Shown here: positions 1-64,000 of the stretch, piece after piece
How the letters are laid out: the number at the start of each line of letters is the position of its first letter
How positions within the stretch are numbered: the first letter of the stretch is position 1
IMG/VR virus record: IMGVR_UViG_3300031853_000017
Coordinates: 2,397-66,396 of that record
DNA: 64,000 nucleotides
Strand: one strand, 5' to 3'
Source: a virus
Lineage: Duplodnaviria; Heunggongvirae; Uroviricota; Caudoviricetes
The notes under the pieces: model-generated
What the model was told of the DNA's origin: nothing
Databases searched by the model: none
The model's input: only the letters and a program-made list of their open reading frames with translations
Translations under genes and position numbers: made by a program

Positions 1-2
1 AC

Positions 3-365
3 CAGAAATTCAAGGCAATTGCGGAAAAATATCGTCCTGACATAAAGGTATCACAGCATGGCGATTATTGCAATGGAAAATCTAAATATACGCTTGGAAT
101 CATTTTCTACCGCGACGGCAAAGAGTCAAAGGTGTATAACTATTCCGGCACATATGCGGAAATTCTCAACCGTTTGGGCATTCCGGTAATCACCAAATCA
201 GACTATATGACGACCATGAGTCAGTTGGAATATTACAAGGAAAATCACGGAACAATTTGCCCGTTTTTTGGAATTACTACCGATTATTCGGAACAGATCA
301 AAGAATACGAGGAAAAAATAAAATATTTCAACAGTGATAAAGTAATCAGAGAATGGGAGCTTTAA
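3..365 (+). CDS. hypothetical protein, 5' partial (ORF open from window start)
   Basis: Frame open from nt 3 to stop at 365; no motifs recognised. Confidence 0.5.
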   Translation, partial: QKFKAIAEKYRPDIKVSQHGDYCNGKSKYTLGIIFYRDGKESKVYNYSGTYAEILNRLGIPVITKSDYMTTMSQLEYYKENHGTICPFFGITTDYSEQIKEYEEKIKYFNSDKVIREWEL

Positions 366-392
366 TCATAAAAACAAAAGGAGGAAAACACA

Positions 393-614
393 ATGAAAAA
401 ATTTATTGAAGCGTTAAATAACGGAAAAGGTTTTGACTTCTTGACCGATTATGAGAAGTATTCCGAACTCACAAAAGACCAAATCCGCGACATTGCAAAA
501 GAACTCATTTATGCGATCGAGGAATCCGGGCTTATCAAATCGGACATTCAAGCAGTTTATGAGACCGCAACGGAAGAATTGACGGAACAATACAGTTATG
601 AATTTGAAGAATAA
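393..614 (+). CDS. hypothetical protein
   Basis: ATG preceded by AAAGGAGG SD; acidic 73 aa. Confidence 0.6.
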   Translation: MKKFIEALNNGKGFDFLTDYEKYSELTKDQIRDIAKELIYAIEESGLIKSDIQAVYETATEELTEQYSYEFEE

Positions 615-704
615 GATTGAATGTTTGCAACAGCGGCGGAAAATCTAATCCGCCGTTGTAACAAGTATTCAATACTTAAAAAGCAATAAGAAGGAGGAAA
701 CTCA

Positions 705-986
705 ATGAAAAAGTATTATATCCGCTATCCGCGAAATTTCGGCAATGAATACGACTTGCGATTTGTTGACGGCGTAGATGATGAACTCAGAGCAATAGAA
801 CAAGGCTATGAGAGAATCACTAAAAAGGAAGCATTGGAAAAATGCAGAGCCGAACGATGGGCGCGGAAAAACGACCCTGCATTTTCCGGCTATGGTAGTG
901 CGATCATTGTACGCCTTGATTTTGAAGGCGGAGAATCCGAAGCCCGCGAACAATTGACAACATCCGATGGATATATCTACGAATAA
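705..986 (+). CDS. hypothetical protein
   Basis: ATG with GAAGGAGG SD. Confidence 0.6.
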   Translation: MKKYYIRYPRNFGNEYDLRFVDGVDDELRAIEQGYERITKKEALEKCRAERWARKNDPAFSGYGSAIIVRLDFEGGESEAREQLTTSDGYIYE

Positions 987-1033
987 TCGGCGGAGCTGCC
1001 AAATAAAAAAATATGGAAAATTTCAAATAACGC

Positions 1034-1062
1034 TTGACATACTGTTATAAGTATGCTATAAT
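1034..1062 (+). promoter_or_regulatory. sigma70-like promoter TTGACA-17-TATAAT (copy 1 of identical 30-nt promoter)
   Basis: cgcTTGACAtactgttataagtatgcTATAAT; same 30-mer repeats at 5457 and 6468. Confidence 0.6.
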
Positions 1063-1145
1063 CTAACTGTAGACAACACGGCGGGAGAAATCCCGCCTAC
1101 ATCAAAAAGCAGAACGGTAAACATAAAAAACACAACAAGAAAATC

Positions 1146-1502
1146 ATGGAGGTATGGACTATGGCAAGAAGAAATTTAAAGCGCGATTATATCAAAAAGA
1201 TTTTGGCGATCAAAGCGCCGAACGGCTATAGATTCGATTTGGCAAATTACCTCGGAAATCCCGCGTATGACTATGACTATCCGTCATTTTACAAGGTGAT
1301 CGCGGAAACCGAAACGGAAATCACGAAGCGCCGCGTCTATTACATGAAATACTACAACGGCGGCGGCGAGTATTGCGCGGAAACCTACACGCTGGACAAG
1401 AGCGGCGAGAACGAATGGCGCATAGCGCGGAATGTCAAGACCGAAACGCTGGAAGAAGCAAGCCGATTCAATATCAATAAACTTTTGACATTTTGTGAAT
1501 AA
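1146..1502 (+). CDS. hypothetical protein
   Basis: ORF with GGAGG SD; alternative ATG at 1161. Confidence 0.55.
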   Translation: MEVWTMARRNLKRDYIKKILAIKAPNGYRFDLANYLGNPAYDYDYPSFYKVIAETETEITKRRVYYMKYYNGGGEYCAETYTLDKSGENEWRIARNVKTETLEEASRFNINKLLTFCE

Positions 1503-1516
1503 AGGAGGACGACAAC

Positions 1517-1798
1517 ATGACAATCAAGGAATTTTTCGCAGACTACAGCGAGGAATATGCCGATGTTTTTATTCTGGATTCAGAGGACGACGGGGACGCA
1601 TACAGAGGCACGGTATATCCTTTTAATGGAGAAATATCAATTGATTTTTCGGACGAAACGCCCAATCCGGCGGCTATGCGAAAAGCTAAACAGACCGCGC
1701 AGCAGCAACAATACGAAATTACCAGAGCATACCGGAGCGGCACAATTCAGACCGGCTACAGAGCAACAGACATCACGGCGGAATTTTTAAGAGCCTAA
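1517..1798 (+). CDS. hypothetical protein
   Basis: AAAGGAGG SD + ATG. Confidence 0.6.
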   Translation: MTIKEFFADYSEEYADVFILDSEDDGDAYRGTVYPFNGEISIDFSDETPNPAAMRKAKQTAQQQQYEITRAYRSGTIQTGYRATDITAEFLRA

Positions 1799-1880
1799 AC
1801 GGTAAACAAAAAAAGGTTAATAAGCAATTACACCGATAATTTGGCGAATTGCTAAAAATAAAAAAGTGAGGTATTTGAAA

Positions 1881-2087
1881 ATGGTATTGAACATCATCAT
1901 CGGAACACTTGCAGTGGCATACATTACTTTTAATTTTGTTGTCAGTAACAGAATGGACATAAAGGCAATGACCGCAAAGTTTATCACGGGACAGAATGTT
2001 GTCGGCAAGATCGCGACAAACATCTTCTATGCGCCGGCATGGGTTCTGAAAGGATTAAAATTCCTTGCAGTAAAACTAATCAAATAA
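1881..2087 (+). CDS. small membrane protein
   Basis: GTGAGG SD; one hydrophobic helix. Confidence 0.5.
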   Translation: MVLNIIIGTLAVAYITFNFVVSNRMDIKAMTAKFITGQNVVGKIATNIFYAPAWVLKGLKFLAVKLIK

Positions 2088-2200
2088 TTACATAAAGCTG
2101 AGCTAACGGCTATACGGGCAAATTAAAACACAATTAAAGCGATTATATATTGACCGTTTTAATTATGGTTTAACGGAAAAAATACAAAGGAGTGAACGAA

Positions 2201-2365
2201 ATGGCAAAGGGAATTAAATGTACAGTAATTTGCAATACAAAGTGGGGCTATTGTATGACTCCGCGTGAATGTAAGAGCATTAGAGAAGCCGTCCGATACG
2301 CGAAAGACCTGGGAATGGCTTATAGAGTATTTGTTGACGGAAAAGTTGTAAAATCAGGGTGGTAA
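2201..2365 (+). CDS. small hypothetical protein (54 aa)
   Basis: AAAGGAG SD + ATG; below 60-aa ORF cutoff. Confidence 0.45.
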   Translation: MAKGIKCTVICNTKWGYCMTPRECKSIREAVRYAKDLGMAYRVFVDGKVVKSGW

Positions 2366-2379
2366 ACAAGGAGGAAAAT

Positions 2380-2565
2380 ATGGCATACAGGAAATATTAT
2401 AAAACATTTGAGTTTTGCGACACCGAGCAGGAAGCGCAAACAATGTGCGAAAACATCAACCGCACGGCAACCAGACACATAAGAATGAAACATCCGGCGC
2501 ATTATACGCCGTGGAGCAGCACGGACGGAAAAGAACACAAATTTATAGTTTGGTTTGTGAGGTGA
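2380..2565 (+). CDS. hypothetical protein
   Basis: AAGGAGG SD + ATG. Confidence 0.5.
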   Translation: MAYRKYYKTFEFCDTEQEAQTMCENINRTATRHIRMKHPAHYTPWSSTDGKEHKFIVWFVR

Positions 2566-2569
2566 TAGA

Positions 2570-2743
2570 ATGCCAATAGTTATTATTATTGCGGTTCTGA
2601 TCGCCGCAGGGGTTGCAAACGTTGCCGGACAGGACAAACGGAAATCATACGATTCAGACACTACGCGGCAAATGCTGAAAGACATGACAGGAAAAACCAA
2701 ATCGGAATGCCGCCGGATTATTAAAAGATACGGCAAAAGATAA
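2570..2743 (+). CDS. small membrane protein (57 aa)
   Basis: GTGAGGTG SD; N-terminal TM helix. Confidence 0.45.
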   Translation: MPIVIIIAVLIAAGVANVAGQDKRKSYDSDTTRQMLKDMTGKTKSECRRIIKRYGKR

Positions 2744-2756
2744 AGAGGTGAATACA

Positions 2757-3104
2757 ATGAAACCTATGAGATTAACAGAAACAGACAAGAAGCAATTAAT
2801 CGAAAACGGACATACCGAAAGAGATTTCAAACAAATCGAAGAAGCTATGCAGAAATCAAAGACGAAGTATAGCGCCGTCAATATCCAGACCGGAAAGGAA
2901 GAAACGATCCCCCCCCCCCGTGAAAGAGCAATCGAAATCTTAGGGCGCGAAACATGGTTGAGCGGAATTTCAAGAAGCGCATTTCATTGGACTGCTACAC
3001 GAGATAACATGCGCGGATATTTCAAACCGAAATCAGCGGATTATGTTGTTACTCAAATGCCGACATATATAGTGCATTTTGATTCTTCAAATCTTTTCAA
3101 ATAA
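2757..3104 (+). CDS. hypothetical protein containing in-frame C10 homopolymer (PPP)
   Basis: AAGAGGTG SD + ATG; poly-C at 2911-2920. Confidence 0.5.
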   Translation: MKPMRLTETDKKQLIENGHTERDFKQIEEAMQKSKTKYSAVNIQTGKEETIPPPRERAIEILGRETWLSGISRSAFHWTATRDNMRGYFKPKSADYVVTQMPTYIVHFDSSNLFK

Positions 3105-3119
3105 GGAGGAACAGAAAAA

Positions 3120-3407
3120 ATGACAAGAAGTGAAAAGAAAAAACTCATTGCAAACATTCAAACAACAATATGTCTATTTTACAAGGCATTGTTTTCTATG
3201 CCTAAATATGAAGGGTATCAGAAAGACTTGTTATTCGTCGGTTTTGACGTTGAGCAGGCGCGGAAAGAAGTGAGAAGAATCAGCAGCGATTTGAATTGCG
3301 ATACCACACCGGATTATAAACTGACTGCGTACTTTACCAGAACATTGGGAATACTTGCAGAATTATTATCCGCTCAAATGACAGTGCAGGATATTAAAAA
3401 TATATAA
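3120..3407 (+). CDS. hypothetical protein
   Basis: AAGGAGG SD. Confidence 0.55.
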   Translation: MTRSEKKKLIANIQTTICLFYKALFSMPKYEGYQKDLLFVGFDVEQARKEVRRISSDLNCDTTPDYKLTAYFTRTLGILAELLSAQMTVQDIKNI

Positions 3408-3423
3408 CAAGGAGGATTTCAAA

Positions 3424-3786
3424 TTGAAAGCAAAAAAGTTTGAACTGTTTATGTGTTGCTTGGGCAACGGAACAACTGTTTGCAATAAAGCCGTCAGAGA
3501 AGATGGCGATTATAAAACCGTAGCTCACATTTCAGCCGGAGGAAATATCAAATTCTATGTTCCGGAAGATTATATCCCGCAAGAGGATATGCAGATAATC
3601 CGCAAATGTGCAGACAGCGACAAAGCAAAATTCCGCGCGGATTTTGAGAAGATGGGCAAATACGAGCAATATGAAAAAATCCTTGACAGTTTGAACCATG
3701 CGGATTTTCTGAAAGTAACCGCAGACAAAAGACCATTTGACGAGCGTTTGCCGGAACTGCGAGAACACTACTATTCAATAGCATAA
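3424..3786 (+). CDS. hypothetical protein (TTG start)
   Basis: AAGGAGG SD then TTG. Confidence 0.5.
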   Translation: MKAKKFELFMCCLGNGTTVCNKAVREDGDYKTVAHISAGGNIKFYVPEDYIPQEDMQIIRKCADSDKAKFRADFEKMGKYEQYEKILDSLNHADFLKVTADKRPFDERLPELREHYYSIA

Positions 3787-3797
3787 AGGAGGACACC

Positions 3798-3974
3798 ATG
3801 AAAATCTATGCAGAAATTACCATGATGGTTGCGATCGAAACGCAGGAAACCGACGAGGACACAATTAAAGATAAGTTTGCCGATTGCGTTAGATACGCGC
3901 TTGACAATTCAGAAATCACAGATTATGAATACATCAACGTTTTGGAGCTGAGAAAGGCGGTGGAGCAGGAATGA
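3798..3974 (+). CDS. small acidic protein (58 aa)
   Basis: AAAGGAGG SD + ATG; ATGA overlap with next gene. Confidence 0.45.
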   Translation: MKIYAEITMMVAIETQETDEDTIKDKFADCVRYALDNSEITDYEYINVLELRKAVEQE

Positions 3975-4192
3975 AGAAATTGAAAGAATTAATTGACAAA
4001 ACATACGATACAGGAAAAATGCCGGTCAAAAATATGTCACTGAACGATTTCCGCTATCTGGAATACATTCATGACGAGCTGATGAAGGGCAACAGGGTTT
4101 ATTACTGTTTTGCTACGGAAATCATCAATCCGATTTTGAAGAAATGCGGAATCGCGTTCAAGCAGCACCACATGGGCTACATTGCCGGTTAA
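3971..4192 (+). CDS. hypothetical protein
   Basis: translationally coupled ORF. Confidence 0.5.
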   Translation: MKKLKELIDKTYDTGKMPVKNMSLNDFRYLEYIHDELMKGNRVYYCFATEIINPILKKCGIAFKQHHMGYIAG

Positions 4193-4221
4193 TCAAATCA
4201 GAATTTTATGGAGGTGATTAC

Positions 4222-4626
4222 ATGAAAAACGATAAATACATTTACATCGGAATTTTTGTTGACTACGATACGTTGCAGAAATTTGTCAACGATAATATCA
4301 CAAAAGACAAATTATCGCGCGTGATTGATAAACCACACGTAACATTCGCATTCAGACCTAAAGAATACAATCCTGATTTAATCGGAAAACTTGTAATGCT
4401 GAAAGTTGTCGGCTACGCTTGCGACGGCAAGAACCAGGGCTTACAGATCGAGATGGACAACACAAGTATTCCCGAAATTTTGGCAGAGTTTAAGAAAATC
4501 AAGAATCCGCATATCACGTTATCGACAAGCGAGGACGGAAAGCCGGTTGACACCGGAAAGATGAAATTCGAGCCGATTGACAATCCGTTCTACATTATGG
4601 GTACATATGACGGCTTTTCAAAGTAA
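4222..4626 (+). CDS. 2H phosphoesterase family protein (LigT / cyclic phosphodiesterase / Acb1-like)
   Basis: Two H-x-T/S-x motifs (HVTFAF, HITLST) about 80 aa apart in a 134-aa protein; GGAGGTG SD. Confidence 0.55.
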   Translation: MKNDKYIYIGIFVDYDTLQKFVNDNITKDKLSRVIDKPHVTFAFRPKEYNPDLIGKLVMLKVVGYACDGKNQGLQIEMDNTSIPEILAEFKKIKNPHITLSTSEDGKPVDTGKMKFEPIDNPFYIMGTYDGFSK

Positions 4627-4752
4627 ACATAAAAAACACAATAACGCTAAAATGCCGAGAATTTGTCTATATCGCATTTTCTCGGCAAGGAATATAATTA
4701 CACTAACATTACATAAAAACGCGATATGAGCGAAAACAAAGGGGTTTATGAC

Positions 4753-5271
4753 ATGAAGAAAATTATTTGTATGGTAATCACAATCATTATGGTTATTTCT
4801 CTTGTGGGTTGCGGAGCGAAAGACACAGCGGAAAATCAGCCGAAACAAATGGCTGCAAAATCCATTGACGAGAAATTCACATACACAATCGACGGAGAAC
4901 AACAGAAAATAACGCCGTATTATCCGATCGAGGACAATTATGTTATGAACATGGTCGAGGTTGGCTATAGTAATTTCCACATTTATGATTCACGCAACGT
5001 CACCGGCGGGATGTTGGCAAACCGCACGAAATCAGAAAAAATCATTATTGAGCGCGTTATTGCGATCATCACTAACAGAAATCGCGAAGGCGACGCAAAG
5101 GTTCTGAACACAAACGGTGATTACAATTATATCAGTTATTACGATACTGATTTGGACTACACAACGGGAACAGTCATGATTACATACCTGATGTACAATC
5201 CGGAAACAGACTATGAGGATGACATAATCGAGCGCTATGATTATGTGCTTGACCGGAATTTTGAGGATTGA
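4753..5271 (+). CDS. lipoprotein
   Basis: Signal peptide + lipobox LVGC. Confidence 0.6.
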   Translation: MKKIICMVITIIMVISLVGCGAKDTAENQPKQMAAKSIDEKFTYTIDGEQQKITPYYPIEDNYVMNMVEVGYSNFHIYDSRNVTGGMLANRTKSEKIIIERVIAIITNRNREGDAKVLNTNGDYNYISYYDTDLDYTTGTVMITYLMYNPETDYEDDIIERYDYVLDRNFED

Positions 5272-5456
5272 GGTGATTTTGTGTCTTTGCTTGCAGTCGT
5301 ATTAATTTTAATCGTTTGGGCAGTAATTGACATAATAAATGCTGCAAAACCTACAAATCCGCCAATAAAAGACATCAAAAACCATTGTAAAACAATTCAG
5401 CAACTACCAAACAAAAAAGCACGACGAAAATATTTGAATAATCTATCAAAAATTCA

Positions 5457-5485
5457 TTGACATACTGTTATAAGTATGATATAAT
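5457..5485 (+). promoter_or_regulatory. sigma70-like promoter (identical copy 2)
   Basis: TTGACAtactgttataagtatgaTATAAT. Confidence 0.6.
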
Positions 5486-5533
5486 GTTTTCAACTATATG
5501 GCAAGTTGAAAATATCCATAAGGAGGAATATCC

Positions 5534-5923
5534 ATGATTGAAAAAGAATTGATGTTGAAAATATTCAACTATGCAAACAAAGCAAGACAGAAATATATGC
5601 CAGACGTAAAAGATGAAGATTTGTGCGAAAACGGAGCTTTTTATTACATGAACGGTAACGACGGCACAGATTTTGATTGGGAATGGAACGACAGAGTTTG
5701 CGAGATAATGCAATTCTACAAATCCACCGAGTATGGCTTACTGAAAGTATATCCGCACAAAGATGGATATATTTATGGCTATATATATGGCGACGAAGGA
5801 CGAGGAAAAGCCATAGAGATTGAGCCGGAATATATCGGCATTGAGGACGCGGATTTAATTAAAGACTATTTACAAAATGAATTTGACGATCATAACATCT
5901 GGGATGGAGTTATTATCATTTAA
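5534..5923 (+). CDS. hypothetical protein
   Basis: AAGGAGG SD + ATG. Confidence 0.55.
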   Translation: MIEKELMLKIFNYANKARQKYMPDVKDEDLCENGAFYYMNGNDGTDFDWEWNDRVCEIMQFYKSTEYGLLKVYPHKDGYIYGYIYGDEGRGKAIEIEPEYIGIEDADLIKDYLQNEFDDHNIWDGVIII

Positions 5924-5944
5924 TAGTTAGAGAGGAAAAGTAAA

Positions 5945-6193
5945 ATGACATCAAAACTGCAAGAAGAAGCAAAGCAGCGCAAGAATGATTATAACGCAGA
6001 ATATGTAAAGATAACCAAAAGAGCAGCACAAAAGAAATGGGACGAAGCAAACAAAGGAAGAAAAAAACAAAAGATTTTCGTTCTATGGTTGCCGCAAGAT
6101 CAGGATATTGCTGACCATTTGCAGAAAATCAAGAATTTTTCCGATTATATTAAAGGTTTAATTCGTCGCGATATGGAGAACGAGCATGAATAA
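5945..6193 (+). CDS. basic K/E-rich small protein
   Basis: GAGAGGAAAAG SD; paralogous to next ORF. Confidence 0.5.
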   Translation: MTSKLQEEAKQRKNDYNAEYVKITKRAAQKKWDEANKGRKKQKIFVLWLPQDQDIADHLQKIKNFSDYIKGLIRRDMENEHE

Positions 6194-6413
6194 AGATGAA
6201 GCAAAAGAACGGAAAAAAGGCTATCAAAGAGAGTATGAGAAAAAGACCGGTTATGCCGCGCAAATAAAATACAGTAAAGAAAAAACAAGACGTTATACAA
6301 TCAGCGCTATGACTAATACGGAGCAAGATATAATCCAAAAGCTGGATAGCGTAGAAAACAAGAATGGATATATCAAGGCTTTAATCCGAGCAGATATAGC
6401 AAGATCAAAATGA
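6186..6413 (+). CDS. basic small protein (paralog of 5945-6193)
   Basis: Shared KERKKGYQREYEKKTGYAAQ-type motif. Confidence 0.5.
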   Translation: MNKDEAKERKKGYQREYEKKTGYAAQIKYSKEKTRRYTISAMTNTEQDIIQKLDSVENKNGYIKALIRADIARSK

Positions 6414-6467
6414 TATTGGGTTCTCTGCAAAGAGAGCCTAATATTTTTATCTTTTTTCGGAAAACGC

Positions 6468-6496
6468 TTGACATACTGTTATAAGTATGTTATTAT
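6468..6496 (+). promoter_or_regulatory. sigma70-like promoter (copy 3; -10 TATTAT)
   Basis: TTGACAtactgttataagtatgtTATTAT. Confidence 0.55.
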
Positions 6497-6524
6497 TAAA
6501 CCATAGTAAAGGAGCTGATGATTT

Positions 6525-6719
6525 ATGACGATCACAAATGAAACCAAAAGGAAAATGTATAAAGCAGCAAACGCAATTTGCGGAAAATCATATCTTCTTG
6601 ATAATAATGCTATAGTAACCAAATACAGCAAAGAATGGCAAAAGATGACGAAGATTGAACGGATAGCACACACAATTGGATTTTATGACAGCAATTCCCG
6701 CGTATTGAAAATCTTTTAG
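6525..6719 (+). CDS. hypothetical protein
   Basis: AAAGGAG SD + ATG. Confidence 0.45.
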   Translation: MTITNETKRKMYKAANAICGKSYLLDNNAIVTKYSKEWQKMTKIERIAHTIGFYDSNSRVLKIF

Positions 6720-6834
6720 GAGGTGCAGGAAAATAACTAAACTTTTCGGCGAAGCATTAGCAAACCAAATCAGAGAAACCATAGAACAGAACAAAGCCGC
6801 GATAGCTAATCGGATTGAAAGAATCAATGCCGGC

Positions 6835-7215
6835 TTGACAGACCTTGGTGATTGTTTTCTTTCCGACAAGTTAGAGCACGGAAAAATCAAAGAATGCGAA
6901 ATGCAGCTTGCTATTCTTTCCGGCGACGGTTGCGAAGAACGAGAAATCGTAATTGACGAGAACGGCGACGAAGTAGGTACACGATGGGTACAAACCAGAT
7001 ACGGAAACCGAATTGTAGGTCGTGGAATCTTTGCAAATTCCGTCAAGGCATTATGCAAGAAAACCGGATGGACAATAACGAGAAGAAGGGTTCCGGTATG
7101 GACGAAGTTTGAAACCTATACGAGCGGAATGGCTGGCGTTTATAGCGGATATTATAAGACCGTGAGATGGCACACGAACATGAAAACAGGCGAATATGTC
7201 GGCTATCCAGAATGA
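6835..7215 (+). CDS. hypothetical protein (frame open upstream to 6709; true start uncertain)
   Basis: ORF from TTG 6835; AGGAGG at 6718 with in-frame ATA 6733 but no canonical start. Confidence 0.45.
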   Translation: MTDLGDCFLSDKLEHGKIKECEMQLAILSGDGCEEREIVIDENGDEVGTRWVQTRYGNRIVGRGIFANSVKALCKKTGWTITRRRVPVWTKFETYTSGMAGVYSGYYKTVRWHTNMKTGEYVGYPE

Positions 7216-7560
7216 GGAAATATATAATTACTATACTTTGATTAAAGTACAGTCAAGAAATACTAAACATCAAAGTATAGTAATTATTAAAATAATAAGG
7301 TATGCTATACATAAGTGATTAGTATAAAGTATAGCTAATCATTTATGTATAGTATATATATATGTTTCCCAAAGGGAAACATATAATATATTATATACGT
7401 TTTTATTGTTATACTATTCTTTATTCCTTAACGTATAGTATATAATATATTATTATATAATGTATTGCTATTCATTAATGTATAGTATAATAAAGAATAG
7501 CTATTCATTAATGAATAGTATATAATATATATATATATATATAAGAGCAATTTCTGACGC
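7216..7560. repeat. AT-rich iteron region (GTATAGTATA-like repeats, palindromes, (TA)n); candidate replication origin or regulatory region
   Basis: At least 6 copies of (A/T)GTATAGTATA(T/A)AAT; perfect palindrome ATGTTTCCCAAAGGGAAACAT at 7362-7382; ATTCATTAATGAAT palindrome; (TA)10 tract. Confidence 0.45.
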
Positions 7561-7766
7561 GGCAATCAATCGAGCGGAATTTTCCTCTATGGTTTTTAAT
7601 CAGATTGATTCCCTTGTCTATGTGCCGTCTTGCGACAACACATAATATATTGTTAAAATCGTTTATTTTGGCTTGTATTGGATTTTTGCTTTAGCAATAT
7701 AATTTCATTACTTTTAGATAAAAATGCGATACAGGCGATTCTGGCTTATTTTAGAGGTGGTTTAGA

Positions 7767-8174
7767 ATGACAAAGGAAGTTTATAATAAACTGATAAGAA
7801 TTAAATCGGAGCTTGACCGCAAAATTTCCGGCGCATATTCTACTATGGATTTATTCGACATCATCATATATGTTGATTGGTGTAAGCAATATCACAAAGC
7901 ACCGGACAAGGTATTGGACACGCTTATTCTGTACATTATCGCCGTGCAGGACGGAAATTCAGACCAGATAGACAAATACTATGCCTATGACATTAAAAGC
8001 GATATGGAGGCTTATAAGCCGCGCAGCAAATATCAAGTGAGAATGAGGTCTAAGAAGCCATATAGTTCATGGGCAGTAATCAAGACGTATGACACGGAAT
8101 CCGCAGCAAAAGCATACGCCGAAAAAGCAAGCAAATCTCATTCCGATATGGTTTATAAAGTTTTTCAAAAATAA
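7767..8174 (+). CDS. hypothetical protein
   Basis: GAGGTGG SD + ATG. Confidence 0.55.
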   Translation: MTKEVYNKLIRIKSELDRKISGAYSTMDLFDIIIYVDWCKQYHKAPDKVLDTLILYIIAVQDGNSDQIDKYYAYDIKSDMEAYKPRSKYQVRMRSKKPYSSWAVIKTYDTESAAKAYAEKASKSHSDMVYKVFQK

Positions 8175-8197
8175 TCACAGTAAATATAAAAAAGTTA

Positions 8198-8226
8198 TTG
8201 ACAAATCAAAATCATTGTGATATACT
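8198..8226 (+). promoter_or_regulatory. sigma70-like promoter with upstream AGTAAATATAAAAAAG element
   Basis: TTGACA-17-TATACT. Confidence 0.55.
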
Positions 8227-8267
8227 TGTTATAGTAAAGAAATTACTACAGAAAAGGAGCAACAACA

Positions 8268-8786
8268 ATGAGAGATTTAATTGATTTCACAATCCAGTGC
8301 ATGAACGAGCTTGACAGAATCGGGATTCCGTATGGAAACGTAATTGATGTAACAATCAATACCCGCGCGAAGAAAAGATGGGGTCAATGCCGCAAGGTTC
8401 CCGGCGGGTTCACTATCAATATCAATGTGGTTCTTCTGGACGAGAAAAACGACGTTGACGGGCTGAGAAACACAATTTTCCATGAGTTGCTGCACACTTG
8501 CCCTGATTGTTGGAATCACGGTACACAGTGGAAAGCATACGCCGCAATGATTCGCCGCGAATTGGGATATAACATTCAGCGCACGAGCAGCGCCGAAGAA
8601 AAGGGCGTTATCACTGAGCCGGAAACGGAGCGCACGCCGAAATATCAGATTGTCTGTAATAGTTGCGGGCATATCTGGGAAAGATACAAGATGTGCAAGG
8701 CTATCAAGAGAATCGAAAATTTCAGATGTGGATATTGCAACGGTAGGTTATCCGCGTTCAGTGATGGATTCAAAATCGCGGGCTAA
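8268..8786 (+). CDS. SprT-like zinc metallopeptidase domain protein
   Basis: HELLH (HExxH) motif plus C-terminal CxxC...CxxC zinc ribbon. Confidence 0.5.
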   Translation: MRDLIDFTIQCMNELDRIGIPYGNVIDVTINTRAKKRWGQCRKVPGGFTININVVLLDEKNDVDGLRNTIFHELLHTCPDCWNHGTQWKAYAAMIRRELGYNIQRTSSAEEKGVITEPETERTPKYQIVCNSCGHIWERYKMCKAIKRIENFRCGYCNGRLSAFSDGFKIAG

Positions 8787-8832
8787 ACGGTAAACATAAA
8801 AAACACAACAACGAAAGCGAGGTATAAATATT

Positions 8833-9183
8833 ATGAAATTATCCAAAAGATTAACTACAATGATTGAAAATGCTGATTTTAGCATTTATTACGACGATGA
8901 AAACGTGATTGATTTTGGCAAGTACAGCTCCGCAGGGCAGGATTTTCATTTCTGTATCGACACCGAAAACAATCTTGACTATTTCCTCATGAACATCTTG
9001 TCCTATTATCAGGATTTTGATGTATCTTATGAAACGTCGCTCTGGATAGGAAGTGACGGACACGGGAAGAACGGCGCTCCGTATGAAATCAAAGACATTT
9101 ACGAGGACATGGAGGAATGTCACGAGTTCATCATGGAGTTATACAATATCGTCGGGAAATACATCAAGCAGATTAGGAGGTAA
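8833..9183 (+). CDS. hypothetical protein
   Basis: GAGGTAT SD. Confidence 0.55.
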   Translation: MKLSKRLTTMIENADFSIYYDDENVIDFGKYSSAGQDFHFCIDTENNLDYFLMNILSYYQDFDVSYETSLWIGSDGHGKNGAPYEIKDIYEDMEECHEFIMELYNIVGKYIKQIRR

Positions 9184-9187
9184 CACA

Positions 9188-10111
9188 ATGTCATTACTAA
9201 ACGAATTGAAACTGTTTTGTGAATCGGAACAGTTAAACACAATCATTCATCACGGCAGAACGATTGTCAAGCTGACGAAGGACAATATCGGCAAATGCTC
9301 CATTATTTACGGCTGTTATCGTTTCTACGGCGCGGACGAATCGGATTTCTTCATGGATTTGGAAAATCAGTTGTCAATCTTGGCAATTTACGCAAATCAG
9401 ACTGTCTATGTTTGCAACGAATCAATTTTTGACACATTCAATTACAGACATAACAAAATCCCGTTTCCGGACGGAATAACCACATGGGGAATCTTCAAAA
9501 AGGAAATGAACGAGCGCATGGAAAACGTCGAATTTCCGAAGTATTACGACACGTTAGAGCCGAGCGAATTATCCGAGCGCAGCGACGTTCTCAAAGAAGC
9601 AAAGCGCCGCATTCTGTATTCCGAGATTTCAAGGAAGCCGCATATTTCAAAAGATTCTTTCCTTGAAGATAGAGAGCTTATCAAAATTCTTGCTGGAATC
9701 AGCGACGAGGCGGAGGCTATTCATTCCGCGTTTGAACGTGTGCGCGGCAGTTACGAATATATGAAAGCATACGAGATTGCTATTCAGGAGCTTGTCAAAT
9801 CAGGCGATACAGTAAAGGATTTCGAGCGGAAAATTGCGGCGGCGCTTGATAGCATTGAAGCGAAAACGGTTACAGTTGAATTTGAGTATCAAGGCAAACG
9901 AGCCGGGCAGAAGATTGAGCCGGAAACGATAAGGCATAGAATGCTTGATGGCTATGGATTCAGTAGTTATGATTTCGTTTCTTACACCGGCGGCGAACGT
10001 CTGATGGACGCATTGGGAATCAGCAAATTCGACGAAAAGATTTTTGTGAAGGACATCACGCGGATTATGTATCGCGGAAAATCTATCTACGAGAGGGAGG
10101 AAACGACATGA
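9188..10111 (+). CDS. hypothetical protein
   Basis: AGGAGGTAA SD + ATG 9188 (listed ORF 9053 probably starts here). Confidence 0.55.
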   Translation: MSLLNELKLFCESEQLNTIIHHGRTIVKLTKDNIGKCSIIYGCYRFYGADESDFFMDLENQLSILAIYANQTVYVCNESIFDTFNYRHNKIPFPDGITTWGIFKKEMNERMENVEFPKYYDTLEPSELSERSDVLKEAKRRILYSEISRKPHISKDSFLEDRELIKILAGISDEAEAIHSAFERVRGSYEYMKAYEIAIQELVKSGDTVKDFERKIAAALDSIEAKTVTVEFEYQGKRAGQKIEPETIRHRMLDGYGFSSYDFVSYTGGERLMDALGISKFDEKIFVKDITRIMYRGKSIYEREETT

Positions 10112-10537
10112 CAGGCGAACACGAAATGACCAGAGATGAATGCCTTGAAATCTTAAAAAAGTATGACAATGACCTTTATGAATACTATTGCGAAAACGCT
10201 TGGTCTTTCGGAATCCATGCGTACAATTACGCAAGGTATTTGTTGGAAAAGTTTGGGGGAAAAATCAATTTCGGTGGAGCAATTCAAAAACGGAATTAAA
10301 TTAGTGTTAAAAACTGATGATGAAGATTTATCGTTTTCAACAATGAGCAATATGTTCTATGCCGATTATCACCCTAAATATCCGGAAAAATCCGCAGCAG
10401 ATATGACGATTTCATATAATTGGGTTACGCGCGAAGGAGAAATTTGCGGCAACTTGCAAGCGCTAATCCCGACAATCAAAAAATATAATAGCTTTTTGTT
10501 TATGCTTAAAGATTTGAAAGAGATGGAGGTCGAGTAA
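10108..10537 (+). CDS. hypothetical protein interrupted by +1 frameshift at GGGGGAAAAA (10255-10264)
   Basis: ORF 10108-10299 (GGGAGG SD) and ORF 10163-10537 overlap; second has no SD; frames join at G5A5 tract. Confidence 0.35.
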
Positions 10538-10538
10538 A

Positions 10539-10727
10539 ATGAAAGCCGAAAATAAACCGATGAAAACAACATATGCAAGCGATATGGACACGGTTGTTGC
10601 TTGTGCTGCTTGCGGAAAATCTCTGAAATTCGGCGACGCATACACTTCACGGAAAATTTTGAGCAATGCCGGATTCGGATATGCCGTGTGCAAGGATTGT
10701 TATGAAAAGGAGTTTGAAGTCAAATAA
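10539..10727 (+). CDS. zinc-ribbon small protein
   Basis: CAACGK...CKDC. Confidence 0.5.
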   Translation: MKAENKPMKTTYASDMDTVVACAACGKSLKFGDAYTSRKILSNAGFGYAVCKDCYEKEFEVK

Positions 10728-11005
10728 TGGAGAAAACATTAACCAAACAGATTACAAAAGAATTACTTGAAAGATATGGTTGTACAAATGACGGCGTATT
10801 CTTTTGTCAATCAGAGAAGAAACCAGTTTTACTGAGAATCAACAATGAAAGCAATACGGATTTTGAAATCGTATTCGATGAAAGCATTGGATTGCCGCCA
10901 ATAACAGTTTGCGGAAACAATCACGCGAATGTAGTAACCGTGGAATGTTCCGAGATTGTTTACAAGGCAATAACCGATGGAAAATACAAGATTATTCATA
11001 ATTAG
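10727..11005 (+). CDS. hypothetical protein
   Basis: coupled ORF. Confidence 0.5.
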   Translation: MEKTLTKQITKELLERYGCTNDGVFFCQSEKKPVLLRINNESNTDFEIVFDESIGLPPITVCGNNHANVVTVECSEIVYKAITDGKYKIIHN

Positions 11006-11016
11006 GAGGAATTGAA

Positions 11017-11295
11017 TTGATTACACCAGAAGAATTGAAACAATACGAAATTGCGAATGTCAACATCGAATCAATCATTGTTGATATTGACACGGCAATT
11101 AAGAGAAGCCACGGGAATTATTCATACGAGAACGCTATATTGCTAAAGGAATATCCCGTATCAGTGAGAGATGAAATCGCCCGCAGATACCGCGAAGCTG
11201 GCTGGAAGTATGTAATCCACAGAACATCATCTGAAAACGGAGAAAGACCGGGGCTGACCCATTTCAAATTATCAATGACACCTATCGAGTGGTAA
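11017..11295 (+). CDS. hypothetical protein
   Basis: AGGAGG SD; TTG start. Confidence 0.5.
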   Translation: MITPEELKQYEIANVNIESIIVDIDTAIKRSHGNYSYENAILLKEYPVSVRDEIARRYREAGWKYVIHRTSSENGERPGLTHFKLSMTPIEW

Positions 11296-11309
11296 AGGAG
11301 AGAGCACAA

Positions 11310-12479
11310 ATGATTTTCAAAATGTTATCAAAAGATTTCAAGAATATTATTGACCGTTTATACATCGTCGTTCCGAAAGTGAGCGTTATTCCGGCGCTGC
11401 ACGGCGTTCAGATTATCGCCGATAAGGAAAACGACACATTATCATTCCGCGTTTCCGATTTGGAATCATATCTCACGATTAACGCAAATATGCGTGATGT
11501 TGAAATCGTCGAGGGCGGAAAAGTTATCATTGACATTGATTGCGTTAAGAAACTGTTTCCCGTCGAAGGCCGGGTAACATATGAGCGCAAGAGCAATTCT
11601 TTCAGCGCGGCAAACGAGAAGAAAAAGAACAGAGTATCATGTTTCAAGAGCGAAGATGATGATTCTATGGTTAATTTTCCGGAAAATCCAAAGGAAGATT
11701 CAATCATTATGACAATTCCCGACAGGAAGAATTTTATCACCGTTCTGGAAAATCTCGCGCCTTGCCTGAGTGTCGAGCAACACAAGCCGATTTATACAGG
11801 ATATAATTTCAACAGCGGCAAATACGGAATCATTGCTATTGACGGCTATCACGCTCTGAGTTATTTCAATCCGTGGTGCGCGGAGGGTAAGACTTTCAAC
11901 TTTGGAGTGCATGGAATCGCGTGCAAGCAGTTAAAAAAGATTGCAAGCAACAAAACGGAAAATTCCGAGCTTAAAGTTTATTTCAGCGGCAGACACGTTC
12001 ATTTTGTCGGTGATGATTTTACCCTTACGCAGTGCATTATTGAAGGAAATTTTGTTGATTTCGCGCAGACAGTAGATATGAATGACTCTGATTATACTGT
12101 TACCCTGAACTGCGCTGAGTTTTTGAAAATTGCAAAGGAATATGCTATGCTTAACAAGAAAACGCCCATTATTCATTGCGTTGAATGTTCCGGAAAACTT
12201 GCAACAGAAACGCATAGCAGCGATTTTCAGACTGCGGACTGTATTTCTATTGAGGATGGCAAATTGTCGGAAAACTTGCACATTGCCTTTAATGCGAAGT
12301 ATATGGCTGATGTGCTGAAAGTGTTTAAGGACACAAACACTACAATTTCCGGCGGAAAAGAAATCTATCCGTGGAAATTTCTTAACGAAAATTATGTTGC
12401 CCTTGTCGTTCCTATGCGACTTGGAAAGGAAAGTAAAGAGTTTTCGGAATCATACATAAAAGAGGCGTTTTGCAGTTGA
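11310..12479 (+). CDS. dnaN: DNA polymerase sliding clamp (beta-clamp, DnaN-like)
   Basis: About 390 aa; C-terminus ...VALVVPMRL matches the DnaN C-terminal PMRL motif; three-domain-sized; AAGGAG SD. Confidence 0.6.
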   Translation: MIFKMLSKDFKNIIDRLYIVVPKVSVIPALHGVQIIADKENDTLSFRVSDLESYLTINANMRDVEIVEGGKVIIDIDCVKKLFPVEGRVTYERKSNSFSAANEKKKNRVSCFKSEDDDSMVNFPENPKEDSIIMTIPDRKNFITVLENLAPCLSVEQHKPIYTGYNFNSGKYGIIAIDGYHALSYFNPWCAEGKTFNFGVHGIACKQLKKIASNKTENSELKVYFSGRHVHFVGDDFTLTQCIIEGNFVDFAQTVDMNDSDYTVTLNCAEFLKIAKEYAMLNKKTPIIHCVECSGKLATETHSSDFQTADCISIEDGKLSENLHIAFNAKYMADVLKVFKDTNTTISGGKEIYPWKFLNENYVALVVPMRLGKESKEFSESYIKEAFCS

Positions 12480-12504
12480 CATGATTATGTAGGCAGGGTA
12501 TAAT
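12476..12504 (+). promoter_or_regulatory. sigma70-like promoter
   Basis: TTGACA-17-TATAAT. Confidence 0.5.
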
Positions 12505-12532
12505 TATCATATCTTGCGGAGAGGAAGATTTT

Positions 12533-12835
12533 ATGACGAAAAAGAGTAATCTTGCCGCCGAAATCGTAAACCTACATGACACATGGACAAAAATGACAAA
12601 AACGGAAATTGCGAATAATGTTGAATCTCAATTATACGCAAAATATCCAGATTGTCAAAATTCATTTAACGAAAAAATGACCGCGTTAATGGATATTACA
12701 GGAGCAGGGAAACAAACTGTTTATTCATGGTTCAATCATAGCCGCGAAAAGGTTAAAATGCCGTTTTATCGAGTTTGCCAAATCGCGGCTGCGCTTGGCG
12801 CGGATATTCATGAGATATTGGCGGAAAATAAATAA
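12533..12835 (+). CDS. putative HTH DNA-binding protein
   Basis: C-terminal helix-turn-helix-like segment (QTVYSWFNHSREKV). Confidence 0.4.
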   Translation: MTKKSNLAAEIVNLHDTWTKMTKTEIANNVESQLYAKYPDCQNSFNEKMTALMDITGAGKQTVYSWFNHSREKVKMPFYRVCQIAAALGADIHEILAENK

Positions 12836-12855
12836 AAATATTTTTATATTTACCA

Positions 12856-12884
12856 TTGACAGTTTACCTAAAAGGTGCTATAAT
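12856..12884 (+). promoter_or_regulatory. sigma70-like promoter driving about 180 nt of non-coding RNA or leader
   Basis: TTGACA-17-TATAAT; hairpin CCGATAGG-N9-CCTATCGG at about 12968-12992. Confidence 0.5.
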
Positions 12885-13062
12885 TAATTTGTATCAAAGA
12901 TACACCTATAAAGAGTGTGCAAGGGAGCAAGCCCGATGACCGTACACCAACCTACTTTATGCAAGGTGGTAATGCTTGACCGATAGGTTTTTTAATCCTA
13001 TCGGTGACGATAGGGTTTTATCTTTTACGGCTCAAATCTAAAATTTAAAAGGATTTGAAACA

Positions 13063-13377
13063 ATGGAAAGAACAATCAAGAATTTAGCAAACATGGACGG
13101 CAGAGTATATGTATTCCTGGAAAACGTCGAAATCGGTGAAAAATTTCTCCAACAGGCAGAATCCGAGGGATTTACATTCGGTGACGGAGCAAAGCCCACA
13201 GAACGCTGCTACGCTGAGATTATGGCGGTCAACGGCGATTTAACAATCAACTTTGTCGGAACGAACGGAAGAATCGCATTTGGCGGCGGCGCTGCGACTG
13301 TCGGCGGAAAAAAGCTAATCCGCATTGATTTTAAGAAGTACGTAGCCGGCGTGGAAAACTACGAGTACAAGAGGTAA
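13063..13377 (+). CDS. hypothetical protein
   Basis: AAAGGA SD + ATG. Confidence 0.5.
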   Translation: MERTIKNLANMDGRVYVFLENVEIGEKFLQQAESEGFTFGDGAKPTERCYAEIMAVNGDLTINFVGTNGRIAFGGGAATVGGKKLIRIDFKKYVAGVENYEYKR

Positions 13378-13383
13378 CAAGAT

Positions 13384-13641
13384 ATGCAAGACAAGATTGA
13401 AAATAACCTTTTGAGATTGCAGGAAGCAACAAATAATTATAAGGTTATCAATCCGCTTGCTGATTGGGTATTATTCGCGGTATCAAGATACATTTCTTCA
13501 AGAAAAGCGCCGAAAGATTTTGAAAGAGCATTTGCAAATTTTGATTCAAAAAAGTTTGGCGATTTGGTTAAGGAATGTTTGCGCGGAGATAAATCTGACG
13601 ATGGAATAATTAAAACTTGCAAGCGGATAATGCTTTGTTGA
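13384..13641 (+). CDS. hypothetical protein
   Basis: ORF. Confidence 0.5.
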   Translation: MQDKIENNLLRLQEATNNYKVINPLADWVLFAVSRYISSRKAPKDFERAFANFDSKKFGDLVKECLRGDKSDDGIIKTCKRIMLC

Positions 13642-13650
13642 GGTAGATAA

Positions 13651-13818
13651 ATGCCGAAGATTCAGCGCAGAGGAATAATATTCTTCATTGAGAGAAATAT
13701 TCGCGGAGCTTGGATTGTCTATGGCAAAGAAGGTATTAAACAATACTATGGATATACCAAAGAACAGGCACGGCAAAAATATCTTGATGAAGCGCGAACA
13801 ATAATAAATGAGAAATGA
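13651..13818 (+). CDS. small protein (55 aa)
   Basis: GAGGTAG SD + ATG. Confidence 0.4.
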   Translation: MPKIQRRGIIFFIERNIRGAWIVYGKEGIKQYYGYTKEQARQKYLDEARTIINEK

Positions 13819-13825
13819 GGTTTTT

Positions 13826-14155
13826 ATGGCAAAACTGAGAGTGTGGTGGATTCCGCAAGTTCCAATGGAAGCCTTTTACGTCCCTGTTGAATCGCCCGAA
13901 GAAGGTCAAAAGGTAATGAATATTCTGGCTACTTATGATTGTTTTCAATATAACCATAATGTAAAGCCGGATTATGCTAATACTGGCGGTTTGCAATACT
14001 TCAATGAAGAAGATAATGAGTGGGAAGATTGGTACTTTGAGGATGACAATTCCTACTATGACGACCTTGATGAATATATTGAGGAACAGTCCGACCGCGC
14101 GGCTGAAATTGAAGCTCAGAACAAGGCTTTACTCGAACAGGTACATTTCGATTAA
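13826..14155 (+). CDS. acidic hypothetical protein
   Basis: GAGG SD + ATG. Confidence 0.5.
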   Translation: MAKLRVWWIPQVPMEAFYVPVESPEEGQKVMNILATYDCFQYNHNVKPDYANTGGLQYFNEEDNEWEDWYFEDDNSYYDDLDEYIEEQSDRAAEIEAQNKALLEQVHFD

Positions 14156-14158
14156 GAG

Positions 14159-14377
14159 GTGTTACGAATGTTAAACGTTGAAAGACGGACAGACAAAAAA
14201 TATTTTAACTGCAATAATTGCGGAGCAACGAATTATGAATCGGAATGGAATGATGCTGTTGATTATTTAACGCATATTTCCACCGAAAACGGCAGCGGTT
14301 CATTTATTTGTATTAGGCTTTGTGATAAATGTCTTAAAGAGTTGAAAAATAAACTCAACGATATTCAAACGGATTAA
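14159..14377 (+). CDS. zinc-ribbon protein
   Basis: CNNCG...CDKC. Confidence 0.5.
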   Translation: MLRMLNVERRTDKKYFNCNNCGATNYESEWNDAVDYLTHISTENGSGSFICIRLCDKCLKELKNKLNDIQTD

Positions 14378-14385
14378 GAGTTATT

Positions 14386-14513
14386 TGCGGTGGCGGAATA
14401 GGTAGACGCAAGCGTTGCTGTGGGTAACAGACTGCAATTAAAACCGAGACGTTATGTACGGGATTTTTTGGAGGATACTAAGGCACATGTGAGGTGCAAA
14501 TCCTCACCCGCAT
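14386..14513 (+). ncRNA. degenerate tRNA-like element (class II D-arm + T-arm, ~70-nt insertion, imperfect acceptor)
   Basis: GGCGGAATAGGTAGACGC D-arm (Leu/Ser-like) ... GTGAGGTGCAAATCCTCAC T-arm ... CCGCA. Confidence 0.3.
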
Positions 14514-14533
14514 TCTATTTGAAAAATGGAGGT

Positions 14534-14767
14534 ATGTTTATGGTATCAAAAGAAAAAATCGAAGAATACAGAACTTGCTATAACAATCAAAAAGAATATA
14601 ATAAACATCGTATCAGCAATTATGACGGCGGGTGTTGTGGATATATTGGTGGGAATTGCAAACAATGTATTTTCAGAAGTTTAGAATCAGAAGATTTTTC
14701 TATGTTCGGAGATACTGACGAATTGGTTTATGATAACAAATTCTTGGGTTGCTTACAAAGGAGATAA
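14534..14767 (+). CDS. Cys-rich small protein
   Basis: GGAGGTATG SD; CCGYIGGNCKQC. Confidence 0.45.
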   Translation: MFMVSKEKIEEYRTCYNNQKEYNKHRISNYDGGCCGYIGGNCKQCIFRSLESEDFSMFGDTDELVYDNKFLGCLQRR

Positions 14768-14771
14768 AACA

Positions 14772-14957
14772 ATGAAACCAGAGTGTAAACTTATTGGAGA
14801 GGACGGAAATATTTTTAACCTTTGCGGAATTGCCCGCAGAGTCTTGAAGCGAGAAAAAATGTATGATGAAGCCGATGAAATGGCAGACAGAGTTGTGAAA
14901 GCTGAATCTTACGATGACGCATTATCAATCATCGGAGAATACGTTGATATTTGTTAA
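14772..14957 (+). CDS. hypothetical protein
   Basis: AAGGAG SD + ATG. Confidence 0.45.
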   Translation: MKPECKLIGEDGNIFNLCGIARRVLKREKMYDEADEMADRVVKAESYDDALSIIGEYVDIC

Positions 14958-14969
14958 TTTGGTGGCGTT

Positions 14970-15509
14970 ATGAAGTATTCAGACATTCCACAATTCACAC
15001 GCAGCGGAACATATCAGGTGAATGTGCCATTAAATCATATCAAGAGAGCAATAGATGATTACATTGATAGCGGTTTGCAGATGAACCCAGATTTTCAGAG
15101 AGGGCATATCTGGACAAGAGAGCAACAAATCGCGTTCGTTGAATTTCTGTTACGCGGAGGAAAATCATCAAGAACAATCTATTTTAATTGTCCGTGGTGG
15201 CTTGGAAACTCAAAAGTCAATTCTTATAATGACTTTGTTATTGTTGATGGATTACAGCGTATAACTGCCGTTCTCGCGTTTATGAATGATGAAATACCAG
15301 CGTTTGGCGTATATCATAAAGACTATGAAGGTAGAGTACCTTTGGGCATTGATTTGATTTTTAATGTTAATGACCTGAAAACTAAAAAAGATGTTTTGAA
15401 ATGGTATATTGAAATCAATTCCGGCGGAACTCCACATACGAATCAGGAAATCGAGCGAGTCAAGCAACTATTGAAGGAAGAACAGGAAAAAAACAGTGAA
15501 CAGGCTTAA
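14970..15509 (+). CDS. ParB/Srx-fold nuclease-like protein (DUF262-like, DGLQR motif)
   Basis: PDFQRG and VDGLQRITA motifs typical of DUF262/ParB-like NTPase-nuclease domains. Confidence 0.5.
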   Translation: MKYSDIPQFTRSGTYQVNVPLNHIKRAIDDYIDSGLQMNPDFQRGHIWTREQQIAFVEFLLRGGKSSRTIYFNCPWWLGNSKVNSYNDFVIVDGLQRITAVLAFMNDEIPAFGVYHKDYEGRVPLGIDLIFNVNDLKTKKDVLKWYIEINSGGTPHTNQEIERVKQLLKEEQEKNSEQA

Positions 15510-15567
15510 CCTCTGAAACATGGGGTTAAACTTTTGAAAAAAAAATTTCAGTAATTATAAAAAACAT

Positions 15568-15596
15568 ATTGACAAATTCGGCGGGGTATGCTATAA
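15568..15596 (+). promoter_or_regulatory. sigma70-like promoter
   Basis: TTGACA-17-TATAAT. Confidence 0.55.
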
Positions 15597-15643
15597 TATA
15601 ACCATAGTAAATAAGTTACTACAAACATTAAGGAGGAATCACA

Positions 15644-17479
15644 ATGAAAGCAACAATTACAATCAACAACGAAAAGAATGGTATTGAAGTAGCATTTGCC
15701 GCAAAACCGGAAACTGACGTTCTGACCGCGCTGAAAGAAGCCGGATTCCGCTGGCACAGACAGAAGAAAGTATGGTACGCAAAGAACACCGACGAAAGAA
15801 TGACATTCGTTCAGGGTATCGGCGAAGTATCTTCTACTGCCGCGAACGGTAAAGATAAAAAAGTTAATGTCGATTTGTGGGAAATCACCCGCACAGATGA
15901 TATTCCGTATTTCTATGGCGAGAATCACGAACACAGCGCAAAGGTTATCGCTATGAATGTCAGAAAGCACCTCCGCGCGAGATTCCCGTTCTGCAAATGG
16001 TCTGTTACCAGCAGTAGAGATAGCGTCGATGTCAGCTTGCTTAAAAGCCCGTTTGAAAAGGGTAGCGACGAGTTAATGGCAATCGCGGAATATGCGTACC
16101 GTTATACTCAGGCGTATAACTACGATAACAGCGATTCTATGTCTGACTATTTCGACGTAAATTTCTACGGCACTTGCTCCGCTCATTCGATTGTCCATTG
16201 GAATTACGAGCAGACAGAAATGACCGACGAATACGCGGAAATGGCAGAGGTATTCAAGGCTAAGAAGGCGGATTTTGAGAAGGCAGAAGCCGAACGGCAG
16301 GAGCGCGAATCTCAGGAACGCAAGAAGCAGTATGAAATCGAGAAGGCAGAAGCCGAAAAGAGAGCAGAGGAAGAAAAGAGAATCATTGCTGACATCGAAG
16401 CGTCGGCGGTCATTGTGAATGACGTTGATTACACTATCACAAATGCCCGCTTGGTCTGCAACAAGTGCAGCACATTTGAGGATTATTATAATGAGCACGA
16501 AACCAGAGAGGATTGCAAGGTCGCAAGAGAGGTCTATATGACCGCAGAGCAGTATGAGCAGTTTACACATCTTTTTATTTCTGATTTCTCATTCCTTGCG
16601 AGAATGGGCGGCACAAACACAGATGACCGCAGAATCACCGATATGGAAGATTACACCAGAATGTCTAAAGAAGAACGTGAAACAGTCCATTTCTACCGCG
16701 ACAAATGCGTTGCTATCTTTGCCGGCAATGAATTGAAGCTTGCTATTGACCCGCAGGGATTCTCTTATGCAAGATATGTCTATTTGGTTGACGAGCAGAC
16801 GGAGCGCGTCGGTGACTACCATACCGATTATGTAATCAGTGAAGAAGAAGCGGCGGAGAATCGCGCGGCTGCTGAAAAGGTTGAGGAATTTATTTCTGAA
16901 ATCATCAGAGAAAACAACATGATTGGCACATGGGATTCCGAGGATATGGAGAAATTCAGAGAGATTTTTACCGACACCATCAAGGAACGCGGCATTCGTT
17001 TTGATGTCGGTGTCGTCAGAGCGATGGAAAATCTCAGACTGAAATATTCATTGTACAGACTGTTGAATGAGCCTATCCAGATTCGCCGGCAGTTTGACCG
17101 CGCAGGATTTACAGAAGGACAAAAATTGACAATTTTTCAAATTTCGTCTTTTGGAATGTTTACAACGACAAAAGTAAAATTTGACCATTATGAATACGCA
17201 ACATACGCGCAGTATGATAATGCGGTAAAAATGGTTATGGCGTTGCCGAGAAAGCGCGGATTGTATAAAACGTATTTCTATAACGAGGTAATCATCGTTG
17301 ACGGCTGGCAGGATATTCCGCGCGAATTGTTCTTTGAGAGAATCGAGAGTGTGAACGGCGTTATTTGCGAAAAGAGCAGGTTTACCTCTTGCGACAAAGC
17401 TCACTATGAGGTCGTGTTAGACTATTTCAAGAGTCAGGGAATTGAGCCGCTTGTAAACACATTCAAGCCGGTATTCTGA
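15644..17479 (+). CDS. large hypothetical protein (611 aa) with central E/K/R coiled-coil
   Basis: AAGGAGG SD; no catalytic motifs recognised. Confidence 0.6.
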   Translation: MKATITINNEKNGIEVAFAAKPETDVLTALKEAGFRWHRQKKVWYAKNTDERMTFVQGIGEVSSTAANGKDKKVNVDLWEITRTDDIPYFYGENHEHSAKVIAMNVRKHLRARFPFCKWSVTSSRDSVDVSLLKSPFEKGSDELMAIAEYAYRYTQAYNYDNSDSMSDYFDVNFYGTCSAHSIVHWNYEQTEMTDEYAEMAEVFKAKKADFEKAEAERQERESQERKKQYEIEKAEAEKRAEEEKRIIADIEASAVIVNDVDYTITNARLVCNKCSTFEDYYNEHETREDCKVAREVYMTAEQYEQFTHLFISDFSFLARMGGTNTDDRRITDMEDYTRMSKEERETVHFYRDKCVAIFAGNELKLAIDPQGFSYARYVYLVDEQTERVGDYHTDYVISEEEAAENRAAAEKVEEFISEIIRENNMIGTWDSEDMEKFREIFTDTIKERGIRFDVGVVRAMENLRLKYSLYRLLNEPIQIRRQFDRAGFTEGQKLTIFQISSFGMFTTTKVKFDHYEYATYAQYDNAVKMVMALPRKRGLYKTYFYNEVIIVDGWQDIPRELFFERIESVNGVICEKSRFTSCDKAHYEVVLDYFKSQGIEPLVNTFKPVF

Positions 17480-17490
17480 TAGAGGTGAAC

Positions 17491-17877
17491 ATGATATATT
17501 TTTGGATAGATAAAAAGAAATCCAGTGTTTATAATGCAACGGATGAAAACGATATTTCAAATTCGTATTATCCGATTGCTTCTACCGATATGGAAAAACT
17601 TAAAGGAATGATCGCGGAGATTGGCTATAGCACATCTGTAAAAGGGTGTGCTGAAAGCCGTCTTTCGTCGGAAGAAATCAAACATATCGCCTTGTTTTGC
17701 AATATGTATGAGGTAGAGGGAACAAAGGAAATCGGAATCTTTATTAGCATTTCCGACAGCAAAGATTTGATTTTTGTTGGTTATTATCCAGGCATTGAGC
17801 TTGATGACCATAAAAAGATTTTTGAAAAATTCTGTGAGTGGTTAAAAATTAACAGAAAAACGAATAAATATACATAA
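17491..17877 (+). CDS. hypothetical protein
   Basis: AGAGGTG SD + ATG. Confidence 0.5.
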   Translation: MIYFWIDKKKSSVYNATDENDISNSYYPIASTDMEKLKGMIAEIGYSTSVKGCAESRLSSEEIKHIALFCNMYEVEGTKEIGIFISISDSKDLIFVGYYPGIELDDHKKIFEKFCEWLKINRKTNKYT

Positions 17878-17908
17878 ATAACGAATAAATATTCATCAGG
17901 AGGACAAA

Positions 17909-18094
17909 ATGCGTAGGCTTGGATTATTCAGTGGAACGGTTTATTCAAGTGAAGATTTTGAGAATGACAGAATCAAAGAGTGCGCCGTACAAATTCCGGA
18001 AAAAATGAAAGATTCAGAACTCAAAGATTTTCACAAAGAGCATAGAGGACGTTGTAAGGGTTGCTATGGCTGCCCAGAAGCGCGGAGAGGTTAG
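17909..18094 (+). CDS. small hypothetical protein
   Basis: AGGAGG SD. Confidence 0.4.
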   Translation: MRRLGLFSGTVYSSEDFENDRIKECAVQIPEKMKDSELKDFHKEHRGRCKGCYGCPEARRG

Positions 18095-18099
18095 AAAGA

Positions 18100-18516
18100 A
18101 TGTCCAGAAGAGGGAAAGACAAGGAATACAGGATAATTTCAAACAGCACTGATTATGTTGAGTTTATCATTGACGATTATGAATACTTCCGAAAAGATTT
18201 GAAAAGGCAGAATCCCGAACTATCCGAACAGAACATAACAGAAATTCTCAAATATATTTCTCTTCCATTTAAGGGTAAATTTAAGATCAGCGAGAATGGT
18301 AAGAATGAACTATTGACAGATGATAAAGATAGACTTATTTCTCGTACTACATTAAACGGTTATCAAAAGGGCGTTATCTTGCGCGAATGTGAAAGGTATG
18401 CAAATTATCTGTTCAATAACGATTGGGAAACGCCTTTGCCGGAGAAATTTACAACGATGGATTCAACGAACGATATGCCTTGTGGCGTAGTTAAAATAAT
18501 TTTTCATCGTGGATAG
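18100..18516 (+). CDS. hypothetical protein
   Basis: GAGG SD + ATG. Confidence 0.5.
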   Translation: MSRRGKDKEYRIISNSTDYVEFIIDDYEYFRKDLKRQNPELSEQNITEILKYISLPFKGKFKISENGKNELLTDDKDRLISRTTLNGYQKGVILRECERYANYLFNNDWETPLPEKFTTMDSTNDMPCGVVKIIFHRG

Positions 18517-18689
18517 GAGGAAATAATAATGTTGGTTTGGAGAACATGGACAAAAAAGACAAGATACGCATGTGGAGCGATTAAAGATATAAAGCAATGT
18601 CGAATGTTATTACTATTTGGCTTTATTCCAATTTTCTTTTCAATTAAGAGCCAATAAATTTCAAAAGCAAATTAGCGGGAGAAAATCAC

Positions 18690-19154
18690 ATGAAAACATA
18701 TATCCACTATGGTTCAAAACAATTTGACAAAGAGCGCTTTGTACCCATTCAGAATTGTTATCCGCGAAATAAGCCTATTGGTGGTTTGTGGGCTTCCGAA
18801 GTTGACGCTCCGATTAGTTGGCGTAATTGGTGTGAACAAAATGAGTTTTATACCGAACGCAACACAGAAGATAATTGTTTTCGATTTAAGATCGCAGATA
18901 ATGCAAAAATTCTTACTTTGCGTTGTGAAAATGATGTAAAACTTTTACCGCAATTATCGAATAAAAGATTTGGAAAATATTATCCTGATTTTCAAGAAAT
19001 TATCAAACAAGGATATGATGCGATTGACTATCGGCTGAGTGATGATACTGGTGCAAACTGCAATTTGTATCACGGTGATTTGTATTATGCTCTATATGGC
19101 TGGGATTGTGATTCAATTCTTGTATTGAATCCAGATGTGATTATACCAATTTAA
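18690..19154 (+). CDS. hypothetical protein
   Basis: GGGAG SD. Confidence 0.55.
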   Translation: MKTYIHYGSKQFDKERFVPIQNCYPRNKPIGGLWASEVDAPISWRNWCEQNEFYTERNTEDNCFRFKIADNAKILTLRCENDVKLLPQLSNKRFGKYYPDFQEIIKQGYDAIDYRLSDDTGANCNLYHGDLYYALYGWDCDSILVLNPDVIIPI

Positions 19155-19167
19155 GCGAGGTATATTT

Positions 19168-19443
19168 ATGACTAAAAGAAATATTTATCAATGTTCGGTG
19201 TGTGGTAAGGAAAGTAATAGCTATTCAGAAATATATAATTGTGAATTGAATCATTTACAATTATCAGCGGAAGAACTAAAAGAATGGAAAATTTTGAAAG
19301 CAGAATGTAGACGAAAAGGGCAATTAATATATTATTGCAAAAACGAAACAACAGAAAATGATTTTGACAAGGCAATTTCCGATTTGGTTAAATTTGAAGT
19401 AACCCATAACCTGAATGGTAAAAGTATTCCTGCGTTAATGTGA
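19168..19443 (+). CDS. zinc-finger small protein
   Basis: CSVCGK... Confidence 0.5.
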   Translation: MTKRNIYQCSVCGKESNSYSEIYNCELNHLQLSAEELKEWKILKAECRRKGQLIYYCKNETTENDFDKAISDLVKFEVTHNLNGKSIPALM

Positions 19444-19454
19444 GGTGAAAATGT

Positions 19455-19736
19455 ATGGAATCGGAGAACTTTGTTAAAACATTAGTAACTCATATTAAGC
19501 AAAACACTTCAACCGAACATATAGTTTTTATGTTTAAGACAAGTGTTTATATTTTGGTTCGTAATAGAACAAGTTTGGAAAAACATCTTGCTGTAAGGCA
19601 TATATTTCAAACATTTGAAGAAGCAAAAGGTTTTATGAATGGATATATCACTGCACACAATCAGTTTAATTTATTTCCTGCTCCTGTGTATATGGAGTTG
19701 ATAAGTATAGATGGATATACAATTCAAAATCATTAA
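19455..19736 (+). CDS. hypothetical protein
   Basis: GAGGTG SD. Confidence 0.5.
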   Translation: MESENFVKTLVTHIKQNTSTEHIVFMFKTSVYILVRNRTSLEKHLAVRHIFQTFEEAKGFMNGYITAHNQFNLFPAPVYMELISIDGYTIQNH

Positions 19737-19770
19737 GGAAAAAGAATGAAGCGCGAAATGGAGAAAGACA

Positions 19771-20580
19771 ATGAAACCAATGAATTATAAAGAATTAGTT
19801 TTAAGACCATGTATGGTAAAGACCATTGGAAAAGCGTTGTTTCATCTTTGGGAACAATATAGTAAGCCGATTCCGGCAGGAGTGACTATCGGCAGCTATC
19901 CCGCAGGAATTGTAAGTTATACCGTTGGAATCGTTGAAGATAGCAATGGACAAATTCATAGAGTACCGCCGGAAGAAATCAAGTTTTTAGGCGATATAAT
20001 GAGGGAATACGATTTTGGCGAAGAAAATGACTTTGGCGAAGAAAACAGTGATTTGGTTTATCCTTTTATGTCTGGCACATGTTTTATGTTTGATAGCCCA
20101 CTACGTTTTTATGAATATGCTATATCCATAGATTACGGAACAGTAAATCCATGCTCCGCAGGAATTTGGGGACACAACAAAAAACATTGGTATAGAATAT
20201 CAGAATATTATTTTGACTCTCGAAAAGAAGGTTATCAAAGAACGGATAAAGAGCATTTTGATGAAATTTGCCGATTGATTGGCGATAAACGCATTAAAGC
20301 ATTTGTTATAGACCCATCTGCGGTGAGTTTTATTGAGCTTGTAAGAAGAGATGGTAGATTACCTGTTGTGGTTGCGGTGGATAATATAGGGAAAGGAATT
20401 TCACAAGTAGAATCTGCTATAAAGAGTGGTGAAATTAGAATTTGTAGGTGTTGTCGAAACGCCATTAGAGAGTTTAATGAATATAAAATAGATTCATTAA
20501 CTCATAAACCAATCAGAGAAAACGACCACGCAATGGATGATATTAGATACTTTGTGTCGGCATTGGAAGAATTGAAATAA
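19771..20580 (+). CDS. terminase large subunit nuclease-domain-like (RNase H-fold) protein without ATPase domain
   Basis: C-terminal AFVIDPSA ... ENDHAMDDIRY resembles the TerL nuclease-domain signature; no Walker A; internal DFGEEN tandem duplication. Confidence 0.4.
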   Translation: MKPMNYKELVLRPCMVKTIGKALFHLWEQYSKPIPAGVTIGSYPAGIVSYTVGIVEDSNGQIHRVPPEEIKFLGDIMREYDFGEENDFGEENSDLVYPFMSGTCFMFDSPLRFYEYAISIDYGTVNPCSAGIWGHNKKHWYRISEYYFDSRKEGYQRTDKEHFDEICRLIGDKRIKAFVIDPSAVSFIELVRRDGRLPVVVAVDNIGKGISQVESAIKSGEIRICRCCRNAIREFNEYKIDSLTHKPIRENDHAMDDIRYFVSALEELK

Positions 20581-20596
20581 ATATGGAGGATAAAAA

Positions 20597-21091
20597 ATGG
20601 GAACGTTAATTTTTTGTATTGTCGCGGCGATTATAACATTTTGCATTATTTTCGGCAAGAATGATTCACTTGATATTGGTGAAATTTTTATGACAGTTAT
20701 ACTTGGATTGATGGTGGGTGGCATGATAGGTTTGTTTGGTGGTTGCATTCCGTCAATGATAGTTAATAATAACTTGGATTATTATTCGTTGGAATCCAGA
20801 AGTAATTATGAACTTATTCAACAAACAGTTGACGATAAAACTTACTTTGTTAAAGAAACAACAAGACATAAAATTTGCTATAAATTTGAATATGCAATAT
20901 CCGATAATACCAAGATTGTTAAGACTTATGATGATGTTTTAATTGAATACGGCAGAGCGGAAAAGCCGAGAGTTACCGTTGAACATTATGAACCTAATAT
21001 CTGGCTTAGACTATTTACTTTTTGTCAAGCAGAGGACTATTACTACATCACACTGCCCGACCATAATTGTTTATCAATGAGTTTTGATTAA
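20597..21091 (+). CDS. membrane protein
   Basis: Two N-terminal TM helices. Confidence 0.55.
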   Translation: MGTLIFCIVAAIITFCIIFGKNDSLDIGEIFMTVILGLMVGGMIGLFGGCIPSMIVNNNLDYYSLESRSNYELIQQTVDDKTYFVKETTRHKICYKFEYAISDNTKIVKTYDDVLIEYGRAEKPRVTVEHYEPNIWLRLFTFCQAEDYYYITLPDHNCLSMSFD

Positions 21092-21120
21092 CTAAATATG
21101 GAGGAAAATAGGAGATCAAT

Positions 21121-21518
21121 AATGAAAGCAAAAGAATATTATGCAAAAATTAAAGAGCAAAATCCTCAGACAGCAGAAGAAATGGCAAATGCCATAGGTG
21201 ATGTTGTTGATGGTCTGAACAACGAAGCTAAAAGTTAATCAAAAAACGCCATGTTACTCGTGGTGATGGTTACCGAGCAATTATCCGCGAACTCAATAAC
21301 AAATGGAATGCCATTGCCACGCTGTTTGAAAAAGATTACGGTATGTCGCCTATTTCACGCAACCGGTTTTTAGAATTGTGGACAGAGAAAATTCCAGAGC
21401 TTGCTCCCGATTGCGGAAAACCTGCCGCAGATGATTCTAATAGGGTTGTTTTTGACCTTGATAATCCGAATTGTTTGACGACTTTGGCTATGCTTGGCAG
21501 CGCCGCGTTTGGAAAATA
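21121..21518 (+). pseudogene. disrupted gene: three consecutive reading-frame segments (21121-21201, 21182-21238, 21232-21518)
   Basis: Protein-like translation continues across a +1 then -1 frame change; last segment lacks a start codon. Confidence 0.3.
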
Positions 21519-21582
21519 ATGAATAAATATTCATAATAATGTATAAATATACACTTTGAAACGAAAAGAAAGGATTTCACGA

Positions 21583-22041
21583 ATGATTATTTTAATGATT
21601 GCAATAGGGATTTTGCTGGTTGCCGTAGGAATTATTATTGATATAAAGACGGACAGTTTGGAAATGGGTGTTATGATTTCTGCTATAGGTGGCGCTCATG
21701 CTATTCTTTGGATTCTTCCTTGTATTTTTGTGGGAATCGCAATCAGCAGCGGAACAACACTTGAAGAAAAAATATCCTTAATGGAAGCGGAAAATTCCAA
21801 CATAGATACTCAAATTTGCGAAATCGTCGAGGGATATAAAGATTTTGAAAAATCAACTCTTGAAGGTGTTTCTAACAAAAGCGCAAACGTTTTGATTCAG
21901 CTTTATCCGGAATTAAAGTCTGATGAACTTGTCGCAAAACAGATGGACATTTATATGGATAACAAAAGCAATATTGTTTCGCTAAAGAAAGAATTAATAG
22001 ACCAAAGACCGCTCAAATGGTGGTTATATTTTGGCGGATAA
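21583..22041 (+). CDS. membrane protein
   Basis: AAAGGA SD + ATG; 3 TM helices. Confidence 0.55.
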   Translation: MIILMIAIGILLVAVGIIIDIKTDSLEMGVMISAIGGAHAILWILPCIFVGIAISSGTTLEEKISLMEAENSNIDTQICEIVEGYKDFEKSTLEGVSNKSANVLIQLYPELKSDELVAKQMDIYMDNKSNIVSLKKELIDQRPLKWWLYFGG

Positions 22042-22084
22042 TTGTATGCCTAATCAAAATAATTATTCAATGAAATAAGGGGGA

Positions 22085-22279
22085 TTGGAAGTGCCGACCT
22101 GTAAAGACTGTTTGCATATTGACGCTTGCAAAAACGCAATCAGAGAGTTATTCCCAATGTTGAAAATAAATGGGAAACTCACTCACAATATTATTGATGA
22201 ATTTGGCGATTATAAAGTCAATAGCTGCAAATCTTTTGTTTCCAGCAAAGAATATGCTATTATGCGACGCGAAAAATAA
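22085..22279 (+). CDS. Cys-rich small protein
   Basis: GGGGGATTGGAAGTG alt start. Confidence 0.45.
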   Translation: MEVPTCKDCLHIDACKNAIRELFPMLKINGKLTHNIIDEFGDYKVNSCKSFVSSKEYAIMRREK

Positions 22280-22293
22280 ATATAAAAATTTTT

Positions 22294-22322
22294 ATAATTA
22301 CTATTGACTCTTGGCGCGGGTT
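22294..22322 (+). promoter_or_regulatory. sigma70-like promoter (TTGACT)
   Basis: TTGACT-17-TATAAT. Confidence 0.5.
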
Positions 22323-22358
22323 GTGCTATAATAATTATAGTAAATAAATTACTACGAG

Positions 22359-23321
22359 GTGACTATTATGAAAACCAATACAATGACAATTTCATCTCCG
22401 TTATTATTTGGCAATATGACGTTTACGGCGGAAGTTCCCGCGCAGAGTCAGCCGAAACTCAAAAAGGACGGAATGCCTAAAATCATCGTGCAGAACAAGA
22501 AGCGCGGAAGAAAATCCGAGGTCTATCCGATTCAGGTGTCTGACATTCGCCGCTTTATGGATTGGTTCGAGAGCAACAAGAAATGGGAATGTTATCTTAT
22601 TTTCGTTATCTCTTGTAATCTTGCCCGCAGAATCGGCGATACGCTTTCCTTACAGTGGAAACATTTCTATGACACTAAAACAGGCAGATTCCGCAAAGAT
22701 TTGCTTGAAATCATCGAGGATAAAACCGACAAACTCGCAAATCCGCACATTAACACGGCTGTTAAAAATGCAATCGTGAAGTATCTTGCCGAAACCAACG
22801 TTGACCCATCTGAAAACAATTACGAGAACTATGTTTTTACTCAGGTGAGCGGAAACTATAAGGGCAGAGTAATGACCGCAGACGGTTATCGCAAATGCTT
22901 GAAAAAGGCTGCTGTTGCGCTCGGAATTGATTACAATGTCGGAACTCACAGCACAAGAAAAACGTTCGGTATGCTGTCCCGTATGCTCCATGCAGGAGAT
23001 TATGATAGCATGGCTCTGCTTGGCGTTATCTATAACCACAGAGATGAAAAGACGACAAGAAGATACACCGGCTTGACAAAGCAGAAGGTTGACACATATT
23101 TTGACGATATGGGAACATTCTTTGACGATTATGTAACTGGCGGAAAAACCTTTACAGAAGTTGCGGAAACTCCCGTCGTTCACATTGATGTCAACGATTT
23201 GCGCGATATTATCAAAATGGCTTATACTGCCGGCGCAGAAAATTCAACCACAAATGACCCAACGGTTCACATTGACGCAATCAATGAAATCTGGGCTATG
23301 ATTGACGGATTAAAGAAATGA
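22359..23321 (+). CDS. int: tyrosine site-specific recombinase/integrase
   Basis: ARRIGD (box I Arg), HSTRKTFG (HxxR), TTRRYTG (catalytic Tyr) motifs. Confidence 0.7.
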   Translation: MTIMKTNTMTISSPLLFGNMTFTAEVPAQSQPKLKKDGMPKIIVQNKKRGRKSEVYPIQVSDIRRFMDWFESNKKWECYLIFVISCNLARRIGDTLSLQWKHFYDTKTGRFRKDLLEIIEDKTDKLANPHINTAVKNAIVKYLAETNVDPSENNYENYVFTQVSGNYKGRVMTADGYRKCLKKAAVALGIDYNVGTHSTRKTFGMLSRMLHAGDYDSMALLGVIYNHRDEKTTRRYTGLTKQKVDTYFDDMGTFFDDYVTGGKTFTEVAETPVVHIDVNDLRDIIKMAYTAGAENSTTNDPTVHIDAINEIWAMIDGLKK

Positions 23322-23330
23322 GGTGATTAT

Positions 23331-23504
23331 ATGGTTTTAGCTTCTCTTGCATTTGGCGTAAATGTCGCTGCCGCAATTTTTTGTTCATTAGTAGGCATTA
23401 AAAATAAGAACGCAATGTGTATTTCACTTGGCGGTCTTAATGCCGCGCTTGCAGTTGTAAACCTTATCAGAATAATTACAATGGCAGGTTCGAGCGTTGG
23501 TTAA
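23331..23504 (+). CDS. small membrane protein
   Basis: GAGGTGA SD + ATG. Confidence 0.4.
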   Translation: MVLASLAFGVNVAAAIFCSLVGIKNKNAMCISLGGLNAALAVVNLIRIITMAGSSVG

Positions 23505-23714
23505 AGGCATACCGAAGTCGGAAACAATATGGGTTCAGACGACCGCTGCGGACGGAACAGTCTACTACACGACGGCAAAGACAAACAACAGGGAATTTTA
23601 TTTTCTGTATAAGATGGTAGACGGAAAAGCCGTTAAGCTCGGAAAAGCGCGGAATCCCAAAGACCTCGATGATAAATATATTTTATAAAAACAAAAATAA
23701 ATATAAAAAACACA

Positions 23715-23743
23715 TTGACAACCGACAGCTTTTGTGATATACT
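23715..23743 (+). promoter_or_regulatory. sigma70-like promoter
   Basis: TTGACA-17-TATACT. Confidence 0.55.
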
Positions 23744-23892
23744 ATATTTACAAGGTAATTAAGTAGCCAATAGGCTGGAAGGGATGTGTTGAGAAGAAAA
23801 AAATCGAGTAACTACAATTTAATATTCACACTACTGGTATGAATCCAGCCTATTGCGTTACATATTCCATAATATAAGGTAGGTGCGGATTT

Positions 23893-24261
23893 ATGCTGAA
23901 ACAAAAACCACATTTTGGCGAAATCTGGATGTGCCATTTGACTGATAGGAGTGGCAGCGTTCAGAGCGGTTATAGACCTGTGTTCGTCATTTCCAACGAC
24001 AAAAATAATACATACAGTAACACGTTTAACATCATTCCTATTACGTCAAAGTTTAACAAAAGGAATTTACCGGTTCATGTGGTGCTGCTAAATTATTGGG
24101 TATATGGTTTGAGAGAACCAAGTACAATATTGGTGGGGCAGACAACAACCGTCGGGATTAACTGTCTTGACAAAAGAATCGGAAAAATTATTGATAGGAA
24201 CATCTTGCTTGAAATAAGTAAGGCTATGATGATTCAATTTCCCATCTTTTCTTTGAGTTAA
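23893..24261 (+). CDS. MazF/PemK-family endoribonuclease toxin-like protein
   Basis: PHFGEIWMCHL...G.RPVFVIS...IIPITS pattern typical of MazF/PemK/Kid. Confidence 0.6.
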   Translation: MLKQKPHFGEIWMCHLTDRSGSVQSGYRPVFVISNDKNNTYSNTFNIIPITSKFNKRNLPVHVVLLNYWVYGLREPSTILVGQTTTVGINCLDKRIGKIIDRNILLEISKAMMIQFPIFSLS

Positions 24262-24276
24262 ATAAATATAAAAATA

Positions 24277-24305
24277 TTGACAAAAACCGAGAATGCTGTT
24301 ATAAT
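24277..24305 (+). promoter_or_regulatory. sigma70-like promoter
   Basis: TTGACA-17-TATAAT. Confidence 0.55.
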
Positions 24306-24341
24306 GAGTGTGTAGAGATTGTTTTTGTAGAGGTGTGAATT

Positions 24342-25355
24342 ATGGGTGCTATGACGACCAAAGAGTTATTCGATGGATTTTTCGCAAGTCCAGAAGGGGA
24401 AAAATATTCCTTTAACCGAAAGGCTACAAAAGAAGAACAGTTATATGCGTTTGAGATTGAAATAGGCAAAGAATTAGTCGATATGACTGTTGATGATTTT
24501 ATCAAATTCTTGTCTAATGCTAATTTCCGTAGATTTGAATTGGATTCCAATATCATTCCAAATCGCGCTTCATTGGATTTCCTTATATCATTATATAAGA
24601 AAATAATCAATTTCTACATTGATTATTGTGCCGAAAACAACTATCCAATTATCAGAAATATTTTTTACGATAAAAGGCTGTCAATAGGAGCCAATCTTCT
24701 TATTGAATTGTCAGAAGAAAAAGAGAGATTTTCTTGGACAATGGTAGAAGATATTATCAAAAAACTTCATAAGGACAGAACACCGGATAGAGCGGATTAT
24801 ATTGAATTGATAATCTTGTTATATTATTCCGGCTTTGAATCGGCAGCAGAAATTACCGAATTAAAAGAAAACGATATAAACCATAATTCCAAAACTGTAT
24901 ATTTGCAGGGAAGAACGGTGCATTTATCGGATAGGTGTTATTTTCTTCTGACAAAATTCAATGGAAAATATGAGTTTGATGAAAGTGTAAAATTTGTTTT
25001 CAGCAGTTGGGAAAATAGTTATTTTAAGTTTTTGGTTTCCAAGGCGCGACAATCGGATATTGATAAAAGAACGAGCGCACATATGTGTCAGTATATCAAT
25101 GCACAGTTAAGCAAGTATGTTAATGCTCAATATGGAACTCAAATTAACGGAAGTAATCTCTATAAACTTGGATTCTATGATTATTTGGTTAAGAAATACG
25201 GAGAAAAAGAGGTTAATGCCATTCTAATATCTAATTATGATAAAGAAAGAGTGCAAAAGCTTCGACAATCCGCCGTTGAGTATGGATTCAGGTTTAGTAG
25301 CATATCTCAGTTAAAACGACACATGAGAATGTTTATTGTAGCAGAGAATAAATGA
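24342..25355 (+). CDS. divergent tyrosine-recombinase-like protein (box I-like segment, catalytic residues unclear)
   Basis: RADYIELIILLYYSGFESAAEITELKENDIN resembles recombinase box I. Confidence 0.35.
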   Translation: MGAMTTKELFDGFFASPEGEKYSFNRKATKEEQLYAFEIEIGKELVDMTVDDFIKFLSNANFRRFELDSNIIPNRASLDFLISLYKKIINFYIDYCAENNYPIIRNIFYDKRLSIGANLLIELSEEKERFSWTMVEDIIKKLHKDRTPDRADYIELIILLYYSGFESAAEITELKENDINHNSKTVYLQGRTVHLSDRCYFLLTKFNGKYEFDESVKFVFSSWENSYFKFLVSKARQSDIDKRTSAHMCQYINAQLSKYVNAQYGTQINGSNLYKLGFYDYLVKKYGEKEVNAILISNYDKERVQKLRQSAVEYGFRFSSISQLKRHMRMFIVAENK

Positions 25356-25432
25356 TTGGGCTGCCGTTTGGCAGCCTATATCAAAGAATAGAACAGTAAA
25401 CAAAAAAAACATAATAAGCAGAGGATAGAAAA

Positions 25433-26071
25433 TTGGGATATTATGTTATGACGGATGGCAATGACACATTCATAACACTCGACAAAAGCACAAATAAATA
25501 TGTTCCAATCAAAGGAGAGAAATATGCCTTTAGGTGGGACGACAGACAAAAGGCTGTCAACATACATAAAAGCTCTTTATCTAAAAAGATTAGACCCATG
25601 TATTCCGTTGAATATCGCAATGAAAGTGACGCGATCGTAAATAAAAAGAATCTTGAACAGCAAAATCTAATAACCTCAGAAAAATTTGAAGAAAATGCTA
25701 TTGATAAACTCGAAGCAATGCTTCAAAGTGTAGTAACCATAATCGGGGGAGTTGACGAACGATTTGACGAACTATCCAGCAAATTAAGTGTTGTGGATAA
25801 GAAGATTGTTGATATTGAACATTTCATTGAGTTTGGAAAATTTAATTGTTATCAAGGTTGGATTTGCTTTAAGATTTTACAAAATTTATTACAGCAGCGC
25901 CGGCAGTACAAGAACGAAATGGAAGTGATCGGAAAAATCAGAGGTTGCAAGATTGAGAGCAAAGAGGTTGATATACTGAAAGCAAGCATTGAGCAGATCA
26001 AATTCAAGAAATACACACCGAGAGCGTTCAAAGAATTGTTCAATGGGTATTGTAATCAGAGTAGTGAATAA
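25433..26071 (+). CDS. hypothetical coiled-coil protein
   Basis: ORF after AGTAAACAAAAAAAAC motif. Confidence 0.55.
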   Translation: MGYYVMTDGNDTFITLDKSTNKYVPIKGEKYAFRWDDRQKAVNIHKSSLSKKIRPMYSVEYRNESDAIVNKKNLEQQNLITSEKFEENAIDKLEAMLQSVVTIIGGVDERFDELSSKLSVVDKKIVDIEHFIEFGKFNCYQGWICFKILQNLLQQRRQYKNEMEVIGKIRGCKIESKEVDILKASIEQIKFKKYTPRAFKELFNGYCNQSSE

Positions 26072-26288
26072 AACAGGCTTTTTATTGTTAAAAAATAGCA
26101 ACATAGTACATTAAAACAAGCACATATTAGCAACATAGTACATAAATTTTTGCAAAAATATTAGGAGTTTGCATGAAACGACTGAAATTATGGCTTTATT
26201 ACAATAAGCCGCGAATCCAGATACACAGACATATGTATTACATAAGGTGGCGGGATTTTGAATGGATTCTGCCGCGAAGGAGATAGCA

Positions 26289-26888
26289 ATGACAGGATTA
26301 TTTGAAATAGATGATATTGTTGAAGTTTTGAGCCGTTGCCAAAGTTACGGAAAAAGAGGAATTGTTGTTGGGCATTTTACAACTCCAAGCTATCCGGAAT
26401 GTTTAGTTATACGAGTAAAATTGGATTCAGGCGAAACAAGATTTTACAATGAATCATCGTTAAAGAAAGTCGATGAAATTGAAAGAGAGGCTAAAGAAAT
26501 GGCATTAACAGAAGATTTTAGAGTTGCAAATGTAAAATTTCTTGACGGATATAATGGTGATAAGCTTTACAGATTTGCATTGTTCGACGATGATGTTACA
26601 GAGGGCGATTGTGTTGTTTGTGATACTCAGAACGGCTATTGTGTGGCAGAGGTCGTCAGCATTATATCTGCGGATAGTTACGGAAAGAACGTAACCAAAG
26701 AAATTGTCAGCAAGATTGACTTTTCGGAATTTAATCGCCGCAAAGAAATTCGCGCGAAGAAAGCAGAACTCAAAAAGAAACTCGACAAGGCAGTAAAAGA
26801 GAATCAAGACATTTTCCTGTATGAAACAGTTGCGAAATCAAACTCGGTTGTCGCGGAGCTGCTTGAACAGTATAAGGCATTGTTATAA
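26289..26888 (+). CDS. hypothetical protein
   Basis: GAAGGAG SD + ATG. Confidence 0.55.
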   Translation: MTGLFEIDDIVEVLSRCQSYGKRGIVVGHFTTPSYPECLVIRVKLDSGETRFYNESSLKKVDEIEREAKEMALTEDFRVANVKFLDGYNGDKLYRFALFDDDVTEGDCVVCDTQNGYCVAEVVSIISADSYGKNVTKEIVSKIDFSEFNRRKEIRAKKAELKKKLDKAVKENQDIFLYETVAKSNSVVAELLEQYKALL

Positions 26889-26901
26889 ATCAGGAGGAAA
26901 A

Positions 26902-27267
26902 ATGAGAGATAATAAACTTGGCTGTTTAGGATTTGTGTTGGTTGTTTTCTTGATAATAGGCGTAATTATTTTTAGTGCGTCTGCAAGCTATAACGAGCAC
27001 ACTTATACAGTTACAATCACAGACAAAGAACGTGTCTATGATAAAGATAGCAGTAAGTATTTGGTTTTCGGAGAAGATGTCGAAACCGGAGAAACAAGAG
27101 TATTTCAAAATACCGATTCGTTTTTTAGAGGAAAATTTGATAGCTCAAATGTCTATGGGAGTTTGAAAAAGGGAGAAACCTATACGGTTACTGTTGTTGG
27201 GTATAGAATCCCACTGTTTAGTTGGTATGAAAATATTATCAAATACGAAAAGGAGAGCAATAAATGA
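26902..27267 (+). CDS. membrane-anchored protein
   Basis: AGGAGG SD + ATG; N-terminal TM. Confidence 0.5.
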   Translation: MRDNKLGCLGFVLVVFLIIGVIIFSASASYNEHTYTVTITDKERVYDKDSSKYLVFGEDVETGETRVFQNTDSFFRGKFDSSNVYGSLKKGETYTVTVVGYRIPLFSWYENIIKYEKESNK

Positions 27268-27809
27268 AGAAACTACTGGTCTTAGTAGATTTTCAAAATG
27301 ATTTTATTGACGGTGCGCTCGGAACACCGGAAGCTATGGCAATCGTGCCGAATGTTATCAAGAAAGTAAAAGAATGGGACGGCGATATTTGGTTTACCGC
27401 AGATACACATAATACAAACTACTTAAATACAAATGAGGGTAAGCACCTTCCCGTTCCTCATTGTATCAGAGATACCGAAGGTTGGGAGTTACAGAAAGAC
27501 GTTGCAGAAATTCTCAGAGAGAAAATGTCACAAGAAGAATTTGAGCAAAATACATTTATTAAATATACATTTGGTTCTGAGAGATTGTGTTTGAGCATTA
27601 AGTTGTTACAATATGATTATGTTGAGTTTATTGGGCTTTGCACCGACATCTGTGTTGCAAGTAATGCAATTATGTTAAAGGCATTTATGCCTGAAACTCA
27701 GATTGCAGTTGACCCCTCATGTTGCGCCGGCGTAACTCCTGAAACTCACGAAGCGGCATTAACTACAATGAAAATGTGCCAGATTGATATTTTGGAGGTA
27801 GTAAAGTGA
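27264..27809 (+). CDS. isochorismatase-family cysteine hydrolase (nicotinamidase PncA-like)
   Basis: VLVDFQNDF (Asp), GLCTDICVASN (catalytic Cys) motifs; ATGA overlap with upstream gene. Confidence 0.65.
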   Translation: MKKLLVLVDFQNDFIDGALGTPEAMAIVPNVIKKVKEWDGDIWFTADTHNTNYLNTNEGKHLPVPHCIRDTEGWELQKDVAEILREKMSQEEFEQNTFIKYTFGSERLCLSIKLLQYDYVEFIGLCTDICVASNAIMLKAFMPETQIAVDPSCCAGVTPETHEAALTTMKMCQIDILEVVK

Positions 27810-28663
27810 TTCAAGTAAACCGCAAAACTGTTGAATTATCACGTTTTCCAGACGGAACACTTCATCTTGTTCCCGAAATTGATTTATCAAGTGCAGAATA
27901 TCACATTACAATTTCGTGGTATTATGAAGATGATAGTGAAATGGCAGCGTTACTGTTTTTGACAAGGTATTTCAAGGAAAATGGCTTTGAAGTTATTCTG
28001 TTCATGCCATATATCCCAAACGCAAGAATGGATAGGGTTAAAAATGAGAATGATGTTTTCACGCTCAAATATTTTGCGGACTTCATCAATTCACTTCATT
28101 TTTCTCTCGTTATAGTTCTCGACCCACATTCAGCTGTTAGTGAAGCCTTAATTAATAATATTATTGTTTTCACTCCTATTGATTACATAGAAAAAGCATT
28201 TGAAAGAGTCAATAAAGAAACGAATGGGGAAATCATTGCATTTTATCCCGATGAAGGCGCAATGAAACGATATTCCGAAATCATTGATTGCCCGTATGCG
28301 TTTGGAGTTAAAAGGCGCGATTGGTCTACCGGAAAAATTCTCGGATTGGACATTATCGGCGATGAAAACTATTTGCGCGGGAAAAATATAATCATTATTG
28401 ATGACATTAGCAGCAAGGGCGGTACATTCTATCATTCAGCAAAGAAACTCAAAGAGGTTGGCGTAAACAAAATTTTCCTCTATGTTACTCATTGTGAGAA
28501 AACAATATTAGAGGGGGAAGTGTTTACAAGTGGGTTGATCGACAAGGTATTTACAACAAATTCTATCTTTACTCCTGCCGCGCTTGAAACGGCAAAAAGT
28601 AAAGGTTTATCGGATAAAATTGAGGTGTTTGAAATTGAAAACGAATCCTATGCTACTGATTGA
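27806..28663 (+). CDS. ribose-phosphate pyrophosphokinase (Prs)-like protein; candidate ADPR-PP synthetase (Adps) of NARP1
   Basis: PYIPNARMDR (Prs PYxxYARQDR-like) and IIIDDISSKGGT PRPP-binding motif; overlaps flanking genes (coupled). Confidence 0.7.
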   Translation: MIQVNRKTVELSRFPDGTLHLVPEIDLSSAEYHITISWYYEDDSEMAALLFLTRYFKENGFEVILFMPYIPNARMDRVKNENDVFTLKYFADFINSLHFSLVIVLDPHSAVSEALINNIIVFTPIDYIEKAFERVNKETNGEIIAFYPDEGAMKRYSEIIDCPYAFGVKRRDWSTGKILGLDIIGDENYLRGKNIIIIDDISSKGGTFYHSAKKLKEVGVNKIFLYVTHCEKTILEGEVFTSGLIDKVFTTNSIFTPAALETAKSKGLSDKIEVFEIENESYATD

Positions 28664-30104
28664 TTTTTATAAGGCTGTTCATGCGGAAATGTTGCCGCAG
28701 AATATCACAAAATCAGTATCTTATTTTACACCACGCATGAGCCGCGTTAAGCGTTGGGATAAGGTTGTGATGTTTGGATTGCAAGGTTTTATCAAGGAAT
28801 ATCTAATTGATTTTTTCAATGATAATTTCTTCAATGTCCCGCTCGAAACCGTTATGGGCGAATACACAAGAATCATGGACAACACGCTTGGCAAAAATGC
28901 TTATAATCCAAAGAAGATTGAGAATTTACACAATCTTGGATATTTGCCGATTGAGATTGTAGCATTACCAGAGGGAACGCTTGTGCCTATGCACGTTCCG
29001 ATGTTCGGGATTACTAATACCCACAAGGATTTTGCGTGGCTTCCGCAGTCGCTTGAGTCTTTGATCTCGGCAGAAATGTGGCATCCGATGCTTGCGGCGA
29101 ATGTCGGTTATACATACCGTCAGATTGTCAACAAGTATTATGACGAAACCTGTGATGATAACATTCCACGAGCAAAAGCACTTGGAGCGTTTGATTTCCG
29201 TGGTGAGGAATGTTTGCAGAGCGCGACAAAGGCTGGCGCGGGTTGGCTGTTATCTTTCTTGAATACCGCAACGGTTCCGGCAATTCCGTACCTTGAAAAT
29301 TATTACAACTGTGATTGCACAAAAGAGCCTGTCGGTTTTGGTTCACCATCCACGGAACATTCCGTTATGTGTAGCAATTTCGCGGTTGACGGAGATGAAA
29401 TCACGCTGCTCCGCAGATTGTTGACAGAAATTTATCCGAACACTTCTTTCTCGGCGGTGCTTGACAGCTACGATTATTGGAATGTCATTGACAATATCCT
29501 TCCTCAGTTAAAGCCTGAAATTCTCGCACATAATGGCTGTATGCTCATGCGCGGAGATAGCGGCGATTGCATTGAGGTCGTAACCAAGACGGTATTTAAG
29601 TTGTGGGATATTTTCGGTGGCACGGTCAATAGCAAGGGTTATAAGGTACTTGACCCGCATGTTAAAGCTATTTACGGCGATTCTATCACTGTGCAGCGTT
29701 GCGAGATAATCTATGAAATCCTCAAAGAAAATGGATTTGCTTGCTCAAATGTTGCACTCGGCGTTGGTTCATTCTCATTCCAGTGCATTGAAGAAGATGG
29801 AATATTGAAGCCGTTCACACGCGACACGTTCAGTTCTTGCATTAAGGCTACTTATTGTGAGATTGATGATAAGCCTGTTCCGATTTTCAAGAATCCAAAA
29901 GATGGCGGATTTAAGAAATCTCAAAAGGGTTGTTGTGTTGTTTATAAATTTATGAACAACATTGTTTATAAGGACGAATATACTTGGAAAGAGGCAAACG
30001 AATTACCCTATCAGTTGCTTGAAACCGTATTTAAGGATGGAAAAATCGTTAAAGAGCAAACGCTTTCAGAAGTGCGCTCAGTATTGCACGGAGGTAAGTT
30101 TTAA
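28650..30104 (+). CDS. NAMPT-family phosphoribosyltransferase; candidate Namat of NARP1
   Basis: Colinear similarity to NAMPT: LLIDFYKAVH, LPIEIVALPEG, NSKGYKVLDP...GDS, conserved His in HSVM. Confidence 0.75.
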   Translation: MLLIDFYKAVHAEMLPQNITKSVSYFTPRMSRVKRWDKVVMFGLQGFIKEYLIDFFNDNFFNVPLETVMGEYTRIMDNTLGKNAYNPKKIENLHNLGYLPIEIVALPEGTLVPMHVPMFGITNTHKDFAWLPQSLESLISAEMWHPMLAANVGYTYRQIVNKYYDETCDDNIPRAKALGAFDFRGEECLQSATKAGAGWLLSFLNTATVPAIPYLENYYNCDCTKEPVGFGSPSTEHSVMCSNFAVDGDEITLLRRLLTEIYPNTSFSAVLDSYDYWNVIDNILPQLKPEILAHNGCMLMRGDSGDCIEVVTKTVFKLWDIFGGTVNSKGYKVLDPHVKAIYGDSITVQRCEIIYEILKENGFACSNVALGVGSFSFQCIEEDGILKPFTRDTFSSCIKATYCEIDDKPVPIFKNPKDGGFKKSQKGCCVVYKFMNNIVYKDEYTWKEANELPYQLLETVFKDGKIVKEQTLSEVRSVLHGGKF

Positions 30105-30892
30105 TGGGATTCAATGCAAATAAAGTTAAAGACGATATTGTTGTCTGGATTCGCAAGATGTTTGAAGAAAACGGTAAAGGTTGTAATGCAGTTATCGGAA
30201 TCTCAGGCGGCAAAGACTCAAGCGTAACCGCCGCATTATGCGTTGCTGCTTTAGGCAAAGATAGAGTAATCGGCGTTCTTATGCCAAATGGTAAGCAAGA
30301 GGATAAAAACGTTGCAGTTGAATTGTGTAACCATTTAGGCATTAACCATATCGAGATAAATGTCAAAAATGCGTTTGATTCCATTTTGGAGCAGATTGAC
30401 GAAATTTATATTTCAAAAGTGGATTCTTATATCCCGATTTCTATTTCCGATCAAACCACTATCAACCTTCCTCCGAGATTGCGCATGGCTACGTTATATG
30501 CAGTATCTCAATCTGTTGGTGGTCGTGTCATGAACACTTGTAATCTATCAGAGGATTATGTTGGATATGCGACCAGATACGGCGATTCTGCCGGAGATTT
30601 TGCACCTTTGGCTAATCTGACATCTGATGAAGTTATCGCGGTTGGTGCTGCTTGCGGACTACCAAATTCATTCATCTATAAAACTCCGTCAGATGGGCTT
30701 TGCGGCAAAACTGACGAAGATAATCTTGGGTTTACCTATAAAGTTCTTAATAAGTATATTAGGACTGGTATTTGTGAAGATAGCAAGATCAAGGAAAGAA
30801 TTGTCGCTATGCACAAGAAGAATAGGTTTAAGTTGCAGCCTATGCCGGCATTTCCATACAATGCCGGAAATGGAAGAAATAAACTACGATAA
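30104..30892 (+). CDS. nadE: NH3-dependent NAD+ synthetase (NadE)
   Basis: PP-loop GISGGKDSS; C-terminal similarity to NadE; TAATG overlap. Confidence 0.75.
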   Translation: MGFNANKVKDDIVVWIRKMFEENGKGCNAVIGISGGKDSSVTAALCVAALGKDRVIGVLMPNGKQEDKNVAVELCNHLGINHIEINVKNAFDSILEQIDEIYISKVDSYIPISISDQTTINLPPRLRMATLYAVSQSVGGRVMNTCNLSEDYVGYATRYGDSAGDFAPLANLTSDEVIAVGAACGLPNSFIYKTPSDGLCGKTDEDNLGFTYKVLNKYIRTGICEDSKIKERIVAMHKKNRFKLQPMPAFPYNAGNGRNKLR

Positions 30893-30931
30893 ATAAATCA
30901 AAAATAAATATAAAAAACTTTATAAAAACCG

Positions 30932-30960
30932 TTGACAAACGGAAAAATATGTGATATACT
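30932..30960 (+). promoter_or_regulatory. sigma70-like promoter followed by ~290-nt structured leader
   Basis: TTGACA-17-TATACT; hairpins CATCTCCCTTCAAAGGAGATAG and CCACAGGTGAAAGTCCTGTGG. Confidence 0.5.
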
Positions 30961-31253
30961 ATAAGAGAAGTCAGGAGATAACACCTTGACTTAAAAAATT
31001 CTCTTGTAAAGTAAACATAAAAAACATAATTAAATAATCGTAAGTAGTGAGTATAGAGCCTTTTGAAAAATAGCGAAACATCATTAGAATAATTAGTTCA
31101 TCTCCCTTCAAAGGAGATAGTCTTGGTTAAAGTCCGAGGTGTTGTTTCAAAGTTTGGATAAAGAAAAAGATAACATCGCGCGGGTTATCTCCCACAGGTG
31201 AAAGTCCTGTGGCTTACGTTGATATAGATATTACATTACAAAGGGAGTTACAA

Positions 31254-32873
31254 ATGTTAAACATTCTTATTCCAATCGGCATTGCGGTTGCGGTGCTTGC
31301 GTTTATAGTCATTTTCCTCTGTCGAATTTACAGAGTAGCAGACATTGACAAGGCGCTGATTATCACCGGAGGTAAAGAACCAGTCATTAAAGTATCAGGT
31401 GGTAGTTTTGTCGTTCCGATTTTCCGAAAAGCTCAGTATTTTGATTTATCAATGCTGACTGTTACAGCAGACCGTGATGAAGTAAAGACTAAAACATCAG
31501 TTCCTATCGTTATTGATTGGACAGCCCAGATTCGACCAGATACAATGAATCACGATAATTTACGTAAAGCAATTATTTCATTCAAAGAGCGAGGTCAAAA
31601 GGGCATTATCAATGACATCAAATTGACACTAACAGGTGCGGTTCGAGATATTGTTGCCGGAATGACACCGGAAGAAGTTCTCCGCGACAAACAGGCATTT
31701 GCCGAGAATGTAAGAGAAACAGTAGCAGATGAAATGGTCAATATGGGTATGGAGCTTGTTTCGCTCAATATTCAGGATATTTCAGACCAGAACGGCTACT
31801 ATGACAACATTGCTGCGCTCGACATGGAAGATAAACGTCAGGCTGCGGAAAAGAAGAAGGCAGTAATCAATGAATCCGTTCGTTCCCAGAATGCAGAATC
31901 AGAGAGAATTGCTTCACAAAACGAATTAGCCGCTGCATTGGCTGTCGCTGAAAAGCAGAGAGATAACAATATTAAGAAAGCGGCGTACAAGGCAGAAACA
32001 GATAAGGCTAATGCCGATGCGAACATTGCCGGCGAGTTGCAACGTACAATCAGGCAACAGGAAGTTGCAGAGCAACAAGGTCGTGTTGAGGTTGTAAAGC
32101 AGGAACAGGCTAATCTTGCGGCGATTAAAGAGCAGGAAGTAATTGCGACAAAAGCCGAATCCGAGAAAAAGAAAAAGCGGATTGAAGCAGAAGCAGACGC
32201 AAATGTTCAGACCATCGGCGCAGAAGCAAGGGTAAAGGTTGCCGAAAATGAAGCAAGCGCTGTAAAGATTCAGGCAAATGCACAGGCTGAAAGACTTAAA
32301 ACAGAAGGTGATGCCACTGCCGCAGTTATCAAGCAAAAGGGTATTGCGGAGGCTGATGTAACCAAACAGAAAGGTCTTGCAGCGGCGGAAGTCGAAAAGC
32401 AACAGGGTCTTGCACAAGCAGAAGTAATTAAGCAGAAGGGTCTTGCAGAGGCGGAAGTTGAAAGACAGAAGTTGATGGCACAGGCAGAAGGCGAGAGAGC
32501 ATTGGCGGATGCTCGTGCTTCAAATGAGAAAGTAAACTTTGAAATTGAGAAGTTGAAGCTCGAAACACAGGCAAGAATCACCATTGCTACCAAGACTGCG
32601 GAGCTTATGGCTGATGTAGGTAAGAATGCGGAGTTCGTTAATATTGGTGGCGGTGCTGCCAACGGCGGAACTGGAAACGTATTGACCGACACACTTTCAA
32701 GCATTCCAGTGCTGATGAAGAAATTAGACGCGGAAAATACCGCTCTAAACGGAAAGCCTTTCAATGATGAACTGCGAAACCTGATTGCAAGTATTGCAGA
32801 ACCAGTCAAGGGATTGCTTTCAACGACGGTGAATGAAGCACCGAAAACTGTGGAAGATACCGACGCAGAATAA
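31254..32873 (+). CDS. flotillin/SPFH (band 7) domain protein
   Basis: N-terminal TM + SPFH core + long Ala/Glu/Lys-rich QKGLAEAEV repeats typical of flotillins. Confidence 0.7.
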   Translation: MLNILIPIGIAVAVLAFIVIFLCRIYRVADIDKALIITGGKEPVIKVSGGSFVVPIFRKAQYFDLSMLTVTADRDEVKTKTSVPIVIDWTAQIRPDTMNHDNLRKAIISFKERGQKGIINDIKLTLTGAVRDIVAGMTPEEVLRDKQAFAENVRETVADEMVNMGMELVSLNIQDISDQNGYYDNIAALDMEDKRQAAEKKKAVINESVRSQNAESERIASQNELAAALAVAEKQRDNNIKKAAYKAETDKANADANIAGELQRTIRQQEVAEQQGRVEVVKQEQANLAAIKEQEVIATKAESEKKKKRIEAEADANVQTIGAEARVKVAENEASAVKIQANAQAERLKTEGDATAAVIKQKGIAEADVTKQKGLAAAEVEKQQGLAQAEVIKQKGLAEAEVERQKLMAQAEGERALADARASNEKVNFEIEKLKLETQARITIATKTAELMADVGKNAEFVNIGGGAANGGTGNVLTDTLSSIPVLMKKLDAENTALNGKPFNDELRNLIASIAEPVKGLLSTTVNEAPKTVEDTDAE

Positions 32874-32939
32874 GTAACGGTATTATACATAATAGGAGAG
32901 TGTGGAAACACTCTGCACTCTCCAATACCTCTTATATAT

Positions 32940-33015
32940 TGGGCTGTAGCCAAGCGGTTAAGGCATCGGTCTTTGACACCGTGATTCGTTGGTTCAAATC
33001 CAACCAGCCCAGCCA
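32940..33015 (+). tRNA. tRNA-Gln(TTG)
   Basis: Acceptor TGGGCTG/CAGCCCA, anticodon loop CTTTGAC, T-loop TTCAAAT, encoded CCA. Confidence 0.65.
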
Positions 33016-33021
33016 ATACAT

Positions 33022-33111
33022 TCTCGTGGAGTTCGGTAATGTCGCATGTGATACTGGACGAAGGCAAAATCGCCGTGGTTTATGTGGGTTCAAATCCCAT
33101 CACGAGAGCCA
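33022..33111 (+). tRNA. tRNA-like, 90 nt, anticodon unresolved
   Basis: Perfect 7-bp acceptor TCTCGTG/CACGAGA, T-arm GTGGGTTCAAATCCCAT, CCA; internal arms atypical. Confidence 0.4.
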
Positions 33112-33546
33112 GACCCGCCGTTACAAGTAAACACAGAGTTGAATGTAGCGGAATGAACCTAATAATTGGTCATTAGTCAGTGGGTAGAATAGCCACACGG
33201 GTCAAACTGCCCGTAGCCAAAAGAGTTTGTTTTCATACTTTTGTTTATCAGAAGTAAGGTTTGTACGTTTTACTTTATAAGAGCGTGGAATACGGTTTCA
33301 ATTTAAGCCGAGGGAAGTTTATTCATTCTGACCTATGGAAAGTGAATGAGTAAGGTGGGATTCGCGCCTTGCAGTAACGTGGCAAGTGGAAACATTTCGG
33401 GTTGGCTACCGAAATTGGGAACACACCGATTAGGATGACAACCTACTTTCAACTGCAAAAGATAACAATAGTCAATAAATTTAATGGCTCGCGGCTCGCA
33501 AAGAGCGACCACATATTATGACTTTGGCGGAAGTCGCGGGTTATAT

Positions 33547-33639
33547 GGCGCAGTAACCCTAATAGGCAAGGGAGCAGTTTGCTAAACTGTGAGTAGCCGA
33601 GCAATCGGTGTGTTGGTTCGAGTCCAACCTGTGCCGCCA
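33547..33639 (+). tRNA. tRNA-Ser(GCT)
   Basis: Acceptor GGCGCAG/CTGTGCC, anticodon loop TTGCTAA, long variable arm GCCGAGCAATCGGT, CCA. Confidence 0.6.
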
Positions 33640-33813
33640 TAAGGTTCTTGTTGACCGAAGAATAACAAGCGATGCCCAATGAGAAGCGGGCGTGAAGTCT
33701 GTCAGTCGGACAATGCTGAGATAGCGGCTGCGTGTTATGTGTGACTTTTCGGCGGGTTTTCAATAGGACTTTAGCGTGAATAAAGTTGAAGTAATAATCC
33801 GCCCACGACATAT

Positions 33814-34216
33814 GGGGCTGAAATAGATTCGACAGGGCACAGAAAACATATAACTTCGCAGGAATGTAACATCCTTAAAGTACACCTTAAAAAATAAACG
33901 ACACTACTGTTGTTACACTTCATCCCGCGCTTTTAGCAGTTCTCGGTCAGAGAGCCGTAGCGTGAGATTCCGATAAGTACCTGCTATTCGGTCTAACTTG
34001 TCGGACGGAAATAGAATAGCAACCAATGGTTTCTTACTTCCGCAAAAAGTAAGTGGTGGAGTGGGTGTAAATCTTTACATCTCCATTCGTTTCCCGCGAA
34101 TTAAAACAAAGTTGTGGTTTGCAGGTTTCCACGGAGAAAAATCGGCTATTGCGTAAGAAAAGTTAGTGTGAGTATGTGTTTTGGACACGGAGGGCAGTTC
34201 TCCGTCAGCTCCACCA
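33814..34216 (+). ncRNA. ssrA: tmRNA (ssrA)
   Basis: 5' GGGGCTGAAATAGATTCGACAGGG matches tmRNA 5' consensus; 3' GGACACGGAGGGCAGTTCTCCGTCAGCTCCACCA matches tmRNA T-arm/acceptor/CCA; ends pair. Confidence 0.7.
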
Positions 34217-34242
34217 ATTTATAAATAAGGGGTTTAATTCTC

Positions 34243-34899
34243 ATTTCATATATTTATAAGATTACAAATCTTGCAAATGGCAAGATATATGTCGGCAATA
34301 CCAGTAGGGATATTCAGACACGTTTGAAGGAGCATTTAAGAGAATCTAAAAAAGAAAGAAATAGAAATAGACCTTTATCTATTGCTATAAGAGAATATGG
34401 TCAGGAAAATTTTCAAATTGATTTAATTGAAGAATGTCCTATTGAAATTGCACCGGAACGTGAAAGATATTGGGTTGATCGTTATAATAGTTTCAAAGAT
34501 GGATATAATGCGACCTATGGTGGGTTAGGCAGTAATAGCGTTGATTATGACAAAGTAGTTGATACATATTTGCAAGTTAGGAGCCAAAAAGAAACTGCGG
34601 AATTATTGAATATTTCACCTTTTACTGTAAGTAGTATATTACAACAAAAAAATGTAGACTATGATACAAGTTATGAAGTATTAGCAAAAAGATGCAGTAA
34701 ATCAGTTGATATGTTGTCTATGAGTGGCGAATTTATAAGACAATTTCCTTCGATACGCAAAGCAACTAAATATATTATAGAAACCGAGAATAAACCTTAT
34801 AAGCATATATTTGGTATAGAACAACACATTATAAATGTTTGTCAAGGAAAAAGAAATTCAGCTTATAACTACAAATGGAAATATTCAAATGTAGTTTAA
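34243..34899 (+). CDS. GIY-YIG homing endonuclease (I-TevI-like), probable non-ATG (ATT) start
   Basis: SYIYKITNLANGKIYVGNT...RLKEH...YGQENF...YWVDRYNSFKDGYN; GIY-YIG motif lies upstream of first ATG/TTG (34324), directly after tmRNA. Confidence 0.6.
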   Translation: MSYIYKITNLANGKIYVGNTSRDIQTRLKEHLRESKKERNRNRPLSIAIREYGQENFQIDLIEECPIEIAPERERYWVDRYNSFKDGYNATYGGLGSNSVDYDKVVDTYLQVRSQKETAELLNISPFTVSSILQQKNVDYDTSYEVLAKRCSKSVDMLSMSGEFIRQFPSIRKATKYIIETENKPYKHIFGIEQHIINVCQGKRNSAYNYKWKYSNVV

Positions 34900-35052
34900 C
34901 TAAAAGATGAACCAAATCCACATCTATAAAAAGGATTGGTGGTAGTGGAATCTTGTATTCACCTGATGAACTTAACTCACATCATTAAAAAGAGTTAGTG
35001 GTGGGATTCGAGGATAAACCTCGCGGGAGAGTCAATTATACTCTCCCAAAAC

Positions 35053-35127
35053 GCAGACATAGTGTAATTGGTAACACACCGTCCTTCCAAGCCGGATTTG
35101 CGGGTTCAAGTCCCGTTGTCTGCTCCA
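35053..35127 (+). tRNA. tRNA-Gly(TCC)
   Basis: Acceptor GCAGACA/TGTCTGC, loop CTTCCAA, CCA; one mismatch in anticodon stem. Confidence 0.5.
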
Positions 35128-35133
35128 TAAAAT

Positions 35134-35208
35134 GTGGTTGTTAGTGTAGTGGTAGCACGACAGATTGTGACTCTGTTAGGATAGGTTCAAATCCTGTACT
35201 TCCACCCA
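35134..35208 (+). tRNA. tRNA-His(GTG) with G-1; two T-T mismatches in acceptor stem
   Basis: 8-bp acceptor GTGGTTGT/ACTTCCAC, loop TTGTGAC, CCA. Confidence 0.55.
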
Positions 35209-35211
35209 TAT

Positions 35212-35284
35212 GCCGATGTAGCTCAGAGGCTAAGAGCAGTCCGACGAACGGGATATGTCGATGGTTCGAGTCCATCCATTGGTA
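35212..35284 (+). tRNA. tRNA-Arg(ACG)-like with 5-nt anticodon loop (possible pseudo-tRNA)
   Basis: GCCGATG acceptor, GCTCAGAGGCTAAGAGC D-arm, GTCCG-ACGAA-CGGGA, T-arm GATGGTTCGAGTCCATC. Confidence 0.35.
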
Positions 35285-35390
35285 AACGTAGTTAGTAGCA
35301 CTACGGTCAATAAGCTACACGCGATTGGTGGTTATCGCAGAGGTTGACAACTAAAAACCATCTGACACTTCGGAAAGACGGGGCATATGC

Positions 35391-35466
35391 GGCGGGTTAG
35401 TCAAGAGGTGAAGATACGCGGCTTTCAATCGCGTGACGCTGGGTTCGATTCCCGCACCCGCTACCA
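35391..35466 (+). tRNA. tRNA-Glu(TTC)
   Basis: Acceptor GGCGGGT/ACCCGCT, D-arm GTCAAGAGGTGAAGAT, loop CTTTCAA, CCA. Confidence 0.65.
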
Positions 35467-35470
35467 ATAT

Positions 35471-35545
35471 GCGCCAGTAATTCAGTGGAAGAATAACGCA
35501 CTTTTAATGCGGAGGTCGGAGGTTCAAATCCTCTCTGGCGCACCA
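35471..35545 (+). tRNA. tRNA-Lys(TTT)
   Basis: Acceptor GCGCCAG/CTGGCGC, loop CTTTTAA, CCA. Confidence 0.7.
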
Positions 35546-35589
35546 TCTCATACACAACCAGCAATATTAAAGGCACAGTCTGTCAAACT

Positions 35590-35700
35590 GTATTACCTCA
35601 CTTGTGTATGGTTCATAAGGCACATTAACAGCAAATTTACAATGGTAAACAAGAAGTCTGGAAAATTTTAAGTGAGTAGGTTCAAATCCTGCAACCGTGC
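35590..35700 (+). ncRNA. tRNA-like element with insertion carrying AACAGCAAATTTAC motif
   Basis: T-arm GTAGGTTCAAATCCTGC with possible acceptor TATGGTT/AACCGTG; motif at ~35626. Confidence 0.25.
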
Positions 35701-35798
35701 TATGCACGTTCTTAAATGTGTCTTGATTACAAACAAAAAAAGATACGAACAGCGAAAGCTCCTAAGTGTCTTGAAAAGAAAGAAAAGGAGAAAAAGAA

Positions 35799-37352
35799 AT
35801 GTCATTTTTTACTGAACTTCAAAACAACATTAACGAGATCAACAATTTGCAGCGTACCGAAAATGGCGCTCTTGGTTACAAATCGACCGGCAAGACTATC
35901 CTTGACATGAACTTTGACGTTCCGAAATATCGTCATTCTTCGCCGGAAGAGATTCTCGCCAAGTTTAATCAGGCGCGTTCGGAAAATCCCACGCTTGCTA
36001 TCCTGTGGACATTCTTTGCAAGAGATGTTCGCGGCGGTCTTGGAGAAAGAAGATTGTTCAGAATCCTGTTCCGCGAAATCTGCAATTCTGATACCGAAAC
36101 TGCAAAGAAGGTTATTCCTTTGGTTTCTGAATACGGCAGATGGGACGATTTGATTTATTCTACAATCAATACTCCTGCATGGGAAAAGACCATTGAGGTT
36201 GTCAAGGCGCAGTTGCTTGAAGATACCGATAACGTTAAGGCAAACAAGCCTATTACGTTGCTCGGAAAGTGGCTGCCCAGCGAGAGAACTTCAAGCGTAC
36301 AAACAAGAGAAACCGCGCGGAAGATTGCACACGACATCGGTTTGCCGATTAAGGATTACAACCGTATGCTTGTCGCTTTGCGTAAGTATTCAAATGTCGT
36401 TGAGGTAAAAATGAGCGCAAGAGAATGGGGCGCGATTGATTATTCAGCCGTTCCTTCCTATGCAAACTTGAAGTATAACAGTGCTTTCCTTCGCAACGAC
36501 GAAGAAAGACGTAGAAAGTACCTTGCGGCACTCACAAAGGGCGAAACCAAAATCAATGCTTCTACTGCTTATCCGCACGACATTGTGAGGAAGTACAAGA
36601 TTGGTTGGAGTTATGCCAATCATGCAGACGAAGCGATCGAAGCAATGTGGAAAGCGTTGCCTGACATGGGCGGCTTGGAAAACACAATCGTTGTTGCAGA
36701 TGGTTCCGGCTCAATGTATGGCGGTGGAAATCCTTCGCCGATTGACGTTGCGAATGCCCTTGCGATTTACTGCGCCGAGCATAACAAAGGTGAGTTTTAC
36801 AACAAGTATATCACATTCTCGCGTACCCCGAAGTTTGTTGATTTAAGCAAAGGCAAGACTTTGTTGGATAAACTCAACATTGCAAGTCGCCATAATGAGG
36901 TTGCCAACACGAATATCGAGGCTGTCTTTGACATTATTCTTGATACGGCGATCGAGAGCAAGGCGGCGCAAGAAGATATTCCGAAGTCAATTCTTATCAT
37001 TTCCGATATGGAATTTGATAGTTGCGCGGAATCTAATTCATCATCTCGTCGTGGAACGACAAGTTATTATTCCATGCGCAGTTACAACCGCCCTGATTCA
37101 ACTCTGTTTAAGCAGATTGAGAAGAAGTATGCGGCGGCTGGATATAAAATTCCGCGCGTGGTATTTTGGAATGTTGCTTCAAGAACAAGCACAATCCCAA
37201 TGATTGAAAATGATTTGGGTGTAACGCTTGTCAGCGGTTATTCCGTATCAATCTTCAAGATGATTATGGACGGAGAAACAGACCCATTCCAGAATCTTGT
37301 TAATATGCTGATGTCTGAGAGGTATCAGCCGGTTTACAAGGCAATTCAATAA
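35799..37352 (+). CDS. Ro60/Rsr-like protein (TROVE-like N-terminal region + vWA MIDAS domain)
   Basis: 517 aa; C-terminal MIDAS VVADGSGSM and ILIISDME; overall size and domain order as Ro60/Rsr. Confidence 0.5.
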   Translation: MSFFTELQNNINEINNLQRTENGALGYKSTGKTILDMNFDVPKYRHSSPEEILAKFNQARSENPTLAILWTFFARDVRGGLGERRLFRILFREICNSDTETAKKVIPLVSEYGRWDDLIYSTINTPAWEKTIEVVKAQLLEDTDNVKANKPITLLGKWLPSERTSSVQTRETARKIAHDIGLPIKDYNRMLVALRKYSNVVEVKMSAREWGAIDYSAVPSYANLKYNSAFLRNDEERRRKYLAALTKGETKINASTAYPHDIVRKYKIGWSYANHADEAIEAMWKALPDMGGLENTIVVADGSGSMYGGGNPSPIDVANALAIYCAEHNKGEFYNKYITFSRTPKFVDLSKGKTLLDKLNIASRHNEVANTNIEAVFDIILDTAIESKAAQEDIPKSILIISDMEFDSCAESNSSSRRGTTSYYSMRSYNRPDSTLFKQIEKKYAAAGYKIPRVVFWNVASRTSTIPMIENDLGVTLVSGYSVSIFKMIMDGETDPFQNLVNMLMSERYQPVYKAIQ

Positions 37353-37395
37353 GGTAGCAACTGTATAGCTTGACGGCGGGAAAGACCGCAAATAT

Positions 37396-37514
37396 AAGGG
37401 TGTAGTCTAATGATAGGACACTGGTGATAAATGACGTGTCATGGCGCGGCACAAACAGCAATCAACTATTATCGACCCAAACCAGAAATGTAGGTTCAAA
37501 TCCTGCCGCCCTTG
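37396..37514 (+). ncRNA. tRNA-like element A with ~50-nt insertion (motif ACAGCAATCAAC)
   Basis: Acceptor AAGGGTG/CGCCCTT, D-arm, T-arm GTAGGTTCAAATCCTGC. Confidence 0.35.
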
Positions 37515-37521
37515 TCAATAT

Positions 37522-37648
37522 TGGGATGTAGCTCAGTTGGTTAGAGCAACGTAAAAATACAAAAGGTGTTTTGTAAAAGCACTTGCAGCAATTTTAACGT
37601 AAAGCATGTTAAGCCGTAGGTCGCAGGTTCGAGTCCTGCCATCCCAGC
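37522..37648 (+). ncRNA. tRNA-like element B: Ala/Val-type acceptor+D-arm, ~55-nt insertion replacing anticodon loop
   Basis: TGGGATGTAGCTCAGTTGGTTAGAGC...; 10-bp helix ACGTAAAAAT/ATTTTAACGT encloses ACAAAAGGTGTTTTGT hairpin and CTTGCAGCAATTTTA; T-arm GCAGGTTCGAGTCCTGC. Confidence 0.4.
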
Positions 37649-37653
37649 CTATA

Positions 37654-37758
37654 TGCGGGTGTAGCTCAGTTGGTAGAGCGTATAAATATAATGTTTTGCG
37701 AAAACATTAACAGCAATTTTATTATAATGTCAGCAGTTTAAATCTGTTCGCCCGCACC
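37654..37758 (+). ncRNA. tRNA-like element C with 29-36-nt insertion in anticodon region
   Basis: GCGGGTGTAGCTCAGTTGGTAGAGC; stem TATAA/TTATA; insert AATGTTTTGCGAAAACATT hairpin + AACAGCAATTTTA; T-arm AGCAGTTTAAATCTGTT; acceptor CGCCCGC. Confidence 0.4.
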
Positions 37759-37759
37759 G

Positions 37760-37935
37760 TTTTCATACGCTAACAGCAACCATTATTTACATCAGACCAT
37801 GTATGCCTGAACCGTGAATTTTTAGCGTATGGTTTATATAAGACACACGCAGCAATTTTACATACGGATAATAATTAAAACTGCAAACTTTAATTTAGGT
37901 GGTTCAAATCCACCAAACTTAGTGTCTTGAATACA
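37760..37935 (+). ncRNA. repeat units with ACAGCAA...TTTAC motifs and a T-arm-like GGTGGTTCAAATCCACC
   Basis: CATACGCTAA...TTAGCGTATG 10-bp inverted repeat around motif; second motif CACGCAGCAATTTTACATAC. Confidence 0.25.
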
Positions 37936-37945
37936 ATTACATATG

Positions 37946-38077
37946 GGTGGCGTAGCTCAGTTGGTAGAGCGGTTTTACTTTTCTATTCCCGTGTCTTAGA
38001 GAGTCACGCACAGCAACTTTACAGAATTATGCTTTAGGAGCAGCGTGTCGCAGGTTCAAGTCCTGTCGTCACCCCCC
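37946..38077 (+). ncRNA. tRNA-like element E with ~60-nt insertion (motif CACAGCAACTTTAC)
   Basis: GGTGGCGTAGCTCAGTTGGTAGAGC ... T-arm GCAGGTTCAAGTCCTGT, acceptor CGTCACC. Confidence 0.4.
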
Positions 38078-38178
38078 AACATCTTGCGCAAACAGCAATT
38101 TTACATTTACATCAAACTTTTAATTTGACACGTAGGTAAGCGTAAGGAAAAAATATTACAGTAAATATAAAAAACTTA

Positions 38179-38207
38179 TTGACAAACTCAAAGGTTTGTG
38201 ATATAAT
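38179..38207 (+). promoter_or_regulatory. sigma70-like promoter
   Basis: TTGACA-17-TATAAT. Confidence 0.55.
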
Positions 38208-38285
38208 AAGATTGTCAATTAAGGAAAGCCGCTTTTCAGCGGAAAAACTTAAAGCAAAGAACAGTAAACATAAAAAAGTTAATAT

Positions 38286-38362
38286 GTGGGTGTGACGGAA
38301 TTGGCATACGTCCTTGTCTTAGAAACAAGTTTTTGTGGGTTCAAGTCCCACCGCCCATACCA
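38286..38362 (+). tRNA. tRNA with anticodon TAG (Leu by anticodon) but short variable arm
   Basis: Acceptor GTGGGTG/CGCCCAT, anticodon arm CTTGT-CTTAGAA-ACAAG, CCA. Confidence 0.55.
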
Positions 38363-38372
38363 AGAGGTAGAA

Positions 38373-38660
38373 ATGAAAAGATTGAGTATTCTAATTGGAA
38401 TTTCGTGTATCTCTATTACAGTTTTTGCTGTTATGAGAACAATTCTTATTTCTGTAAGAGGAACGGTAACTTTCGGCGGAGAAGCATTGATTCTTATTAT
38501 TCCGCTTTTGGTTTGGTTGGTTTTTAAGAATATTGATTTAACCAAAGAGGAAATGAAAGACGCTGAACTTTCAAAAGAAGCAGAAAACGCAAGTCGCATT
38601 AAAGTTGAAGATTGCGGCGGAGCGGTTCAAATTACTGATATTCACGTTATTGATAAATAG
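38373..38660 (+). CDS. small membrane protein
   Basis: AAGAGGTAG SD + ATG; two TM helices. Confidence 0.45.
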   Translation: MKRLSILIGISCISITVFAVMRTILISVRGTVTFGGEALILIIPLLVWLVFKNIDLTKEEMKDAELSKEAENASRIKVEDCGGAVQITDIHVIDK

Positions 38661-38730
38661 ATTCACCTCCTTTCTTAATGTGTAGTGACAAATCGGATAG
38701 ACGGTTGACAGCCGGGCAGACGGCATAAAT

Positions 38731-38807
38731 GGTCGTATATCCCAATAGGCAGAGGAAGCGGACTTAAAATCCGCACAGTGTCGGTTCGAGTCCGACTACG
38801 ACTACCA
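38731..38807 (+). tRNA. tRNA with anticodon TAA (Leu by anticodon), short variable arm
   Basis: Acceptor GGTCGTA/TACGACT, arm GCGGA-CTTAAAA-TCCGC, CCA. Confidence 0.55.
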
Positions 38808-38815
38808 CAATAAAT

Positions 38816-38893
38816 GTTGTGATAGGCTCAATAGGTTAGAGCTTTCGCCTTATAAGCGAAGGGCTGGTGGTTCGAGTCCACCTCACAACACCA
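38816..38893 (+). tRNA. tRNA-Ile(TAT)-like
   Basis: Acceptor GTTGTGA/TCACAAC, D-arm GCTCAATAGGTTAGAGC, arm TTCGC-CTTATAA-GCGAA, CCA. Confidence 0.5.
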
Positions 38894-38959
38894 TTATCCA
38901 AATTTATCCTATTCAAATCCTAATTAAAGGTTGACCGCCGAGAATAGTTCGGCACATAT

Positions 38960-39035
38960 GCTCCGATAGTACAGCAGGTTAGTACGCTCGGCTGATAATC
39001 GAGTAACTATGGTTCAAATCCATATCGGAGTACCA
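38960..39035 (+). tRNA. tRNA-Ile(GAT)
   Basis: Acceptor GCTCCGA/TCGGAGT, D-arm GTACAGCAGGTTAGTAC, loop CTGATAA, CCA. Confidence 0.65.
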
Positions 39036-39201
39036 TATAACAATAAAAAGGTTTTGATAAATAATATCAGGTTATTGCAATGATGTATGTATTATTTGTG
39101 GCAAGAGATTAACTCGTCGTCACAAAACACCTTATTGCCGATTTCATTATGATATACAACGAAAAGAAGAAAAGATAAAGAAATGGTTAGAAACAGGTGA
39201 T

Positions 39202-39537
39202 ATGGGATTGGGCGCAGATACTACCGTTCGCGGTACTATTAGAGAATACATACTAAATGAGCAAGGTGGAAAATGTGCTATTTGTGGTATTTCAAATATG
39301 TGGAACAATAAACCTTTGGCATTTATATTAGACCATATAGATGGTAATGCCGCAAATTCAGCAAGAGAAAACGTAAGACTTGTATGCCCAAACTGTGATA
39401 GTCAATTAGATACATATAAATCTAAAAATAAACATTCAGCACGTTCTGGAAGAAAAAAGTATCTAAAAGAAGTAAGAAATGAAAAAATGGCTGGTGAAGC
39501 AGACAAGCGTGCTGCAACCGACTTGAAATCGGATTGA
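39202..39537 (+). CDS. HNH homing endonuclease (conserved zinc-finger-like N-terminal extension encoded in frame upstream from 39061 without canonical start)
   Basis: LDHIDGNAANSARENVRLVCPNCDSQ HNH motif; upstream in-frame CNDVCIICGKRL... Confidence 0.6.
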   Translation: MGLGADTTVRGTIREYILNEQGGKCAICGISNMWNNKPLAFILDHIDGNAANSARENVRLVCPNCDSQLDTYKSKNKHSARSGRKKYLKEVRNEKMAGEADKRAATDLKSD

Positions 39538-39544
39538 CCCGCAA

Positions 39545-39577
39545 GGGTTGGGGTGCAAGTCCTCCGCCAGTCGCCAA
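39545..39577 (+). ncRNA. tRNA-like 3' fragment (T-arm-like + CCA) overlapping the end of HNH gene
   Basis: GGGTTGGGGTGCAAGTCCTCCGCCAGTCGCCA. Confidence 0.2.
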
Positions 39578-40116
39578 AATTGAATGTTGTTCGCTGCGAA
39601 AATAGGCGGGGCAAATTAAAAAGGTTATGAGCGTAAGAAATTACGTCCGCAAAGTCCTCGTTAGCGGGATGCGTGGGTACTGCACCTATGCTGATGGTAC
39701 TCGGCAACATCTGAAATCAATGAGAAGTCATTAATCTGTTCAGGTTGAAATGATATATACCTGTTCGGTACTGAAACCTATCAGGCATTGGTTTTGGCGT
39801 TATAGCCCTACCGATACGTTAAATCGGGGAATCACAAACAGAGGGATAATTAGATTGTAGCCAAATTAAGGTCAATTAGCGAAAGCGAGTAATTCAATCA
39901 ATCCATTACAAGCGGTTGTGCGCTTGGTTCGGGCTATGGATTTAGATAGGGGAGATTGATTGCGGTGAAGTTAATATCGTGCCGGCGGAGTCGGTTAAAG
40001 TTATTACTTGATAATTCCGAGGCGGGGAACGTGGTTAAAGAAGGCAATGCAAACCAACCAACGGTGTTTAGGCATTGAGTAGGAGCTATCCCATCGGCGC
40101 GGTATTAACAACATTT

Positions 40117-40201
40117 GCTGGTGTGTCGGAATAGGCAGACGAGGCAGACTCAAAATCTGTTGCCGAAAGGCGTGTGGGTTCAAGTCCCACCACCAGCACC
40201 A
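40117..40201 (+). tRNA. tRNA-Leu(CAA), class II
   Basis: Acceptor GCTGGTG/CACCAGC, loop CTCAAAA, long variable arm TGCCGAAAGGCGT, CCA. Confidence 0.7.
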
Positions 40202-40221
40202 AAGAAAAGGAGTTTTTGAAA

Positions 40222-40488
40222 TTGACAGCTAAAACCAGACGAGAATCAAATAAAAAAGTTGAGCGCGAGAAAAGATACGCACAAGTTATGAGCATATTGA
40301 AAGGTCGTATAATGACGGCAAAAGAAGTTGCTATAGAAATGAATTTGCGTGGATTTGCGCCAACATCTGAACGTAATTTTGCCGCGCCAAGACTTACTGA
40401 GTTAGTTGATCGCGGGATAGTTGAAGTTGTTGGAAAACGAAAATGCCAATATTCAAATAAAATGGTGGCTATGTATAAATTAGTTTAG
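40222..40488 (+). CDS. putative winged-helix DNA-binding protein (TTG start)
   Basis: AAGGAG SD then TTG. Confidence 0.4.
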   Translation: MTAKTRRESNKKVEREKRYAQVMSILKGRIMTAKEVAIEMNLRGFAPTSERNFAAPRLTELVDRGIVEVVGKRKCQYSNKMVAMYKLV

Positions 40489-40690
40489 TTTATTCCTCGC
40501 AGTAAGAGTTTGCGGAATGCTCAAACTGCTTTCGTATAAAATGTTGTTTGTGTTGTTGTGGTTAAAATTCGTTGTTGTTGACATTCCAAAATTATTCCGA
40601 CAAAGGGCATTGAGCAGAGCCTATGTGGTGGTGATAACTCTATTCCACCTATCAAGTGTGGCGGTCACTTATACAAAAACCGCTAAATAT

Positions 40691-40765
40691 TGCGGGATAG
40701 AGCAGCGGTAGCTCGTTAGCCTCATAAGCTAAAGGTCGTAGGTTCGATTCCTACTCCCGCAACCA
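40691..40765 (+). tRNA. tRNA-Met(CAT)
   Basis: Acceptor TGCGGGA/TCCCGCA, D-arm GAGCAGCGGTAGCTC, loop CTCATAA, CCA. Confidence 0.7.
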
Positions 40766-40768
40766 TAT

Positions 40769-40844
40769 CTGGGTGTAAGTCAATGGTAGACGGCTTGATT
40801 TGGGGTCAAGTAGTTTGGGGGTTCAAGTCCCTTCACTCAGACCA
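40769..40844 (+). tRNA. tRNA-Pro(TGG)
   Basis: Acceptor CTGGGTG/CACTCAG, arm CTTGA-TTTGGGG-TCAAG, CCA. Confidence 0.6.
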
Positions 40845-40863
40845 TCTCAAATGAGAATATTTT

Positions 40864-41724
40864 TTGACGGGAGAATACATAGTGAGTAAGAAGCGAAGCG
40901 AATTTGATAAACGGATGAAAAAATACGAATATGTTAGCCGGACATATTTGACAACACGAACGCCCGTAATTATTAGAATTGACGGCAAATGCTTTCATTC
41001 CTTTACTCGCGGATTTAAGAAACCATTTGATGAAATTCTTTCCGGCACAATGCAAGAAACAATGAAATATCTTTGCGAGAACATCCAGGGCTGCGTTCTC
41101 GGCTACACACAGTCGGACGAAATCACATTGATTTTGGTTGATTATAAAGATATTGATACTTGTGCTTGGTTTGATTACAACATTCAGAAATGCGCAAGTG
41201 TTGCCGCGAGTATGGCTACTATGGCTTTTAACACATTATTCAAGGAAATAAATGATGATTGGTGGTTTGGTTTAACGAATAAATGGGTCGAGTCAGGAAT
41301 GACTAAAAATACATTTATTCCAGAGCCAGATATAGAACTATATAACAAGCATAGTTTAGCTATAAATCAAAAAGGCGCAATGTTTGATGCTCGTGTTTTC
41401 AACATTCCTAAAGAGGAAGTATGCAACAACATTTTATGGCGACAACAAGACGCAACCCGAAATTCAATTCAAATGGTGGGTCATGCAAATTTTTCTGATA
41501 AGCAAATGCACGGCAAAAACACAAGCCAAATTCAGGATATGCTTATGTTTGAAAAAGGCATTAACTGGAATGATTTCCCGACAAAATATAAGCGCGGAAG
41601 TTGTTGCGTCCGTAAAGTGAATGAACAGACCGGCAGAAGTGAATGGGTTATCGACAATGAAATCCCGATATTTAAGGGCGAGGGAAGAAAATATATTGAT
41701 AATCTCGTTTTTGTCGGCGATTAA
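40864..41724 (+). CDS. Thg1-like tRNA-His guanylyltransferase / 3'-5' polymerase (TLP)
   Basis: KYEYVSRTY...IIRIDGKCFHSF...GYTQSDEITLIL colinear with Thg1 N-terminal catalytic region. Confidence 0.7.
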   Translation: MTGEYIVSKKRSEFDKRMKKYEYVSRTYLTTRTPVIIRIDGKCFHSFTRGFKKPFDEILSGTMQETMKYLCENIQGCVLGYTQSDEITLILVDYKDIDTCAWFDYNIQKCASVAASMATMAFNTLFKEINDDWWFGLTNKWVESGMTKNTFIPEPDIELYNKHSLAINQKGAMFDARVFNIPKEEVCNNILWRQQDATRNSIQMVGHANFSDKQMHGKNTSQIQDMLMFEKGINWNDFPTKYKRGSCCVRKVNEQTGRSEWVIDNEIPIFKGEGRKYIDNLVFVGD

Positions 41725-41833
41725 AAACCTATAGACAAAATATGACAATAATTAGCGAAAAAAACATATAAAAATACGCTAAAAAGACAATAAATAACAA
41801 TAAAAATGACAATAAAAAAGGAGAATTTTATTT

Positions 41834-42475
41834 ATGACTAACAAATTTGATTGTGAACCAAAAATTTATCCAAACGGCTTTGTGAAATTTAGCCTTATGC
41901 CCTCTCCGATGACGGAAAAATCTACACTTACAGCTTCTACAAGTGTTATAAGCGAAATAATGAATAAAGTAGATGAACTTAAATGTGAGAAACCATATAA
42001 CAAAATGTTCGTCAACTCCAATTCAATTGTGTTTGATTTTGTTCGTCCTGGTTATTTAGGACAGACACGCGAAGTTATCCCCCGAATCACAGACGTTAAG
42101 ACATACGATGATAAGGTTGTTAAGGTTTTGTTTGCCGACGGCACTTACGAAAAGGCGGTTCTCAGCGAAAACGATACATTCTCACTCGAACAGGGCGTTT
42201 CAATCTGTTTGACAAAGAAACTGCTTTCAAAGATTGTCGGCAGCGATTTCAGCGGCTCGGTGTATAACAAGATTGTCGATTACGCTCTGGGCGTTTATGA
42301 CGACAAGGTAAAGGCTGCGAAGGAAGCAAAAGAAAAGGCGGAAAAAGAAAAGGCTGCGGCAAAAGAGAAAGCAGAAAAAATCAAGGCAATAAGAGCAAAA
42401 CGCAAGGCACAGCTACGCGAGGAACAAATCGAAATTCAGGCAGAAGCGTATCGCCGCGCTATGCAAAAAGACTAA
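41834..42475 (+). CDS. hypothetical protein with K/E/A-rich tail
   Basis: AAAGGAG SD. Confidence 0.55.
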   Translation: MTNKFDCEPKIYPNGFVKFSLMPSPMTEKSTLTASTSVISEIMNKVDELKCEKPYNKMFVNSNSIVFDFVRPGYLGQTREVIPRITDVKTYDDKVVKVLFADGTYEKAVLSENDTFSLEQGVSICLTKKLLSKIVGSDFSGSVYNKIVDYALGVYDDKVKAAKEAKEKAEKEKAAAKEKAEKIKAIRAKRKAQLREEQIEIQAEAYRRAMQKD

Positions 42476-42617
42476 GCGTTAGGGGGTGCTTTATGTACCC
42501 CCTTTATTTTGTTGGTGAAAAGAATGAATGATACATTTTTATGGTTTTTGATTATTCCGGCGCTAATTTATGTCGTTTGGGCTTTGTTATCAGATGATTC
42601 AGAAAGCGAGGATAACA

Positions 42618-43385
42618 ATGATTTGGATAACGGGTGACTGTCATGCAGAATTTAATAGATTCAGCACAAAGAGATTTCCCGCGCAAAAGGAAATGACAAA
42701 AGATGATTTCGTCATTATCTGCGGAGATTTCGCCGGAATTTGGGATTATAAAATATCAAGTAATGAGGAACGATATTGGCTTGATTGGCTAAACGAAAAA
42801 CCATTTACAATTTTATTTGTTGACGGCAATCACGAAAATCACGAAAGACTCAAGCATTTTCTGCGAGTAAAATTTCATGGCGGTATGGCACATAGAATCC
42901 GCCCAAATATTTATCACTTAATGCGTGGTTATGTTTTTGAATTTGAAGGTAAGAAATTCTTTACTTTTGGCGGCGCTCAAAGCCACGATATTCAAGACGG
43001 AATATTATATATAAAAGATTATGAAAGTCTTACCGCAACGGTTGATGATTACAATAAGAGAACACGCAAAGGACAAATGCTGCGGATTGACGGTATTTCT
43101 TGGTGGAAAGATGAATTACCAACTGCGGCAGAAATGAAGCGCGGAATCGCTAATCTCGAAAAGGTAAACTGGAAGGTCGATTATGTAATTACGCATTGTC
43201 CGCCGAGAGAAGTTTGTAAATGGTTTGGATATTATTCTACTGATAAATTGATTGATTATTTTGATGAATTGCTTGATAAAGGATTGAAATTTAAGCAATT
43301 TTGGTCGGGACACTTACACAAGAACCAATACAACATATACGGTAAATACAATGTTTTATTTGAGGATATTGTGAGGTTGTTGTAA
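42618..43385 (+). CDS. calcineurin-like metallophosphoesterase
   Basis: ITGDCH, ICGDFAG, VDGNHENHE motifs. Confidence 0.65.
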   Translation: MIWITGDCHAEFNRFSTKRFPAQKEMTKDDFVIICGDFAGIWDYKISSNEERYWLDWLNEKPFTILFVDGNHENHERLKHFLRVKFHGGMAHRIRPNIYHLMRGYVFEFEGKKFFTFGGAQSHDIQDGILYIKDYESLTATVDDYNKRTRKGQMLRIDGISWWKDELPTAAEMKRGIANLEKVNWKVDYVITHCPPREVCKWFGYYSTDKLIDYFDELLDKGLKFKQFWSGHLHKNQYNIYGKYNVLFEDIVRLL

Positions 43386-43642
43386 TGTGGTTAATGTGGT
43401 TAATGATGAAAAATACATTAGGAGATGAATTGATGTATAATTCAAACTCAGTACGCAATAACGAGAATGTGATTATTGTTGGCAATAAGGGTGTTTTCAT
43501 AAACGGTAAAGAATATCCTTTGCCGGACGGGAAAAGCACAAACAGCACAATCATAGACAATCATGTTTTTGTTAATGGATATGAATTGAAAAACGGAAAA
43601 TGGAAGAAAACACTGAGGGCAATCTTCCACAAGTATTTTTGA
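43385..43642 (+). CDS. hypothetical protein
   Basis: ORF. Confidence 0.45.
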   Translation: MWLMWLMMKNTLGDELMYNSNSVRNNENVIIVGNKGVFINGKEYPLPDGKSTNSTIIDNHVFVNGYELKNGKWKKTLRAIFHKYF

Positions 43643-43673
43643 TGTTTGGAAGCAGATAAAAGAGGGCTGTAAA

Positions 43674-43985
43674 ATGTTTCATACGTTAAATAAAGCTTGG
43701 GCAACTATTTTAGTTAAACAATCGTTAGAAAACAAAAACAAAATGTTTTTATTTGTATGTGATAAGAATAACTCAGAAGCAATCATGATTACCGATTTAT
43801 TGGAACAATATTCTGCAAGTGGAATATATATGACGAATTATACGCTTGCTCAATTTTTCAAAGATATAAACTCAAATGGGAATGATAGATTTCCTATGTT
43901 TGATGATATTTTGGTATCAAAGAATATTCACGATTGTATGCTACTTGATTTTTTGAGTAAACATTGCAAAAGGAGGTGTTGTTAG
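43674..43985 (+). CDS. hypothetical protein
   Basis: ORF. Confidence 0.5.
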   Translation: MFHTLNKAWATILVKQSLENKNKMFLFVCDKNNSEAIMITDLLEQYSASGIYMTNYTLAQFFKDINSNGNDRFPMFDDILVSKNIHDCMLLDFLSKHCKRRCC

Positions 43986-44254
43986 TGAATAATAGACCGG
44001 AAGATATTTTATGGTCGCTTGAAATGATTAAAAGAGCCGCGAATAGTCCGAATGGCTGTACAATCAAGCATACAGGCGGATTTATTGCCGACGGACAAAT
44101 TGATGACTTAATCGAGCTAATCAGCGATTGTATTAAAATGAAGGAACAATATAAAGCCCAATCTGGCGGTTCAGAGCCAAGTGAAAAAGAAATCAAGAAA
44201 CTGAAAATATTTAATGAATATTGGAGTGGCAAAAGCATGAAAAAGAATGAATAA
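43985..44254 (+). CDS. hypothetical protein (GTG start)
   Basis: AAAGGAGGTG SD. Confidence 0.45.
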   Translation: MNNRPEDILWSLEMIKRAANSPNGCTIKHTGGFIADGQIDDLIELISDCIKMKEQYKAQSGGSEPSEKEIKKLKIFNEYWSGKSMKKNE

Positions 44255-44265
44255 GGAGGGATTAT

Positions 44266-45045
44266 TTGCGGAAAGGAATAATGAGAGCAACCGCGCTTTT
44301 TATATTGATTATAACTTTAGGGTTTATCATAGGCTCTGCTTTGGTTACTATTTATAACCCGCAAATTTCAAGTGTTGCAACTGCGGATTCTGCGACCATT
44401 GATTCAGCAACATTTGATTCAGTAGCAACTATTGATGAACCTTTGGCAAGGGTCGTGATTACAACTATTCCTAATACAAGGGTAGAAACAACTGCGGAAA
44501 ATACGGTGTCTGTAACACAAAATCACAGTGAAAAAGTGCAGGAAACTACACAAAATTACAGCGAAAAAACGCAAAAACCAACGCAAAAGTCCGTAGAAAA
44601 AGTTGAAGAAACAACTGTTGAAGAAACCGAGCAAGAAGATACATACGAAGAAGAATATCTTTTGGATATTGATAACCCAGACGATAGCTACATTCCTGCA
44701 AAAATCAATCTAACTGATGAAGAAGTAGAGGAATTGGCGCGGATTGTAGAAGGTGAGTTTGGCGGCGGCGGTTTTATCGGTTGTGCGTTGATCGCTCAAT
44801 CAATTCGTGACGCTATGGTTACATTTGGATATTCTGCTATGGAAATCCGCGAAAACATGCAATATTACGGTTATGCAAACCCTGAAAGTATGGGGGTTTA
44901 CGAAGCAATAAAATGGATATTTGATGGACACGCTGTTGTGCAACATAGAATTTTGGTGATGAATAACTCTCCGGGCGGTTGGCACGGGACACAGAACTTT
45001 GTTGTGTACTATCAAGGCGTGTGGTTTTATGATATGTGGGTATAA
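44266..45045 (+). CDS. cell wall hydrolase (SleB/Hydrolase_2-like); candidate lysin
   Basis: N-terminal TM, Thr-rich linker, C-terminal LARIVEGEFGGGG...CALIAQSIRD resembles the SleB-type hydrolase domain. Confidence 0.5.
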   Translation: MRKGIMRATALFILIITLGFIIGSALVTIYNPQISSVATADSATIDSATFDSVATIDEPLARVVITTIPNTRVETTAENTVSVTQNHSEKVQETTQNYSEKTQKPTQKSVEKVEETTVEETEQEDTYEEEYLLDIDNPDDSYIPAKINLTDEEVEELARIVEGEFGGGGFIGCALIAQSIRDAMVTFGYSAMEIRENMQYYGYANPESMGVYEAIKWIFDGHAVVQHRILVMNNSPGGWHGTQNFVVYYQGVWFYDMWV

Positions 45046-45046
45046 G

Positions 45047-45232
45047 ATGTTAGGAATATATAGAAAAAGCGAGAAATTGTTCATTAATGATGAATACTAT
45101 GGAGTTCTTCACGGTGCTGAGATTATAGACGATTCAGAAGCTATTGAAACAGTAAATATTTTTTCAACTTGGGAAGAATTTTCAGAATATGCAAAAAATA
45201 ATTCTTCCATGTGGACGGAATCATTTTTTTAA
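45047..45232 (+). CDS. hypothetical protein
   Basis: ATG in frame of listed ORF. Confidence 0.4.
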   Translation: MLGIYRKSEKLFINDEYYGVLHGAEIIDDSEAIETVNIFSTWEEFSEYAKNNSSMWTESFF

Positions 45233-45716
45233 GTATAAATATATATGTAGCCATTTAGGAAATATAGAGCAAAGAAAATTCAAAAACGCAAAAGTTGAAA
45301 TTTCTTATACTAAAGAAGATAGTTATTCCCTTAAATATGTAATTGAAAACTTTAGCCATGAAAAAGCTATTAAATATCTGCACCAATTTATTGAACCACA
45401 AAATGATTCTACAAAAATAATCAAAATCAAAGAAATTAAAAAAGATGAATTATCAGACTTTATCAATAAGACTGTAATTGATGAAAACCCAAAAGAAAAG
45501 AAGAAATTCATTTTTCAGCTTTCAGACGAGCAACAAGAAAAGTATCGCAAATGGGCGAGAACACATGATTGTGTTATCCGCAATAAAGACGGTATAAGAT
45601 ATGTCGGTGCTGCCGGCGGTGCAGATACATTTCAGATTACAAGTACAGGATTGGGCTGGATTGTTAAGGTTAAATGTTCTTGTGGCTCGAAGCTGGATTT
45701 AACGGAGGATTTTTAA
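45189..45716 (+). CDS. hypothetical protein
   Basis: ORF. Confidence 0.45.
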   Translation: MQKIILPCGRNHFFKYKYICSHLGNIEQRKFKNAKVEISYTKEDSYSLKYVIENFSHEKAIKYLHQFIEPQNDSTKIIKIKEIKKDELSDFINKTVIDENPKEKKKFIFQLSDEQQEKYRKWARTHDCVIRNKDGIRYVGAAGGADTFQITSTGLGWIVKVKCSCGSKLDLTEDF

Positions 45717-46027
45717 TGAAGAAAATAATTGTTTTTGTTTTAGCATTAGTTATGTGTGCCGCTATTTTTGTTGGTTGTGATACATCAATACCAAAATTAG
45801 ATGATGGTGGTGGAATTTCAATACCAAATAGATTTATTGAAATCGCTAACAACAGTGGTGGATTAATGGATAATTCACATAAGATTTATGTAGACAAAGA
45901 AACCAATGTAATGTATTGGTATATATATGGTGGTTATCACGCTGGATTAACAGTTATGTTAAATTCTGATGGAACACCAATGCTTTATGATTTTGAAAAT
46001 AATAAAATCATTGAAAAGGAGAAATAA
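45717..46027 (+). CDS. lipoprotein
   Basis: GGAGG SD; signal + FVGC lipobox. Confidence 0.55.
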
Positions 46028-46029
46028 TT

Positions 46030-46158
46030 ATGGGATTTGTTATCGGCTTATTTGTTGGTGGATTCATTGGCGTTTCTTTAATGTATTTAATGGCTTATGC
46101 TAAAGATGATTCTACTAAACCAAATAAGAAGGACGAAACAAAAGAGGACGATAAGTAA
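46030..46158 (+). CDS. small membrane protein (42 aa)
   Basis: AAGGAGAAA SD; single TM. Confidence 0.35.
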   Translation: MGFVIGLFVGGFIGVSLMYLMAYAKDDSTKPNKKDETKEDDK

Positions 46159-46751
46159 TGAATTATTATATTTCTGATACACATTTCGGTCATAAAAATA
46201 TCATTGGTTTTGATTGTCGTCCATTCAGAAATACGCTCGAAATGAAACAAACGCTAATCAAAAATTGGAATAGCAGAGTAGTCAAAGAAGATGTAGTTTA
46301 CATTTTGGGTGATTTCTGTTGGAGCAAAGAAAAAAGTGATTGGCTAAAAATCCTCGACCAACTAAACGGTAGTAAGTATTTAATTCGCGGAAATCACGAT
46401 TTGAAGAACTTTCCTGTGGAAGTTAAAAATAAATTTTGTCAAATCACGGACTATAAAGAAATCACTGATAATGGCAAACGAATTATTATGAGCCATTATC
46501 CGATTATGTTTTATCGGTCAAGCTATGGAAATGATGTTTGGCATTTTTGCGGTCATACGCATAACAGAACAGCCGAGGAATACAAGCGGAGAGAATATGT
46601 CTTAGATTTAATCAAAAACAGAAAACAAGACTTTGATAACAAAGGTCATATCATCAATGTAGGTTGTATGATGGATTACATGGGTTATACTCCGCGAACG
46701 GCTGATGAACTAATTGACTGGTGGAACGATTATTACAAAAGCTATATCTAA
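46158..46751 (+). CDS. calcineurin-like metallophosphoesterase
   Basis: ISDTHFGH, LGDF, RGNHD motifs. Confidence 0.65.
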   Translation: MNYYISDTHFGHKNIIGFDCRPFRNTLEMKQTLIKNWNSRVVKEDVVYILGDFCWSKEKSDWLKILDQLNGSKYLIRGNHDLKNFPVEVKNKFCQITDYKEITDNGKRIIMSHYPIMFYRSSYGNDVWHFCGHTHNRTAEEYKRREYVLDLIKNRKQDFDNKGHIINVGCMMDYMGYTPRTADELIDWWNDYYKSYI

Positions 46752-46763
46752 AAGGAGAATATT

Positions 46764-47039
46764 ATGGGTACTAAAAGATTTATTGAACTTGCAAAACAGG
46801 CTCTTGTTACATACGTTAATGAGCACTTAGATAAGACGGATAAAAAAGAAATTACAACTGATGATGTTTATGTTGTATGGCTGTCTAAGGTATTACAGAA
46901 TAACAAAGGTTTATTCAGCACGACCCTACCGGACGGAATGTACTATGAAATCACTTATAACGGTGACAAAAACGAGATGTATGTAGACGTTTATAAAAAG
47001 TGGGAAAATATTTGTTTAACAACTTCACCACAGGACTAA
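46764..47039 (+). CDS. hypothetical protein
   Basis: AAGGAGAA SD. Confidence 0.5.
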   Translation: MGTKRFIELAKQALVTYVNEHLDKTDKKEITTDDVYVVWLSKVLQNNKGLFSTTLPDGMYYEITYNGDKNEMYVDVYKKWENICLTTSPQD

Positions 47040-47057
47040 ACATGAGGGATTGATACT

Positions 47058-47255
47058 ATGAAAGATAGAAGCACTGGCATGGGCTGTTTGGACGTATTTG
47101 TAGTCTTGCTGCAAATAGTTTTTATTGTACTTAAACTTTGCGGAGTAATCGCTTGGTCTTGGTGGTGGGTATTAGCCCCGATTTGGATTTATATAATCTT
47201 GATTTTACTTGTGGTTATTATATGCGCCATAGTTTATCACGATAAGGAGAAATAG
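47058..47255 (+). CDS. small membrane protein
   Basis: two TM. Confidence 0.45.
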   Translation: MKDRSTGMGCLDVFVVLLQIVFIVLKLCGVIAWSWWWVLAPIWIYIILILLVVIICAIVYHDKEK

Positions 47256-47256
47256 A

Positions 47257-48204
47257 ATGATTTGTTTTTATCACGCCGACAATGACGGCAAATGTGCAGG
47301 ATTTTGGGTAAATAAATGTGGCAAACGTGATAGTTTTGGAGAAACATTCTTTAAGATTGATTACGGTATTGACTTTCCGTTTGATAAAATCCATGAAAAT
47401 GAGATTGTCTACATAGTGGACTATTCAATCCCGACAGAGCAAATGGACAAATTGCTTGAAATTACTCCAAATGTTATTTGGTGTGACCATCATGTGTCTG
47501 CGATTGAAAAGTACAAAGATTACGACAAGGAAGTTGCCGGATTGAGATATGATGGAATCGCGGGTTGTATGCTGACCTATATCTATCTTATTGAAATGAC
47601 AAATTCAGATGGTAAGATTGTTCGTGATTTCAAGCCAATGTTAGATAAAAATGCTCCGTGGTTTACGAAGTTTATCGCAGATTATGATGTATGGAAGTTT
47701 GAATATGGAGATAACACAAGGTTTTTTGAAAAAGGATTTTCGCTTTTTCCGCACGAGCCGCAAGATGATATTTGGAAAACGCTCTTAACAGAGGATTCCC
47801 TGTTCAAGATTAAATATCGTGGGTCAACTGATGAAGAAGTTTTGCCAAAAAACATTCAAACAATAATTGACAACGGCAAGACTATTACGGCGTACCGACA
47901 TAATATTATGAAGGACTATTGCGAAAAGAAGGGTTTTGAAACCACATTAGACGGACATAAATGCTATGCAGTCAATATGGCGTTAATGGGAACAGATGAT
48001 TTTGTTATCCCGAATGTTAATGACTATGAGTTGTTGGTTTCTTTCTCTTATGACGGTAAAATTTGGTCTTATTCTTTGCGTTCTGAAACCGTTGATTGTT
48101 CGGAACTTGCGGCAAAATATGGTGGCGGCGGTCATAAAGGTGCTGCCGGATTTAGCACTGATACTTTAATTTTGGAGGGTTCACCGAATGAGCAGACTGA
48201 TTGA
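47257..48204 (+). CDS. DHH-DHHA1 family phosphoesterase (NrnA/GdpP-like)
   Basis: IWCDHH (DHH motif) and GGGGHKGAAGF (DHHA1 GGGH motif). Confidence 0.7.
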   Translation: MICFYHADNDGKCAGFWVNKCGKRDSFGETFFKIDYGIDFPFDKIHENEIVYIVDYSIPTEQMDKLLEITPNVIWCDHHVSAIEKYKDYDKEVAGLRYDGIAGCMLTYIYLIEMTNSDGKIVRDFKPMLDKNAPWFTKFIADYDVWKFEYGDNTRFFEKGFSLFPHEPQDDIWKTLLTEDSLFKIKYRGSTDEEVLPKNIQTIIDNGKTITAYRHNIMKDYCEKKGFETTLDGHKCYAVNMALMGTDDFVIPNVNDYELLVSFSYDGKIWSYSLRSETVDCSELAAKYGGGGHKGAAGFSTDTLILEGSPNEQTD

Positions 48205-48332
48205 TGTTGACAAACTAATTGAAGAAGTTGACAGAGTTATCAATTATACTCCGCGCGGTGATATTCCTCCAACCGCACAAGATATTCTCGATATAATTGA
48301 AAAAGCGCCGATTGTTCAGAATTAGAGGAAAA

Positions 48333-48527
48333 ATGGAAAGAAAAGAATTTAAGAAACTAATGGAAGCTACAGATGTGTTGTATCACATGATTTGGCGACA
48401 TCCGAGCGGCGGATATTATAAAGACGGTAAAGAGTATGTTTGCACAAATCAAATCGAAACTGATGAAGATATTAAACGTGCTCTTGCCATAGTTGCCAAT
48501 TTTGTGAATAAAATTTTAGGCGAATAA
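48333..48527 (+). CDS. hypothetical protein
   Basis: AGAGG SD + ATG. Confidence 0.45.
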   Translation: MERKEFKKLMEATDVLYHMIWRHPSGGYYKDGKEYVCTNQIETDEDIKRALAIVANFVNKILGE

Positions 48528-48528
48528 A

Positions 48529-48807
48529 ATGAAGATTGAAGAAGCAATTAAACACTGTTATGATGTAGCCAACCAATTAGACACTTGCGATGATTGTAGG
48601 GATAATCATTTGCAACTCGCGCATTGGCTTGAAGAATTGGTTTATTTACGAAAGTTATTGAGCGATTCAAAAGAATTGGCTAAACATGAGATTACGGTTG
48701 AGTCAAATATTTTTGATAAAGAGGAAATCATTGAGAACTGCACAGTTCAAATTTTAGAGAATAGTGTTACCGGCGAAGTGTCTGTTGGTTGGTGGAGGAA
48801 TGAATAA
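48529..48807 (+). CDS. hypothetical protein
   Basis: ORF. Confidence 0.5.
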   Translation: MKIEEAIKHCYDVANQLDTCDDCRDNHLQLAHWLEELVYLRKLLSDSKELAKHEITVESNIFDKEEIIENCTVQILENSVTGEVSVGWWRNE

Positions 48808-49268
48808 TGCGTTGTATTTTATCACAAAAACCAATAGCAGTTTTCTTTCAAGCCGAAAACAAAACAGAATACGCTTATAACAGCAATTATTTTTCAATCA
48901 AAACAGATGTGAAAAAGAATGATATTTACGACAAGTTATATGCTTGGGTAGATTGGTATGCGATATTTGATAATAAACCGCTATTTCTCTCTGTTATGAC
49001 AAACAAATTTTGGTTTCGTAATGTTAATGAATCGGAAAGCATAAGAAGAAGTGTTTTATTCGCAAATTGGGGCAATATTCCATCTAATAACTCACAAATT
49101 GACTCTAATAAATTCAAAGAACCTTTAGTAATAAACTCACGATTATGGAATGATTCTTCATACTTTGAAGCAATTTGCGAAGTAATTAAATCCAATAATT
49201 TCAATAAAACCGAAATGATTGAGATAAAATTGGACGGTGTAGCAAATGAATTATACAGAATGGGCTAA
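48807..49268 (+). CDS. hypothetical protein
   Basis: ORF. Confidence 0.5.
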   Translation: MRCILSQKPIAVFFQAENKTEYAYNSNYFSIKTDVKKNDIYDKLYAWVDWYAIFDNKPLFLSVMTNKFWFRNVNESESIRRSVLFANWGNIPSNNSQIDSNKFKEPLVINSRLWNDSSYFEAICEVIKSNNFNKTEMIEIKLDGVANELYRMG

Positions 49269-49467
49269 TGATTATCTTGAAACTGCAAACAGATTTAATG
49301 ACAGGATAATTAGCCTAAAAGAACGTAAGAAACACACCGATAATTTCATTGATAAGTTAAACATAGATTATAATATCAACCAATTTAGATTACGCCGTGA
49401 TGAATGTATAAGAATAGCTAACATGCTATTCAAAAGAACAGAAAAGAGCAAAGAGCAAGATGTATAA
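49246..49467 (+). CDS. hypothetical protein
   Basis: ORF. Confidence 0.45.
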   Translation: MNYTEWANDYLETANRFNDRIISLKERKKHTDNFIDKLNIDYNINQFRLRRDECIRIANMLFKRTEKSKEQDV

Positions 49468-49867
49468 GAATTATAAATTTGATTTCACAGCATTTGATCT
49501 CTTGGGTGAACCAATAGAAAATAAACCTCAGAAAAGTGATAAATCTGATAAGGTAAAAAGAAATTGGGAGAATAGATTCCAGCGCTGGTGCAATAAAATG
49601 TTTGACAATGAAGAAACGAGCATTGGAAAGTGCGGCAACGGAGAAATATGTGACTATTGTGCTGATAATAGTTATGGCAGACCTTGCGTTAGAGCATTAA
49701 ATCTAATGTTGCGTGAGAAACAGCTATCTATTGATTATTCCAATACTGACTTCTTGCAAGTGTGGAATGGCTCATGTTGGAAATATGATAAATCTAAATT
49801 TGCAAGTAGTGAAACTGCCGACAATTCCAAAATAGAAATAGAGCGATTTGTTAAGGGGGTGAGTTAA
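49460..49867 (+). CDS. hypothetical protein
   Basis: ORF. Confidence 0.5.
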   Translation: MYKNYKFDFTAFDLLGEPIENKPQKSDKSDKVKRNWENRFQRWCNKMFDNEETSIGKCGNGEICDYCADNSYGRPCVRALNLMLREKQLSIDYSNTDFLQVWNGSCWKYDKSKFASSETADNSKIEIERFVKGVS

Positions 49868-50166
49868 TGACACCAAGAGAAGCTATTATAGAGTTAAATC
49901 GTTATATTGGTACTGAAAAGGTTTCTGTAGACCAAAAAAGATTAAATCAAGCACTTAGATTAGCTATAAAGGCGTTAAGGCTTATGATTGAGTTAGAGGA
50001 TAAACCAGAAGCACTAAAGAAAGCAGAATCCATTTTGCCGCCGATTGAAGAAATGCGATATTTAACAGAAGAAGAAAAAGCCGAGTTTAATAAACATCTT
50101 GAAGAAATAAGCACTCCGATTATTGGGGTTGACGGAAAGCCTGTGAATATAAATGACGTTATTTGA
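49867..50166 (+). CDS. hypothetical protein
   Basis: ORF. Confidence 0.5.
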   Translation: MTPREAIIELNRYIGTEKVSVDQKRLNQALRLAIKALRLMIELEDKPEALKKAESILPPIEEMRYLTEEEKAEFNKHLEEISTPIIGVDGKPVNINDVI

Positions 50167-50170
50167 ATCC

Positions 50171-50310
50171 ATGAAAACTATGACGGTTGAAGAATTAGCG
50201 CGAAAAATCGCAGCTATTGCTACAGATTGTGACGAATGTGGCGGTTGTTTTGATTGCGATGGTAATTGCTTAACTTGTATTGAAATGCAACTTGAAGCGG
50301 AGGTGGAATA
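50171..50310 (+). CDS. Cys-rich micro-protein (46 aa)
   Basis: CDECGGCFDCDGNC. Confidence 0.35.
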
Positions 50311-50589
50311 ATGACTTTGAGAAGATTATGTTCTAAATGTGCCAAATGTCCAAAGGTTGAAACTTGCAATCACAAGCGTATGGAAATGGTCGGATTTTTA
50401 GAGCCAACATCGGCAACGGCTAATTCAGAGTTGTCTAATTCTGCAATAGTTCCACACAAATACAGGCAAGTGAAAATTGCTCCGAACACAACCGTAACGA
50501 TAGATTTAGAGGATATAAAAAAAGAGATAGAACAGTCTATAGCAAAACAAGCCGGACTATATGGAGACTTTTTCAAAAGTTGTACTTGA
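50311..50589 (+). CDS. hypothetical protein
   Basis: GGAGGTGG SD. Confidence 0.5.
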   Translation: MTLRRLCSKCAKCPKVETCNHKRMEMVGFLEPTSATANSELSNSAIVPHKYRQVKIAPNTTVTIDLEDIKKEIEQSIAKQAGLYGDFFKSCT

Positions 50590-50596
50590 TGGAGGC

Positions 50597-50791
50597 GAGC
50601 GAGTAATGGCAAATTTAACGAAAAGTATAAAGAAATGCCCGTTCTGCGGTGGCAAAGCAGGACTATATCAGGATTATATGGGCTTCTGGCATGTTCAATG
50701 TGATAATTGCGGTATAGGTACATCAAAAAACGACATTAAAGAATTGGCAGTAAAATCTTGGAACCGGAGGGTTGAAAATGGCAAGTTGTAA
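50597..50791 (+). CDS. zinc-ribbon protein
   Basis: GGAGG SD; CPFCGG...CDNCG. Confidence 0.45.
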   Translation, partial: ERVMANLTKSIKKCPFCGGKAGLYQDYMGFWHVQCDNCGIGTSKNDIKELAVKSWNRRVENGKL

Positions 50792-51104
50792 AAACTGTGT
50801 GCACGTTAAGGTGTGCCAAAAGACGAGAATAATGAACCCTGCATTCGACTATGCACCAAAATGTAATGACTTCAAAGATCGCTCCCGTTTTGTCGAGTTA
50901 CCTATCAAGCCAGGCGAGAAAATCTATTATTTCGATACGGCAGGGCGCATATATGAATCAACAGTAACTCAGTTGGTTTATGGCGCAACCGGATTTTTGA
51001 TTGATTCAGATGTGATGTTTAATAGTAATTTGATTGGCGAGAGATTTTTTCTCACCCATGAAGCCGCCGAACGAGCCTTTAAGGAGCATGAAATAAATGA
51101 CTAA
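50778..51104 (+). CDS. hypothetical protein
   Basis: GGAGGG SD. Confidence 0.5.
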   Translation: MASCKNCVHVKVCQKTRIMNPAFDYAPKCNDFKDRSRFVELPIKPGEKIYYFDTAGRIYESTVTQLVYGATGFLIDSDVMFNSNLIGERFFLTHEAAERAFKEHEIND

Positions 51105-51510
51105 TCATGAAACTATATTATTTATTTTAATTCCAATAATGATATTCTGTCATGTTGTTGACGATTATTATTTACAAGGTTGGCTTGCTTCGGCTAAACA
51201 AAAGAAATGGTGGGAAGAAAATGCACCTGACAACTTATACAAGAATGATTATAAAGTAGCTTTGTTAGTCCATTCTTTTTCGTGGGCTTTCTCAATTAAC
51301 CTTCCTGTTTTGGTTTATGCTTTATTCTTTCACATACTGCCGGCAATTATATTACCTTATTTTATTTTGTTGGTTGTTAATATGATTATTCATTGCATTG
51401 TTGATAATTTGAAAGCTAATAAATTAGAAATAAATTTGATTGCAGACCAAAGTATTCATTTGTGTCAGATTTTGATTTCATGGGTTGTTTATATGTTTGT
51501 GATTCCGTGA
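51097..51510 (+). CDS. membrane protein
   Basis: 4 TM helices. Confidence 0.5.
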   Translation: MTNHETILFILIPIMIFCHVVDDYYLQGWLASAKQKKWWEENAPDNLYKNDYKVALLVHSFSWAFSINLPVLVYALFFHILPAIILPYFILLVVNMIIHCIVDNLKANKLEINLIADQSIHLCQILISWVVYMFVIP

Positions 51511-51518
51511 GGTAAATA

Positions 51519-51812
51519 ATGAAAAGTTTTACAGTGAAAATTGCTTCAATTGCCGATAATTTAACCGAGGACAGTTTGAATTATCTTCTTGAAAATGTAA
51601 AAGACACTCCTTTTAAGGACGAAAAAGGTGAACATATTGGTGTATTCACAAAAGGATATATTTCTGAAAGTTGTGGCAAAAAGACTTTATATGGCAAAGG
51701 ATATTTATTTGATGGTTTTTATAAACCACCCGAAATAACAGAAAACACTTCTACATCTTTTTCGATTTATTGTTCTAATGGGAAATTGGCAGAAGTATGT
51801 GTTGAAAGATAG
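51519..51812 (+). CDS. hypothetical protein
   Basis: ORF. Confidence 0.5.
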   Translation: MKSFTVKIASIADNLTEDSLNYLLENVKDTPFKDEKGEHIGVFTKGYISESCGKKTLYGKGYLFDGFYKPPEITENTSTSFSIYCSNGKLAEVCVER

Positions 51813-51822
51813 GTGAAATTAA

Positions 51823-52305
51823 ATGAGAATTTATAACATGAATAATATTTCAATAGGCGTTCTCAGTAGATTTGACGCTTCACAATATTGTAAAGAGCCG
51901 CACAAAACCGATTCTGCAATCATTTCGATTTCTACGCCCAATATTGACTATTTTTATTTAAAAGTTGAACCAACTGACGAAAATAGGGTTGTGGCTATTT
52001 TGAATCTTGAATTTATGGACGCTGACCGTCCGGGAGATAATGATGTTTATGGAAATCCCACAACAATCAGTGATCTTATGAGTGACAAGGACGCTAAAAC
52101 AGTTGTCGATTTTGTTGAGACGTATAAGGACAAGAGGATATTGGTTCATTGTGACGCTGGAATTTCACGTTCATCTGCGGTAGCTGCGGCGATACTGAAA
52201 CATTATACGGGCGACGACAGCATGATTTTTGATAGCCGTTGGTATAATCCGAACAGATGGGTTTACCGCAAAGTGCTTGAGACATTTGAGAGTGAGGTTG
52301 ATTAA
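51823..52305 (+). CDS. Cys-based protein phosphatase (PTP/DSP-like)
   Basis: HCDAGISRS = HCx5R(S) active-site signature. Confidence 0.6.
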   Translation: MRIYNMNNISIGVLSRFDASQYCKEPHKTDSAIISISTPNIDYFYLKVEPTDENRVVAILNLEFMDADRPGDNDVYGNPTTISDLMSDKDAKTVVDFVETYKDKRILVHCDAGISRSSAVAAAILKHYTGDDSMIFDSRWYNPNRWVYRKVLETFESEVD

Positions 52306-52605
52306 ATGATTAATGCAGAAGAAGCATATAAAATGACAAATGATTTAGTGCAAAAGAAATTCAAAAGAATACAAAACAAAATCAACAAAAAGATTAAACA
52401 CCAAATCAGATGTGGGAAATATAGCCTTAGTTTGTATTATGAATGTTTTACTAATTGCGAGATACGCAAATCGCTATTAGAATATTACAGAAATATGAAT
52501 TACAATATAAAAATAGACCTTGTACGTTATGATATTTATTCCCGACACTATGAGTTGTTTATATCTTGGCAAAATCCGCGAAATGCAGAGGGTAAGATGG
52601 AATGA
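52306..52605 (+). CDS. hypothetical protein
   Basis: ORF. Confidence 0.45.
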   Translation: MINAEEAYKMTNDLVQKKFKRIQNKINKKIKHQIRCGKYSLSLYYECFTNCEIRKSLLEYYRNMNYNIKIDLVRYDIYSRHYELFISWQNPRNAEGKME

Positions 52606-52610
52606 GGAAC

Positions 52611-52810
52611 AAATGAGAAAAGCAAAAATCCCAAAAGTTGACCCGCCATATTTTTATGGTGGTTCGTCTTATCTCTTTACTTTACAAAAAGCACATAACG
52701 AACTATGCGATTACGTTCAAAGGTTAGAACGCAAAGTCGCTCTGTTGGAAGTGAGGTTAAAGGCTTGTGAAAACAGCGAAAGAAATGAGAAAAATAACAC
52801 GAAAACATAA
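52611..52810 (+). CDS. hypothetical protein
   Basis: ATG after GAGG. Confidence 0.4.
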
Positions 52811-53033
52811 ATATGATAACAGTAGAGTTATTGGTTTAATCATTGAATTGAATAGTCAAATCAAAAACGCAGCCAAAGACGGCGGGTATTCCATAAGAAG
52901 AATAACAAATCTTTATAATAAAGAGGAAGCAGAATACATTAGGCAATACTATGAAAAATTGGGATATGTGGTTGAGTACAGTTACGTATGGCGTGAAATC
53001 ATTATAAATTGGGAGGAGAAATCCAATGAATAA
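52767..53033 (+). CDS. hypothetical protein
   Basis: ORF. Confidence 0.4.
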   Translation: MKTAKEMRKITRKHKYDNSRVIGLIIELNSQIKNAAKDGGYSIRRITNLYNKEEAEYIRQYYEKLGYVVEYSYVWREIIINWEEKSNE

Positions 53034-54261
53034 TAAATGGATTAGGGCTGCGATTCCTGCGCTTTTGATACATTGCTCCGTCGGCACGGTCTATTGTTGG
53101 TCAACATTCAAACAATCCATAGCAGAACAAATTGGAATGTCACCGTTTGCTGTTGGTTGGGCATTTTCCCTTGCAATATTCTTTCTCGGAATGAGCGCGG
53201 CATTTGTCGGCAAATTTGTTGAAAAAGACATACATAAATCATCATTGATTGCTTGTATTTGCTTTACTACAGGTATGATTGGAACAGGGTTGTCTATTCA
53301 ATTCCTAACTGGCTGGGCGGCAATGATAGGAATATATTTATGTTACGGCGTGATTATGGGAATCGGTTTAGGAATAGGCTATTTAACACCCGTGAAAACG
53401 CTTATGTTATGGTTTAGCGAAAATAAAGGTCTTGCAACGGGTATCTCGATTATGGGATTTGGTTTAGCAAAGGCAATAGCGACACCAATTATGGAATGGT
53501 TACAAGGAAGTTTCGAAATTGCGCCAATGTTTATTATCCTCGGCGCGGCATATTTCTGCTTGATGTTCCTCGGACACATTTTGCTCAAAAAACCGGAAGG
53601 CTGGATTGAGCCGAAAGATAATCAAGGATTTAATGTATTATCAATGTTTAAGGATAAACAATTTGTCGGAATATGGTTGATGTTCTTTATCAACATACAT
53701 TGTGGTCTGATGATTATTTCATATGAAAAGCAAATTTTAGGCGTTGCATTTGCAACATTCTCAGGATTGGCATTGATTTTAAGTATTATCCCATCATTTA
53801 CGGCAGGATTTAATGCTCTTGGGCGAATTGGTTATTCAACACTCTCAGATAAAATGAAAGAGAGAAATACGATTTATAAAATTATTTTCACAAGTTGCAT
53901 TGCAATTTCCGCATTGACATTATTAACTCATTCAATTTCTGGTGTTACAAATATTGTGCTTTCAATAATAGTAATCGCATTTTTGTTTATTGTTAATGCT
54001 GGATATGGCGGCGGATTTTCAACACTTCCTGCGCTTTTGTCAGAACGTTTTGGAATGAAGAAGATTAGTCAGATTCACGGATTGGCTTTGTCAGCATGGG
54101 CTATTGCCGGATTAACAGGAAATAATACGTCTGAAATCATTCTTGGAGCAACTAATAACTACGAAAACATCTTAATTGTCGGCTCGATTCTGTATGCTGT
54201 AGCACTGATTATCAGTTTATTTATTGTCGGCAAGAAAAGGAGTACATATGACCAGACTTGA
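53026..54261 (+). CDS. polytopic membrane transporter (MFS-like, ~12 TM)
   Basis: 411 aa with ~12 hydrophobic segments. Confidence 0.55.
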   Translation: MNNKWIRAAIPALLIHCSVGTVYCWSTFKQSIAEQIGMSPFAVGWAFSLAIFFLGMSAAFVGKFVEKDIHKSSLIACICFTTGMIGTGLSIQFLTGWAAMIGIYLCYGVIMGIGLGIGYLTPVKTLMLWFSENKGLATGISIMGFGLAKAIATPIMEWLQGSFEIAPMFIILGAAYFCLMFLGHILLKKPEGWIEPKDNQGFNVLSMFKDKQFVGIWLMFFINIHCGLMIISYEKQILGVAFATFSGLALILSIIPSFTAGFNALGRIGYSTLSDKMKERNTIYKIIFTSCIAISALTLLTHSISGVTNIVLSIIVIAFLFIVNAGYGGGFSTLPALLSERFGMKKISQIHGLALSAWAIAGLTGNNTSEIILGATNNYENILIVGSILYAVALIISLFIVGKKRSTYDQT

Positions 54262-56302
54262 TGATATTAAAAAACTGATTACAAGATTAAACAAATACCG
54301 CGATTTCTACTATAACAAAAACGAAAGTTTAATTACAGATATGGAATACGATAAACTTTATGACCAACTTGTGCAACTCGAAGAAGAAACTGGAATTATT
54401 CTGTCAAATTCTCCTACGCAAAATGCGGGATATACGGTTGTGAGCGGATTGAAAAAAGTTAAGCATAACCACCCATTGTTGTCTTTGGATAAAACCACAG
54501 ATGAAAAGGAATTTATAAAGTTTTTCGGTACAAAAGATTGTTTGCTTATGGCTAAACTCGATGGATTGACTTGCTCGTTATATTATAATAACGGAAAGTT
54601 AATCCGCGCTGAAACTCGTGGTGATGGCGAAACGGGAGAAGATATTACAAACAACGCAAGAGCTTTTTCCAATATCCCACTAACCATTGATTATCAAGGA
54701 GAATTGATTGTTGATGGAGAATGTATCATCACTCAGGAAGATTTCGCAAAAATCAATAATCCTATGATTCTCAAAGCAGTAGATGAGGCAAAAGCAAAAG
54801 GCTTATCTGGTGATAGTCTTGATGTATATGTACGCAAACATTCATTCGCTAATCCGCGCAATCTTGTGAGTGGTACTGTCCGGCAGCTCAATAGCCAGAT
54901 AGTCAAAGATAGGAATGTTAAATTTATTGCGTGGAAACTCTATCATATAGATAAAGACATTAATTCACAGATTTATAGGTTGGAAAAATTATCTCAATTA
55001 GGGTTTGATGTTGTACCTAAATATTACGCGCGGAATGAATCAAATCCATTAAGCAAATCTTTTAATGGAGGAATTGATTTCATTAAATTATACTGCGAAG
55101 TAGAGAATATTCCTATTGATGGATTAGTTGGAATGTTTGACGATGTTAAATATGGTGAATCGCTCGGAATGACAGGTCATCACCCACGACATTCTCTTGC
55201 TTTCAAATTTTATCAAGATGAAAATGAAACCATATTGAGAAATATTGAATGGAATACAAGTAGAACAGGATTAGTAAATCCGGTTGCAATTTTTGACCCC
55301 GTTGAAATTGATGGCACGATTGTTGCCCGTGCAACACTTAATAACGTGAGCATAATTAAGGAATTGGAACTTGGAATCGGAGATACAATTACAGTTATCA
55401 AATCTAATCAGATAATTCCTATGATTACTCAGAATTTGACGAGAAGCAATACATACCAGATTCCGAAGGTTTGTCCTTCTTGCGGAAAACCAACTGCTAT
55501 CAAAAATGATAACGGCAGAGAAATGCTTTATTGCCAAAATCCAGATTGTAAAGCTATTCTGCATGATAAAATTGCAAACTATGCAAGCAGAAATGCTATG
55601 AATATCGTCGGCATTTCCGATGAAAGATTAAAAGCGCTTATTAATAACGGATTTGTCCGCCGCTTCAAAGATTTGTATTATTTGGATTCGCATAGGTCGG
55701 AAATTGAGAAATTGCCGGGATTTGGCAAAACAATAGTGAATAATATCATCAAATCGGTAAACGAAAGCCGCAAGTGTAAACTATCCAATGTGATTGTTGC
55801 GATTGGTATTCCAAATATCGGTAAATCAACGGCAAGAACTATCGCGGAGTATTGCGAGAAAAACTATACAGATAGTGATGGCACCTTGCTTGATACATTT
55901 TTATCTTTGGTTGAATGGAGAGAAAATTGGAGCAAACTTCCGGCTATTGGTGAAACAACAAGTGATTTGATTGATAATTATGTCAATGCACATATGAGTG
56001 AAATAGCTTCTTTGATTAAAGAGTTAGATATTCAATTTGAATTTTCCAATAGTTCCAATTCTGCTGTTTTTGCCGGAAAAAGCTTTTGCATTACAGGTAA
56101 ATTAACGGTGTTTGAAAACCGCAATGCGCTTGTAAAAGATATTGAAAGCAAGGGCGGTAAAGTTGTTTCTTCCGTGACAGCCAAAACAGACTATTTGATA
56201 ACAAATGATAAAACGTCTGGAAGTTCAAAAAATAAAGCAGCCGCGAAGTATGGAACAAAGATAATTGATGAAGAAGATTACATCAAAAATAATTTACAGT
56301 AA
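54247..56302 (+). CDS. ligA: NAD+-dependent DNA ligase LigA
   Basis: KLDGLT (KxDG adenylation), Zn finger CPSCGK...C..C, HhH region, C-terminal BRCT; AAAGGAG SD. Confidence 0.8.
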
Positions 56303-56316
56303 ATATAAAAATCTTA

Positions 56317-56345
56317 TTGACAAAATATATTGTTTGTGTTATAAT
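56317..56345 (+). promoter_or_regulatory. sigma70-like promoter
   Basis: TTGACA-17-TATAAT. Confidence 0.55.
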
Positions 56346-56376
56346 CTAATTAGTAAGGAAAAGAGGTGAAATAATA

Positions 56377-56658
56377 ATGAGCAAATTTAGATACAAGGTT
56401 GAACTCAACACTATTGATGATGTAAAGAAATTCACGGACGCAGTTGCACAGGTCAAGGATTGTGACGTTAGACTGATTGGCAAAGACGAAAACGGCGCGA
56501 ATTGGGATATTTCCGCTAAGTCGCTGTTCTGTTCTCTGATGATGTCGCAGCGTTTGCAGACCGAGCGTCCTCATACCGCGCATGAAGTTGATTGGAATAC
56601 TACTTGGTGCGAATGCGAAAGAGAGATTTACAATCTTATCATGGATTTTGTAAGGTAA
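56377..56658 (+). CDS. hypothetical protein
   Basis: AAGAGGTG SD. Confidence 0.5.
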   Translation: MSKFRYKVELNTIDDVKKFTDAVAQVKDCDVRLIGKDENGANWDISAKSLFCSLMMSQRLQTERPHTAHEVDWNTTWCECEREIYNLIMDFVR

Positions 56659-56813
56659 GCAGTAAACATAAAAAACAACATAAGCAGATAAATCAAATAT
56701 TATTTTTATTGTACATTATATGTCTTAATTACCCATCTTTCTGATTTTCTTATGTAATAAATTATTCTTTCGTTAAATTTTAACTCCGAAACTTTGAGGG
56801 TTATTCGTGTTAA

Positions 56814-58694
56814 AACGACGATAAAAATAATAATTCAAAGCCACGCGGATATGAACTTACTAATTTTTGTGAATTTGATAAATTTGCCACAACAAGTTAT
56901 TGTGCGATTCATGGCGTAGATGAAAGTCTGAATCTCGGCGATATTACACAAGTTGATGAAACAAAAATAAAGCCATTCACAATGATTTGTGGCGGTTCTC
57001 CGTGTCAAGATTTTAGCGTTGCCGGAAATCAAGCTGGTAGTAAATGGAAATGCTCGGATTGTGGTTGCGAATACAATCCATTAACCGTGCATTATTCAGA
57101 ACGACATAAATGCCCACAGTGCGGAAGTGAAAATATTGATAAAACACGCAGTTCTTTATTGGTTGAATGGTTGCGCGTCATTCGCGCAAATAAGCCAAAG
57201 TGGGGGATTTATGAAAACGTTAAAAACATCGTCGGAAAAAGATTCAAGGAAACATTTCAAATGTTTATTGATGAATTGCACGAATACGGTTACAACACGT
57301 ATTATCAAGTTTTGAACGCCAAGGATTACGGAATCCCTCAAAATCGTGAGCGTGTTTATTTAATTATCATTCTTAAAGAATTGGATAATGGAAAGTTCAA
57401 ATTCCCAAAAGGTTTTGATAACGGCAAACGCCTCAAAGATATGCTTGAAGATGAAGTTGATGAAAAATACTACATTAACACGCCCAGAGCAAAAGAATTA
57501 ATTGATGATTTAATTCGCAGCGGCAAGTTAGATAAGGAATACTCTAACACCGTAAGGAGCGGGGGAGAGGAAGCATAGACAGGCACCAATGGGATGTTAT
57601 TCAGACATAACCTGTCTATTATCCAATCAGTGTGGTTATTTTGATAAAGAAACTGATGTTGCCAACACTTTATGTGCAAGAGATTACAAAGGATTTGGCA
57701 ATCAGCAAATGAATGGAGTTATAACAAAACTTGAATAAGCAGCGAATAATTAGATTGGCTCATAAGGGTTCGGGGGACAAAAAGGTTGGATTTATTCTAT
57801 ATTCGGAATCATATCCACGCTTCCAGCAAGCCAATATAAAGACCCTTCATTGATTGTGGTTTATGATGAAAGAAATTGCGACCACAATCACCGAACAGAC
57901 AGGCAATGTCGTTAAACTTGGCAATGTATATGGTGATTATTCAGGAATGAATTATGCCGGCAACGTGTGGGATGTAAACTATTTTTGTCCGACAATACGA
58001 ACGTGTCAAGGCGGCGGCAATCAGCCAATGATTATAGTGAGTGAAAGAAATGATAATATTAATCGGCGGTTTACAGAAAAATCAAGCCATTAAAACTGAT
58101 GGGATATGCACTACGCTTACATCATCAATGGGAATGGGCGGGGGTATATTCCGTTGGTTATAAAAATTGAGAAAGATGAAACAAATGCAAATCACGAGGT
58201 AATAGATGGACGTTAAGCATACGGAAATTCCCTGCTTTTATGATGACCGAGATAAGGGCTGGGGGGAGAAAACAACAGATTATTGTCCCACACAAAGAGC
58301 AAGTAGGAGTGGAATAAAAATGATAGATAATTCTTCTGTTGGTTATCGTATTAGAAAACTATCTCCGAAAGAGTGTTTTCGACTGATGGGATTTTCTGAT
58401 GACCAATTTGAAAGAGCGCAAAAAGCATTGAATGATAAATTTTACAATGGCAAAGACAGGGCAAATTCACAACTTTACAAACAGGCTGGAAACTCTATTG
58501 TTACAGATGTTTTATTTTACATATTTTATGAGCTTTATCAAGCAATGCCATATTTATTTGATGACCTAAAAGTTAGTAGTTATTTTTCTGGTATTGGGGC
58601 ATTTGAAGTCGCGCTCGACAGATTATTTGATACGATAAATGGCTCTAATCAAAGTAACACTGTTCCCGCAGCGTTCGGGGGAGAAATACAGTAG
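56814..58694 (+). pseudogene. fragmented multispecific-type DNA C5-cytosine methyltransferase (motif I absent; pieces in 3 frames)
   Basis: Motifs IV GGSPCQDFSVAG, VI ENV, VIII QNRERV (56814-57578); three TRD-like segments at 57607-57739, 57854-58093, 58092-58165; motif IX/X KQAGNSIV (58206-58694); frame switch at G5 57560-57564. Confidence 0.5.
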
Positions 58695-58815
58695 TATATG
58701 ATGACTACAATAGCAGAATAAGAGCCGACCAAAACACAATAGGCACTTTAACTACTATGGTTGGTAGTTCTTCACTGAGAAGTTCATATAAACTTATAGA
58801 AAACGAGGGTAATGA

Positions 58816-59292
58816 ATGTACTTAGAAGAAACTGGAAAGATTATTGTTGGCTATCAAGGAGTTGGCAAATCGGCGCTTGCTTTTCATCACATTCAAGTAA
58901 TTGATTTGGAAAGCAGCAATTTCTTTGTAGATGGCGTAAGACAAGGCGATTGGTATAAAGCATATTGCAATATTGCAAGAAGCTTGTGCCGGCAAGGTTA
59001 CATTGTTTGCGTTTCTTCTCATAAAGAAGTGCGTGAGGAATTGGCAAGAAAACCTGCCGAAAAGCAGGTGATTGTCTTTCCTTCGCTTTCTCTTAAAGAG
59101 AAATGGATTAATATGCTCAGCTATCGTTATGAACGGTGCGATACCAGCAAAAACTATAAAGCATGGAGAAATGCGGTAGATTGTTATGAATCAAACATAA
59201 CAGATTTAATGAAACAAGAGGGATTTGAACATATTGAAATTCCGGACATGAATTACAATTTGGCAAATCTCTTGAAGATAGACACGAGGTAA
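58816..59292 (+). CDS. P-loop NTPase/kinase (small, nucleotide-kinase-like)
   Basis: Walker A GYQGVGKS near N-terminus, 158 aa. Confidence 0.5.
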   Translation: MYLEETGKIIVGYQGVGKSALAFHHIQVIDLESSNFFVDGVRQGDWYKAYCNIARSLCRQGYIVCVSSHKEVREELARKPAEKQVIVFPSLSLKEKWINMLSYRYERCDTSKNYKAWRNAVDCYESNITDLMKQEGFEHIEIPDMNYNLANLLKIDTR

Positions 59293-59433
59293 AGAATGAA
59301 ATGTAAACACGCTATGAAATCAATTCTTGGCAAAAAATATGTAAAGTGTGCGCTCGACAGTTCTGCCCGCATAGCACCTTGCAAATGCCCAAAATATCAG
59401 CCGAGAATATGGGAACGAATCAAGAGGTTTTTC

Positions 59434-59951
59434 AAATGGTCATAAACCGCACTTGGGCAATGCCAAATAGTAAAACCTTTTCGATTAAGCCAATCGGCGA
59501 ATTGGTAAGCAAATATGCTTCGGGGGAGAAAGTTATAATCGACCCATTTTCAAATGATTGCAAAATTGGGACTATAACTAATGACTTGAATCCGAAATAT
59601 GATACGGATTACCATTTAGACGCTTTGGATTTTTTGAAAATGATGAAAAGCGAATCTGCCAATGTGGTTTTATACGACCCGCCGTACTCACCGCGCCAAG
59701 TTAAAGAATGTTATGAGGGCGTTGGTATAACTGTTACTGCCGAACACACAAAAGCCTCATGGAGAGCGAAACATTTAGATGAAATCGCTCGAATAGTAAA
59801 ACCAAACGGATTATGTTTGAGTTTTGGTTGGAATACAAATGGAGTTGGCAAAAAGCGTGGGTTTGAAATTATTGAAATTTTAATTGTTGCTCATGGCGGT
59901 AGCAAGAATGATACATTGTGTACCGTTGAAAGAAAAATACAAAGAAGTTAA
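59434..59951 (+). CDS. DNA N6-adenine/N4-cytosine methyltransferase (DPPY)
   Basis: KVIIDPFSN (motif I-like) and VLYDPPYSP (motif IV); AAGAGG SD. Confidence 0.55.
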
Positions 59952-59964
59952 AGGAGAAAGAGAA

Positions 59965-60250
59965 ATGAATACTTATAATCCTAATCCGATTGATACGTCA
60001 GATGTAGTTCTCACCCCACGAATTATTGGCGCTTACTGAAAAGTTGGCAGAGAATACGCATGATGTATGGGCAAAGGGAAGAATTGAACAAGGTTGGAAA
60101 TACGGCAAAATCAGAGATGATAACAATAAACTTCATCCTTGTTTAATTCCTTATTCTGAATTACCCGAATCAGAAAAAGAATACGATCGCAATACTGCGC
60201 TCGAAACAATCAAACTTATCCAAAAACTTGGATATTTTATCGGAAGTTAA
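59965..60250 (+). CDS. RyR-domain protein with +1 frameshift at CCCC (60014-60017)
   Basis: AAAGGAGAAAG SD + ATG 59965 (PIDTSDVVL) then frame 60026 (LAENTHDVWAKGRIEQGWKYG...PYSELPESEKEYDR) = RyR domain; removing one C joins them. Confidence 0.45.
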
Positions 60251-60267
60251 TAAGAGAGGTAAAAATA

Positions 60268-60879
60268 ATGAATTTTATGAATAGTATGAACGGAATGTTT
60301 GGAAAAGTACAGTCCGGAAAATGTAGACTTTCCATGACTGGCGGTATTGCCGTACAGACAACTGGCGGCTATAAGACATACAATGTCAAAACGGGCAGAC
60401 TGACGAATTGCAGTAACTTTGTTTTTGATGCTTGCGATGATTTCTTTTTTGTTATCCCGACAAACAAGGTTGAGATTGGTGACATTATTTTCGTCAATAA
60501 ACTTCCCAAATGCGTTATTGGTATCAATAAAAAGAGCATCAAGGTTATCAACTACGAAGATTCTACTGTTGAGGAAATCTTGCCAGAGCGTCATGTATTT
60601 ATGGGTAATACATATTTCTACGGAAAAATCGTTTCTGCATTTGGAACGGATTTGTTAAAGGGCAAGGGCGGTATGAAGAATATCATGTCCTACATGATGA
60701 TGTCCGAAATGATGAAAGGCAATTCTGGAAACGGCGGTGGATTAAGTTCTGTTTTTCCGCTCATGATGTTAAATGGCGGCATGACAAATATCTTTGATGG
60801 TATGTTTGATTTCGGTGATGATAATGACGACGAAACAGAAATAGATAATGATATAGACGATGATGAGGTGGATAAGTAA
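60268..60879 (+). CDS. hypothetical protein with Met-rich and acidic C-terminus
   Basis: GAGAGGTAAAAATAATG. Confidence 0.5.
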   Translation: MNFMNSMNGMFGKVQSGKCRLSMTGGIAVQTTGGYKTYNVKTGRLTNCSNFVFDACDDFFFVIPTNKVEIGDIIFVNKLPKCVIGINKKSIKVINYEDSTVEEILPERHVFMGNTYFYGKIVSAFGTDLLKGKGGMKNIMSYMMMSEMMKGNSGNGGGLSSVFPLMMLNGGMTNIFDGMFDFGDDNDDETEIDNDIDDDEVDK

Positions 60880-61751
60880 TGGGTAGCGGTGCTTGGACAG
60901 CTTCAAATTATGCTAATTATACAAAATCAATTGGACGTAAAGTGACAACAGATTCTTCCGGTTGTTTCTCGTTCATCGCAGATAATATGTCTGCACAGGA
61001 TATTTATAAGTCAAGAAATATTCAACAGGAACTAAATCCAAAAAATGTAATGCGCGAATGCTGTGATTCTGAGGAACATCCGAATACAATACCTGTTATT
61101 CTTGCTCTCGATGTAACTGGAAGCATGGGTGGTGCTGCTATCGAAGTAGCAAAGAAGCTTAATGAAGTAATGACAAAGCTTTACCAGAAGGTAAGCGACG
61201 TTGAGTTCTGTGTTATGGGGATTGGCGATTTGGCTTATGATGAAGCACCGGTTCAGATTTCTCAGTTTGAATCTGATGTAAGAATTGCCGAGCAACTTGA
61301 TAAGATTTATTTTGAGGGCGGCGGCGGAGGAAATGGCTTTGAGTCATATACAGCAGCATGGTATTGTGGTTTGCGCCATACATCTCTTGATTGTTGGAAG
61401 CGCGGTAAGAAAGGTATCATCATTACTATGGGCGATGAACCGTTAAACCCATATCTTTCAAAGAGCAAAATCCGCGCATATATTGGAGATCATCTCGAAG
61501 CAGATATTGAAACGAAAGATTTATATAAAGAAGTTTGTAAAAAATTCGACGTATATCATTTGGTTGTAAATGACAGAGAAACGTCCGCGAGATATTATGA
61601 GGAAAGGATTCAAAAGTCGTTCGGAAAATATTTTGATAACAAGCACTTATTTACTGTAACACTGGATGATATTGCAAATAAGATTGTAGATATTGTAGCC
61701 GGAAAACAGGAAACAGAAACTATTACAACAAATACAGAAATTACTTGGTGA
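60879..61751 (+). CDS. vWA domain protein
   Basis: MIDAS-like LALDVTGSMGG. Confidence 0.55.
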   Translation: MGSGAWTASNYANYTKSIGRKVTTDSSGCFSFIADNMSAQDIYKSRNIQQELNPKNVMRECCDSEEHPNTIPVILALDVTGSMGGAAIEVAKKLNEVMTKLYQKVSDVEFCVMGIGDLAYDEAPVQISQFESDVRIAEQLDKIYFEGGGGGNGFESYTAAWYCGLRHTSLDCWKRGKKGIIITMGDEPLNPYLSKSKIRAYIGDHLEADIETKDLYKEVCKKFDVYHLVVNDRETSARYYEERIQKSFGKYFDNKHLFTVTLDDIANKIVDIVAGKQETETITTNTEITW

Positions 61752-61755
61752 TAAC

Positions 61756-62946
61756 ATGAAAAAAGTTGAGGTCAAAGTAGTAATTGGAAGTAACTATGGT
61801 GACGAATGTAAAGGATTGGCAACACATTATTTCTCCGCAGAAGCCGCAAAAAATGAAAAGAGTTGTCTTAATGTTTTGTTCAACGGTGGTTGCCAAAGAG
61901 GTCATACCGTAGAAACAAAAGATACTCAATTAAGGCATATTTTCCATCATTTTGGAAGTGGTACATTCGATGGTGCTTATACCTACTTTGACCAAAACTT
62001 TATTGTAAATCCTATTTTCTTCTGCATAGAAAAAAGTAATCTTAACGACATGGGATATTCACCAATTTCCTATATTTCTCCTGAGTGTAAAGTATCAACG
62101 CCATATGACGCATTTTTGAATCAAATCATAGAAGCTAATAGGGGCGCTAAAAAACATGGCTCTTGTGGGTTGGGAATTTGGGAAACTCAAAAAAGATACA
62201 AAAACTCACACTTCAATTTCTCATATATAGAAATGGCAAAAATGAGAGAAAAAGATTTATACTTTTATTTGTGGAGTATTGCACATATTTATTTTCCTGC
62301 AAAATTATTGGAGTATGGAATCGAAGAAATCCCGCCTGAGTATATGACATTGATTGATAGCAAAGAACTAATCAATAGATATATTGCAGATTTCCAGATG
62401 ATGAAAAATAGTGTAATTGTTTCTACGTTTGAAGAAATAGCGCAATTATACGATGTCATTGTGTTTGAAGGAGCACAGGGTTTATCATTGGATGAAAACA
62501 ATATGGCAGAATATCCAAATGTAACCGCAAGTAGCACAAAATCAAAAATACCTATTGAACGTTCAAATTCCCTTGATGGTAACGTTGAAATATGTTATAT
62601 TACACGGTCTTATTTTACGCGGCACGGAGTTGGTAGACTGCCTGATGAATGTGATAAATCTAAAATAAACCCAAACATTGAAGATTTAACAAATGTTCAT
62701 AATGATTATCAAGATTATATTCGTTATGCTCCGTTTAATTGTGTGGATTTTTGTGAAAGAGTAATGATGGATTCAATATTGGCTAAATGTATATCGACCA
62801 ATCCAGTTAAAACTTCTATTTTTGTTTCTCATTTGAATTATACAGATGGTGAAATATTCGGGGATTGTACAATAGATGATTTGGCAAAGAAATTTGATAT
62901 AACATATCGTTCATCAAGTAAATACGCAGAGGATGTTATTAAATGA
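61756..62946 (+). CDS. adenylosuccinate synthetase (PurA) homolog with divergent GTP-binding motifs; candidate PurZ
   Basis: Colinear with PurA (GDECKGL vs GDEGKGK P-loop; NGGCQRGH; FEGAQGLSLD...YPNVTASST); guanine-specificity TKLD replaced by SHLN. Confidence 0.65.
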   Translation: MKKVEVKVVIGSNYGDECKGLATHYFSAEAAKNEKSCLNVLFNGGCQRGHTVETKDTQLRHIFHHFGSGTFDGAYTYFDQNFIVNPIFFCIEKSNLNDMGYSPISYISPECKVSTPYDAFLNQIIEANRGAKKHGSCGLGIWETQKRYKNSHFNFSYIEMAKMREKDLYFYLWSIAHIYFPAKLLEYGIEEIPPEYMTLIDSKELINRYIADFQMMKNSVIVSTFEEIAQLYDVIVFEGAQGLSLDENNMAEYPNVTASSTKSKIPIERSNSLDGNVEICYITRSYFTRHGVGRLPDECDKSKINPNIEDLTNVHNDYQDYIRYAPFNCVDFCERVMMDSILAKCISTNPVKTSIFVSHLNYTDGEIFGDCTIDDLAKKFDITYRSSSKYAEDVIK

Positions 62947-63101
62947 AAAACGAATACACTATGCCAACATTCCAGAAGGAAAAAGTAAAAATAACAAATA
63001 CAGTTCTTTCAAGTGATGTTGAATATTTTAGTAGTTATATTGCAGGTGGCGATGATTGGGGCGACCCGATTTTCGACCCTGACGACGAAATTAATTGGTG
63101 A
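62943..63101 (+). CDS. small acidic protein
   Basis: ATGA overlap. Confidence 0.35.
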   Translation: MKNEYTMPTFQKEKVKITNTVLSSDVEYFSSYIAGGDDWGDPIFDPDDEINW

Positions 63102-63106
63102 GTTAA

Positions 63107-63475
63107 ATGAGAACAATTAACCCAATATTTACAAGTTTTTCCGTTGTTTCAATGAAAGCAGTAATAAATTACTGCAAAACGTTTCCGCGCTTTAAGGCTT
63201 TGGTCGTTTGCAAGAATTTACAGGAAATGGCTATTTTCTTTACCGATGTTCCTACGAAAGAATTTTTTGGCGGCAAGGTTAGAATTGACCGGATTAACGG
63301 CAAAATAAATATATCATTTGACAATGGAAGCTGTATAGACTTCTTAATATCAAGTGGCAATTTGATTGGGCGCAGGGTCAATGCTGTGCTTTATTCTAAC
63401 AGCATAAACCAAGACACACTATATTCGGCGTATAGCCCAATGCAAGTTCCTTATTATTTGACGGAGAAACAATGA
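63107..63475 (+). CDS. hypothetical protein
   Basis: ORF. Confidence 0.45.
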   Translation: MRTINPIFTSFSVVSMKAVINYCKTFPRFKALVVCKNLQEMAIFFTDVPTKEFFGGKVRIDRINGKINISFDNGSCIDFLISSGNLIGRRVNAVLYSNSINQDTLYSAYSPMQVPYYLTEKQ

Positions 63476-64000
63476 AAAGGTGGCTATTAACACTTGAAGG
63501 ATTCCGTTATCAACCAAAGATTTATGCTGAAACTGCCGAAAAAGCTGCAAATTTTTTCATAAATGAGAAAGTTATTAAAGTTGAGCCATATACGGACACT
63601 TCTTTTATGGATTCAATATCCGAAATAAAACGTAAATCTGAGCTTATCGCAGTTCAGTATGTATCAGATAATCGTACACGTCAATGGTATAAAAGTGTTC
63701 TGTCGGATGGCACATTAAGAATAAGACTTTATAAAGACTTAAACGATAATACATTTTATGATATTGCAGAATATCAATTTATGCCAAACGGAAGGCTTAT
63801 TTATCCTTGCACGTTTACTTGCTCAAATCCAAAGGATGTTTGCAAATTGTTTTTGGCTTCTCAAATTTCTTGTGAAGTGGTTTCGTATAGATTTTATGGT
63901 CAACCGAAGTTAGCTAAACCATCAGAATTAAAAGGCATTAAACAGAGTTTTTCAGCGGATTATATTCCAAAGAAATGTTCTTGCCCTTGTTTTGTTGCCG
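63472..64000 (+). CDS. hypothetical protein, 3' partial
   Basis: ATGA overlap; open to window end. Confidence 0.45.
   Translation, partial: MKRWLLTLEGFRYQPKIYAETAEKAANFFINEKVIKVEPYTDTSFMDSISEIKRKSELIAVQYVSDNRTRQWYKSVLSDGTLRIRLYKDLNDNTFYDIAEYQFMPNGRLIYPCTFTCSNPKDVCKLFLASQISCEVVSYRFYGQPKLAKPSELKGIKQSFSADYIPKKCSCPCFVA

Follow-up and report, generated by a model that had tools for sequence, protein, structure and literature searches.

A recurring A-rich element of early phage promoters with a layout like that of the SPβ operator SPBRE

Background

SPBRE, the operator of the SPβ master repressor MrpR (also called YopR), has been defined by ChAP-seq, EMSA, and lacZ fusions; MrpR has a tyrosine-recombinase fold, and SPBRE had long been predicted to be a regulatory site (PMC10516654). 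In scans of SPβ and of the SPβ-like Bacillus phage SPR, the SPBRE core is ACAAAAAATATGTA and its copies are co-oriented with the genes. Copies lie 8 nt upstream of the −35 hexamer (yonX, aimR, and spr_90 of SPR), inside promoter spacers (yorE, yorZ, yosX, and yonP), and in leaders, with the Shine-Dalgarno sequence directly after them (yopM, yopV, and the second copies of yonX and spr_90), and a pair flanks the promoter of the SPR homologue of the LPD29 gene discussed below. The yopM-yopR operon, which encodes MrpR, carries an SPBRE, and the copy at the yonP promoter is immediately upstream of yonO. Transcription by the polymerase YonO begins at a single site, that of one late operon (PMC5467207). 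A scan of the yonK upstream region for SPBRE found no copy.

UP elements are read by the alpha-CTD of RNA polymerase at −59 to −38, and the consensus of the proximal subsite is AAAAAARNR. Protein p4 of phi29 uses A-tract sites upstream of sigmaA promoters, where it contacts the alpha-CTD, represses early promoters, and activates late promoters. In the rrn leader, boxB is followed by boxA. In the PeSL cassettes of T4-like phages, which occupy regions of small ORFs, a near-consensus early promoter comes after a stem-loop (PMC2839356, PMC4122927).

The window and its phage

The window is the whole 64,000-nt stretch of DNA that was analysed. Nearly all of its long ORFs are on the + strand, and its GC content is 34-46%, mostly about 38%. 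The source is an uncultured large gut phage that probably has Ruminococcus bromii as its host; a Ruminococcus bromii MAG encodes a protein 99% identical to a recombinase-like protein of the window. Homologues of the LPD29 protein (15644-17479) number in the hundreds, and relatives identified by this protein were found in MAGs of Ruminococcus, Anaerofustis, and other Clostridia and on contigs mostly of 130-170 kb. A megablast search with 15 kb of the window matched no cultured phage, a search based on the DNA ligase found no relatives, an exact 15-mer scan of IMG/VR gave single chance matches only, and the LPD29 profile found only four weak loci in metagenomes.

The window contains at least 18 tRNA genes, a tmRNA, a SAM riboswitch, NAD-salvage genes, a DNA ligase gene, a clamp-like gene, and a Thg1-like gene. 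The tmRNA gene (33814-34216; Rfam RF00023, 60.7 bits) is in the tRNA region. Three Rfam tRNA matches of 102-129 nt (37522-37647, 37655-37756, and 37946-38074), with repeat family D12 inside, were missed by ARAGORN and may be tRNA genes with insertions or introns. The NAD-reconstitution cluster at 27264-30892, with isochorismatase, PRPP-synthetase-like, NAMPT-like, and NadE genes, is probably an anti-defence module; its isochorismatase is nicotinamidase-like by homology to gene calls in the relatives L121 and L125. A C5 cytosine DNA methylase, 36% identical to MtbP of SPβ, is split into an N-terminal ORF (56982-57578) and a C-terminal ORF (58206-58694) by an insert of about 630 nt; the region is at 5200-7050 on contigs L152-L154. 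The content of this insert differs between near-identical contigs, one of which has an HNH endonuclease, and it is probably a mobile intron or a homing-endonuclease insertion. An ORF-free AT-rich region (7216-7766) has three 34-nt repeats, TATAAAGTATAGCTAATCATTTATGTATAGTATA, at 7323-7522 and a terminator-like hairpin at 7359-7385, and may be an origin or a regulatory region; the contig of the relatives L119 and L173 has a different AT-rich repeat region at its divergence point. Two tandem copies of a 21-nt unit, AAATAA[CT]GAATAAATATTCAT, precede the Shine-Dalgarno sequence of ORF 17909 (17855-17896), and a third (21514-21534) is about 20 nt before the TTG start of ORF 21556.

With one mismatch allowed, 13 promoters on the + strand fit TTGACA-17-TATAAT, 12 of them with TG at −15/−14, and early transcription is therefore attributed to a host sigmaA-type polymerase. 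No sigma or RNA polymerase gene was found in the window, and among about 50 window ORFs no gp55-like or sigma-like protein was detected by Pfam. Promoters 1034-1062, 5457-5485, and 6468-6496 share a near-identical spacer with the palindrome CATACTGTTATAAGTATG, suggestive of a separate operator within the promoter itself, and the motif described below is absent upstream of all three. Another element, ATAGTAAA[TG]AA[AG]TTACTAC, has inverted AGTAA/TTACT arms, is at the predicted start of several early transcripts (8228-8250, 15601-15623, and 22336-22356), and could be an operator or a 5' RNA hairpin. It also occurs in L124, L125, L130, and L132 and, unlike the upstream motif, is near identical in relatives at 44-50% protein identity.

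The motif and its copies

A recurring 16-base A-rich motif in this window is real, strongly non-random, and evolutionarily maintained. Allowing one mismatch, its 13-nt core, GTAAAYATAAAAA, matches at 20 places where 1.15 would be expected, and 17 of the 20 are on the gene strand; the 16-mer AGTAAACATAAAAAAC has 17 matches with at most three mismatches, all 17 on the + strand, against 2.67 expected from shuffles. The window version is AGTAAAYATAAAAAAC and is mostly asymmetric; three copies of the 16-mer are perfect, and copy-to-copy identity is very high. The forward copies comprise nine that stand alone and eight that are fused to promoters. Position 7 is C in eight of eight stand-alone copies and in none of the eight fused ones, which have T, and is G in the copy inside an ORF at 15848. 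The split holds in the window only, as the relative L121 has a stand-alone copy with the T variant (20460).

An initial annotation had listed eight stand-alone and eight fused copies. All of these are present, the former within 2 nt and the latter within about 14 nt of the positions given, but the list of stand-alone copies omitted a ninth, the one inside the ORF at 15848. The same annotation put the stand-alone copies 20-60 nt upstream of genes or RNAs, and the measured distance from the end of the motif to the next gene or RNA is instead 7 to about 305 nt. The positional bias that it reported stands: the motif is a strand-biased, intergenic, transcription-associated signal that is specific to the phage.

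The fused copies are all upstream of promoters of the type TTGACA-17-TATAAT or TTGACA-17-TATACT with TG at −15/−14, the single different −35 being the TTGACT at 22304. Five of them, on the + strand like all forward copies, end 3 nt before a TTGACA: 8179-8194 (TTGACA at 8198), 15550-15565 (15569), 23696-23711 (23715), 38160-38175 (38179), and 56298-56313 (56317). The copy at 15550 is preceded, at about 18-21 nt, by a hairpin with a T-run. The copy at 24261-24276 abuts the TTGACA at 24277, with its core 2 nt away, and the copy at 30903-30918 is 13 nt from the TTGACA at 30932, one helical turn further out. Measured from the core, five promoters have a gap of 5 nt to the −35, one has 2 nt, and two have 15 nt; the two main classes (5 and 15 nt) are about one helical turn apart. 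Compared with the others, the fused copies at 22275 and 30903 are 10 bp more distant from the −35 and that at 24261 is 3 bp nearer, which corrects the earlier description of the fused copies as immediately upstream of the −35. A long, structured-looking leader (23744-23892) separates promoter 23715 from a PemK-like toxin ORF (23893-24261; Pfam match on the L121 and L125 homologues) and could be an RNA antitoxin or a regulatory RNA.

Two inverted copies are an addition to the earlier description and are new here. Both are on the − strand and 2 nt from a −35, one at 22289-22301 (GTAATTATAAAAA) at promoter 22304 of the recombinase-like gene and the other at 12841-12853 (GTAAATATAAAAA) at promoter 12856 of the SAM-riboswitch operon. 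Together with forward copies upstream they make palindromes of the type ATAAATATAAAAA/TTTTTATAATTAC; at 22304, the forward arm of this head-to-head palindrome is the fused copy at 22275-22290. A third inverted copy is found in the relative L152 (17571). Inverted copies that abut the −35 fit a protein on duplex DNA, not a promoter or an RNA signal. The SAM riboswitch itself (12903-13016; Rfam RF00162, 49.5 bits) is downstream of promoter 12856 with a terminator at 12994-13017, and its leader sequence also occurs in L119, L121, L124, and L125.

The stand-alone copies are in leaders, between genes, and in one case within a gene. Seven of the 13 strong window promoters have a co-oriented stand-alone copy downstream, as does one promoter upstream of the window start, on contig L244. 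In the leaders of promoters 1034, 30932, and 38179 the downstream copy is at about +43 to +49, past a GC-rich hairpin and a spacer of 16-20 nt. The copy at 1116-1131 (GGTAAACATAAAAAAC) is at about +47 from promoter 1034, 18 nt past the hairpin at 1080-1097 and 29 nt before the ATG at 1161; the copy at 31010-31025 is 18 nt past the hairpin at 30969-30991 and 51 nt before a tRNA gene with anticodon TCA; and the copy at 38263-38278 is 20 nt past the hairpin at 38229-38242 and 7 nt before a tRNA-Leu gene. The tRNA with anticodon TCA (31077-31148) was called tRNA-SeC by ARAGORN and is possibly a UGA suppressor. Promoters 8198, 24277, and 56317 have the downstream copy past the first gene; for the first this is the copy at 8789-8804, which is kept in L121 with a different upstream flank, and for the last it is the copy at 56661-56676, 2 nt past the stop codon. 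At promoter 15569 the downstream copy is within the first gene, in a variable linker of LPD29 (15848-15863, GGTAAAGATAAAAAAG, about +244). The copy at 1801-1816 (GGTAAACAAAAAAAGG) is 2 nt past the stop codon of ORF 1517-1798, the TAA of the copy at 4622-4637 (AGTAAACATAAAAAAC) is the stop codon of ORF 4144-4626, and the copy at 25395-25410 follows the hairpin at 25359-25376 and is 22 nt before the TTG start at 25433. The end of contig L244 (1-170), about 2.5 kb before the window begins, is made of GC-rich direct repeats about 60 nt long, in contrast to the phage's GC content of about 38%; a genome terminus, an attachment junction, and an assembly artefact are possible explanations. After the repeats come a promoter, a leader of about 250 nt, and a stand-alone copy (L244 549).

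None of the nine stand-alone copies is followed by a sigma70 core (−35/−10), because space and consensus are both lacking. Past the motif at 1116, 8789, 25395, and 38263, the following start codon or tRNA begins after 7-30 nt, and in L119 start codons are only 12-20 nt past the motif with a Shine-Dalgarno sequence in between; because start codons are 12-30 nt away, a usable core promoter after the stand-alone copies is excluded. The sequences GAAC (ECF-like), CATA (sporulation sigma), and AACA-N6-TW (AR9) are known promoter consensus sequences, and neither these nor a −35/−10 pair around the motif gave a consistent fit across copies. A leaderless transcript from the GATATT at 25437 was ruled out because the N-terminus of the protein is conserved from the TTG at 25433.

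If the motif itself were a phage-specific core promoter of the middle class, transcription would start inside it or at its 3' edge, and the fused copies would be tandem phage and host promoters. The contiguous block of 16-25 nt with three perfect 16-mers, the strict co-orientation with genes, the stand-alone copies ahead of genes and tRNAs with no sigma70 promoter between, and an L119 copy (18585) that comes after a tRNA and a hairpin with a T-run are all consistent with this reading. It leaves the fixed 5/15-nt register with the −35 unexplained, however, and the inverted copies would fire antisense where there are no genes on that strand. On balance a core promoter is unlikely.

Hairpins precede many copies at approximate distances of 16-20 nt from the GC-rich stem cores, or 7-25 nt from the extended stems, in a folding scan; a constant distance was rejected, and the hairpin loops are not conserved. 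The operons with a downstream copy are the long ones, up to 18 kb, and those lacking a copy have a terminator end or a riboswitch terminator. A signal that is read during transcription, such as a nut/boxA-like or ops-like antitermination loading site or an RNA processing site, would fit the length of these operons and the eight promoters (seven of 13 in the window and the one on L244) with a co-oriented copy downstream, and the order of promoter, hairpin, about 18 nt, and motif recalls the boxB-boxA order of rrn leaders. Against it, fused copies are upstream of the −35 in a fixed register, inverted copies exist, the hairpin loops diverge, and the motif RNA would be unstructured. The motif also varies by lineage, in contrast to the conserved boxA of hosts, and comparison with nut/boxA sites did not place it among them. 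An RNA-level signal is thus very unlikely.

Conservation in relatives

In the close relatives L121 (85%) and L122 and L123 (about 90%), both fused and stand-alone copies are kept and their flanks have diverged. Relatives at 44-50% protein identity have a different motif sequence in the same contexts and at orthologous sites. The version in L119, L173, and L194 is AAGAAATNNCTCGAAAAG, with a gap of 1-3 nt to TTGACA when fused; that in L124 and L125 is AGAAATAATWTTGAGAAAM, with a gap of 3-4 or 13 nt; and that in L130 and L132 is AAAATAATTTAGAAAAA, with a gap of 2-4 nt. L126, of the P0068 lineage, was left out of the comparison as its architecture differs. Every variant lineage has copies off promoters, either stand-alone or in an ORF, except L132, which is a 2.4-kb contig. 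The 13-nt gap class recurs at the orthologous promoters of the recombinase-like gene and of the riboswitch operon. L194 has the full composite of fused copy, promoter, hairpin, 18 nt, stand-alone copy, and Shine-Dalgarno sequence.

Two sites are informative in more than one lineage. Ahead of the gene at 25433, the stand-alone site and its hairpin are retained at the orthologous position in five related loci, with compensatory changes in two pairs of the hairpin; L121 has the window version there, L125 and L130 have their own versions, and the L124 copy is degenerate. The in-ORF copy is in the same variable LPD29 linker, just before the conserved L[WF]E[IM]TRT[DE], in at least three lineages. 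It has zero substitutions across the window, L122, and L123 while flanking codons vary, and the linker matches the lineage's own motif perfectly in L119 and at 15 of 19 positions in L124. All copies, G/C positions included, change in concert, which indicates recognition by a factor that is not the same in every lineage and argues against generic A-tract reading. Concerted change and retention in a coding linker also offer a computational handle on the binding protein, as protein variation can be compared with motif version.

The same comparison bears on whether the motif is only a UP element for the host alpha-CTD, or curved A-tract DNA, within promoter cassettes spread by recombination, with the stand-alone copies as functionless remnants. 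The fused copies reach from about −54 to −39, and in most of them the A6 tract occupies about −45 to −40, close to the proximal UP subsite; a second A/T block is present at about −57 to −48 in all lineages; and the order of hairpin, about 18 nt, motif, and promoter resembles the PeSL terminator-promoter cassettes (PMC4122927). Remnants would not be kept at orthologous sites at 44-50% protein identity while tracking the G/C positions of each lineage, nor would the copy in LPD29 stay unsubstituted, and the nearby start codons leave the stand-alone copies no core promoter to assist. Use as a UP element, which the initial annotation had also suggested, suits the fused copies, which occupy the UP position, and fails for the stand-alone ones. 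As the sole function of the motif, passive A-tract reading is quite unlikely.

Candidate binding protein and the YonO homologue

The conserved ORF at 22368-23321 is tyrosine-recombinase-like (Pfam PF00589, E = 3.9e-12), with the catalytic R-K-HxxR-H-Y set apparently intact. Because the strongest, palindromic motif site is on its own promoter, this ORF is a candidate for the binding factor, and autoregulation through that site is possible by analogy with the SPβ yopM-yopR operon. It is not recognizable as an MrpR homologue: BLASTP against YopR gave E = 0.75, which is no similarity, a search of PDB sequences gave one weak integrase match, and Foldseek with the AlphaFold model gave only weak matches to generic recombinases. 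About 3.0-4.2 kb past the window end (L152 15250-16440), an ImmA-like metalloprotease and an XRE HTH repressor are encoded on the minus strand, with divergent promoters that have their own palindromic operators, AAGAAAAT-N7-ATTTTCTT. The presence of these two genes in the lineage of the window suggests a temperate-type (lysogeny-type) switch. The XRE repressor was rejected as the factor, its operators being different in sequence from the motif.

The contig of L119 and L173, a relative at 44% identity, encodes a YonO homologue of 941 aa (L173 4912-7734; BLASTP E = 6e-27) with the DxDGD motif (DKDGD), and the family is therefore SPβ-like in its transcription strategy. The YonO-like gene is on the opposite arm of that contig, preceded by a motif-fused promoter that points the same way as the arm. 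Recognition of the motif as a core promoter, either by host RNA polymerase with a phage factor or by the YonO-type polymerase of the family, is improbable. The homologue is present in the family, and the motif drifts between lineages as polymerase-promoter pairs do; against this, no sigma or polymerase gene was detected in the window, and the motif is in the early region and also ahead of the operon of the YonO-like gene itself. In SPβ, YonO uses one late start (PMC5467207), so by analogy a many-copy element of the early region is unlikely to be a YonO promoter; the SPBRE scan also found no copy upstream of yonK.

Outside this polymerase, the window LPD29 protein is 35% identical to its homologue in SPR. 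Only three window ORFs, those for LPD29 and the two methylase fragments, have homologues in the searched parts of SPβ and SPR, and the analogy with SPβ is therefore one of position and not of homology between the elements.

A model for the motif

The reading that we tentatively prefer is that the motif is a lineage-specific protein-binding DNA control element of early host-sigmaA-type promoters, which works like SPBRE or like an operator in the UP position. An operator-like element with auxiliary downstream sites is favoured by the fixed register to the −35, by the presence of inverted and palindromic copies, by spacing classes about one helical turn apart, and by the precedent of SPβ. A putative phage-encoded factor would recognise the motif as duplex DNA. 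At an upstream copy, which occupies the UP zone (about −54 to −39), keeps register with the −35, and can face either way, this factor may modulate RNA polymerase; given core promoters that are near-perfect already, repression or timed shut-off would be likelier than activation. Downstream copies may be auxiliary operators, acting by looping or cooperative binding, or roadblocks.

Some features sit less easily with an operator. The asymmetry of the motif and its strict co-orientation with genes are more typical of promoters or transcribed-strand signals than of dimeric operators, the A-tract could be read by host alpha-CTD alone with no bound phage factor, and antitermination or secondary promoters would also suit the presence of downstream copies in the long operons. 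In a further reading, which we consider highly doubtful, a phage factor would have a pair of coupled roles, tuning host polymerase at the UP position and, at the downstream copies, stalling or being captured by elongating polymerase. The downstream copies, mostly 16-20 nt past a hairpin with no U-tract, would then be protein-switched attenuators (roadblock-assisted termination) or ops/Q-like loading sites, and the site would decide the read-through of long early operons, including tRNA arrays.

Returning to an operator-like control element, the motif would define the early-gene regulon of a widespread uncultured phage family, with genomes of about 130-170 kb, that infects gut and rumen Clostridia, and it offers a case for how one short site acts both beside and downstream of promoters.

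Comparison with known systems

The initial annotation had noted a resemblance to T4 late promoters, which have the sequence TATAAATA and are associated with gp55. The motif is AT-rich, and fused copies have the partial match TATAAAAA; however, no copy has an exact TATAAATA, the region is early and driven by host promoters, the motif is phase-locked to a sigma70-type −35 and inverted at two promoters, and no gp55-like protein was found. A T4-type late promoter is not supported. The p4 sites of phi29 are similar in having A-tracts upstream of sigmaA promoters but differ in being inverted repeats of one regulatory region and not a genome-wide family.

Similarity to UP elements extends to the position of the fused copies, the A-tract, helical phasing, and association with very strong promoters, and in the window and in relatives alike the fused copies place an A/T-rich block at −38 to −59 in register with the −35. 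A UP element is always part of a promoter, whereas nine copies of the motif stand alone without a sigma70 core; identical copies are in leaders and inside an ORF, and the motif has conserved, lineage-specific positions that are not A/T. PeSL cassettes resemble this locus in their repeated pairing of stem-loop and early promoter amid small ORFs, and a hairpin is 7-25 nt upstream of many motif copies. Here, however, the repeated unit is the upstream element and not the whole promoter, spacers differ between most copies (they are near-identical only in promoters 1034, 5457, and 6468), many copies have no promoter, and the promoterless copies are conserved across lineages.

SPBRE is the closest match in layout. 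Both elements have about 10-20 copies of 15-16 bp that are A-rich, confined to the phage, and co-oriented with genes; both are found at a set distance ahead of the −35, in leaders where the Shine-Dalgarno sequence follows, and paired on either side of a promoter; and both are at the promoter of an LPD29 homologue (SPR for SPBRE) and at a promoter just upstream of a YonO polymerase gene. The multi-copy distribution at early sigmaA promoters, co-oriented and both upstream and downstream, is that of an SPBRE-type operator. The sequences are unrelated, since SPBRE (ACAAAAAATATGTAT) is an imperfect palindrome and the window motif (AGTAAAYATAAAAAAC) is asymmetric, not palindromic, and does not match the SPBRE consensus. 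SPBRE is often in the promoter spacer, where the window motif is never seen, and its binding by MrpR is experimentally proven, while the motif here is a site predicted from sequence. With a YonO-type polymerase, an LPD29 gene, and a repeated promoter element, the phage family shares the architecture of SPβ. The motif, with its inferred mechanism, belongs best with the repeated operators or promoter-associated elements known from large Firmicute phages, a kind typified by SPBRE, and it overlaps the UP position.

Follow-up and report, generated by a model that had tools for sequence, protein, structure and literature searches.

The CorA effector of type III-B CRISPR systems is activated by SAM-AMP and is obligately accompanied by a degradative enzyme, sometimes in the form of a fusion protein, and in the reconstituted system the immunity conferred by CorA needs this degrading enzyme (PMC10600005, PMC12255297). 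In a survey of type III loci, the companions of CorA were NrN, DEDD, the lyase, and Csm6-2 (PMC11229360), and the SAM-AMP lyase of phages has been proposed to act as an anti-CRISPR (PMC10600005, PMC12255297). The family described here resembles NrN, DEDD, and SAM-AMP lyase in that a small hydrolytic enzyme adjoins or is fused to a CRISPR-type CorA, and it resembles the phage lyase in having solo phage-borne copies that are candidate anti-CRISPRs (PMC10600005, PMC12255297). It differs from these partners in fold, which is DHH (NrN), DEDD, or PII-like for the known enzymes and 2H for the present one. Moreover, unlike the known CorA systems, the cassettes of a CorA-like gene and a 2H gene lie mostly outside recognisable type III CRISPR loci. 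Our literature search found no report linking CorA to a 2H phosphoesterase.

Ring nucleases (Crn1-3/Csx3 and AcrIII-1) share with the candidate role of the 2H family the concept of switching off cyclic oligoadenylate signalling, and one member of the family carries Csx3/Crn3 within the same polypeptide, although the folds are unrelated. Acb1 is a small, phage-encoded, metal-independent 2H enzyme with two catalytic histidines, as is predicted for the protein studied here, and the proposed logic is the same, namely the destruction of an immune signalling nucleotide (PMC9117128). In Acb1, a flexible C-terminal lid closes over the cyclic dinucleotide (residues 145-152 including W147 in the FBB1 enzyme; PMC9117128). 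LigT/ThpR and the other bacterial and archaeal 2'-5' RNA ligase-type CPDases likewise belong to the 2H superfamily and are small soluble proteins, with 2',3'-cyclic phosphates as predicted common ground. The model of the 2H protein comes close in fold to the catalytic domain of CNPase (the vertebrate enzyme, goldfish RICH, and the fungal Trl1 CPD), but no sequence-profile relationship between the two can be detected. The 2H protein is a minimal core of 134 aa, whereas the CNPase catalytic domain comprises ~210 aa, and the 2H family is bacterial and phage-borne, whereas CNPase is eukaryotic.

Here, we describe a new, unannotated family within the known 2H superfamily that has a new genomic association. 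One of its genes lies in a 64-kb stretch of Caudoviricetes DNA, which is called the window below. On a conservative reading, this 2H family is large (~1,180 clusters at 50% identity), unannotated, and spread over bacteria and phages and, as judged from a predicted model and among the comparisons made here, no other prokaryotic protein comes as close in structure to the catalytic domain of CNPase. Should the family degrade the nucleotide that activates CorA-type effectors, it would be a new enzyme class for type III CRISPR/CorA signalling and, in its phage-borne form, a new candidate counter-defence in gut and rumen ecosystems. Furthermore, this would draw attention to some 30 orphan cassettes of a CorA-like and a 2H gene, which bear on the puzzle of why CorA immunity strictly requires a degrading enzyme (PMC10600005, PMC12255297).

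The gene and its conserved motifs

The 2H gene (Table 1) starts with an ATG at 4222, ends with a TAA at 4624-4626, and is a genuine ORF. A longer version that begins at 4144 in a mechanical ORF list runs into the upstream gene (3971-4192); MKNDKYI is the start in all homologues and in the gene calls on five metagenome contigs. The gene belongs to a run of ~40 small same-strand genes that are almost without annotation, an arrangement typical of phage accessory regions.

The protein contains two H-x-T/S-x motifs with hydrophobic x at the distance of ~50-80 residues that characterizes the 2H superfamily. Their histidines and threonines (H39, T41, H97, and T99) are invariant in the 28 homologues of alignment A1 and in a set of 115 stand-alone members (28-51% identity to the query), where they are the sole invariant columns, and the two HxT motifs are kept in 184 of 184 family members examined. 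Because both motifs are kept across such diverse homologues, a chance pattern is ruled out. Alignment A1 further reveals a signature loop between the motifs, in which G64 and N71 are invariant, and a second signature directly past the second HxT motif, in which G106 and D110 never vary and conservation reaches at least 90% at K107, P108, V109, and T111.

Table 1. Positions of the 2H gene and its motifs, of other genes in the window, and of family members discussed in the text
Feature	Sequence	Position	Strand	Basis
CDS, 134 aa + stop; CNPase-like 2H phosphoesterase of an unannotated family	Window	4222..4626	+	
Shine-Dalgarno-like GGAGG, 7 nt ahead of the ATG	Window	4210..4214	+	Read from sequence
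First catalytic motif H39-V-T41-F (HVTF, residues 39-42)	Window	4336..4347	+	Alignments and model
Signature loop V-G-Y-A-C-D-G-K-N-Q-G-L-Q (residues 61-73)	Window	4402..4440	+	Alignment A1
Second catalytic motif H97-I-T99-L (HITL, residues 97-100)	Window	4510..4521	+	Alignments and model
Signature D-G-K-P-V-D-T-G (residues 105-112)	Window	4534..4557	+	Alignment A1
GmrSD_N-like protein	Window	14970-15509		
PemK/MazF-like endoribonuclease toxin	Window	23893-24261		
NAD salvage, four consecutive genes: isochorismatase/nicotinamidase-like, PRPP-synthetase-like, NAMPT, NAD synthase	Window	27264-30892		
tRNA-SeC, 72 nt, anticodon TCA	Window	31077-31148		ARAGORN
DUF2828/DUF7788/VWA protein, embedded among tRNA genes	Window	35799-37352		
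Thg1-like protein (tRNA 5'-end repair family)	Window	40882-41724		
Metallophosphoesterase	Window	42570-43385		
Metallophosphoesterase	Window	46158-46751		
Lar restriction-alleviation-like protein	Window	50561-50791		
Dual-specificity-phosphatase-like protein	Window	51838-52305		
2H-Csx3 fusion locus with Amidase_3 gene	L007	31-2658		
CorA-like-2H fusion locus with cas2 and RT-cas1	L009	1192-14566		
CorA-like-2H fusion locus with Ser/Thr-kinase and PP2C-type genes	L002	1158-9084		
CorA-like-2H fusion locus with Ser/Thr-kinase and PP2C-type genes	L089	1917-5755		L089 by eye
Homologue with ~80-aa C-terminal extension	L001	8001-8648		
Homologue with ~80-aa C-terminal extension	L077	5998-6648		
Homologues with ~80-aa C-terminal extension	P0018, P0021, P0022, P0025, P0026, P0040			
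Saccharibacteria N-terminal domain, ~200 residues N-terminal to the 2H domain	L037, L038, L045, L049, L055, L057, L067, L071, L022			

Relationship to described 2H enzymes

Sequence searches do not connect the protein to any described family. At E <= 10, Pfam returned nothing for the window protein beyond a spurious match to FERM_C (E 0.25), and neither the Acb1 model (PF23474) nor the LigT models (PF02834/PF13563) matched it even at this threshold; the Pfam CNPase and tRNA_lig_CPD models gave no match to it either. The best PHROGs match of the window protein was an unknown family at E 0.054, and PADLOC, NCBIfam, and the PDB sequences (phmmer) yielded no match for the 2H domain. When profiles of the family (28-member A1 and 115-member A4) were run against the PDB sequences at E <= 10, one spurious Hcp match was all that was retrieved, and a marginal LigT_PEase match (E 0.16) was seen in one fusion member. 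The 50,697 GenBank phage records contained no nucleotide match to positions 3000-8000 of the window and no relative of the protein by tblastn. With no match in deposited phage genomes, the family is therefore known from metagenomes and MAGs only.

From the family alignment, AlphaFold2 confidently (pLDDT 94.4, pTM 0.87) predicts a two-lobed alpha+beta fold of the 2H kind, in which HVTF and HITL are located on beta strands 39-44 and 97-102, respectively, that line the central cleft. On this model, the fold comparison is unambiguous for superfamily membership and informative for the assignment to a branch. The first 48 Foldseek matches in the PDB were CNPase structures, followed by goldfish RICH and structure 6u05 of a fungal RNA kinase, so that the predicted model is structurally close to the CNPase catalytic domain. 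LigT-type CPDases scored 6.0-6.9, Acb1 6.4 and 6.0, the poxvirus cGAMP PDE 6.2, MHV ns2 6.1, and Usb1, AKAP18, and the plant CPDase 5-5.5; the likeness of the model to Acb1 is half that to CNPase. Among the viral models in BFVD, the best matches were giant-virus proteins including a 765-aa Marseillevirus 'RNA ligase' (TMq 0.59-0.68), and the Acb1 entries aligned poorly (TMq 0.43-0.47). The protein is thus best described, on the strength of its predicted structure, as a minimal 2H phosphoesterase that groups structurally with CNPase and Trl1-CPD.

The preliminary description of this DNA had noted two HxT/S motifs in 2H spacing within a 134-aa protein and had placed the protein in the 2H phosphoesterases; both statements hold, the second on account of the motifs, their family-wide conservation, and the AlphaFold fold. 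It had left the choice between an Acb1-like and a LigT-like identity to a structural comparison. That comparison does give a 2H fold, but the nearest structure is neither of the two but CNPase, and together with the missing matches to the respective Pfam models this places the protein outside both the Acb1 and the LigT family.

An Acb1-like function against CBASS, that is cleavage of the 3'-5' bonds of cGAMP, cA3, or other CD-NTase products, could still be imagined for a solo, phage-encoded gene within an accessory-gene block, and the distant family member P0109 has a second 2H domain that matches Pfam Acb1 and 2_5_RNA_ligase2 as well as LigT_PEase. We nevertheless consider such a function improbable. 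Besides the missing PF23474 match and the distance in structure, the last beta strand of the model spans residues 117-132 and the chain stops two residues beyond it; because no C-terminal tail follows this strand, a lid of the Acb1 type is absent. Furthermore, the cellular relatives are linked to CorA-like proteins and Csx3 and not to CD-NTase operons.

Family size, distribution, and domain fusions

In an exhaustive profile search, the family amounted to 1,181 representatives of clusters formed at 50% identity, which stem mainly from gut and rumen metagenomes; 565 of the 1,181 had E-values below 1e-10. Domain fusions were surveyed in the best 150 of the 1,181 representatives. The majority of these 150 are stand-alone proteins of 125-160 aa, but 11 carry one common partner of 400-460 aa, which precedes the 2H domain in some and follows it in others. 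In five such fusions tested, the PADLOC CorA-like models matched at E 1e-11 to 1e-13, and Pfam CorA models had no match in the five fusion proteins at E <= 1. In one family member, the fusion partner is Csx3/Crn3, a cA4 ring nuclease (PF09620, 9e-13; TIGR02579, 2e-11), and three are fused to P-loop kinases, which are N-terminal in P0114 and L040 and in the opposite order in P0093. The best NCBIfam match of the P0114 kinase is bacterial Pnkp (TIGR04075, 5e-18), and the Pnkp-like kinase of P0114 and L040 matches AAA_33 (2e-22).

A number of further architectures were observed. The gene for the 2H-Csx3 fusion is found on a 3.8-kb contig, where it follows an Amidase_3 (endolysin-like) gene two genes further upstream; if this contig is a phage, the fusion would be a two-headed candidate anti-type III enzyme. 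P0122 (354 aa) possesses a C-terminal signature of Pol-beta-type nucleotidyltransferases, GS…DIDIV (Pfam NTP_transf_2, weak at E 0.027), and may, going by this signature, combine a synthase with a hydrolase. A subgroup of viral and metagenomic homologues shares a conserved C-terminal extension of ~80 aa (…ELxxxCDGGWxVxxVWIDxEDIFxIP…AHxxx) for which no precomputed Pfam domain is on record. The metagenomic protein P0042 (3,251 aa) is built from 28 or more tandem repeats, each of which corresponds to the C-terminal half of the domain alone (profile positions ~79-134, including the second HxT); it may be a highly unusual repeat protein or an artefact of assembly. A DHH/NrN-like tail with a GGH-like motif, at first suspected in P0157, was dropped as searches of Pfam, PADLOC, and the PDB sequences did not support it.

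Association with CorA-like membrane proteins

The pattern GY[AG][CN][DN]GxN[QE]G, derived from the signature loop, was used to collect genome loci, and with one genome kept per species, 67 loci were obtained from gut and rumen Clostridia (Intestinimonas, Oscillospiraceae, and Lachnospiraceae) and from many Candidatus Saccharibacteria. A CorA-like gene is located directly upstream on the same strand in 21 of the 67, and encodes 392-523 aa (~450 aa); its called ORF overlaps that of the 2H gene by up to 75 nt or is separated from it by up to 81 nt. At least four further loci are adjacent pairs missed by the crude gene caller, and seven are fusions, which brings the linkage to about 33 of the 67 loci (about 26 adjacent and seven fused), or roughly three quarters of the loci outside Saccharibacteria. 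All 22 adjacent partners tested match both PADLOC CorA models (best E 6e-21). The match covers mainly the C-terminal half of the model (profile 90-409 in the fusion P0112), and the presumed ligand-binding N-domain may therefore differ. The cellular members of the 2H family are thus predominantly encoded beside or fused to a CRISPR-type CorA-like protein, and the window gene itself is solo.

The cassettes surveyed do not lie in type III (cas10) loci. Among 101 genes neighbouring 19 cassettes, a Pfam scan detected no cas families, no cas10 or cmr genes flank the pair in the 19 loci surveyed, and the other fusion loci are likewise non-CRISPR. The flanking genes are unrelated genes with housekeeping functions (for example aaRS, aldolase, and PGK). 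A setting of this kind, with no consistent defence neighbours, and the occurrence of the domain on many Saccharibacteria chromosomes would suit an enzyme for nucleotide scavenging that hydrolyses free 2',3'-cyclic NMPs from RNA turnover next to an ordinary CorA-like channel or transporter. We regard this as very unlikely. The partners match defence-library CorA models and, in the five fusions scanned, none of the Pfam CorA models; the fusion to Csx3 and the site beside cas2 and RT-cas1 described below are hard to explain by scavenging; and there would be no reason for phages to keep the gene, which is retained in several phage lineages at 77-91% identity with its motifs intact.

The sole partial exception to the placement outside CRISPR loci is L009, in which a CorA-like-2H fusion gene directly follows cas2 and RT-cas1. 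Downstream of it are a 708-aa protein, a 1,172-aa protein (precomputed Pfam Tubulin_2), and two more large proteins; the 14.5 kb contain no CRISPR array, and PADLOC and PDB searches found no Cas10, Cmr, or Cas13 among the large proteins. Reading of the sequences by eye suggests a VWA-like protein with a TM segment for the 708-aa product and membrane association for the two further large proteins. Judging from this gene content, L009 may be an uncharacterised conflict system. In L002 and L089, two different CorA-like-2H fusions adjoin Ser/Thr-kinase and PP2C-type genes, which may be a recurrent association; L002 also encodes a 1,123-aa double-AAA+/M41-peptidase protein that matches the PADLOC models IetA and DolB. 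The downstream genes of L009 and L089 have no homology to each other.

In ~24 Saccharibacteria loci, the 2H domain occurs without a CorA-like gene. In the nine Saccharibacteria loci listed in Table 1, it is fused to a conserved N-terminal domain of ~190 aa with the pattern …GRTKDGAEVYDR.DSHFHSEGG…YRKGRSG.TPMVKNRE…PREPWDP…, which matched nothing in Pfam or NCBIfam when a representative of this type (P0151) was searched. No TM segments are predicted in these fusion proteins. The idea that their N-domains are truncated CorA was rejected: the only truncated CorA-like protein is the metagenomic P0110, whose N-terminal part has BLAST matches to CorA-like ORFs only and none to the Saccharibacteria fusion proteins. 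A gene of the size of a TrmB-like regulator recurs near the Saccharibacteria fusions.

RNA-end healing as an alternative

Enzymes of the CNPase/Trl1 fold are classically 2',3'-cyclic phosphodiesterases for RNA ends, and an RNA-end healing or modifying enzyme of this type is the main rival reading. It would open the 2',3'-cyclic phosphate ends that host anticodon nucleases, toxins, or HEPN RNases leave on tRNA or mRNA, and would thereby serve tRNA repair by the phage or alter the ends such that host pathways cannot use them. The architecture of CNPase/Trl1 healing enzymes is reproduced by the kinase fusions P0114 and L040 and, in reverse order, by P0093. Moreover, the window encodes 15 tRNAs (ARAGORN), a Thg1-like protein, a PemK/MazF-like RNase, and a DUF2828/VWA gene amid the tRNAs, and the last three genes suggest, as far as their sequences tell, a strong investment in RNA damage and repair.

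The window protein itself has no kinase domain, and the dominant partner in its family is a CorA-like membrane protein rather than a kinase or ligase: kinase fusions account for three of the 150 representatives and one of the 67 genome loci, compared with 11 and 33 for CorA-like partners. Neither the window nor the viral loci contain a polynucleotide kinase homologue (PNK-like), no RNA ligase family was found among the annotated proteins of the window, and the 2H gene is ~36 kb away from the tRNA/Thg1 region. RtcB is not known to join ends with the 2'-phosphate that CNPase-type enzymes produce; such ends require Tpt1 and a ligase of the Trl1 type, and a lone CPDase therefore does not make a repair pathway. 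Taken together, we find a role in RNA-end healing rather doubtful.

Signal degradation as the proposed function

The phage copies of the 2H gene, in the window and in seven viral loci, are solo, and a search of all frames of the 64-kb window and of these loci with a CorA-like HMM gave no match. In a neighbour-joining tree, which is rough, shallow, and poorly resolved, the window protein clusters with three further viral copies, and the cellular proteins closest to it (43-45% identity) are encoded next to CorA-like genes. By analogy to the known CorA companions, we tentatively favour, with a chance that we would put somewhat below even, that the phage enzyme degrades a signal nucleotide and so acts as an anti-defence protein against a CorA-type effector. 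Its catalytic activity, substrate, and anti-defence role are what we infer in the following.

In gut and rumen Clostridia, the 2H family is the dedicated partner of a CorA-like membrane protein related to the type III CRISPR CorA effectors, encoded directly after it in the operon or joined to it in one polypeptide with the domains in both possible orders, and would fill beside this putative effector the degrading role of NrN, DEDD, and SAM-AMP lyase. The enzyme is predicted to be independent of metals. It would use a 2'-OH as nucleophile on the neighbouring phosphodiester, which yields a 2',3'-cyclic phosphate, and alternatively or in addition it would hydrolyse such a cyclic phosphate, in either case inactivating the activating nucleotide. 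The phage would have retained only the enzyme and not the CorA-like partner, and, expressed from the block of small accessory genes, the enzyme could destroy the host's signal before the membrane effector fires. This would follow the logic of Acb1, AcrIII-1, and the phage SAM-AMP lyase, but with CorA-type or type III-type signalling as the target.

Because the cellular homologues are paired or fused with CorA-like proteins and Csx3, the immune context is, as far as gene association indicates, more likely CorA/type III CRISPR-style signalling than CBASS. Accordingly worded, the signal-degrading anti-defence idea of the preliminary description survives through these links, but not in the CBASS context it had named; its RNA-repair idea finds kinase fusions elsewhere in the family but no kinase homologue in the window and no RNA ligase among the annotated families there. 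The NAD salvage cluster and Lar in the same window also count in favour of anti-defence. Counted against signal degradation are the position of most cassettes outside CRISPR loci, the Saccharibacteria branch without a CorA partner, the mostly C-terminal coverage of the PADLOC CorA match, the low resolution of the tree, the CNPase/Trl1-type fold, and the fusions to Pnkp-like kinases.

The wider proposal, that the 2H family is a fourth, structurally unrelated class of CorA partner which gut and rumen phages have captured as a solo anti-CRISPR or anti-defence protein against CorA/SAM-AMP-type signalling, is possible but on the unlikely side. As a corollary, the Clostridia cassettes would be free-standing modules of effector and off-switch, whose signal would be made elsewhere in the genome or would be a hitherto undescribed one, such as a molecule with a 2',3'-cyclic phosphate. 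Both the defence role of the cassettes and their signal synthase are putative.

Other genes of the window

The four-gene NAD salvage cluster resembles the NAD+ reconstitution pathways by which phages counter NAD-depleting defence. The GmrSD_N-like and Lar-like proteins, the two metallophosphoesterases, and the dual-specificity-phosphatase-like protein are further candidate defence or anti-defence accessory genes, and the window also encodes an integrase and an NAD-dependent ligase. The first of the 15 tRNA genes was called as tRNA-SeC by ARAGORN; it may be a UGA suppressor tRNA, with possible stop-codon recoding. The ORFs of the window read fine with table 11.

What the first reader, a model, noticed from the sequence alone, without database searches (positions are those of the whole stretch)
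7216..7560. AT-rich iteron block with perfect palindromes and (TA)n: candidate replication origin or packaging/regulatory site
**What the sequence shows**
- About 350 nt with no ORF.
- At least six copies of the GTATAGTATA-type 11-15-mer in both orientations.
- A 21-bp perfect palindrome ATGTTTCCCAAAGGGAAACAT (7362-7382).
- An ATTCATTAATGAAT palindrome and a (TA)10 microsatellite.

**Why it matters**
- The organisation is typical of iteron-containing origins. The clamp gene lies 4 kb downstream.
Basis: seen in the sequence. Interest (0 to 1): 0.5.

Follow-up and report, generated by a model that had tools for sequence, protein, structure and literature searches.

The report
Duplicated protein-binding repeat array in phage
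The AT-rich repeat block is a real, conserved DNA element of a large Clostridia-type phage; a mirror-image copy sits 11 kb away in front of the phage's own RNA polymerase genes, so it most likely binds a regulator of delayed gene blocks, though a replication origin is not excluded.

Summary
Window 7216-7560 lies in the largest gene-free gap outside the tRNA/tmRNA region (7216-7766, 24.7% GC). It holds 12 copies of the hexamer GWATAG/CTATWC against 0.8 expected. These form four ~26-35-nt direct units, several inverted pairs, a perfect 18-bp palindrome and a length-polymorphic (TA)n.

The main new result is that the block is not unique. Overlapping metagenome contigs show the same genome carries a second copy about 11 kb to the left. 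That copy is in mirror orientation, directly upstream of the promoter of a YonO-like single-subunit RNA polymerase operon.

The same layout recurs in diverged relatives: an inverted TACTATAC/GTATAGTA pair, forward GAATAGTAT units, a TA-run, then an outward sigma-A promoter 60-110 nt on.

Raw GC skew has no inflection. Third-position AT skew does change sign near the locus. No initiator gene lies beside the block.

My best reading (0.4) is an operator-type binding array at the borders of the early region that controls the outward delayed operons. The positional analogue is the MrpR/SroF boxes of phage SPbeta. A replication origin remains a live rival (0.25). The binding protein is unknown.

The parts
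7216..7766 (.). Whole gene-free gap between ORF 6835-7215 and ORF 7767-8174. At 551 nt and 24.7% GC it is the largest gap in the window outside the tRNA/tmRNA region.
7224..7287 (.). Left inverted pair: ATAATTACTATACTTTGAT, 26 nt, ATCAAAGTATAGTAATTAT. The arms are 19 nt and perfect. The same pair (TACTATACTTT ... AAAGTATAGTA) opens the module in copy 1 and in L040, L056 and L065.
7301..7356 (.). Second inverted pair (22-nt arms, 91% complementary). Its right arm, 7335-7356, is direct unit 1.
7359..7385 (+). G+C-containing hairpin TATATGTTTCCC-AAA-GGGAAACATATA. It is terminator-like but has no immediate T-run. It is present only in this copy and is the likely stop for early-arm transcription.
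7410..7419 (-). Reverse-oriented GAATAGTATA site.
7422..7459 (+). Direct unit 2: TATTCCTTAACGTATAGTATATAATATATT...
   Evidence: D2
7457..7491 (+). Direct unit 3, containing the near-palindrome CTATTCATTAATGTATAG (7468-7485).
   Evidence: (D1)
7490..7524 (+). Direct unit 4. It contains the 12-bp palindrome GAATAGCTATTC (7495-7506) and the perfect 18-bp palindrome CTATTCATTAATGAATAG (7501-7518). Units 3 and 4 are 33 nt apart, about 3 helical turns.
7519..7543 (.). TA-run ending in a pure (TA)9. Its length varies by 4-8 nt among strains. It directly abuts the last GAATAGTAT site, as it does in relatives.
7544..7629 (+). G+C-richer spacer block. It is conserved in the 74%-identity relative L237 and contains the 16-nt inverted repeat 7556-7571/7603-7618. 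Its function is unknown.
7630..7659 (+). Moderate sigma-A-type promoter, TTGCGA-18-TAAAAT with a TG extension, reading away from the array. Its -10 element is missing in L237, so it is uncertain.
7767..8174 (+). First downstream gene (135 aa). It has no family assignment and has homologues only in this phage lineage.
8178..8226 (+). Context: a strong promoter of this phage's own common type (GTAAATATAAAAA, then TTGACA-17-TATACT). It drives the SprT-like gene and onward towards the clamp gene.

Best explanation
The block is a sequence-specific protein-binding array of the operator type. It marks and controls one border of the phage's early region.

**Shown**
- The genome carries two copies in mirror orientation, about 11 kb apart.
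- Copy 1 lies directly upstream of the sigma-A promoter of the YonO-like RNA polymerase operon, which reads leftward.
- Copy 2 (this finding) lies upstream of a rightward promoter, at the start of the block that leads to the SprT-like and sliding-clamp genes.
- Between the two copies lie the Cro/CI-type switch gene and about 30 small early genes.

**Inferred**
- A phage-encoded regulator recognises the asymmetric core G(A/T)ATAGTA, which is embedded in ~26-nt boxes.
- It loads cooperatively on boxes spaced about 3 helical turns apart, plus an upstream inverted pair.
- It thereby sets when the two outward 'delayed' operons are expressed, by repression or by blocking read-through.
- The hairpin at 7359-7385 stops early-arm transcription.
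- The (TA)n tract is an easily unwound, slippage-prone spacer rather than a phased contact element.
For: **Real, unique, non-random array**
-.

**Second copy in the same genome**
- The core of about 75 nt is roughly 93% identical to L016 13192-13346, while the flanks are unrelated.
- L016 is the same genome as the window. L243 and L240 join the RNAP side and copy 1 to the window's protein 393-614. L016's end equals L239's start at 100% identity, and L239 runs through copy 2.

**Each copy points outward and is followed by a promoter**
-.

**The layout is conserved in relatives**
- L040, L056 and L065 (RNAP 56-76% identical) share the same motif order, always just upstream of TTGACA-17-TACAAT/TATAAT of the RNAP operon.
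- Another lineage, L090, has a different 32-nt repeat array at the same place. This pattern is what co-evolving regulator-site pairs would give.

**Positional analogue in SPbeta**
- The repressor MrpR/SroF binds long (24-26 bp) boxes at several distant promoter regions, including yonP upstream of yonO (PMC10516654; bioRxiv 10.1101/2025.11.27.690993).
- In the SPbeta-like phage Goe13, AATATGTATATAA occurs exactly twice in 11 kb, in mirror orientation, at the two outward promoters flanking the yonO-upstream region.

**The block is not one of the phage's ordinary promoters**
- The phage's dispersed promoter motifs are absent from 7216-7766.

**The non-coding block is conserved more tightly than the next gene**
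- It stays about 99% identical where the next gene is only 84% identical.
Against: - No binding protein is identified.
  - The Cro/CI-type HTH next to copy 1 has its own different operators (3x CCAAnnTTGG), and no homologue of it was found in the module-bearing relatives.
  - The 320-aa tyrosine-recombinase-like protein (22359-23321) shows no detectable sequence similarity to MrpR in the PDB search, and appears to keep the catalytic Tyr.
- Most sites lie 100-400 nt upstream of the promoter rather than over it.
- The distance from the last site to the -35 element varies from 82 to 162 nt, and (TA)n length varies between strains. This argues against phased contact with RNA polymerase.
- The promoter at 7630-7659 is only moderate, and its -10 is absent in L237.
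- A second inverted copy was not found within +/-10 kb in five relatives of other sub-lineages.
- Site arrays next to an AT tract fit an origin equally well.
Confidence: 0.4

Rival explanations
1. Replication origin. It could be one of two, as with oriL/oriR of phage SPP1. An initiator would bind the GWATAG boxes, melt the adjacent (TA)n, and be helped by negative supercoiling behind the nearby outward promoter.
For: - The architecture is repeated binding sites, then a directly abutting TA-run of variable length, then a strong promoter reading away.
- The fold-back potential is extreme (z = -9.4).
- Third-position AT skew is +0.13 (+0.35 at four-fold sites) in 20 of the 22 genes left of the block, against -0.085 (0.00) to its right. 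The change point lies between 7.7 and 11.3 kb.
- In relatives the module lies inside a 0.9-1.7-kb AT-rich gene-free region at the divergent strand switch.
- Many members of this phage family replicate as plasmid prophages, and the largest of them has two replichores (PMC3098183).
- Replication genes lie downstream.
Against: - Raw GC skew is monotonic, and GC skew at four-fold sites does not change.
- Genes are co-directional on both sides of the block.
- No initiator gene or DnaA boxes lie next to it.
- The AT3 shift may only reflect the codon usage of the small early genes.
- The strand switch, with several other repeat arrays, lies next to copy 1, not here.
- The distant relative L001 has no such block after the homologous gene.
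Confidence: 0.25
2. Topological or segregation element. The two mirror copies would be bound by one protein that pairs them, closing the 11-kb early region into a loop. Alternatively they would act as centromere-like sites of a plasmid-prophage, as with arrays that are both centromere and operator (omega protein of pSM19035, ParR/parC).
For: - There are two inverted copies.
- Short sites occur in both orientations upstream of promoters.
- The family includes plasmid prophages.
Against: - No partition ATPase/GTPase or adaptor gene lies next to either copy.
- At least one cultured relative is virulent (PMC11035940).
Confidence: 0.1
3. Passive end-of-operon structure. Stacked AT-rich hairpins would terminate or insulate early-arm transcription, with no dedicated binding protein.
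For: - The block begins 9 nt after a stop codon.
- It has three consecutive strong inverted repeats and a terminator-like hairpin.
Against: - The hexamer core and its orientation pattern are conserved across phages while the palindromic context changes.
- Copy 1 and the relatives' copies have no co-directional upstream genes to terminate.
- There are no T-runs after the AT-rich hairpins.
Confidence: 0.1
4. Site-specific recombination sites. Inverted arms around a 6-bp ATTAAT spacer would be used by the phage's XerD-like recombinase to invert or resolve DNA between the two copies.
For: - CTATTC-ATTAAT-GAATAG has the form of a tyrosine-recombinase core site.
- The two copies are inverted.
- A recombinase gene lies at 22359-23321.
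Against: - All 10 contigs displayed (of 23 carrying the downstream gene), and the linking contigs, show one orientation only.
- The arrays hold many more sites than a core site needs.
Confidence: 0.05
5. Packaging (pac) recognition site.
For: Clustered short repeats resemble some pac sites. A partial terminase-like ORF lies at 19771-20580.
Against: - In the cultured relative PMBT24 the mapped pac site is about 9 kb from the equivalent AT-rich region.
- Ten contigs from separate samples and L236 read straight through the block; L237 begins within it.
Confidence: 0.03

Closest known systems
SPBRE boxes bound by the integrase-fold master repressor MrpR/YopR/SroF of Bacillus phage SPbeta
   Same: - Same broad phage group: large Firmicutes siphophages with a YonO-type RNA polymerase.
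- Long boxes (24-26 bp) lie at a few distant promoter regions, including the promoter region of the RNA polymerase operon (PMC10516654; bioRxiv 10.1101/2025.11.27.690993).
- The boxes sit in mirror orientation at outward promoters in Goe13.
- The heptamer ATGTATA is shared.
   Different: - SPBRE sites are single boxes, whereas here 4-6 boxes are clustered with a TA-run.
- No MrpR homologue was detectable by sequence.
- The published SPBRE logo could not be read, so sequence equivalence is untested.
- It is unknown whether this phage is temperate.
Iteron-plus-AT-tract phage and plasmid origins (lambda ori; SPP1 oriL/oriR bound by G38P; the lactococcal phage c2 origin between divergent gene clusters)
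   Same: - Several copies of a dyad-containing binding site lie next to an easily melted AT tract.
- A nearby promoter is present.
- Two distant copies occur in one genome, as in SPP1. This comparison rests on my own knowledge of those systems.
   Different: - No adjacent or overlapping initiator gene.
- No GC-skew inflection.
- Each copy is tied to an outward promoter.
- Replication function is untested.
Dual operator/centromere repeat arrays (omega-binding heptads of pSM19035; ParR/parC of plasmid R1)
   Same: Short sites in direct and inverted orientation are clustered upstream of promoters. This comparison rests on my own knowledge.
   Different: No partition genes lie beside either copy, and the sites are hexamers inside longer boxes.

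Membership tests
Iteron-type replication origin | Three or more repeated initiator-binding sites | tested here: met
   Four direct ~26-35-nt units and 12 hexamer cores.
Iteron-type replication origin | Adjacent AT-rich unwinding element | tested here: met
   The TA-run at 7519-7543 abuts the last site, as it does in relatives.
Iteron-type replication origin | Cognate initiator gene at or next to the site | tested here: not met
   No Rep, DnaA, DnaD or helicase-loader family was found in the flanking genes or in the families listed for the window's 112 ORFs (25 of 32 matched families shown).
Iteron-type replication origin | Compositional skew switch or gene-strand switch at the site | tested here: inconclusive
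   There is no GC-skew inflection and no strand switch. Third-position AT skew changes sign, with a change point between 7.7 and 11.3 kb.
Iteron-type replication origin | Replication actually initiates there | not testable with these tools
   This needs marker-frequency analysis, 2D gels or plasmid assays.
SPBRE/MrpR-type repressor boxes | Long asymmetric box repeated at distant promoter regions of the genome | tested here: met
   There are two loci about 11 kb apart, each upstream of an outward promoter. Only about 80 kb of the genome was seen.
SPBRE/MrpR-type repressor boxes | A box in the promoter region of the YonO-type RNA polymerase operon | tested here: met
   Copy 1 lies 60-220 nt upstream of TTGACA-17-TACAAT of the RNAP operon.
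SPBRE/MrpR-type repressor boxes | Integrase-fold repressor homologous to MrpR/SroF encoded by the phage | tested here: inconclusive
   A 320-aa Phage_integrase-domain protein is present. It matches only an ordinary integrase in the PDB, keeps an aligned Tyr, and resembles the small recombinases of streptococcal and Bacillus phages.
SPBRE/MrpR-type repressor boxes | Sequence match to the SPBRE consensus | not tested
   The logo is not in the paper's text or supplement. Only the inferred Goe13 core AATATGTATATAA could be compared, and it shares ATGTATA.
Intrinsic terminator | G+C-rich stem followed directly by a T-run | tested here: inconclusive
   One hit at 7359-7385 passes the lax scan, but the tail is ATATATTATA. 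The count is no higher than in shuffles.
Known RNA families (Rfam) | Match at or above the gathering score | tested here: not met
   Only sub-threshold chance hits to microRNA hairpin families.
Tyrosine-recombinase inversion system | Both orientations of the segment between the inverted sites exist in populations | tested here: not met
   All 10 contigs shown of the 23 carrying the downstream gene, and the linking contigs, have one orientation.

The most novel reading that the evidence does not exclude
The hairpin-prone GWATAG array plus (TA)n could be the recognition or entry site of the phage's YonO-type single-subunit RNA polymerase. No promoter for this enzyme class has been defined.

The enzyme would start at extruded or melted DNA, in the manner of phage N4 hairpin promoters. 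It would feed back on its own operon from copy 1 and switch on the right arm from copy 2.

The data do not exclude this. Both copies point in the direction of the downstream genes. The element is rare in the genome, as is the single YonO promoter of SPbeta (PMC5467207). It lacks a good sigma-A promoter of its own.
Probability: 0.08. Interest if true: 0.8.

Novelty: new member of a known kind. Interest (0 to 1): 0.4.

Why it matters
- YonO-type polymerase phages are abundant in gut-type metagenomes and include the botulinum-toxin phage c-st. How they time expression of their polymerase and where they start replication is largely unknown outside SPbeta.
- A conserved cis-element with a clear motif layout gives a concrete handle. 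It brackets the early region and sits in front of both the polymerase operon and the replication-gene block.
- The 26-nt box can be used as bait to find the regulator or initiator.
- The two copies predict co-regulation of two operons.
- The element remains an uncharacterised repeat array of a familiar general kind, and its function is not settled here.

Tried and rejected
- **Close phage relatives.** INPHARED has none. There is only a 91-nt hit, plus marginal hits to the AT-rich start region of Bacillus phages Tsamsa and Izhevsk, which are similar in style but not homologous.
- **Exact-pattern scans for the palindrome.** In genomes and metagenomes the single hits elsewhere are unrelated operator-like palindromes or chance. 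The degenerate scan GAATAGTAT-N3-6-TATATATA returned almost only chance hits.
- **Ordinary sigma-A promoters inside the array.** The count is no better than in shuffles.
- **Dispersed phage-polymerase promoter.** The motif is confined to this block within the window.
- **Host-factor site.** Only three single chance-type hits were found among the 185,579 representative genomes.
- **The Cro/CI-type HTH next to copy 1 as the binder.** It has its own different operators and does not track the module.
- **A shared neighbouring protein that tracks the module.** None was found.
- **Function of the 135-aa and 307-aa downstream proteins.** There were no family or PDB hits.
- **Rfam.** No match.
- **A second inverted module copy in other sub-lineages.** Not found within +/-10 kb.
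- **The SPBRE sequence from the papers.** It is not in the text or the supplement.

Full report
**1. What is there**

The window is one strand-uniform piece of a large phage-like genome. Nearly all long ORFs are on the + strand, GC is about 38%, and cumulative GC skew is monotonic. It carries:
- about 20 tRNAs, a tmRNA and a SAM riboswitch;
- NAD-salvage genes, an NAD-dependent ligase, a Ro-like protein, DNA methylases and a sliding clamp.

The finding lies in the largest gene-free gap outside the tRNA/tmRNA region, 7216-7766 (551 nt, 24.7% GC).

- The core is the hexamer GWATAG/CTATWC. It has 12 copies in 345 nt against 0.8 expected from local dinucleotide shuffles (0 of 2000 shuffles reached 12).
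- The cores sit in four direct units of ~26-35 nt, [G/T]CTAWTCATTWATGWATAGTATA(T)AAT. The last two units are 33 nt apart.
- There are two long inverted pairs on the left (19 nt perfect; 22 nt at 91%).
- A G+C-containing hairpin lies at 7359-7385.
- A perfect 18-bp palindrome lies at 7501-7518.
- A TA-run ending in (TA)9 follows.
- As single-stranded DNA the block folds with z = -9.4.
- Neither the 10-mer nor the 18-mer motif occurs in clustered form anywhere else in the 64 kb.

**2. Population data**

- Twenty-three contigs carrying the downstream gene were read, and 10 from separate samples were fetched. All 10 carry the gap essentially unchanged.
- The only recurrent difference is the (TA)n length, which varies by 4-8 nt.
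- In a strain whose downstream protein is only 84% identical, the gap is still about 99% identical.
- A 74% relative keeps the last boxes, the TA-run and the 7544-7629 block, but lacks the -10 element and leader of the predicted promoter at 7630-7659.

**3. The block is duplicated in the same genome**

An exact-pattern scan found the same double palindrome on another contig, L002/L016. The core of about 75 nt is roughly 93% identical, while the flanks do not align.

On that contig the module is followed by a near-consensus promoter (TTGACA-17-TACAAT with an A-rich upstream element), two small genes and a 946-aa protein. That protein matches Pfam RdRP PF05183 and is a YonO-type single-subunit RNA polymerase.

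Three contig links show that this contig is the left neighbour of the window.
- L243 and L240 carry the polymerase side and copy 1 (97-99.5% identical to L016) together with the window's protein 393-614.
- The last 120 nt of L016, a 60-nt tandem repeat where assemblies break, equal the first 120 nt of L239.
- L239 then runs through window genes and through copy 2.

In window coordinates, copy 1 lies at about -3.7 kb and points left. Copy 2 (the finding) points right, and the two are about 11 kb apart.

Between the two copies, from left to right, lie:
- a roughly 1.3-kb gene-free region with other repeat arrays (4x AACCCTCAAnnTTTCG, about 9x a 10-mer, and 60-nt tandem repeats);
- a Cro/CI-type HTH gene with three CCAAnnTTGG palindromes in its promoter region;
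- about 30 small rightward genes.

**4. Relatives**

The polymerase has more than 150 relatives in IMG/VR, on contigs up to 183 kb. Named relatives include Clostridium phage c-st and other C. botulinum group III plasmid prophages, virulent Enterocloster phages and SPbeta.

In this family a 0.8-1.7-kb AT-rich gene-free region lies upstream of the polymerase operon, usually at a divergent strand switch.

Three relatives, L040, L056 and L065, have polymerases 56-76% identical to this phage's. All three share the following layout with both copies in this phage:
- an inverted pair TACTATAC-TTT ... AAA-GTATAGTA;
- one to three forward GAATAGTAT units;
- a TA-run directly after the last unit;
- 60-110 nt later, a sigma-A promoter reading away.

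The hexamer core is kept while its palindromic context changes. In L040, for example, it sits inside TTAAGACTATTCTTAA. This suggests recognition of an asymmetric core.

L090 has a different array (7-9 repeats of 32 nt) at the same place.

PMBT24 has TA-runs and TATAGTATATAGTAT before its polymerase promoter.

The distant relative L001 lacks any such block after the homologous upstream gene.

**5. Weighing the functions**

*Against an ordinary promoter cluster*
- Promoter-like matches in the array are no more frequent than in shuffles.
- The phage's own dispersed promoter motifs are absent from the gap. These are GTAAATATAAAAA...TTGACA-17-TATAMT at nine or more sites, and GTAAACATAAAAAACA at seven sites.

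*For an origin*
- The architecture is sites plus an abutting TA-run plus an outward promoter.
- In relatives the module lies at the strand-switch region.
- Many family members replicate as plasmids.
- Third-position AT skew is +0.13 left of the block and -0.085 right of it. At four-fold sites the values are +0.35 and 0.00. The change point lies between 7.7 and 11.3 kb.

*Against an origin*
- There is no GC-skew change, either raw or at four-fold sites.
- Genes are co-directional on both sides.
- No initiator gene is adjacent.
- The AT3 shift coincides with the early small-gene class, so it may reflect codon usage.
- The strand switch, with its other arrays, is beside copy 1, not here.

*For a regulatory array*
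- Two mirror copies each precede an outward promoter. One leads to the polymerase operon and the other to the replication-gene block.
- This is the position the SPbeta master repressor boxes occupy: the yonP-yonO promoter and the promoters of several yor genes (yorE, yorM, yorZ) (PMC10516654).
- Those boxes are long (24-26 bp) and are read by a monomeric integrase-fold protein at distant sites (bioRxiv 10.1101/2025.11.27.690993).
- In the SPbeta-like phage Goe13 I found AATATGTATATAA exactly twice in 11 kb, in mirror orientation, at the two outward promoters flanking the yonO-upstream region.

*Against a regulatory array*
- The binding protein is unknown.
- The sites lie upstream of the promoter rather than over it.
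- The distance to the promoter is not phased, and it changes with (TA)n length.

*Other readings*
- A pac site is unlikely, because PMBT24's mapped pac is about 9 kb away from the equivalent region.
- Inversion between the two copies is unsupported, because only one orientation is seen.

**6. Verdict**

This is a real, selected cis-element of an uncharacterised sequence family but a familiar general kind.

| Reading | Confidence |
|---|---|
| Operator-type binding array at the border of the early region, co-controlling two outward delayed operons | 0.4 |
| Replication origin | 0.25 |
| Topological or centromere-like element | 0.1 |
| Passive terminator or insulator structure | 0.1 |
| Recombination site | 0.05 |
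| Packaging site | 0.03 |

Noticed in passing
outside the window: about -3.7 kb (L016 13192-13346; L240 3850-4020; L243 1495-1611): There is a mirror-image second copy of the module, directly upstream of the promoter of a YonO-like RNA polymerase operon. L016 is the left neighbour of the window in the same genome.
   Followed up: yes
window 4629-4748 and L016 14204-14322: A second shared non-coding element is also in mirror orientation, so the order is B'-A' ... A-B. It has a hairpin (GCCGAGAA...TTCTCGGC in one copy, GCCCG...CGGGC in the other) followed by TATAAT/TATAAA. In L016 a strong terminator follows, which looks like a small RNA. In the window a membrane-protein gene follows.
   Followed up: partly
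window 8178, 12826, 15551, 22274, 23695, 24260, 30902, 38159, 56297: A dispersed family of strong sigma-A-type promoters shares an upstream motif: GTAAATATAAAAA / AAATAAATATAAAAA, then TTGACA-17-(TG)TATAAT/TATACT.
   Followed up: partly
window 1117, 4623, 8790, 25396, 31011, 38264, 56662: The 16-mer GTAAACATAAAAAACA occurs 7 times (5 exact, 2 with 1-2 mismatches). All copies are on the + strand in inter-gene positions, several of them 25-40 nt before a start codon. It may be a second promoter class, for example for the phage polymerase or a phage factor.
   Followed up: no
window 1-7215 versus the rest: Third-position AT skew is positive in 20 of 22 genes left of the block (+0.13; +0.35 at four-fold sites). 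It is zero or negative everywhere to the right. GC skew at four-fold sites is unchanged.
   Followed up: partly
window 12903-13016: A SAM riboswitch (RF00162, 49.5 bits against a gathering score of 44.4) lies inside a phage genome, preceded by a promoter at 12826.
   Followed up: no
window 31077-40844: There is an array of about 20 tRNA genes. Several carry long inserts (37522-37647, 37655-37756, 37946-38074). One tRNA has anticodon TCA (31077-31148, an opal-suppressor type). A tmRNA lies at 33814-34216.
   Followed up: no
window 61756-62946: An adenylosuccinate-synthetase-like gene matches the PHROG annotated as the PurZ-type enzyme. This hints at possible 2-aminoadenine DNA, which was not examined.
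   Followed up: no
window 22359-23321: A 320-aa tyrosine-recombinase-like protein has its own strong promoter. It is most similar to the small recombinases found in the middle of streptococcal and Bacillus phage genomes. The virulent relative PMBT24 also encodes a XerD-like protein.
   Followed up: partly
L240 5311-5470: Three 10-bp palindromes (CCAAAATTGG, CCAACTTTGG, CCAAAATTGG) lie upstream of a Cro/CI-type HTH gene (L240 5074-5310, - strand). This looks like a classic genetic switch. A G+C-richer gene-free stretch of about 470 nt follows, with no Rfam match.
   Followed up: partly
L016 14360-14479 = L239 1-120; L240 4975-5110: G+C-rich 60-nt tandem repeats overlap the 3' end of the HTH gene. 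Metagenome assemblies of this phage break at them.
   Followed up: partly
L090 4041-4345; L040 2907-3148: Other lineages of the polymerase-phage family carry different repeat arrays in the same gene-free region. L090 has 7-9 repeats of a 32-nt unit with TTATATAAG palindromes. L040 has 6 copies of AAAGATTGTTAAnnnnTTAACAATGT.
   Followed up: no
window genes (Pfam summary): The window encodes a MazF/PemK-type toxin, a Lar restriction-alleviation protein, a GmrSD N-terminal-domain protein, two C5 cytosine methylases, Thg1, a RyR domain, an MFS transporter and an NAD synthase.
   Followed up: no

Follow-up and report, generated by a model that had tools for sequence, protein, structure and literature searches.

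The window, a 64,000-nucleotide stretch of the genome of a gut phage (Caudoviricetes; IMG/VR record IMGVR_UViG_3300031853_000017), harbours four overlapping genes in a single orientation, coding in order for a PncA-like protein, an Adps-like Prs homologue, a Namat-like NAMPT homologue and NadE. These genes and a downstream promoter match are as follows:

27264..27809, + strand: PncA-like nicotinamidase homologue, 181 residues, Pfam Isochorismatase
27806..28663, + strand: Adps-clade Prs homologue, 285 residues, GTG start
28635..30104, + strand: Namat-clade transferase, 489 residues from TTG 28635 or 484 residues from ATG 28650
30104..30892, + strand: NadE, NH3-dependent NAD+ synthetase, 262 residues, PF02540 and TIGR00552
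30932..30960, + strand: strong sigma-70-like promoter match, TTGACA-17-TATACT with TG, 11/12 consensus matches

The preliminary description of this DNA proposed four coupled genes overlapping by 1 to 14 nt, and indeed all four are plus-strand ORFs at these coordinates with the junctions as claimed, save that the NAMPT-like gene possibly starts at TTG 28635. The stop of an upstream ORF (26821-27267) overlaps the ATG of the PncA-like gene at 27264 (ATGA), GTG 27806 of the Adps-like gene overlaps the PncA stop by 4 nt (GTGA), ATG 28650 of the NAMPT-like gene lies 14 nt within the Adps ORF, whose stop occupies 28661-28663, and the NadE ATG at 30104 has one base in common with the NAMPT-like TAA stop (TAATG). 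Shine-Dalgarno-like motifs are found 5' of 27264 (AGGAG), 27806 (GGAGG) and 30104 (GGAGG). Because public gene calls for an identical protein (P0001/P0002) give 489 residues, matching a start at the in-frame TTG 28635, and because GAGGTG is present ~8 nt upstream of that codon, the latter may be the real start of the NAMPT-like gene, with a 29-nt overlap. The promoter match immediately 3' of NadE delimits the coupled unit on that side. It is no more than an agreement with the consensus, and promoter-like sites in the region are no more numerous than expected from shuffled sequence. No Macro-domain gene was found in the window, and a scan of the ORFs at 26-33 kb and of 20 other large ORFs of the window yielded no NMN adenylyltransferase gene.

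Every motif pointed out initially (PYIPNARMDR, DDISSKGGT, DFYKAVH, LPIEIVALPEG and NSKGYKVL...GDS) is present, and profile matches far beyond chance support the assignment of the proteins as PncA-like, Prs homologue, NAMPT family and NadE. The PncA-like protein matches Isochorismatase (PF00857, E = 8.9e-20). Nearly all of its ten PDB matches, among them 5ZN8, 1ILW/1IM5, 3S2S, 3O90 and 3PL1, are nicotinamidases or pyrazinamidases or were deposited as isochorismatase or cysteine hydrolase, and most, the best-scoring named ones among them, are nicotinamidases; the exception, 3EEF, is related to N-carbamoylsarcosine amidase. The protein scores below the cutoff of the NCBIfam PncA equivalog NF008623 (24.5 vs 174 bits), a model of the enterobacterial type. 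Its catalytic triad Asp9/Lys100/Cys130 and metal ligands Asp47/His49/His66 are present, the Lys with a 2-3-residue alignment shift relative to Bacillus subtilis PncA, and across 192 distinct module-linked homologues (39-100% identity) the conservation of triad and metal site is nowhere below 97%. NadE matches NAD_synthase (PF02540, E = 1.6e-49) and TIGR00552 (166 bits for a cutoff of 63.65) and consists of a single domain, with no glutaminase domain. It harbours GISGGKDSS; in 178 module-linked homologues the SGGxDS P-loop (ATP-pyrophosphatase loop), like other residues, shows a conservation of at least 97%. Its best PDB matches are the NH3-dependent NadE 2E18 (119 bits) and then Francisella 3FIU (103 bits), an enzyme that presumably prefers NaMN.

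NARP1 consists of Adps and Namat (Osterman et al. 2024, bioRxiv 10.1101/2024.02.11.579819; structures in PMC12774641 for Namat and PMC13586617 for Adps). The Prs-like protein matches phrog_619, 'ribose-phosphate pyrophosphokinase' (E = 3.2e-71). It was suggested at the outset that it be compared with the Prs and Adps clades, and it falls on the Adps side: it is 41% identical to Adps of SPbetaL1 (173 bits) and 34% identical to that of FADO, scores at most 61 bits against any cellular Prs in the PDB, and remains under every NCBIfam Prs cutoff. Its diphosphate (PP) loop, DDISSKGGTF, resembles that of SPbetaL1, DDLSSFGGTF. The catalytic and ADP-ribose (ADPR)-binding residues of Adps are kept, with Arg87, His121, Asp161, Lys185, Asp212 and Asp213 invariant in our alignment A2 (numbering of the ICP1 homologue, L319); these residues come from the structurally characterised Adps, UniProt F1D1Q1 (PMC13586617). 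Judged by these comparisons, the protein is placed with NARP1 Adps and not with housekeeping Prs.

The same comparison for the NAMPT-like protein indicates the Namat clade. It matches phrog_448 NAMPT (E = 1.2e-155) and NCBIfam NF006629 (NAMPT / NadV; 436.7 bits for a cutoff of 405), a model that does not split Namat from NAMPT. It scores 414 bits against SPbetaL1 Namat (PDB 9W5X/9W5W), to which, as the validated enzyme, it is 45% identical, vs 332 bits against Haemophilus ducreyi NadV and 166 bits against human NAMPT. The top Foldseek match of its AF2 model (pLDDT 93.7) is Namat 9W5X, with a TM score of 0.93. In sequence terms the Adps/Namat pair thus appears as a NARP1 core, much closer to the validated SPbetaL1 enzymes than to Prs and NAMPT. 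The transferase retains Asp13, Tyr15, Arg40, Phe189, Arg192, Arg306, Asp308, the catalytic His and Phe392. Among these, Arg40, which stacks in the selectivity-clamp loop (SCL), the catalytic His and Arg306 are conserved in the 9W5X alignments and the locus survey, and Arg40 and Phe392 are the adenine contacts of Namat. Compared with Namat, Asp215 is replaced by Ala and Ala242 by Ser, and His187 is deleted; owing to the loss of the nicotinamide-specifying Asp, the enzyme is no canonical Namat. A 9-residue beta-hairpin is also inserted in the selectivity-clamp helix (SCH), whose adenine-clamp motif is GS-X-phi-X-phi-X-phi-TRD, with aromatics at motif positions 3 and 7. In the window the SCH reads GSFSFQC-IEEDGILKP-FTRD: the first aromatic, Phe392, is kept, and the hairpin, located before TRD, replaces the Tyr396 region of the clamp. 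This insertion could alter ADPR-PP recognition. The exact canonical motif is kept in other members of the subclade (Phass-1, P0142, P0148 and P0163).

Asp215 of Namat hydrogen-bonds the nicotinamide amide (PMC12774641), its counterpart in human NAMPT, Asp219, defines substrate specificity (PMC7096376), and human nicotinate phosphoribosyltransferase harbours Ser214 at the equivalent site (PMC4442680). Across the variant subclade, position 215 is Ala, Ser or Val, coupled with replacement of Ala242 by Ser or Gly. The positions that split the canonical and variant clades, i.e. 185, 187 (deleted), 213, 215, 239, 242 and 304, plus 128 and 172, are mostly in or adjoining pocket segments; at position 213 the window enzyme has Asn, where many relatives have Lys. 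A neighbour-joining tree places the pocket switch at a single evolutionary event, so its covariation with genetic context reflects one origin and long retention rather than many independent origins. According to the titles of PDB 6TA0/6TA2, nicotinic acid can also be bound by wild-type human NAMPT, and the pocket residue is therefore no absolute switch.

We analysed the genomic context of ~250 distinct homologues with flanking DNA; each distinct Namat sequence entered the counts once, provided that its flanks extended for at least 3 kb in both directions. An adps gene adjoining the Namat gene is conserved in the ~250 related loci. Among the Ala/Ser215 enzymes with adequate flanks, 172 are closely accompanied by NadE, PncA and Adps, 9 by PncA only, 2 by NadE only and 1 by neither, while NadE or PncA is nearby in 0 of the 24 Asp/Glu215 enzymes with adequate flanks. 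Switched-pocket loci devoid of NadE or PncA within 6 kb number 10-12. The gene orders include PncA-Adps-Namat-NadE, Adps-Namat-Macro-NadE-PncA and PncA-Namat-NadE-Adps; the association therefore survives rearrangement, across a clade extending down to 29% identity. In one instance (P0178) Namat and NadE form a fusion protein whose gene adjoins one for an isochorismatase; a Prs-family gene is located ~1.3 kb further upstream, past an RNA ligase gene. Macro-domain genes are present in ~45% of variant modules. In NARP1-AP (bioRxiv 10.64898/2026.01.28.702374) a Macro protein of this type serves as the ADPR-1''-phosphate phosphatase, and the Macro genes thus argue that the input is ADPR and not ribose-5-phosphate. 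The four-gene set was found again in hundreds of gut-phage contigs; gut metagenomic phages often carry the module, as do contigs assigned by binning to genomes of Lachnospiraceae and other Clostridia.

The four linked phage genes probably serve to rebuild NAD+ after bacterial defences have destroyed it, and on balance we favour a deamidated NARP1 variant, in which NAD+ would be rebuilt via nicotinate and nicotinic acid adenine dinucleotide (NaAD). NAD-depleting defences cleave NAD+ into ADPR and nicotinamide. The PncA homologue would convert nicotinamide to nicotinate and NH3, and the Adps homologue ADPR and ATP to ADPR-PP and AMP. The variant Namat homologue, devoid of the amide-binding Asp, would then join nicotinate and ADPR-PP to yield NaAD and PPi, and NadE would form NAD+ from NaAD, NH3 and ATP. 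Every substrate and product in this scheme is predicted; the observations are those of protein identity and clade, catalytic-residue conservation, pocket substitutions and NadE/PncA linkage. The NARP1 core, the pocket switch, the covariation with NadE and PncA, its persistence through differing gene orders, the fusion, the Macro genes and the catalytic conservation of PncA and NadE suggest this route. The single-event nature of the switch, the loci devoid of NadE or PncA, the clamp insertion, 3FIU as the second-best NadE match and the binding of nicotinic acid by human NAMPT count against it. Host enzymes could fill in where the phage has no NadE or PncA.

The main biochemical rival, a PRPP-based phage Preiss-Handler salvage, appears unlikely; in it the Prs-like protein would produce PRPP and the transferase, as a nicotinate phosphoribosyltransferase, NaMN, which host NadD would turn into NaAD for NadE, or NadE itself would amidate to NMN. 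Although the pocket switch would also fit a nicotinate phosphoribosyltransferase and Namat keeps PRPP activity in vitro (PMC12774641), the Prs-like protein groups with Adps, and tested Adps makes no PRPP. Adenine recognition might suffer from the SCH insertion, but switched-pocket enzymes with a fully canonical clamp (GSYTYQYVTRD) have equal NadE/PncA linkage. NadE is nearly as similar to Francisella 3FIU as to classical NadE; against this, Macro/Adpp-type genes are frequent in variant modules, the Namat::NadE fusion suggests consecutive steps, and the called genes at four divergent loci, the Pfam matches of L001 and the ORFs scanned beside the window module include neither NadD nor NMNAT.

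Less probable still is a canonical NARP1 accompanied by independent helpers, with a transferase that would turn nicotinamide into NAD+ while PncA and NadE boost the host Preiss-Handler pathway in parallel. Every catalytic and ribose-phosphate contact of Namat is conserved, and phages often gather NAD genes, NadE being present in cyanophages and jumbo phages of the GenBank phage collection. However, the Asp contacting the nicotinamide amide is gone, NadE and PncA are absent beside all 24 Asp215-type Namats, a Namat that uses nicotinamide would face competition for it from the phage nicotinamidase, and fusion to NadE would be unexplained if NAD+ were already the product. To a transferase of dual specificity, taking nicotinamide or nicotinate, whichever the host leaves, with NadE needed for the nicotinate branch only, we assign the lowest likelihood: the near-universal phage nicotinamidase suggests deliberate conversion of nicotinamide, even if replacement of Asp by Ala or Ser removes charge repulsion, no obvious carboxylate-specific ligand is added in the window enzyme (213 is Asn) and some loci have no PncA.

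NAD+ depletion is among the commonest antiphage strategies, used by Thoeris, DSR, SIR2-HerA, SEFIR and short Argonaute-SIR2 systems. To our knowledge, the metabolic counter-measures to it are NARP1-3. As in NARP1, an Adps-clade gene is followed in the window by a translationally coupled Namat-clade gene in a phage context (41% and 45% identity to the SPbetaL1 pair), and the Adps catalytic residues and the catalytic His, Arg306, Arg40 and Phe392 of Namat are kept. Unlike in NARP1, the transferase harbours Ala215, Ser242, the His187 deletion and the 9-residue SCH hairpin, and its predicted product is NaAD, not NAD+. As noted in the preliminary description, the added nicotinamidase and NadE lie outside the described modules; they feature in no NARP1 or other NARP pathway of the literature searched, in which we found no description of the deamidated route either. 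NARP1-AP, i.e. NARP1 with the Macro phosphatase Adpp (bioRxiv 10.64898/2026.01.28.702374), is a precedent for accessory genes extending a NARP1 operon, and many relatives of the window module share its Macro gene; the window has none, and its own accessories would act on the pyridine half rather than the ADPR half. Bacterial Preiss-Handler salvage (PncA-PncB-NadD-NadE) similarly has a nicotinamidase first, NadE last and NaAD between, whereas the module is devoid of PncB-family NaPRT and NadD, both steps being best read as replaced by one ADPR-PP transferase. The two possibilities raised initially, a larger NAD circuit or a Preiss-Handler-type module, thus each hold in part, as the data favour a hybrid that draws on ADPR as NARP1 does yet is deamidated like Preiss-Handler. 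NARP2 (Nampt and Nmnat) and NARP3 (PnuC and NadR; PMC13464706) likewise restore phage NAD+ against NADase defences, but the module harbours no NMNAT, NadR or PnuC, and its proposed input is derived from ADPR, not from NMN or nicotinamide riboside.

We rate at about even the chances that the variant transferase catalyses an undescribed reaction, nicotinate + ADPR-PP to NaAD + PPi, within a four-enzyme deamidated NARP1 that large phages of gut Clostridia would widely carry, also as a Namat::NadE fusion. If so, direct nicotinate ADP-ribosyl transfer to NaAD would be a new enzymatic reaction, and the module a fourth phage NAD+ reconstitution route, opening a new branch of NAD biochemistry and phage counter-defence. 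The nicotinamide/nicotinate switch of NAMPT and NaPRT (Asp vs Ser) would have been re-used within the Namat family. Surveys of cultured phages would have missed the module because NadE matches occur in only 53 of 50,697 GenBank phage records, whereas gut metagenomic phages often harbour it. A simple annotation rule for the two kinds of Namat would combine positions 215 and 242 with an adjoining NadE; the correspondence between residue 215 and neighbouring genes also holds for four divergent representatives with a switched pocket and canonical clamp (L315-L318, <50% identity) and for phage Phass-1.

The four genes of the module are all encoded on the plus strand and overlap one another:

27264-27809 (+), PncA-like ORF, 181 aa
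27806-28663 (+), Adps-like (Prs-family) ORF, 285 aa, GTG start
28650-30104 (+), NAMPT-like transferase ORF, 484 aa
30104-30892 (+), NadE ORF, 262 aa

The PncA/Adps junction is GTGA (4-nt overlap), the Adps and transferase ORFs share 14 nt, and the transferase/NadE junction is TAATG (1-nt overlap), in full agreement with the coupled unit of the preliminary description. Profile searches also returned the families initially assigned by eye, i.e. Isochorismatase/PncA, Prs family, NAMPT and NAD synthase (E 1e-20 to 1e-155). An alternative in-frame TTG start at 28635 (28635-28652), with a better Shine-Dalgarno sequence (GAGGTG), yields a transferase of 489 aa, the length found in public gene calls for the identical protein, and an overlap of 29 nt with Adps. 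The stops of the module genes coincide with the ends of their homologues, and reading TGA or TAG as sense codons gave no specific gain in the window, so that stop-codon recoding was discarded as a source of ORF artefacts. An ATGA overlap joins pncA to the upstream ORF 26821-27267 (phrog_301, 'secreted protein'), which was left out of the system because none of the related loci conserves it beside the module. In promoter and terminator scans, matches were no more frequent than in shuffled sequences, and no clear promoter was found directly upstream of pncA.

The Prs-like and NAMPT-like proteins form a NARP1-type core, as had been proposed from their order. The former shares 41% identity (173 bits) with Adps of SPbetaL1 and 34% identity with that of phage FADO, scores at most 61 bits with any Prs structure and falls under every NCBIfam Prs cutoff. 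SPbetaL1 Adps was shown to pyrophosphorylate ADPR and has no Prs activity. In an alignment of the window protein with the ICP1 Adps homologue, Arg87, His121, Asp161, Lys185, Asp212 and Asp213 are invariant, and the diphosphate (PP) loop follows the SPbetaL1 pattern; the solved Adps structure is UniProt F1D1Q1 (PMC13586617). The transferase scores 414 bits against SPbetaL1 Namat (PDB 9W5X/9W5W), compared with 332 bits against Haemophilus ducreyi NadV and 166 bits against human NAMPT. Namat is the best structural match of its AlphaFold2 model (pLDDT 93.7, pTM 0.92), with a TM score of 0.93 and an rmsd of 1.7-1.8 Å. On the clade membership of these two proteins, a housekeeping Prs/NAMPT salvage pathway was rejected.

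In SPbetaL1 Namat, nicotinamide lies between Phe189 and Tyr15' and receives a hydrogen bond from Asp215, in a pocket lined by Arg192, Ala242, Arg306 and Asp13' (PMC12774641). The window transferase retains Asp13, Tyr15, Arg40, Phe189, Arg192, Arg306, Asp308, the catalytic His and Phe392, but Asp215 is replaced with Ala and Ala242 with Ser, His187 is missing, and nine extra residues, modelled as a beta-hairpin, separate the opening half of the motif of the selectivity-clamp helix SCH (GSFSFQ) from TRD. Asp219 of human NAMPT, the equivalent of Asp215, is accepted as the residue that sets nicotinamide specificity (PMC7096376), and human nicotinate phosphoribosyltransferase harbours a Ser at that position (PMC4442680). 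Comparison of 96 canonical and 46 variant cluster representatives (50% identity) revealed nine positions that cleanly separate the two groups (128, 172, 185, 187, 213, 215, 239, 242 and 304), seven of which are in or beside the pocket segments around Phe189, Asp215, Ala242 and Arg306. By its sequence, the window transferase is distinct from canonical Namat. Many other Namat/NAMPT homologues (P0122-P0270) are 550-1100 residues long and match the query in two to four blocks, often interrupted around query residue 312, a place at which SPbetaL1 Namat has 12 residues absent from the window enzyme. The pattern suggests inteins or large insertions at a recurrent site.

We collected related loci from IMG/VR, GenBank phages, species-representative genomes and metagenome assemblies, and scored each Namat homologue for residues 215 and 242 (SPbetaL1 numbering) and for its neighbouring genes. 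Diverse homologues were drawn from a search of 50%-identity representatives.

Genes neighbouring Namat homologues, by pocket type (distinct sequences only, at least 3 kb of flank on each side)
Ala/Ser215 + Ser242: NadE, PncA and Adps, 172; PncA only, 9; NadE only, 2; neither, 1
Asp/Glu215 + Ala242: NadE, PncA and Adps, 0; PncA only, 0; NadE only, 0; neither, 24

Gene order varies among loci and includes PncA-Adps-Namat-NadE, Adps-Namat-Macro-NadE-PncA, PncA-Adps-Namat-Macro-NadE and PncA-Namat-NadE-Adps. The switched pocket (Ala/Ser215 with a changed residue 242) is present in approximately one third of the best 150 representatives, nine of which combine it with a fully canonical Namat adenine clamp. 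An NAD synthase gene is close by in all four of these nine that were looked up, together with an isochorismatase gene in three, and phage Phass-1 displays the same pocket, clamp and linkage. A search of IMG/VR with another homologue, P0142, found no close relatives. We identified a natural Namat::NadE fusion with the switched pocket (P0178, 865 aa; positions 6001-8598 of locus L296), whose gene directly follows an isochorismatase gene; a Prs-family gene (510 aa) is approximately 1.3 kb upstream of the latter, on the far side of an RNA ligase gene. An apparent PncA-Namat chimaera (P0219) is a 308-aa fragment and was not taken as a fusion. On a neighbour-joining tree a single change suffices for the pocket switch. 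The variant clade is old (minimum identity 29%), which argues for long-term retention through rearrangement and fusion rather than repeated origin. RNA-ligase-family genes (PF09414) are immediately beside Adps in two divergent modules (L001, 5250-5999; L296, 4211-5389). In locus L315 (128-4614), a gene for a 282-aa Adps-like protein precedes a switched-pocket isochorismatase-Namat-NAD synthase series, next to genes for a chemoreceptor and for a protein with a weak NrtR winged-helix match; the module here may be chromosomal and bacterial, controlled by an NrtR-type regulator of NAD metabolism.

Both accessory enzymes look active. Most PDB matches of the PncA homologue, including the best-scoring named ones, are nicotinamidases, and 192 module-linked sequences show conservation of the residues of its catalytic triad and metal site. 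NadE belongs to the NH3-dependent type; it consists of a single domain, and its SGGxDS loop is conserved.

The module is real and recurrent, its parts make functional sense together, and it appears to be a new NARP1 variant with a predicted new enzyme activity. PncA would convert nicotinamide to nicotinate and Adps would convert ADPR to ADPR-PP; the variant transferase would then join nicotinate and ADPR-PP into NaAD, from which NadE would produce NAD+. In loci without NadE or PncA, host enzymes could stand in. We lean modestly towards this specific deamidated mechanism, which is the most economical reading of the module. It would explain why a nicotinamidase is tolerated and conserved even though it would starve a normal Namat, and why linkage or fusion to NadE is confined to switched-pocket enzymes. 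A canonical NARP1 surrounded by unrelated helper genes is a rather improbable account of the module, as is a transferase with dual specificity.

The deamidated mechanism would also account for the absence of NadD or NMNAT, neither of which appeared in the loci examined. As for its input, Macro-domain genes are frequent in variant modules and, since Adpp, the Macro protein of NARP1-AP (bioRxiv 10.64898/2026.01.28.702374), acts as its ADPR-1''-phosphate phosphatase, they point to ADPR; a PRPP-based route yielding NaMN is unlikely, if slightly less so than the other two alternatives. What the deamidated mechanism would gain is speculative: host nicotinamidase might outcompete Namat in Clostridia, the charged base might be trapped inside the cell, or the last step, driven by ATP, might be irreversible.

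As claimed at the outset, nicotinamidase and NadE are outside the described NARP1 and NARP2 modules. The original NARP1/2 preprint, the Namat and Adps structure papers and the NARP1-AP, RyR-domain and NARP3 papers make no mention of NadE, nicotinamidase, nicotinate or NaAD linked to NARP1. NARP3, which consists of PnuC and NadR, does not cover the module; nicotinic acid is mentioned twice in passing in that paper, and the pathway is unrelated (PMC13464706). The Phass-1 genome paper lists nicotinamidase, Prs and NAMPT among its annotations without discussing them. NadE matches were found in 53 of 50,697 GenBank phage records, a rarity that probably let the module go unnoticed.

The window appears to be a segment of a large phage genome: all its long ORFs but one are on the same strand, the GC skew is steadily positive, and its closest relatives are IMG/VR viral contigs of 100-170 kb. 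It also encodes a sliding clamp, a primase-like protein and an integrase-like recombinase. Other relatives are contigs mostly binned into genomes of Lachnospiraceae and other Clostridia, and a few are isolate assemblies (Pseudoruminococcus massiliensis, Filifactor villosus). A full-length NAD-dependent DNA ligase is encoded at 54224-56302 (+) (phrog_3869, E = 4e-166); the phage's own replication would consume NAD+, which would make protection of the NAD+ pool directly useful.

An adenylosuccinate-synthetase homologue at 61756-62946 (+) matches phrog_1211, of the PurZ type involved in 2-aminoadenine biosynthesis (E = 3.9e-45); a Z-base genome is possible for this phage. No Pfam match was obtained for the two ORFs that precede this gene (60268-61751). 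A few kb before the module, a 122-aa ORF (23893-24261, +) resembles MazF/PemK-type toxins by eye only. Directly downstream of the module is an array of 15 tRNA genes (31077-40844, +), within which a flotillin/SPFH-like gene (31209-32873) is found that follows the module in only some relatives (L019, L026 and L035). The tRNA at 31077-31148 (+), 185 nt past the NadE stop, has a TCA anticodon that would read UGA (ARAGORN label SeC; Rfam tRNA score 40.3 bits) and could be an opal-suppressor or Trp(UCA)-type tRNA. A crude ORF-length test detected no clear TGA recoding in the window; Phass-1, which bears the same module, uses TAG recoding. A Thg1-family tRNA-His guanylyltransferase homologue is encoded at 40864-41724 (+); Bacillus phage FADO (L003) likewise has Thg1 close to its NARP1 genes, and Thg1 is also present in locus L317.
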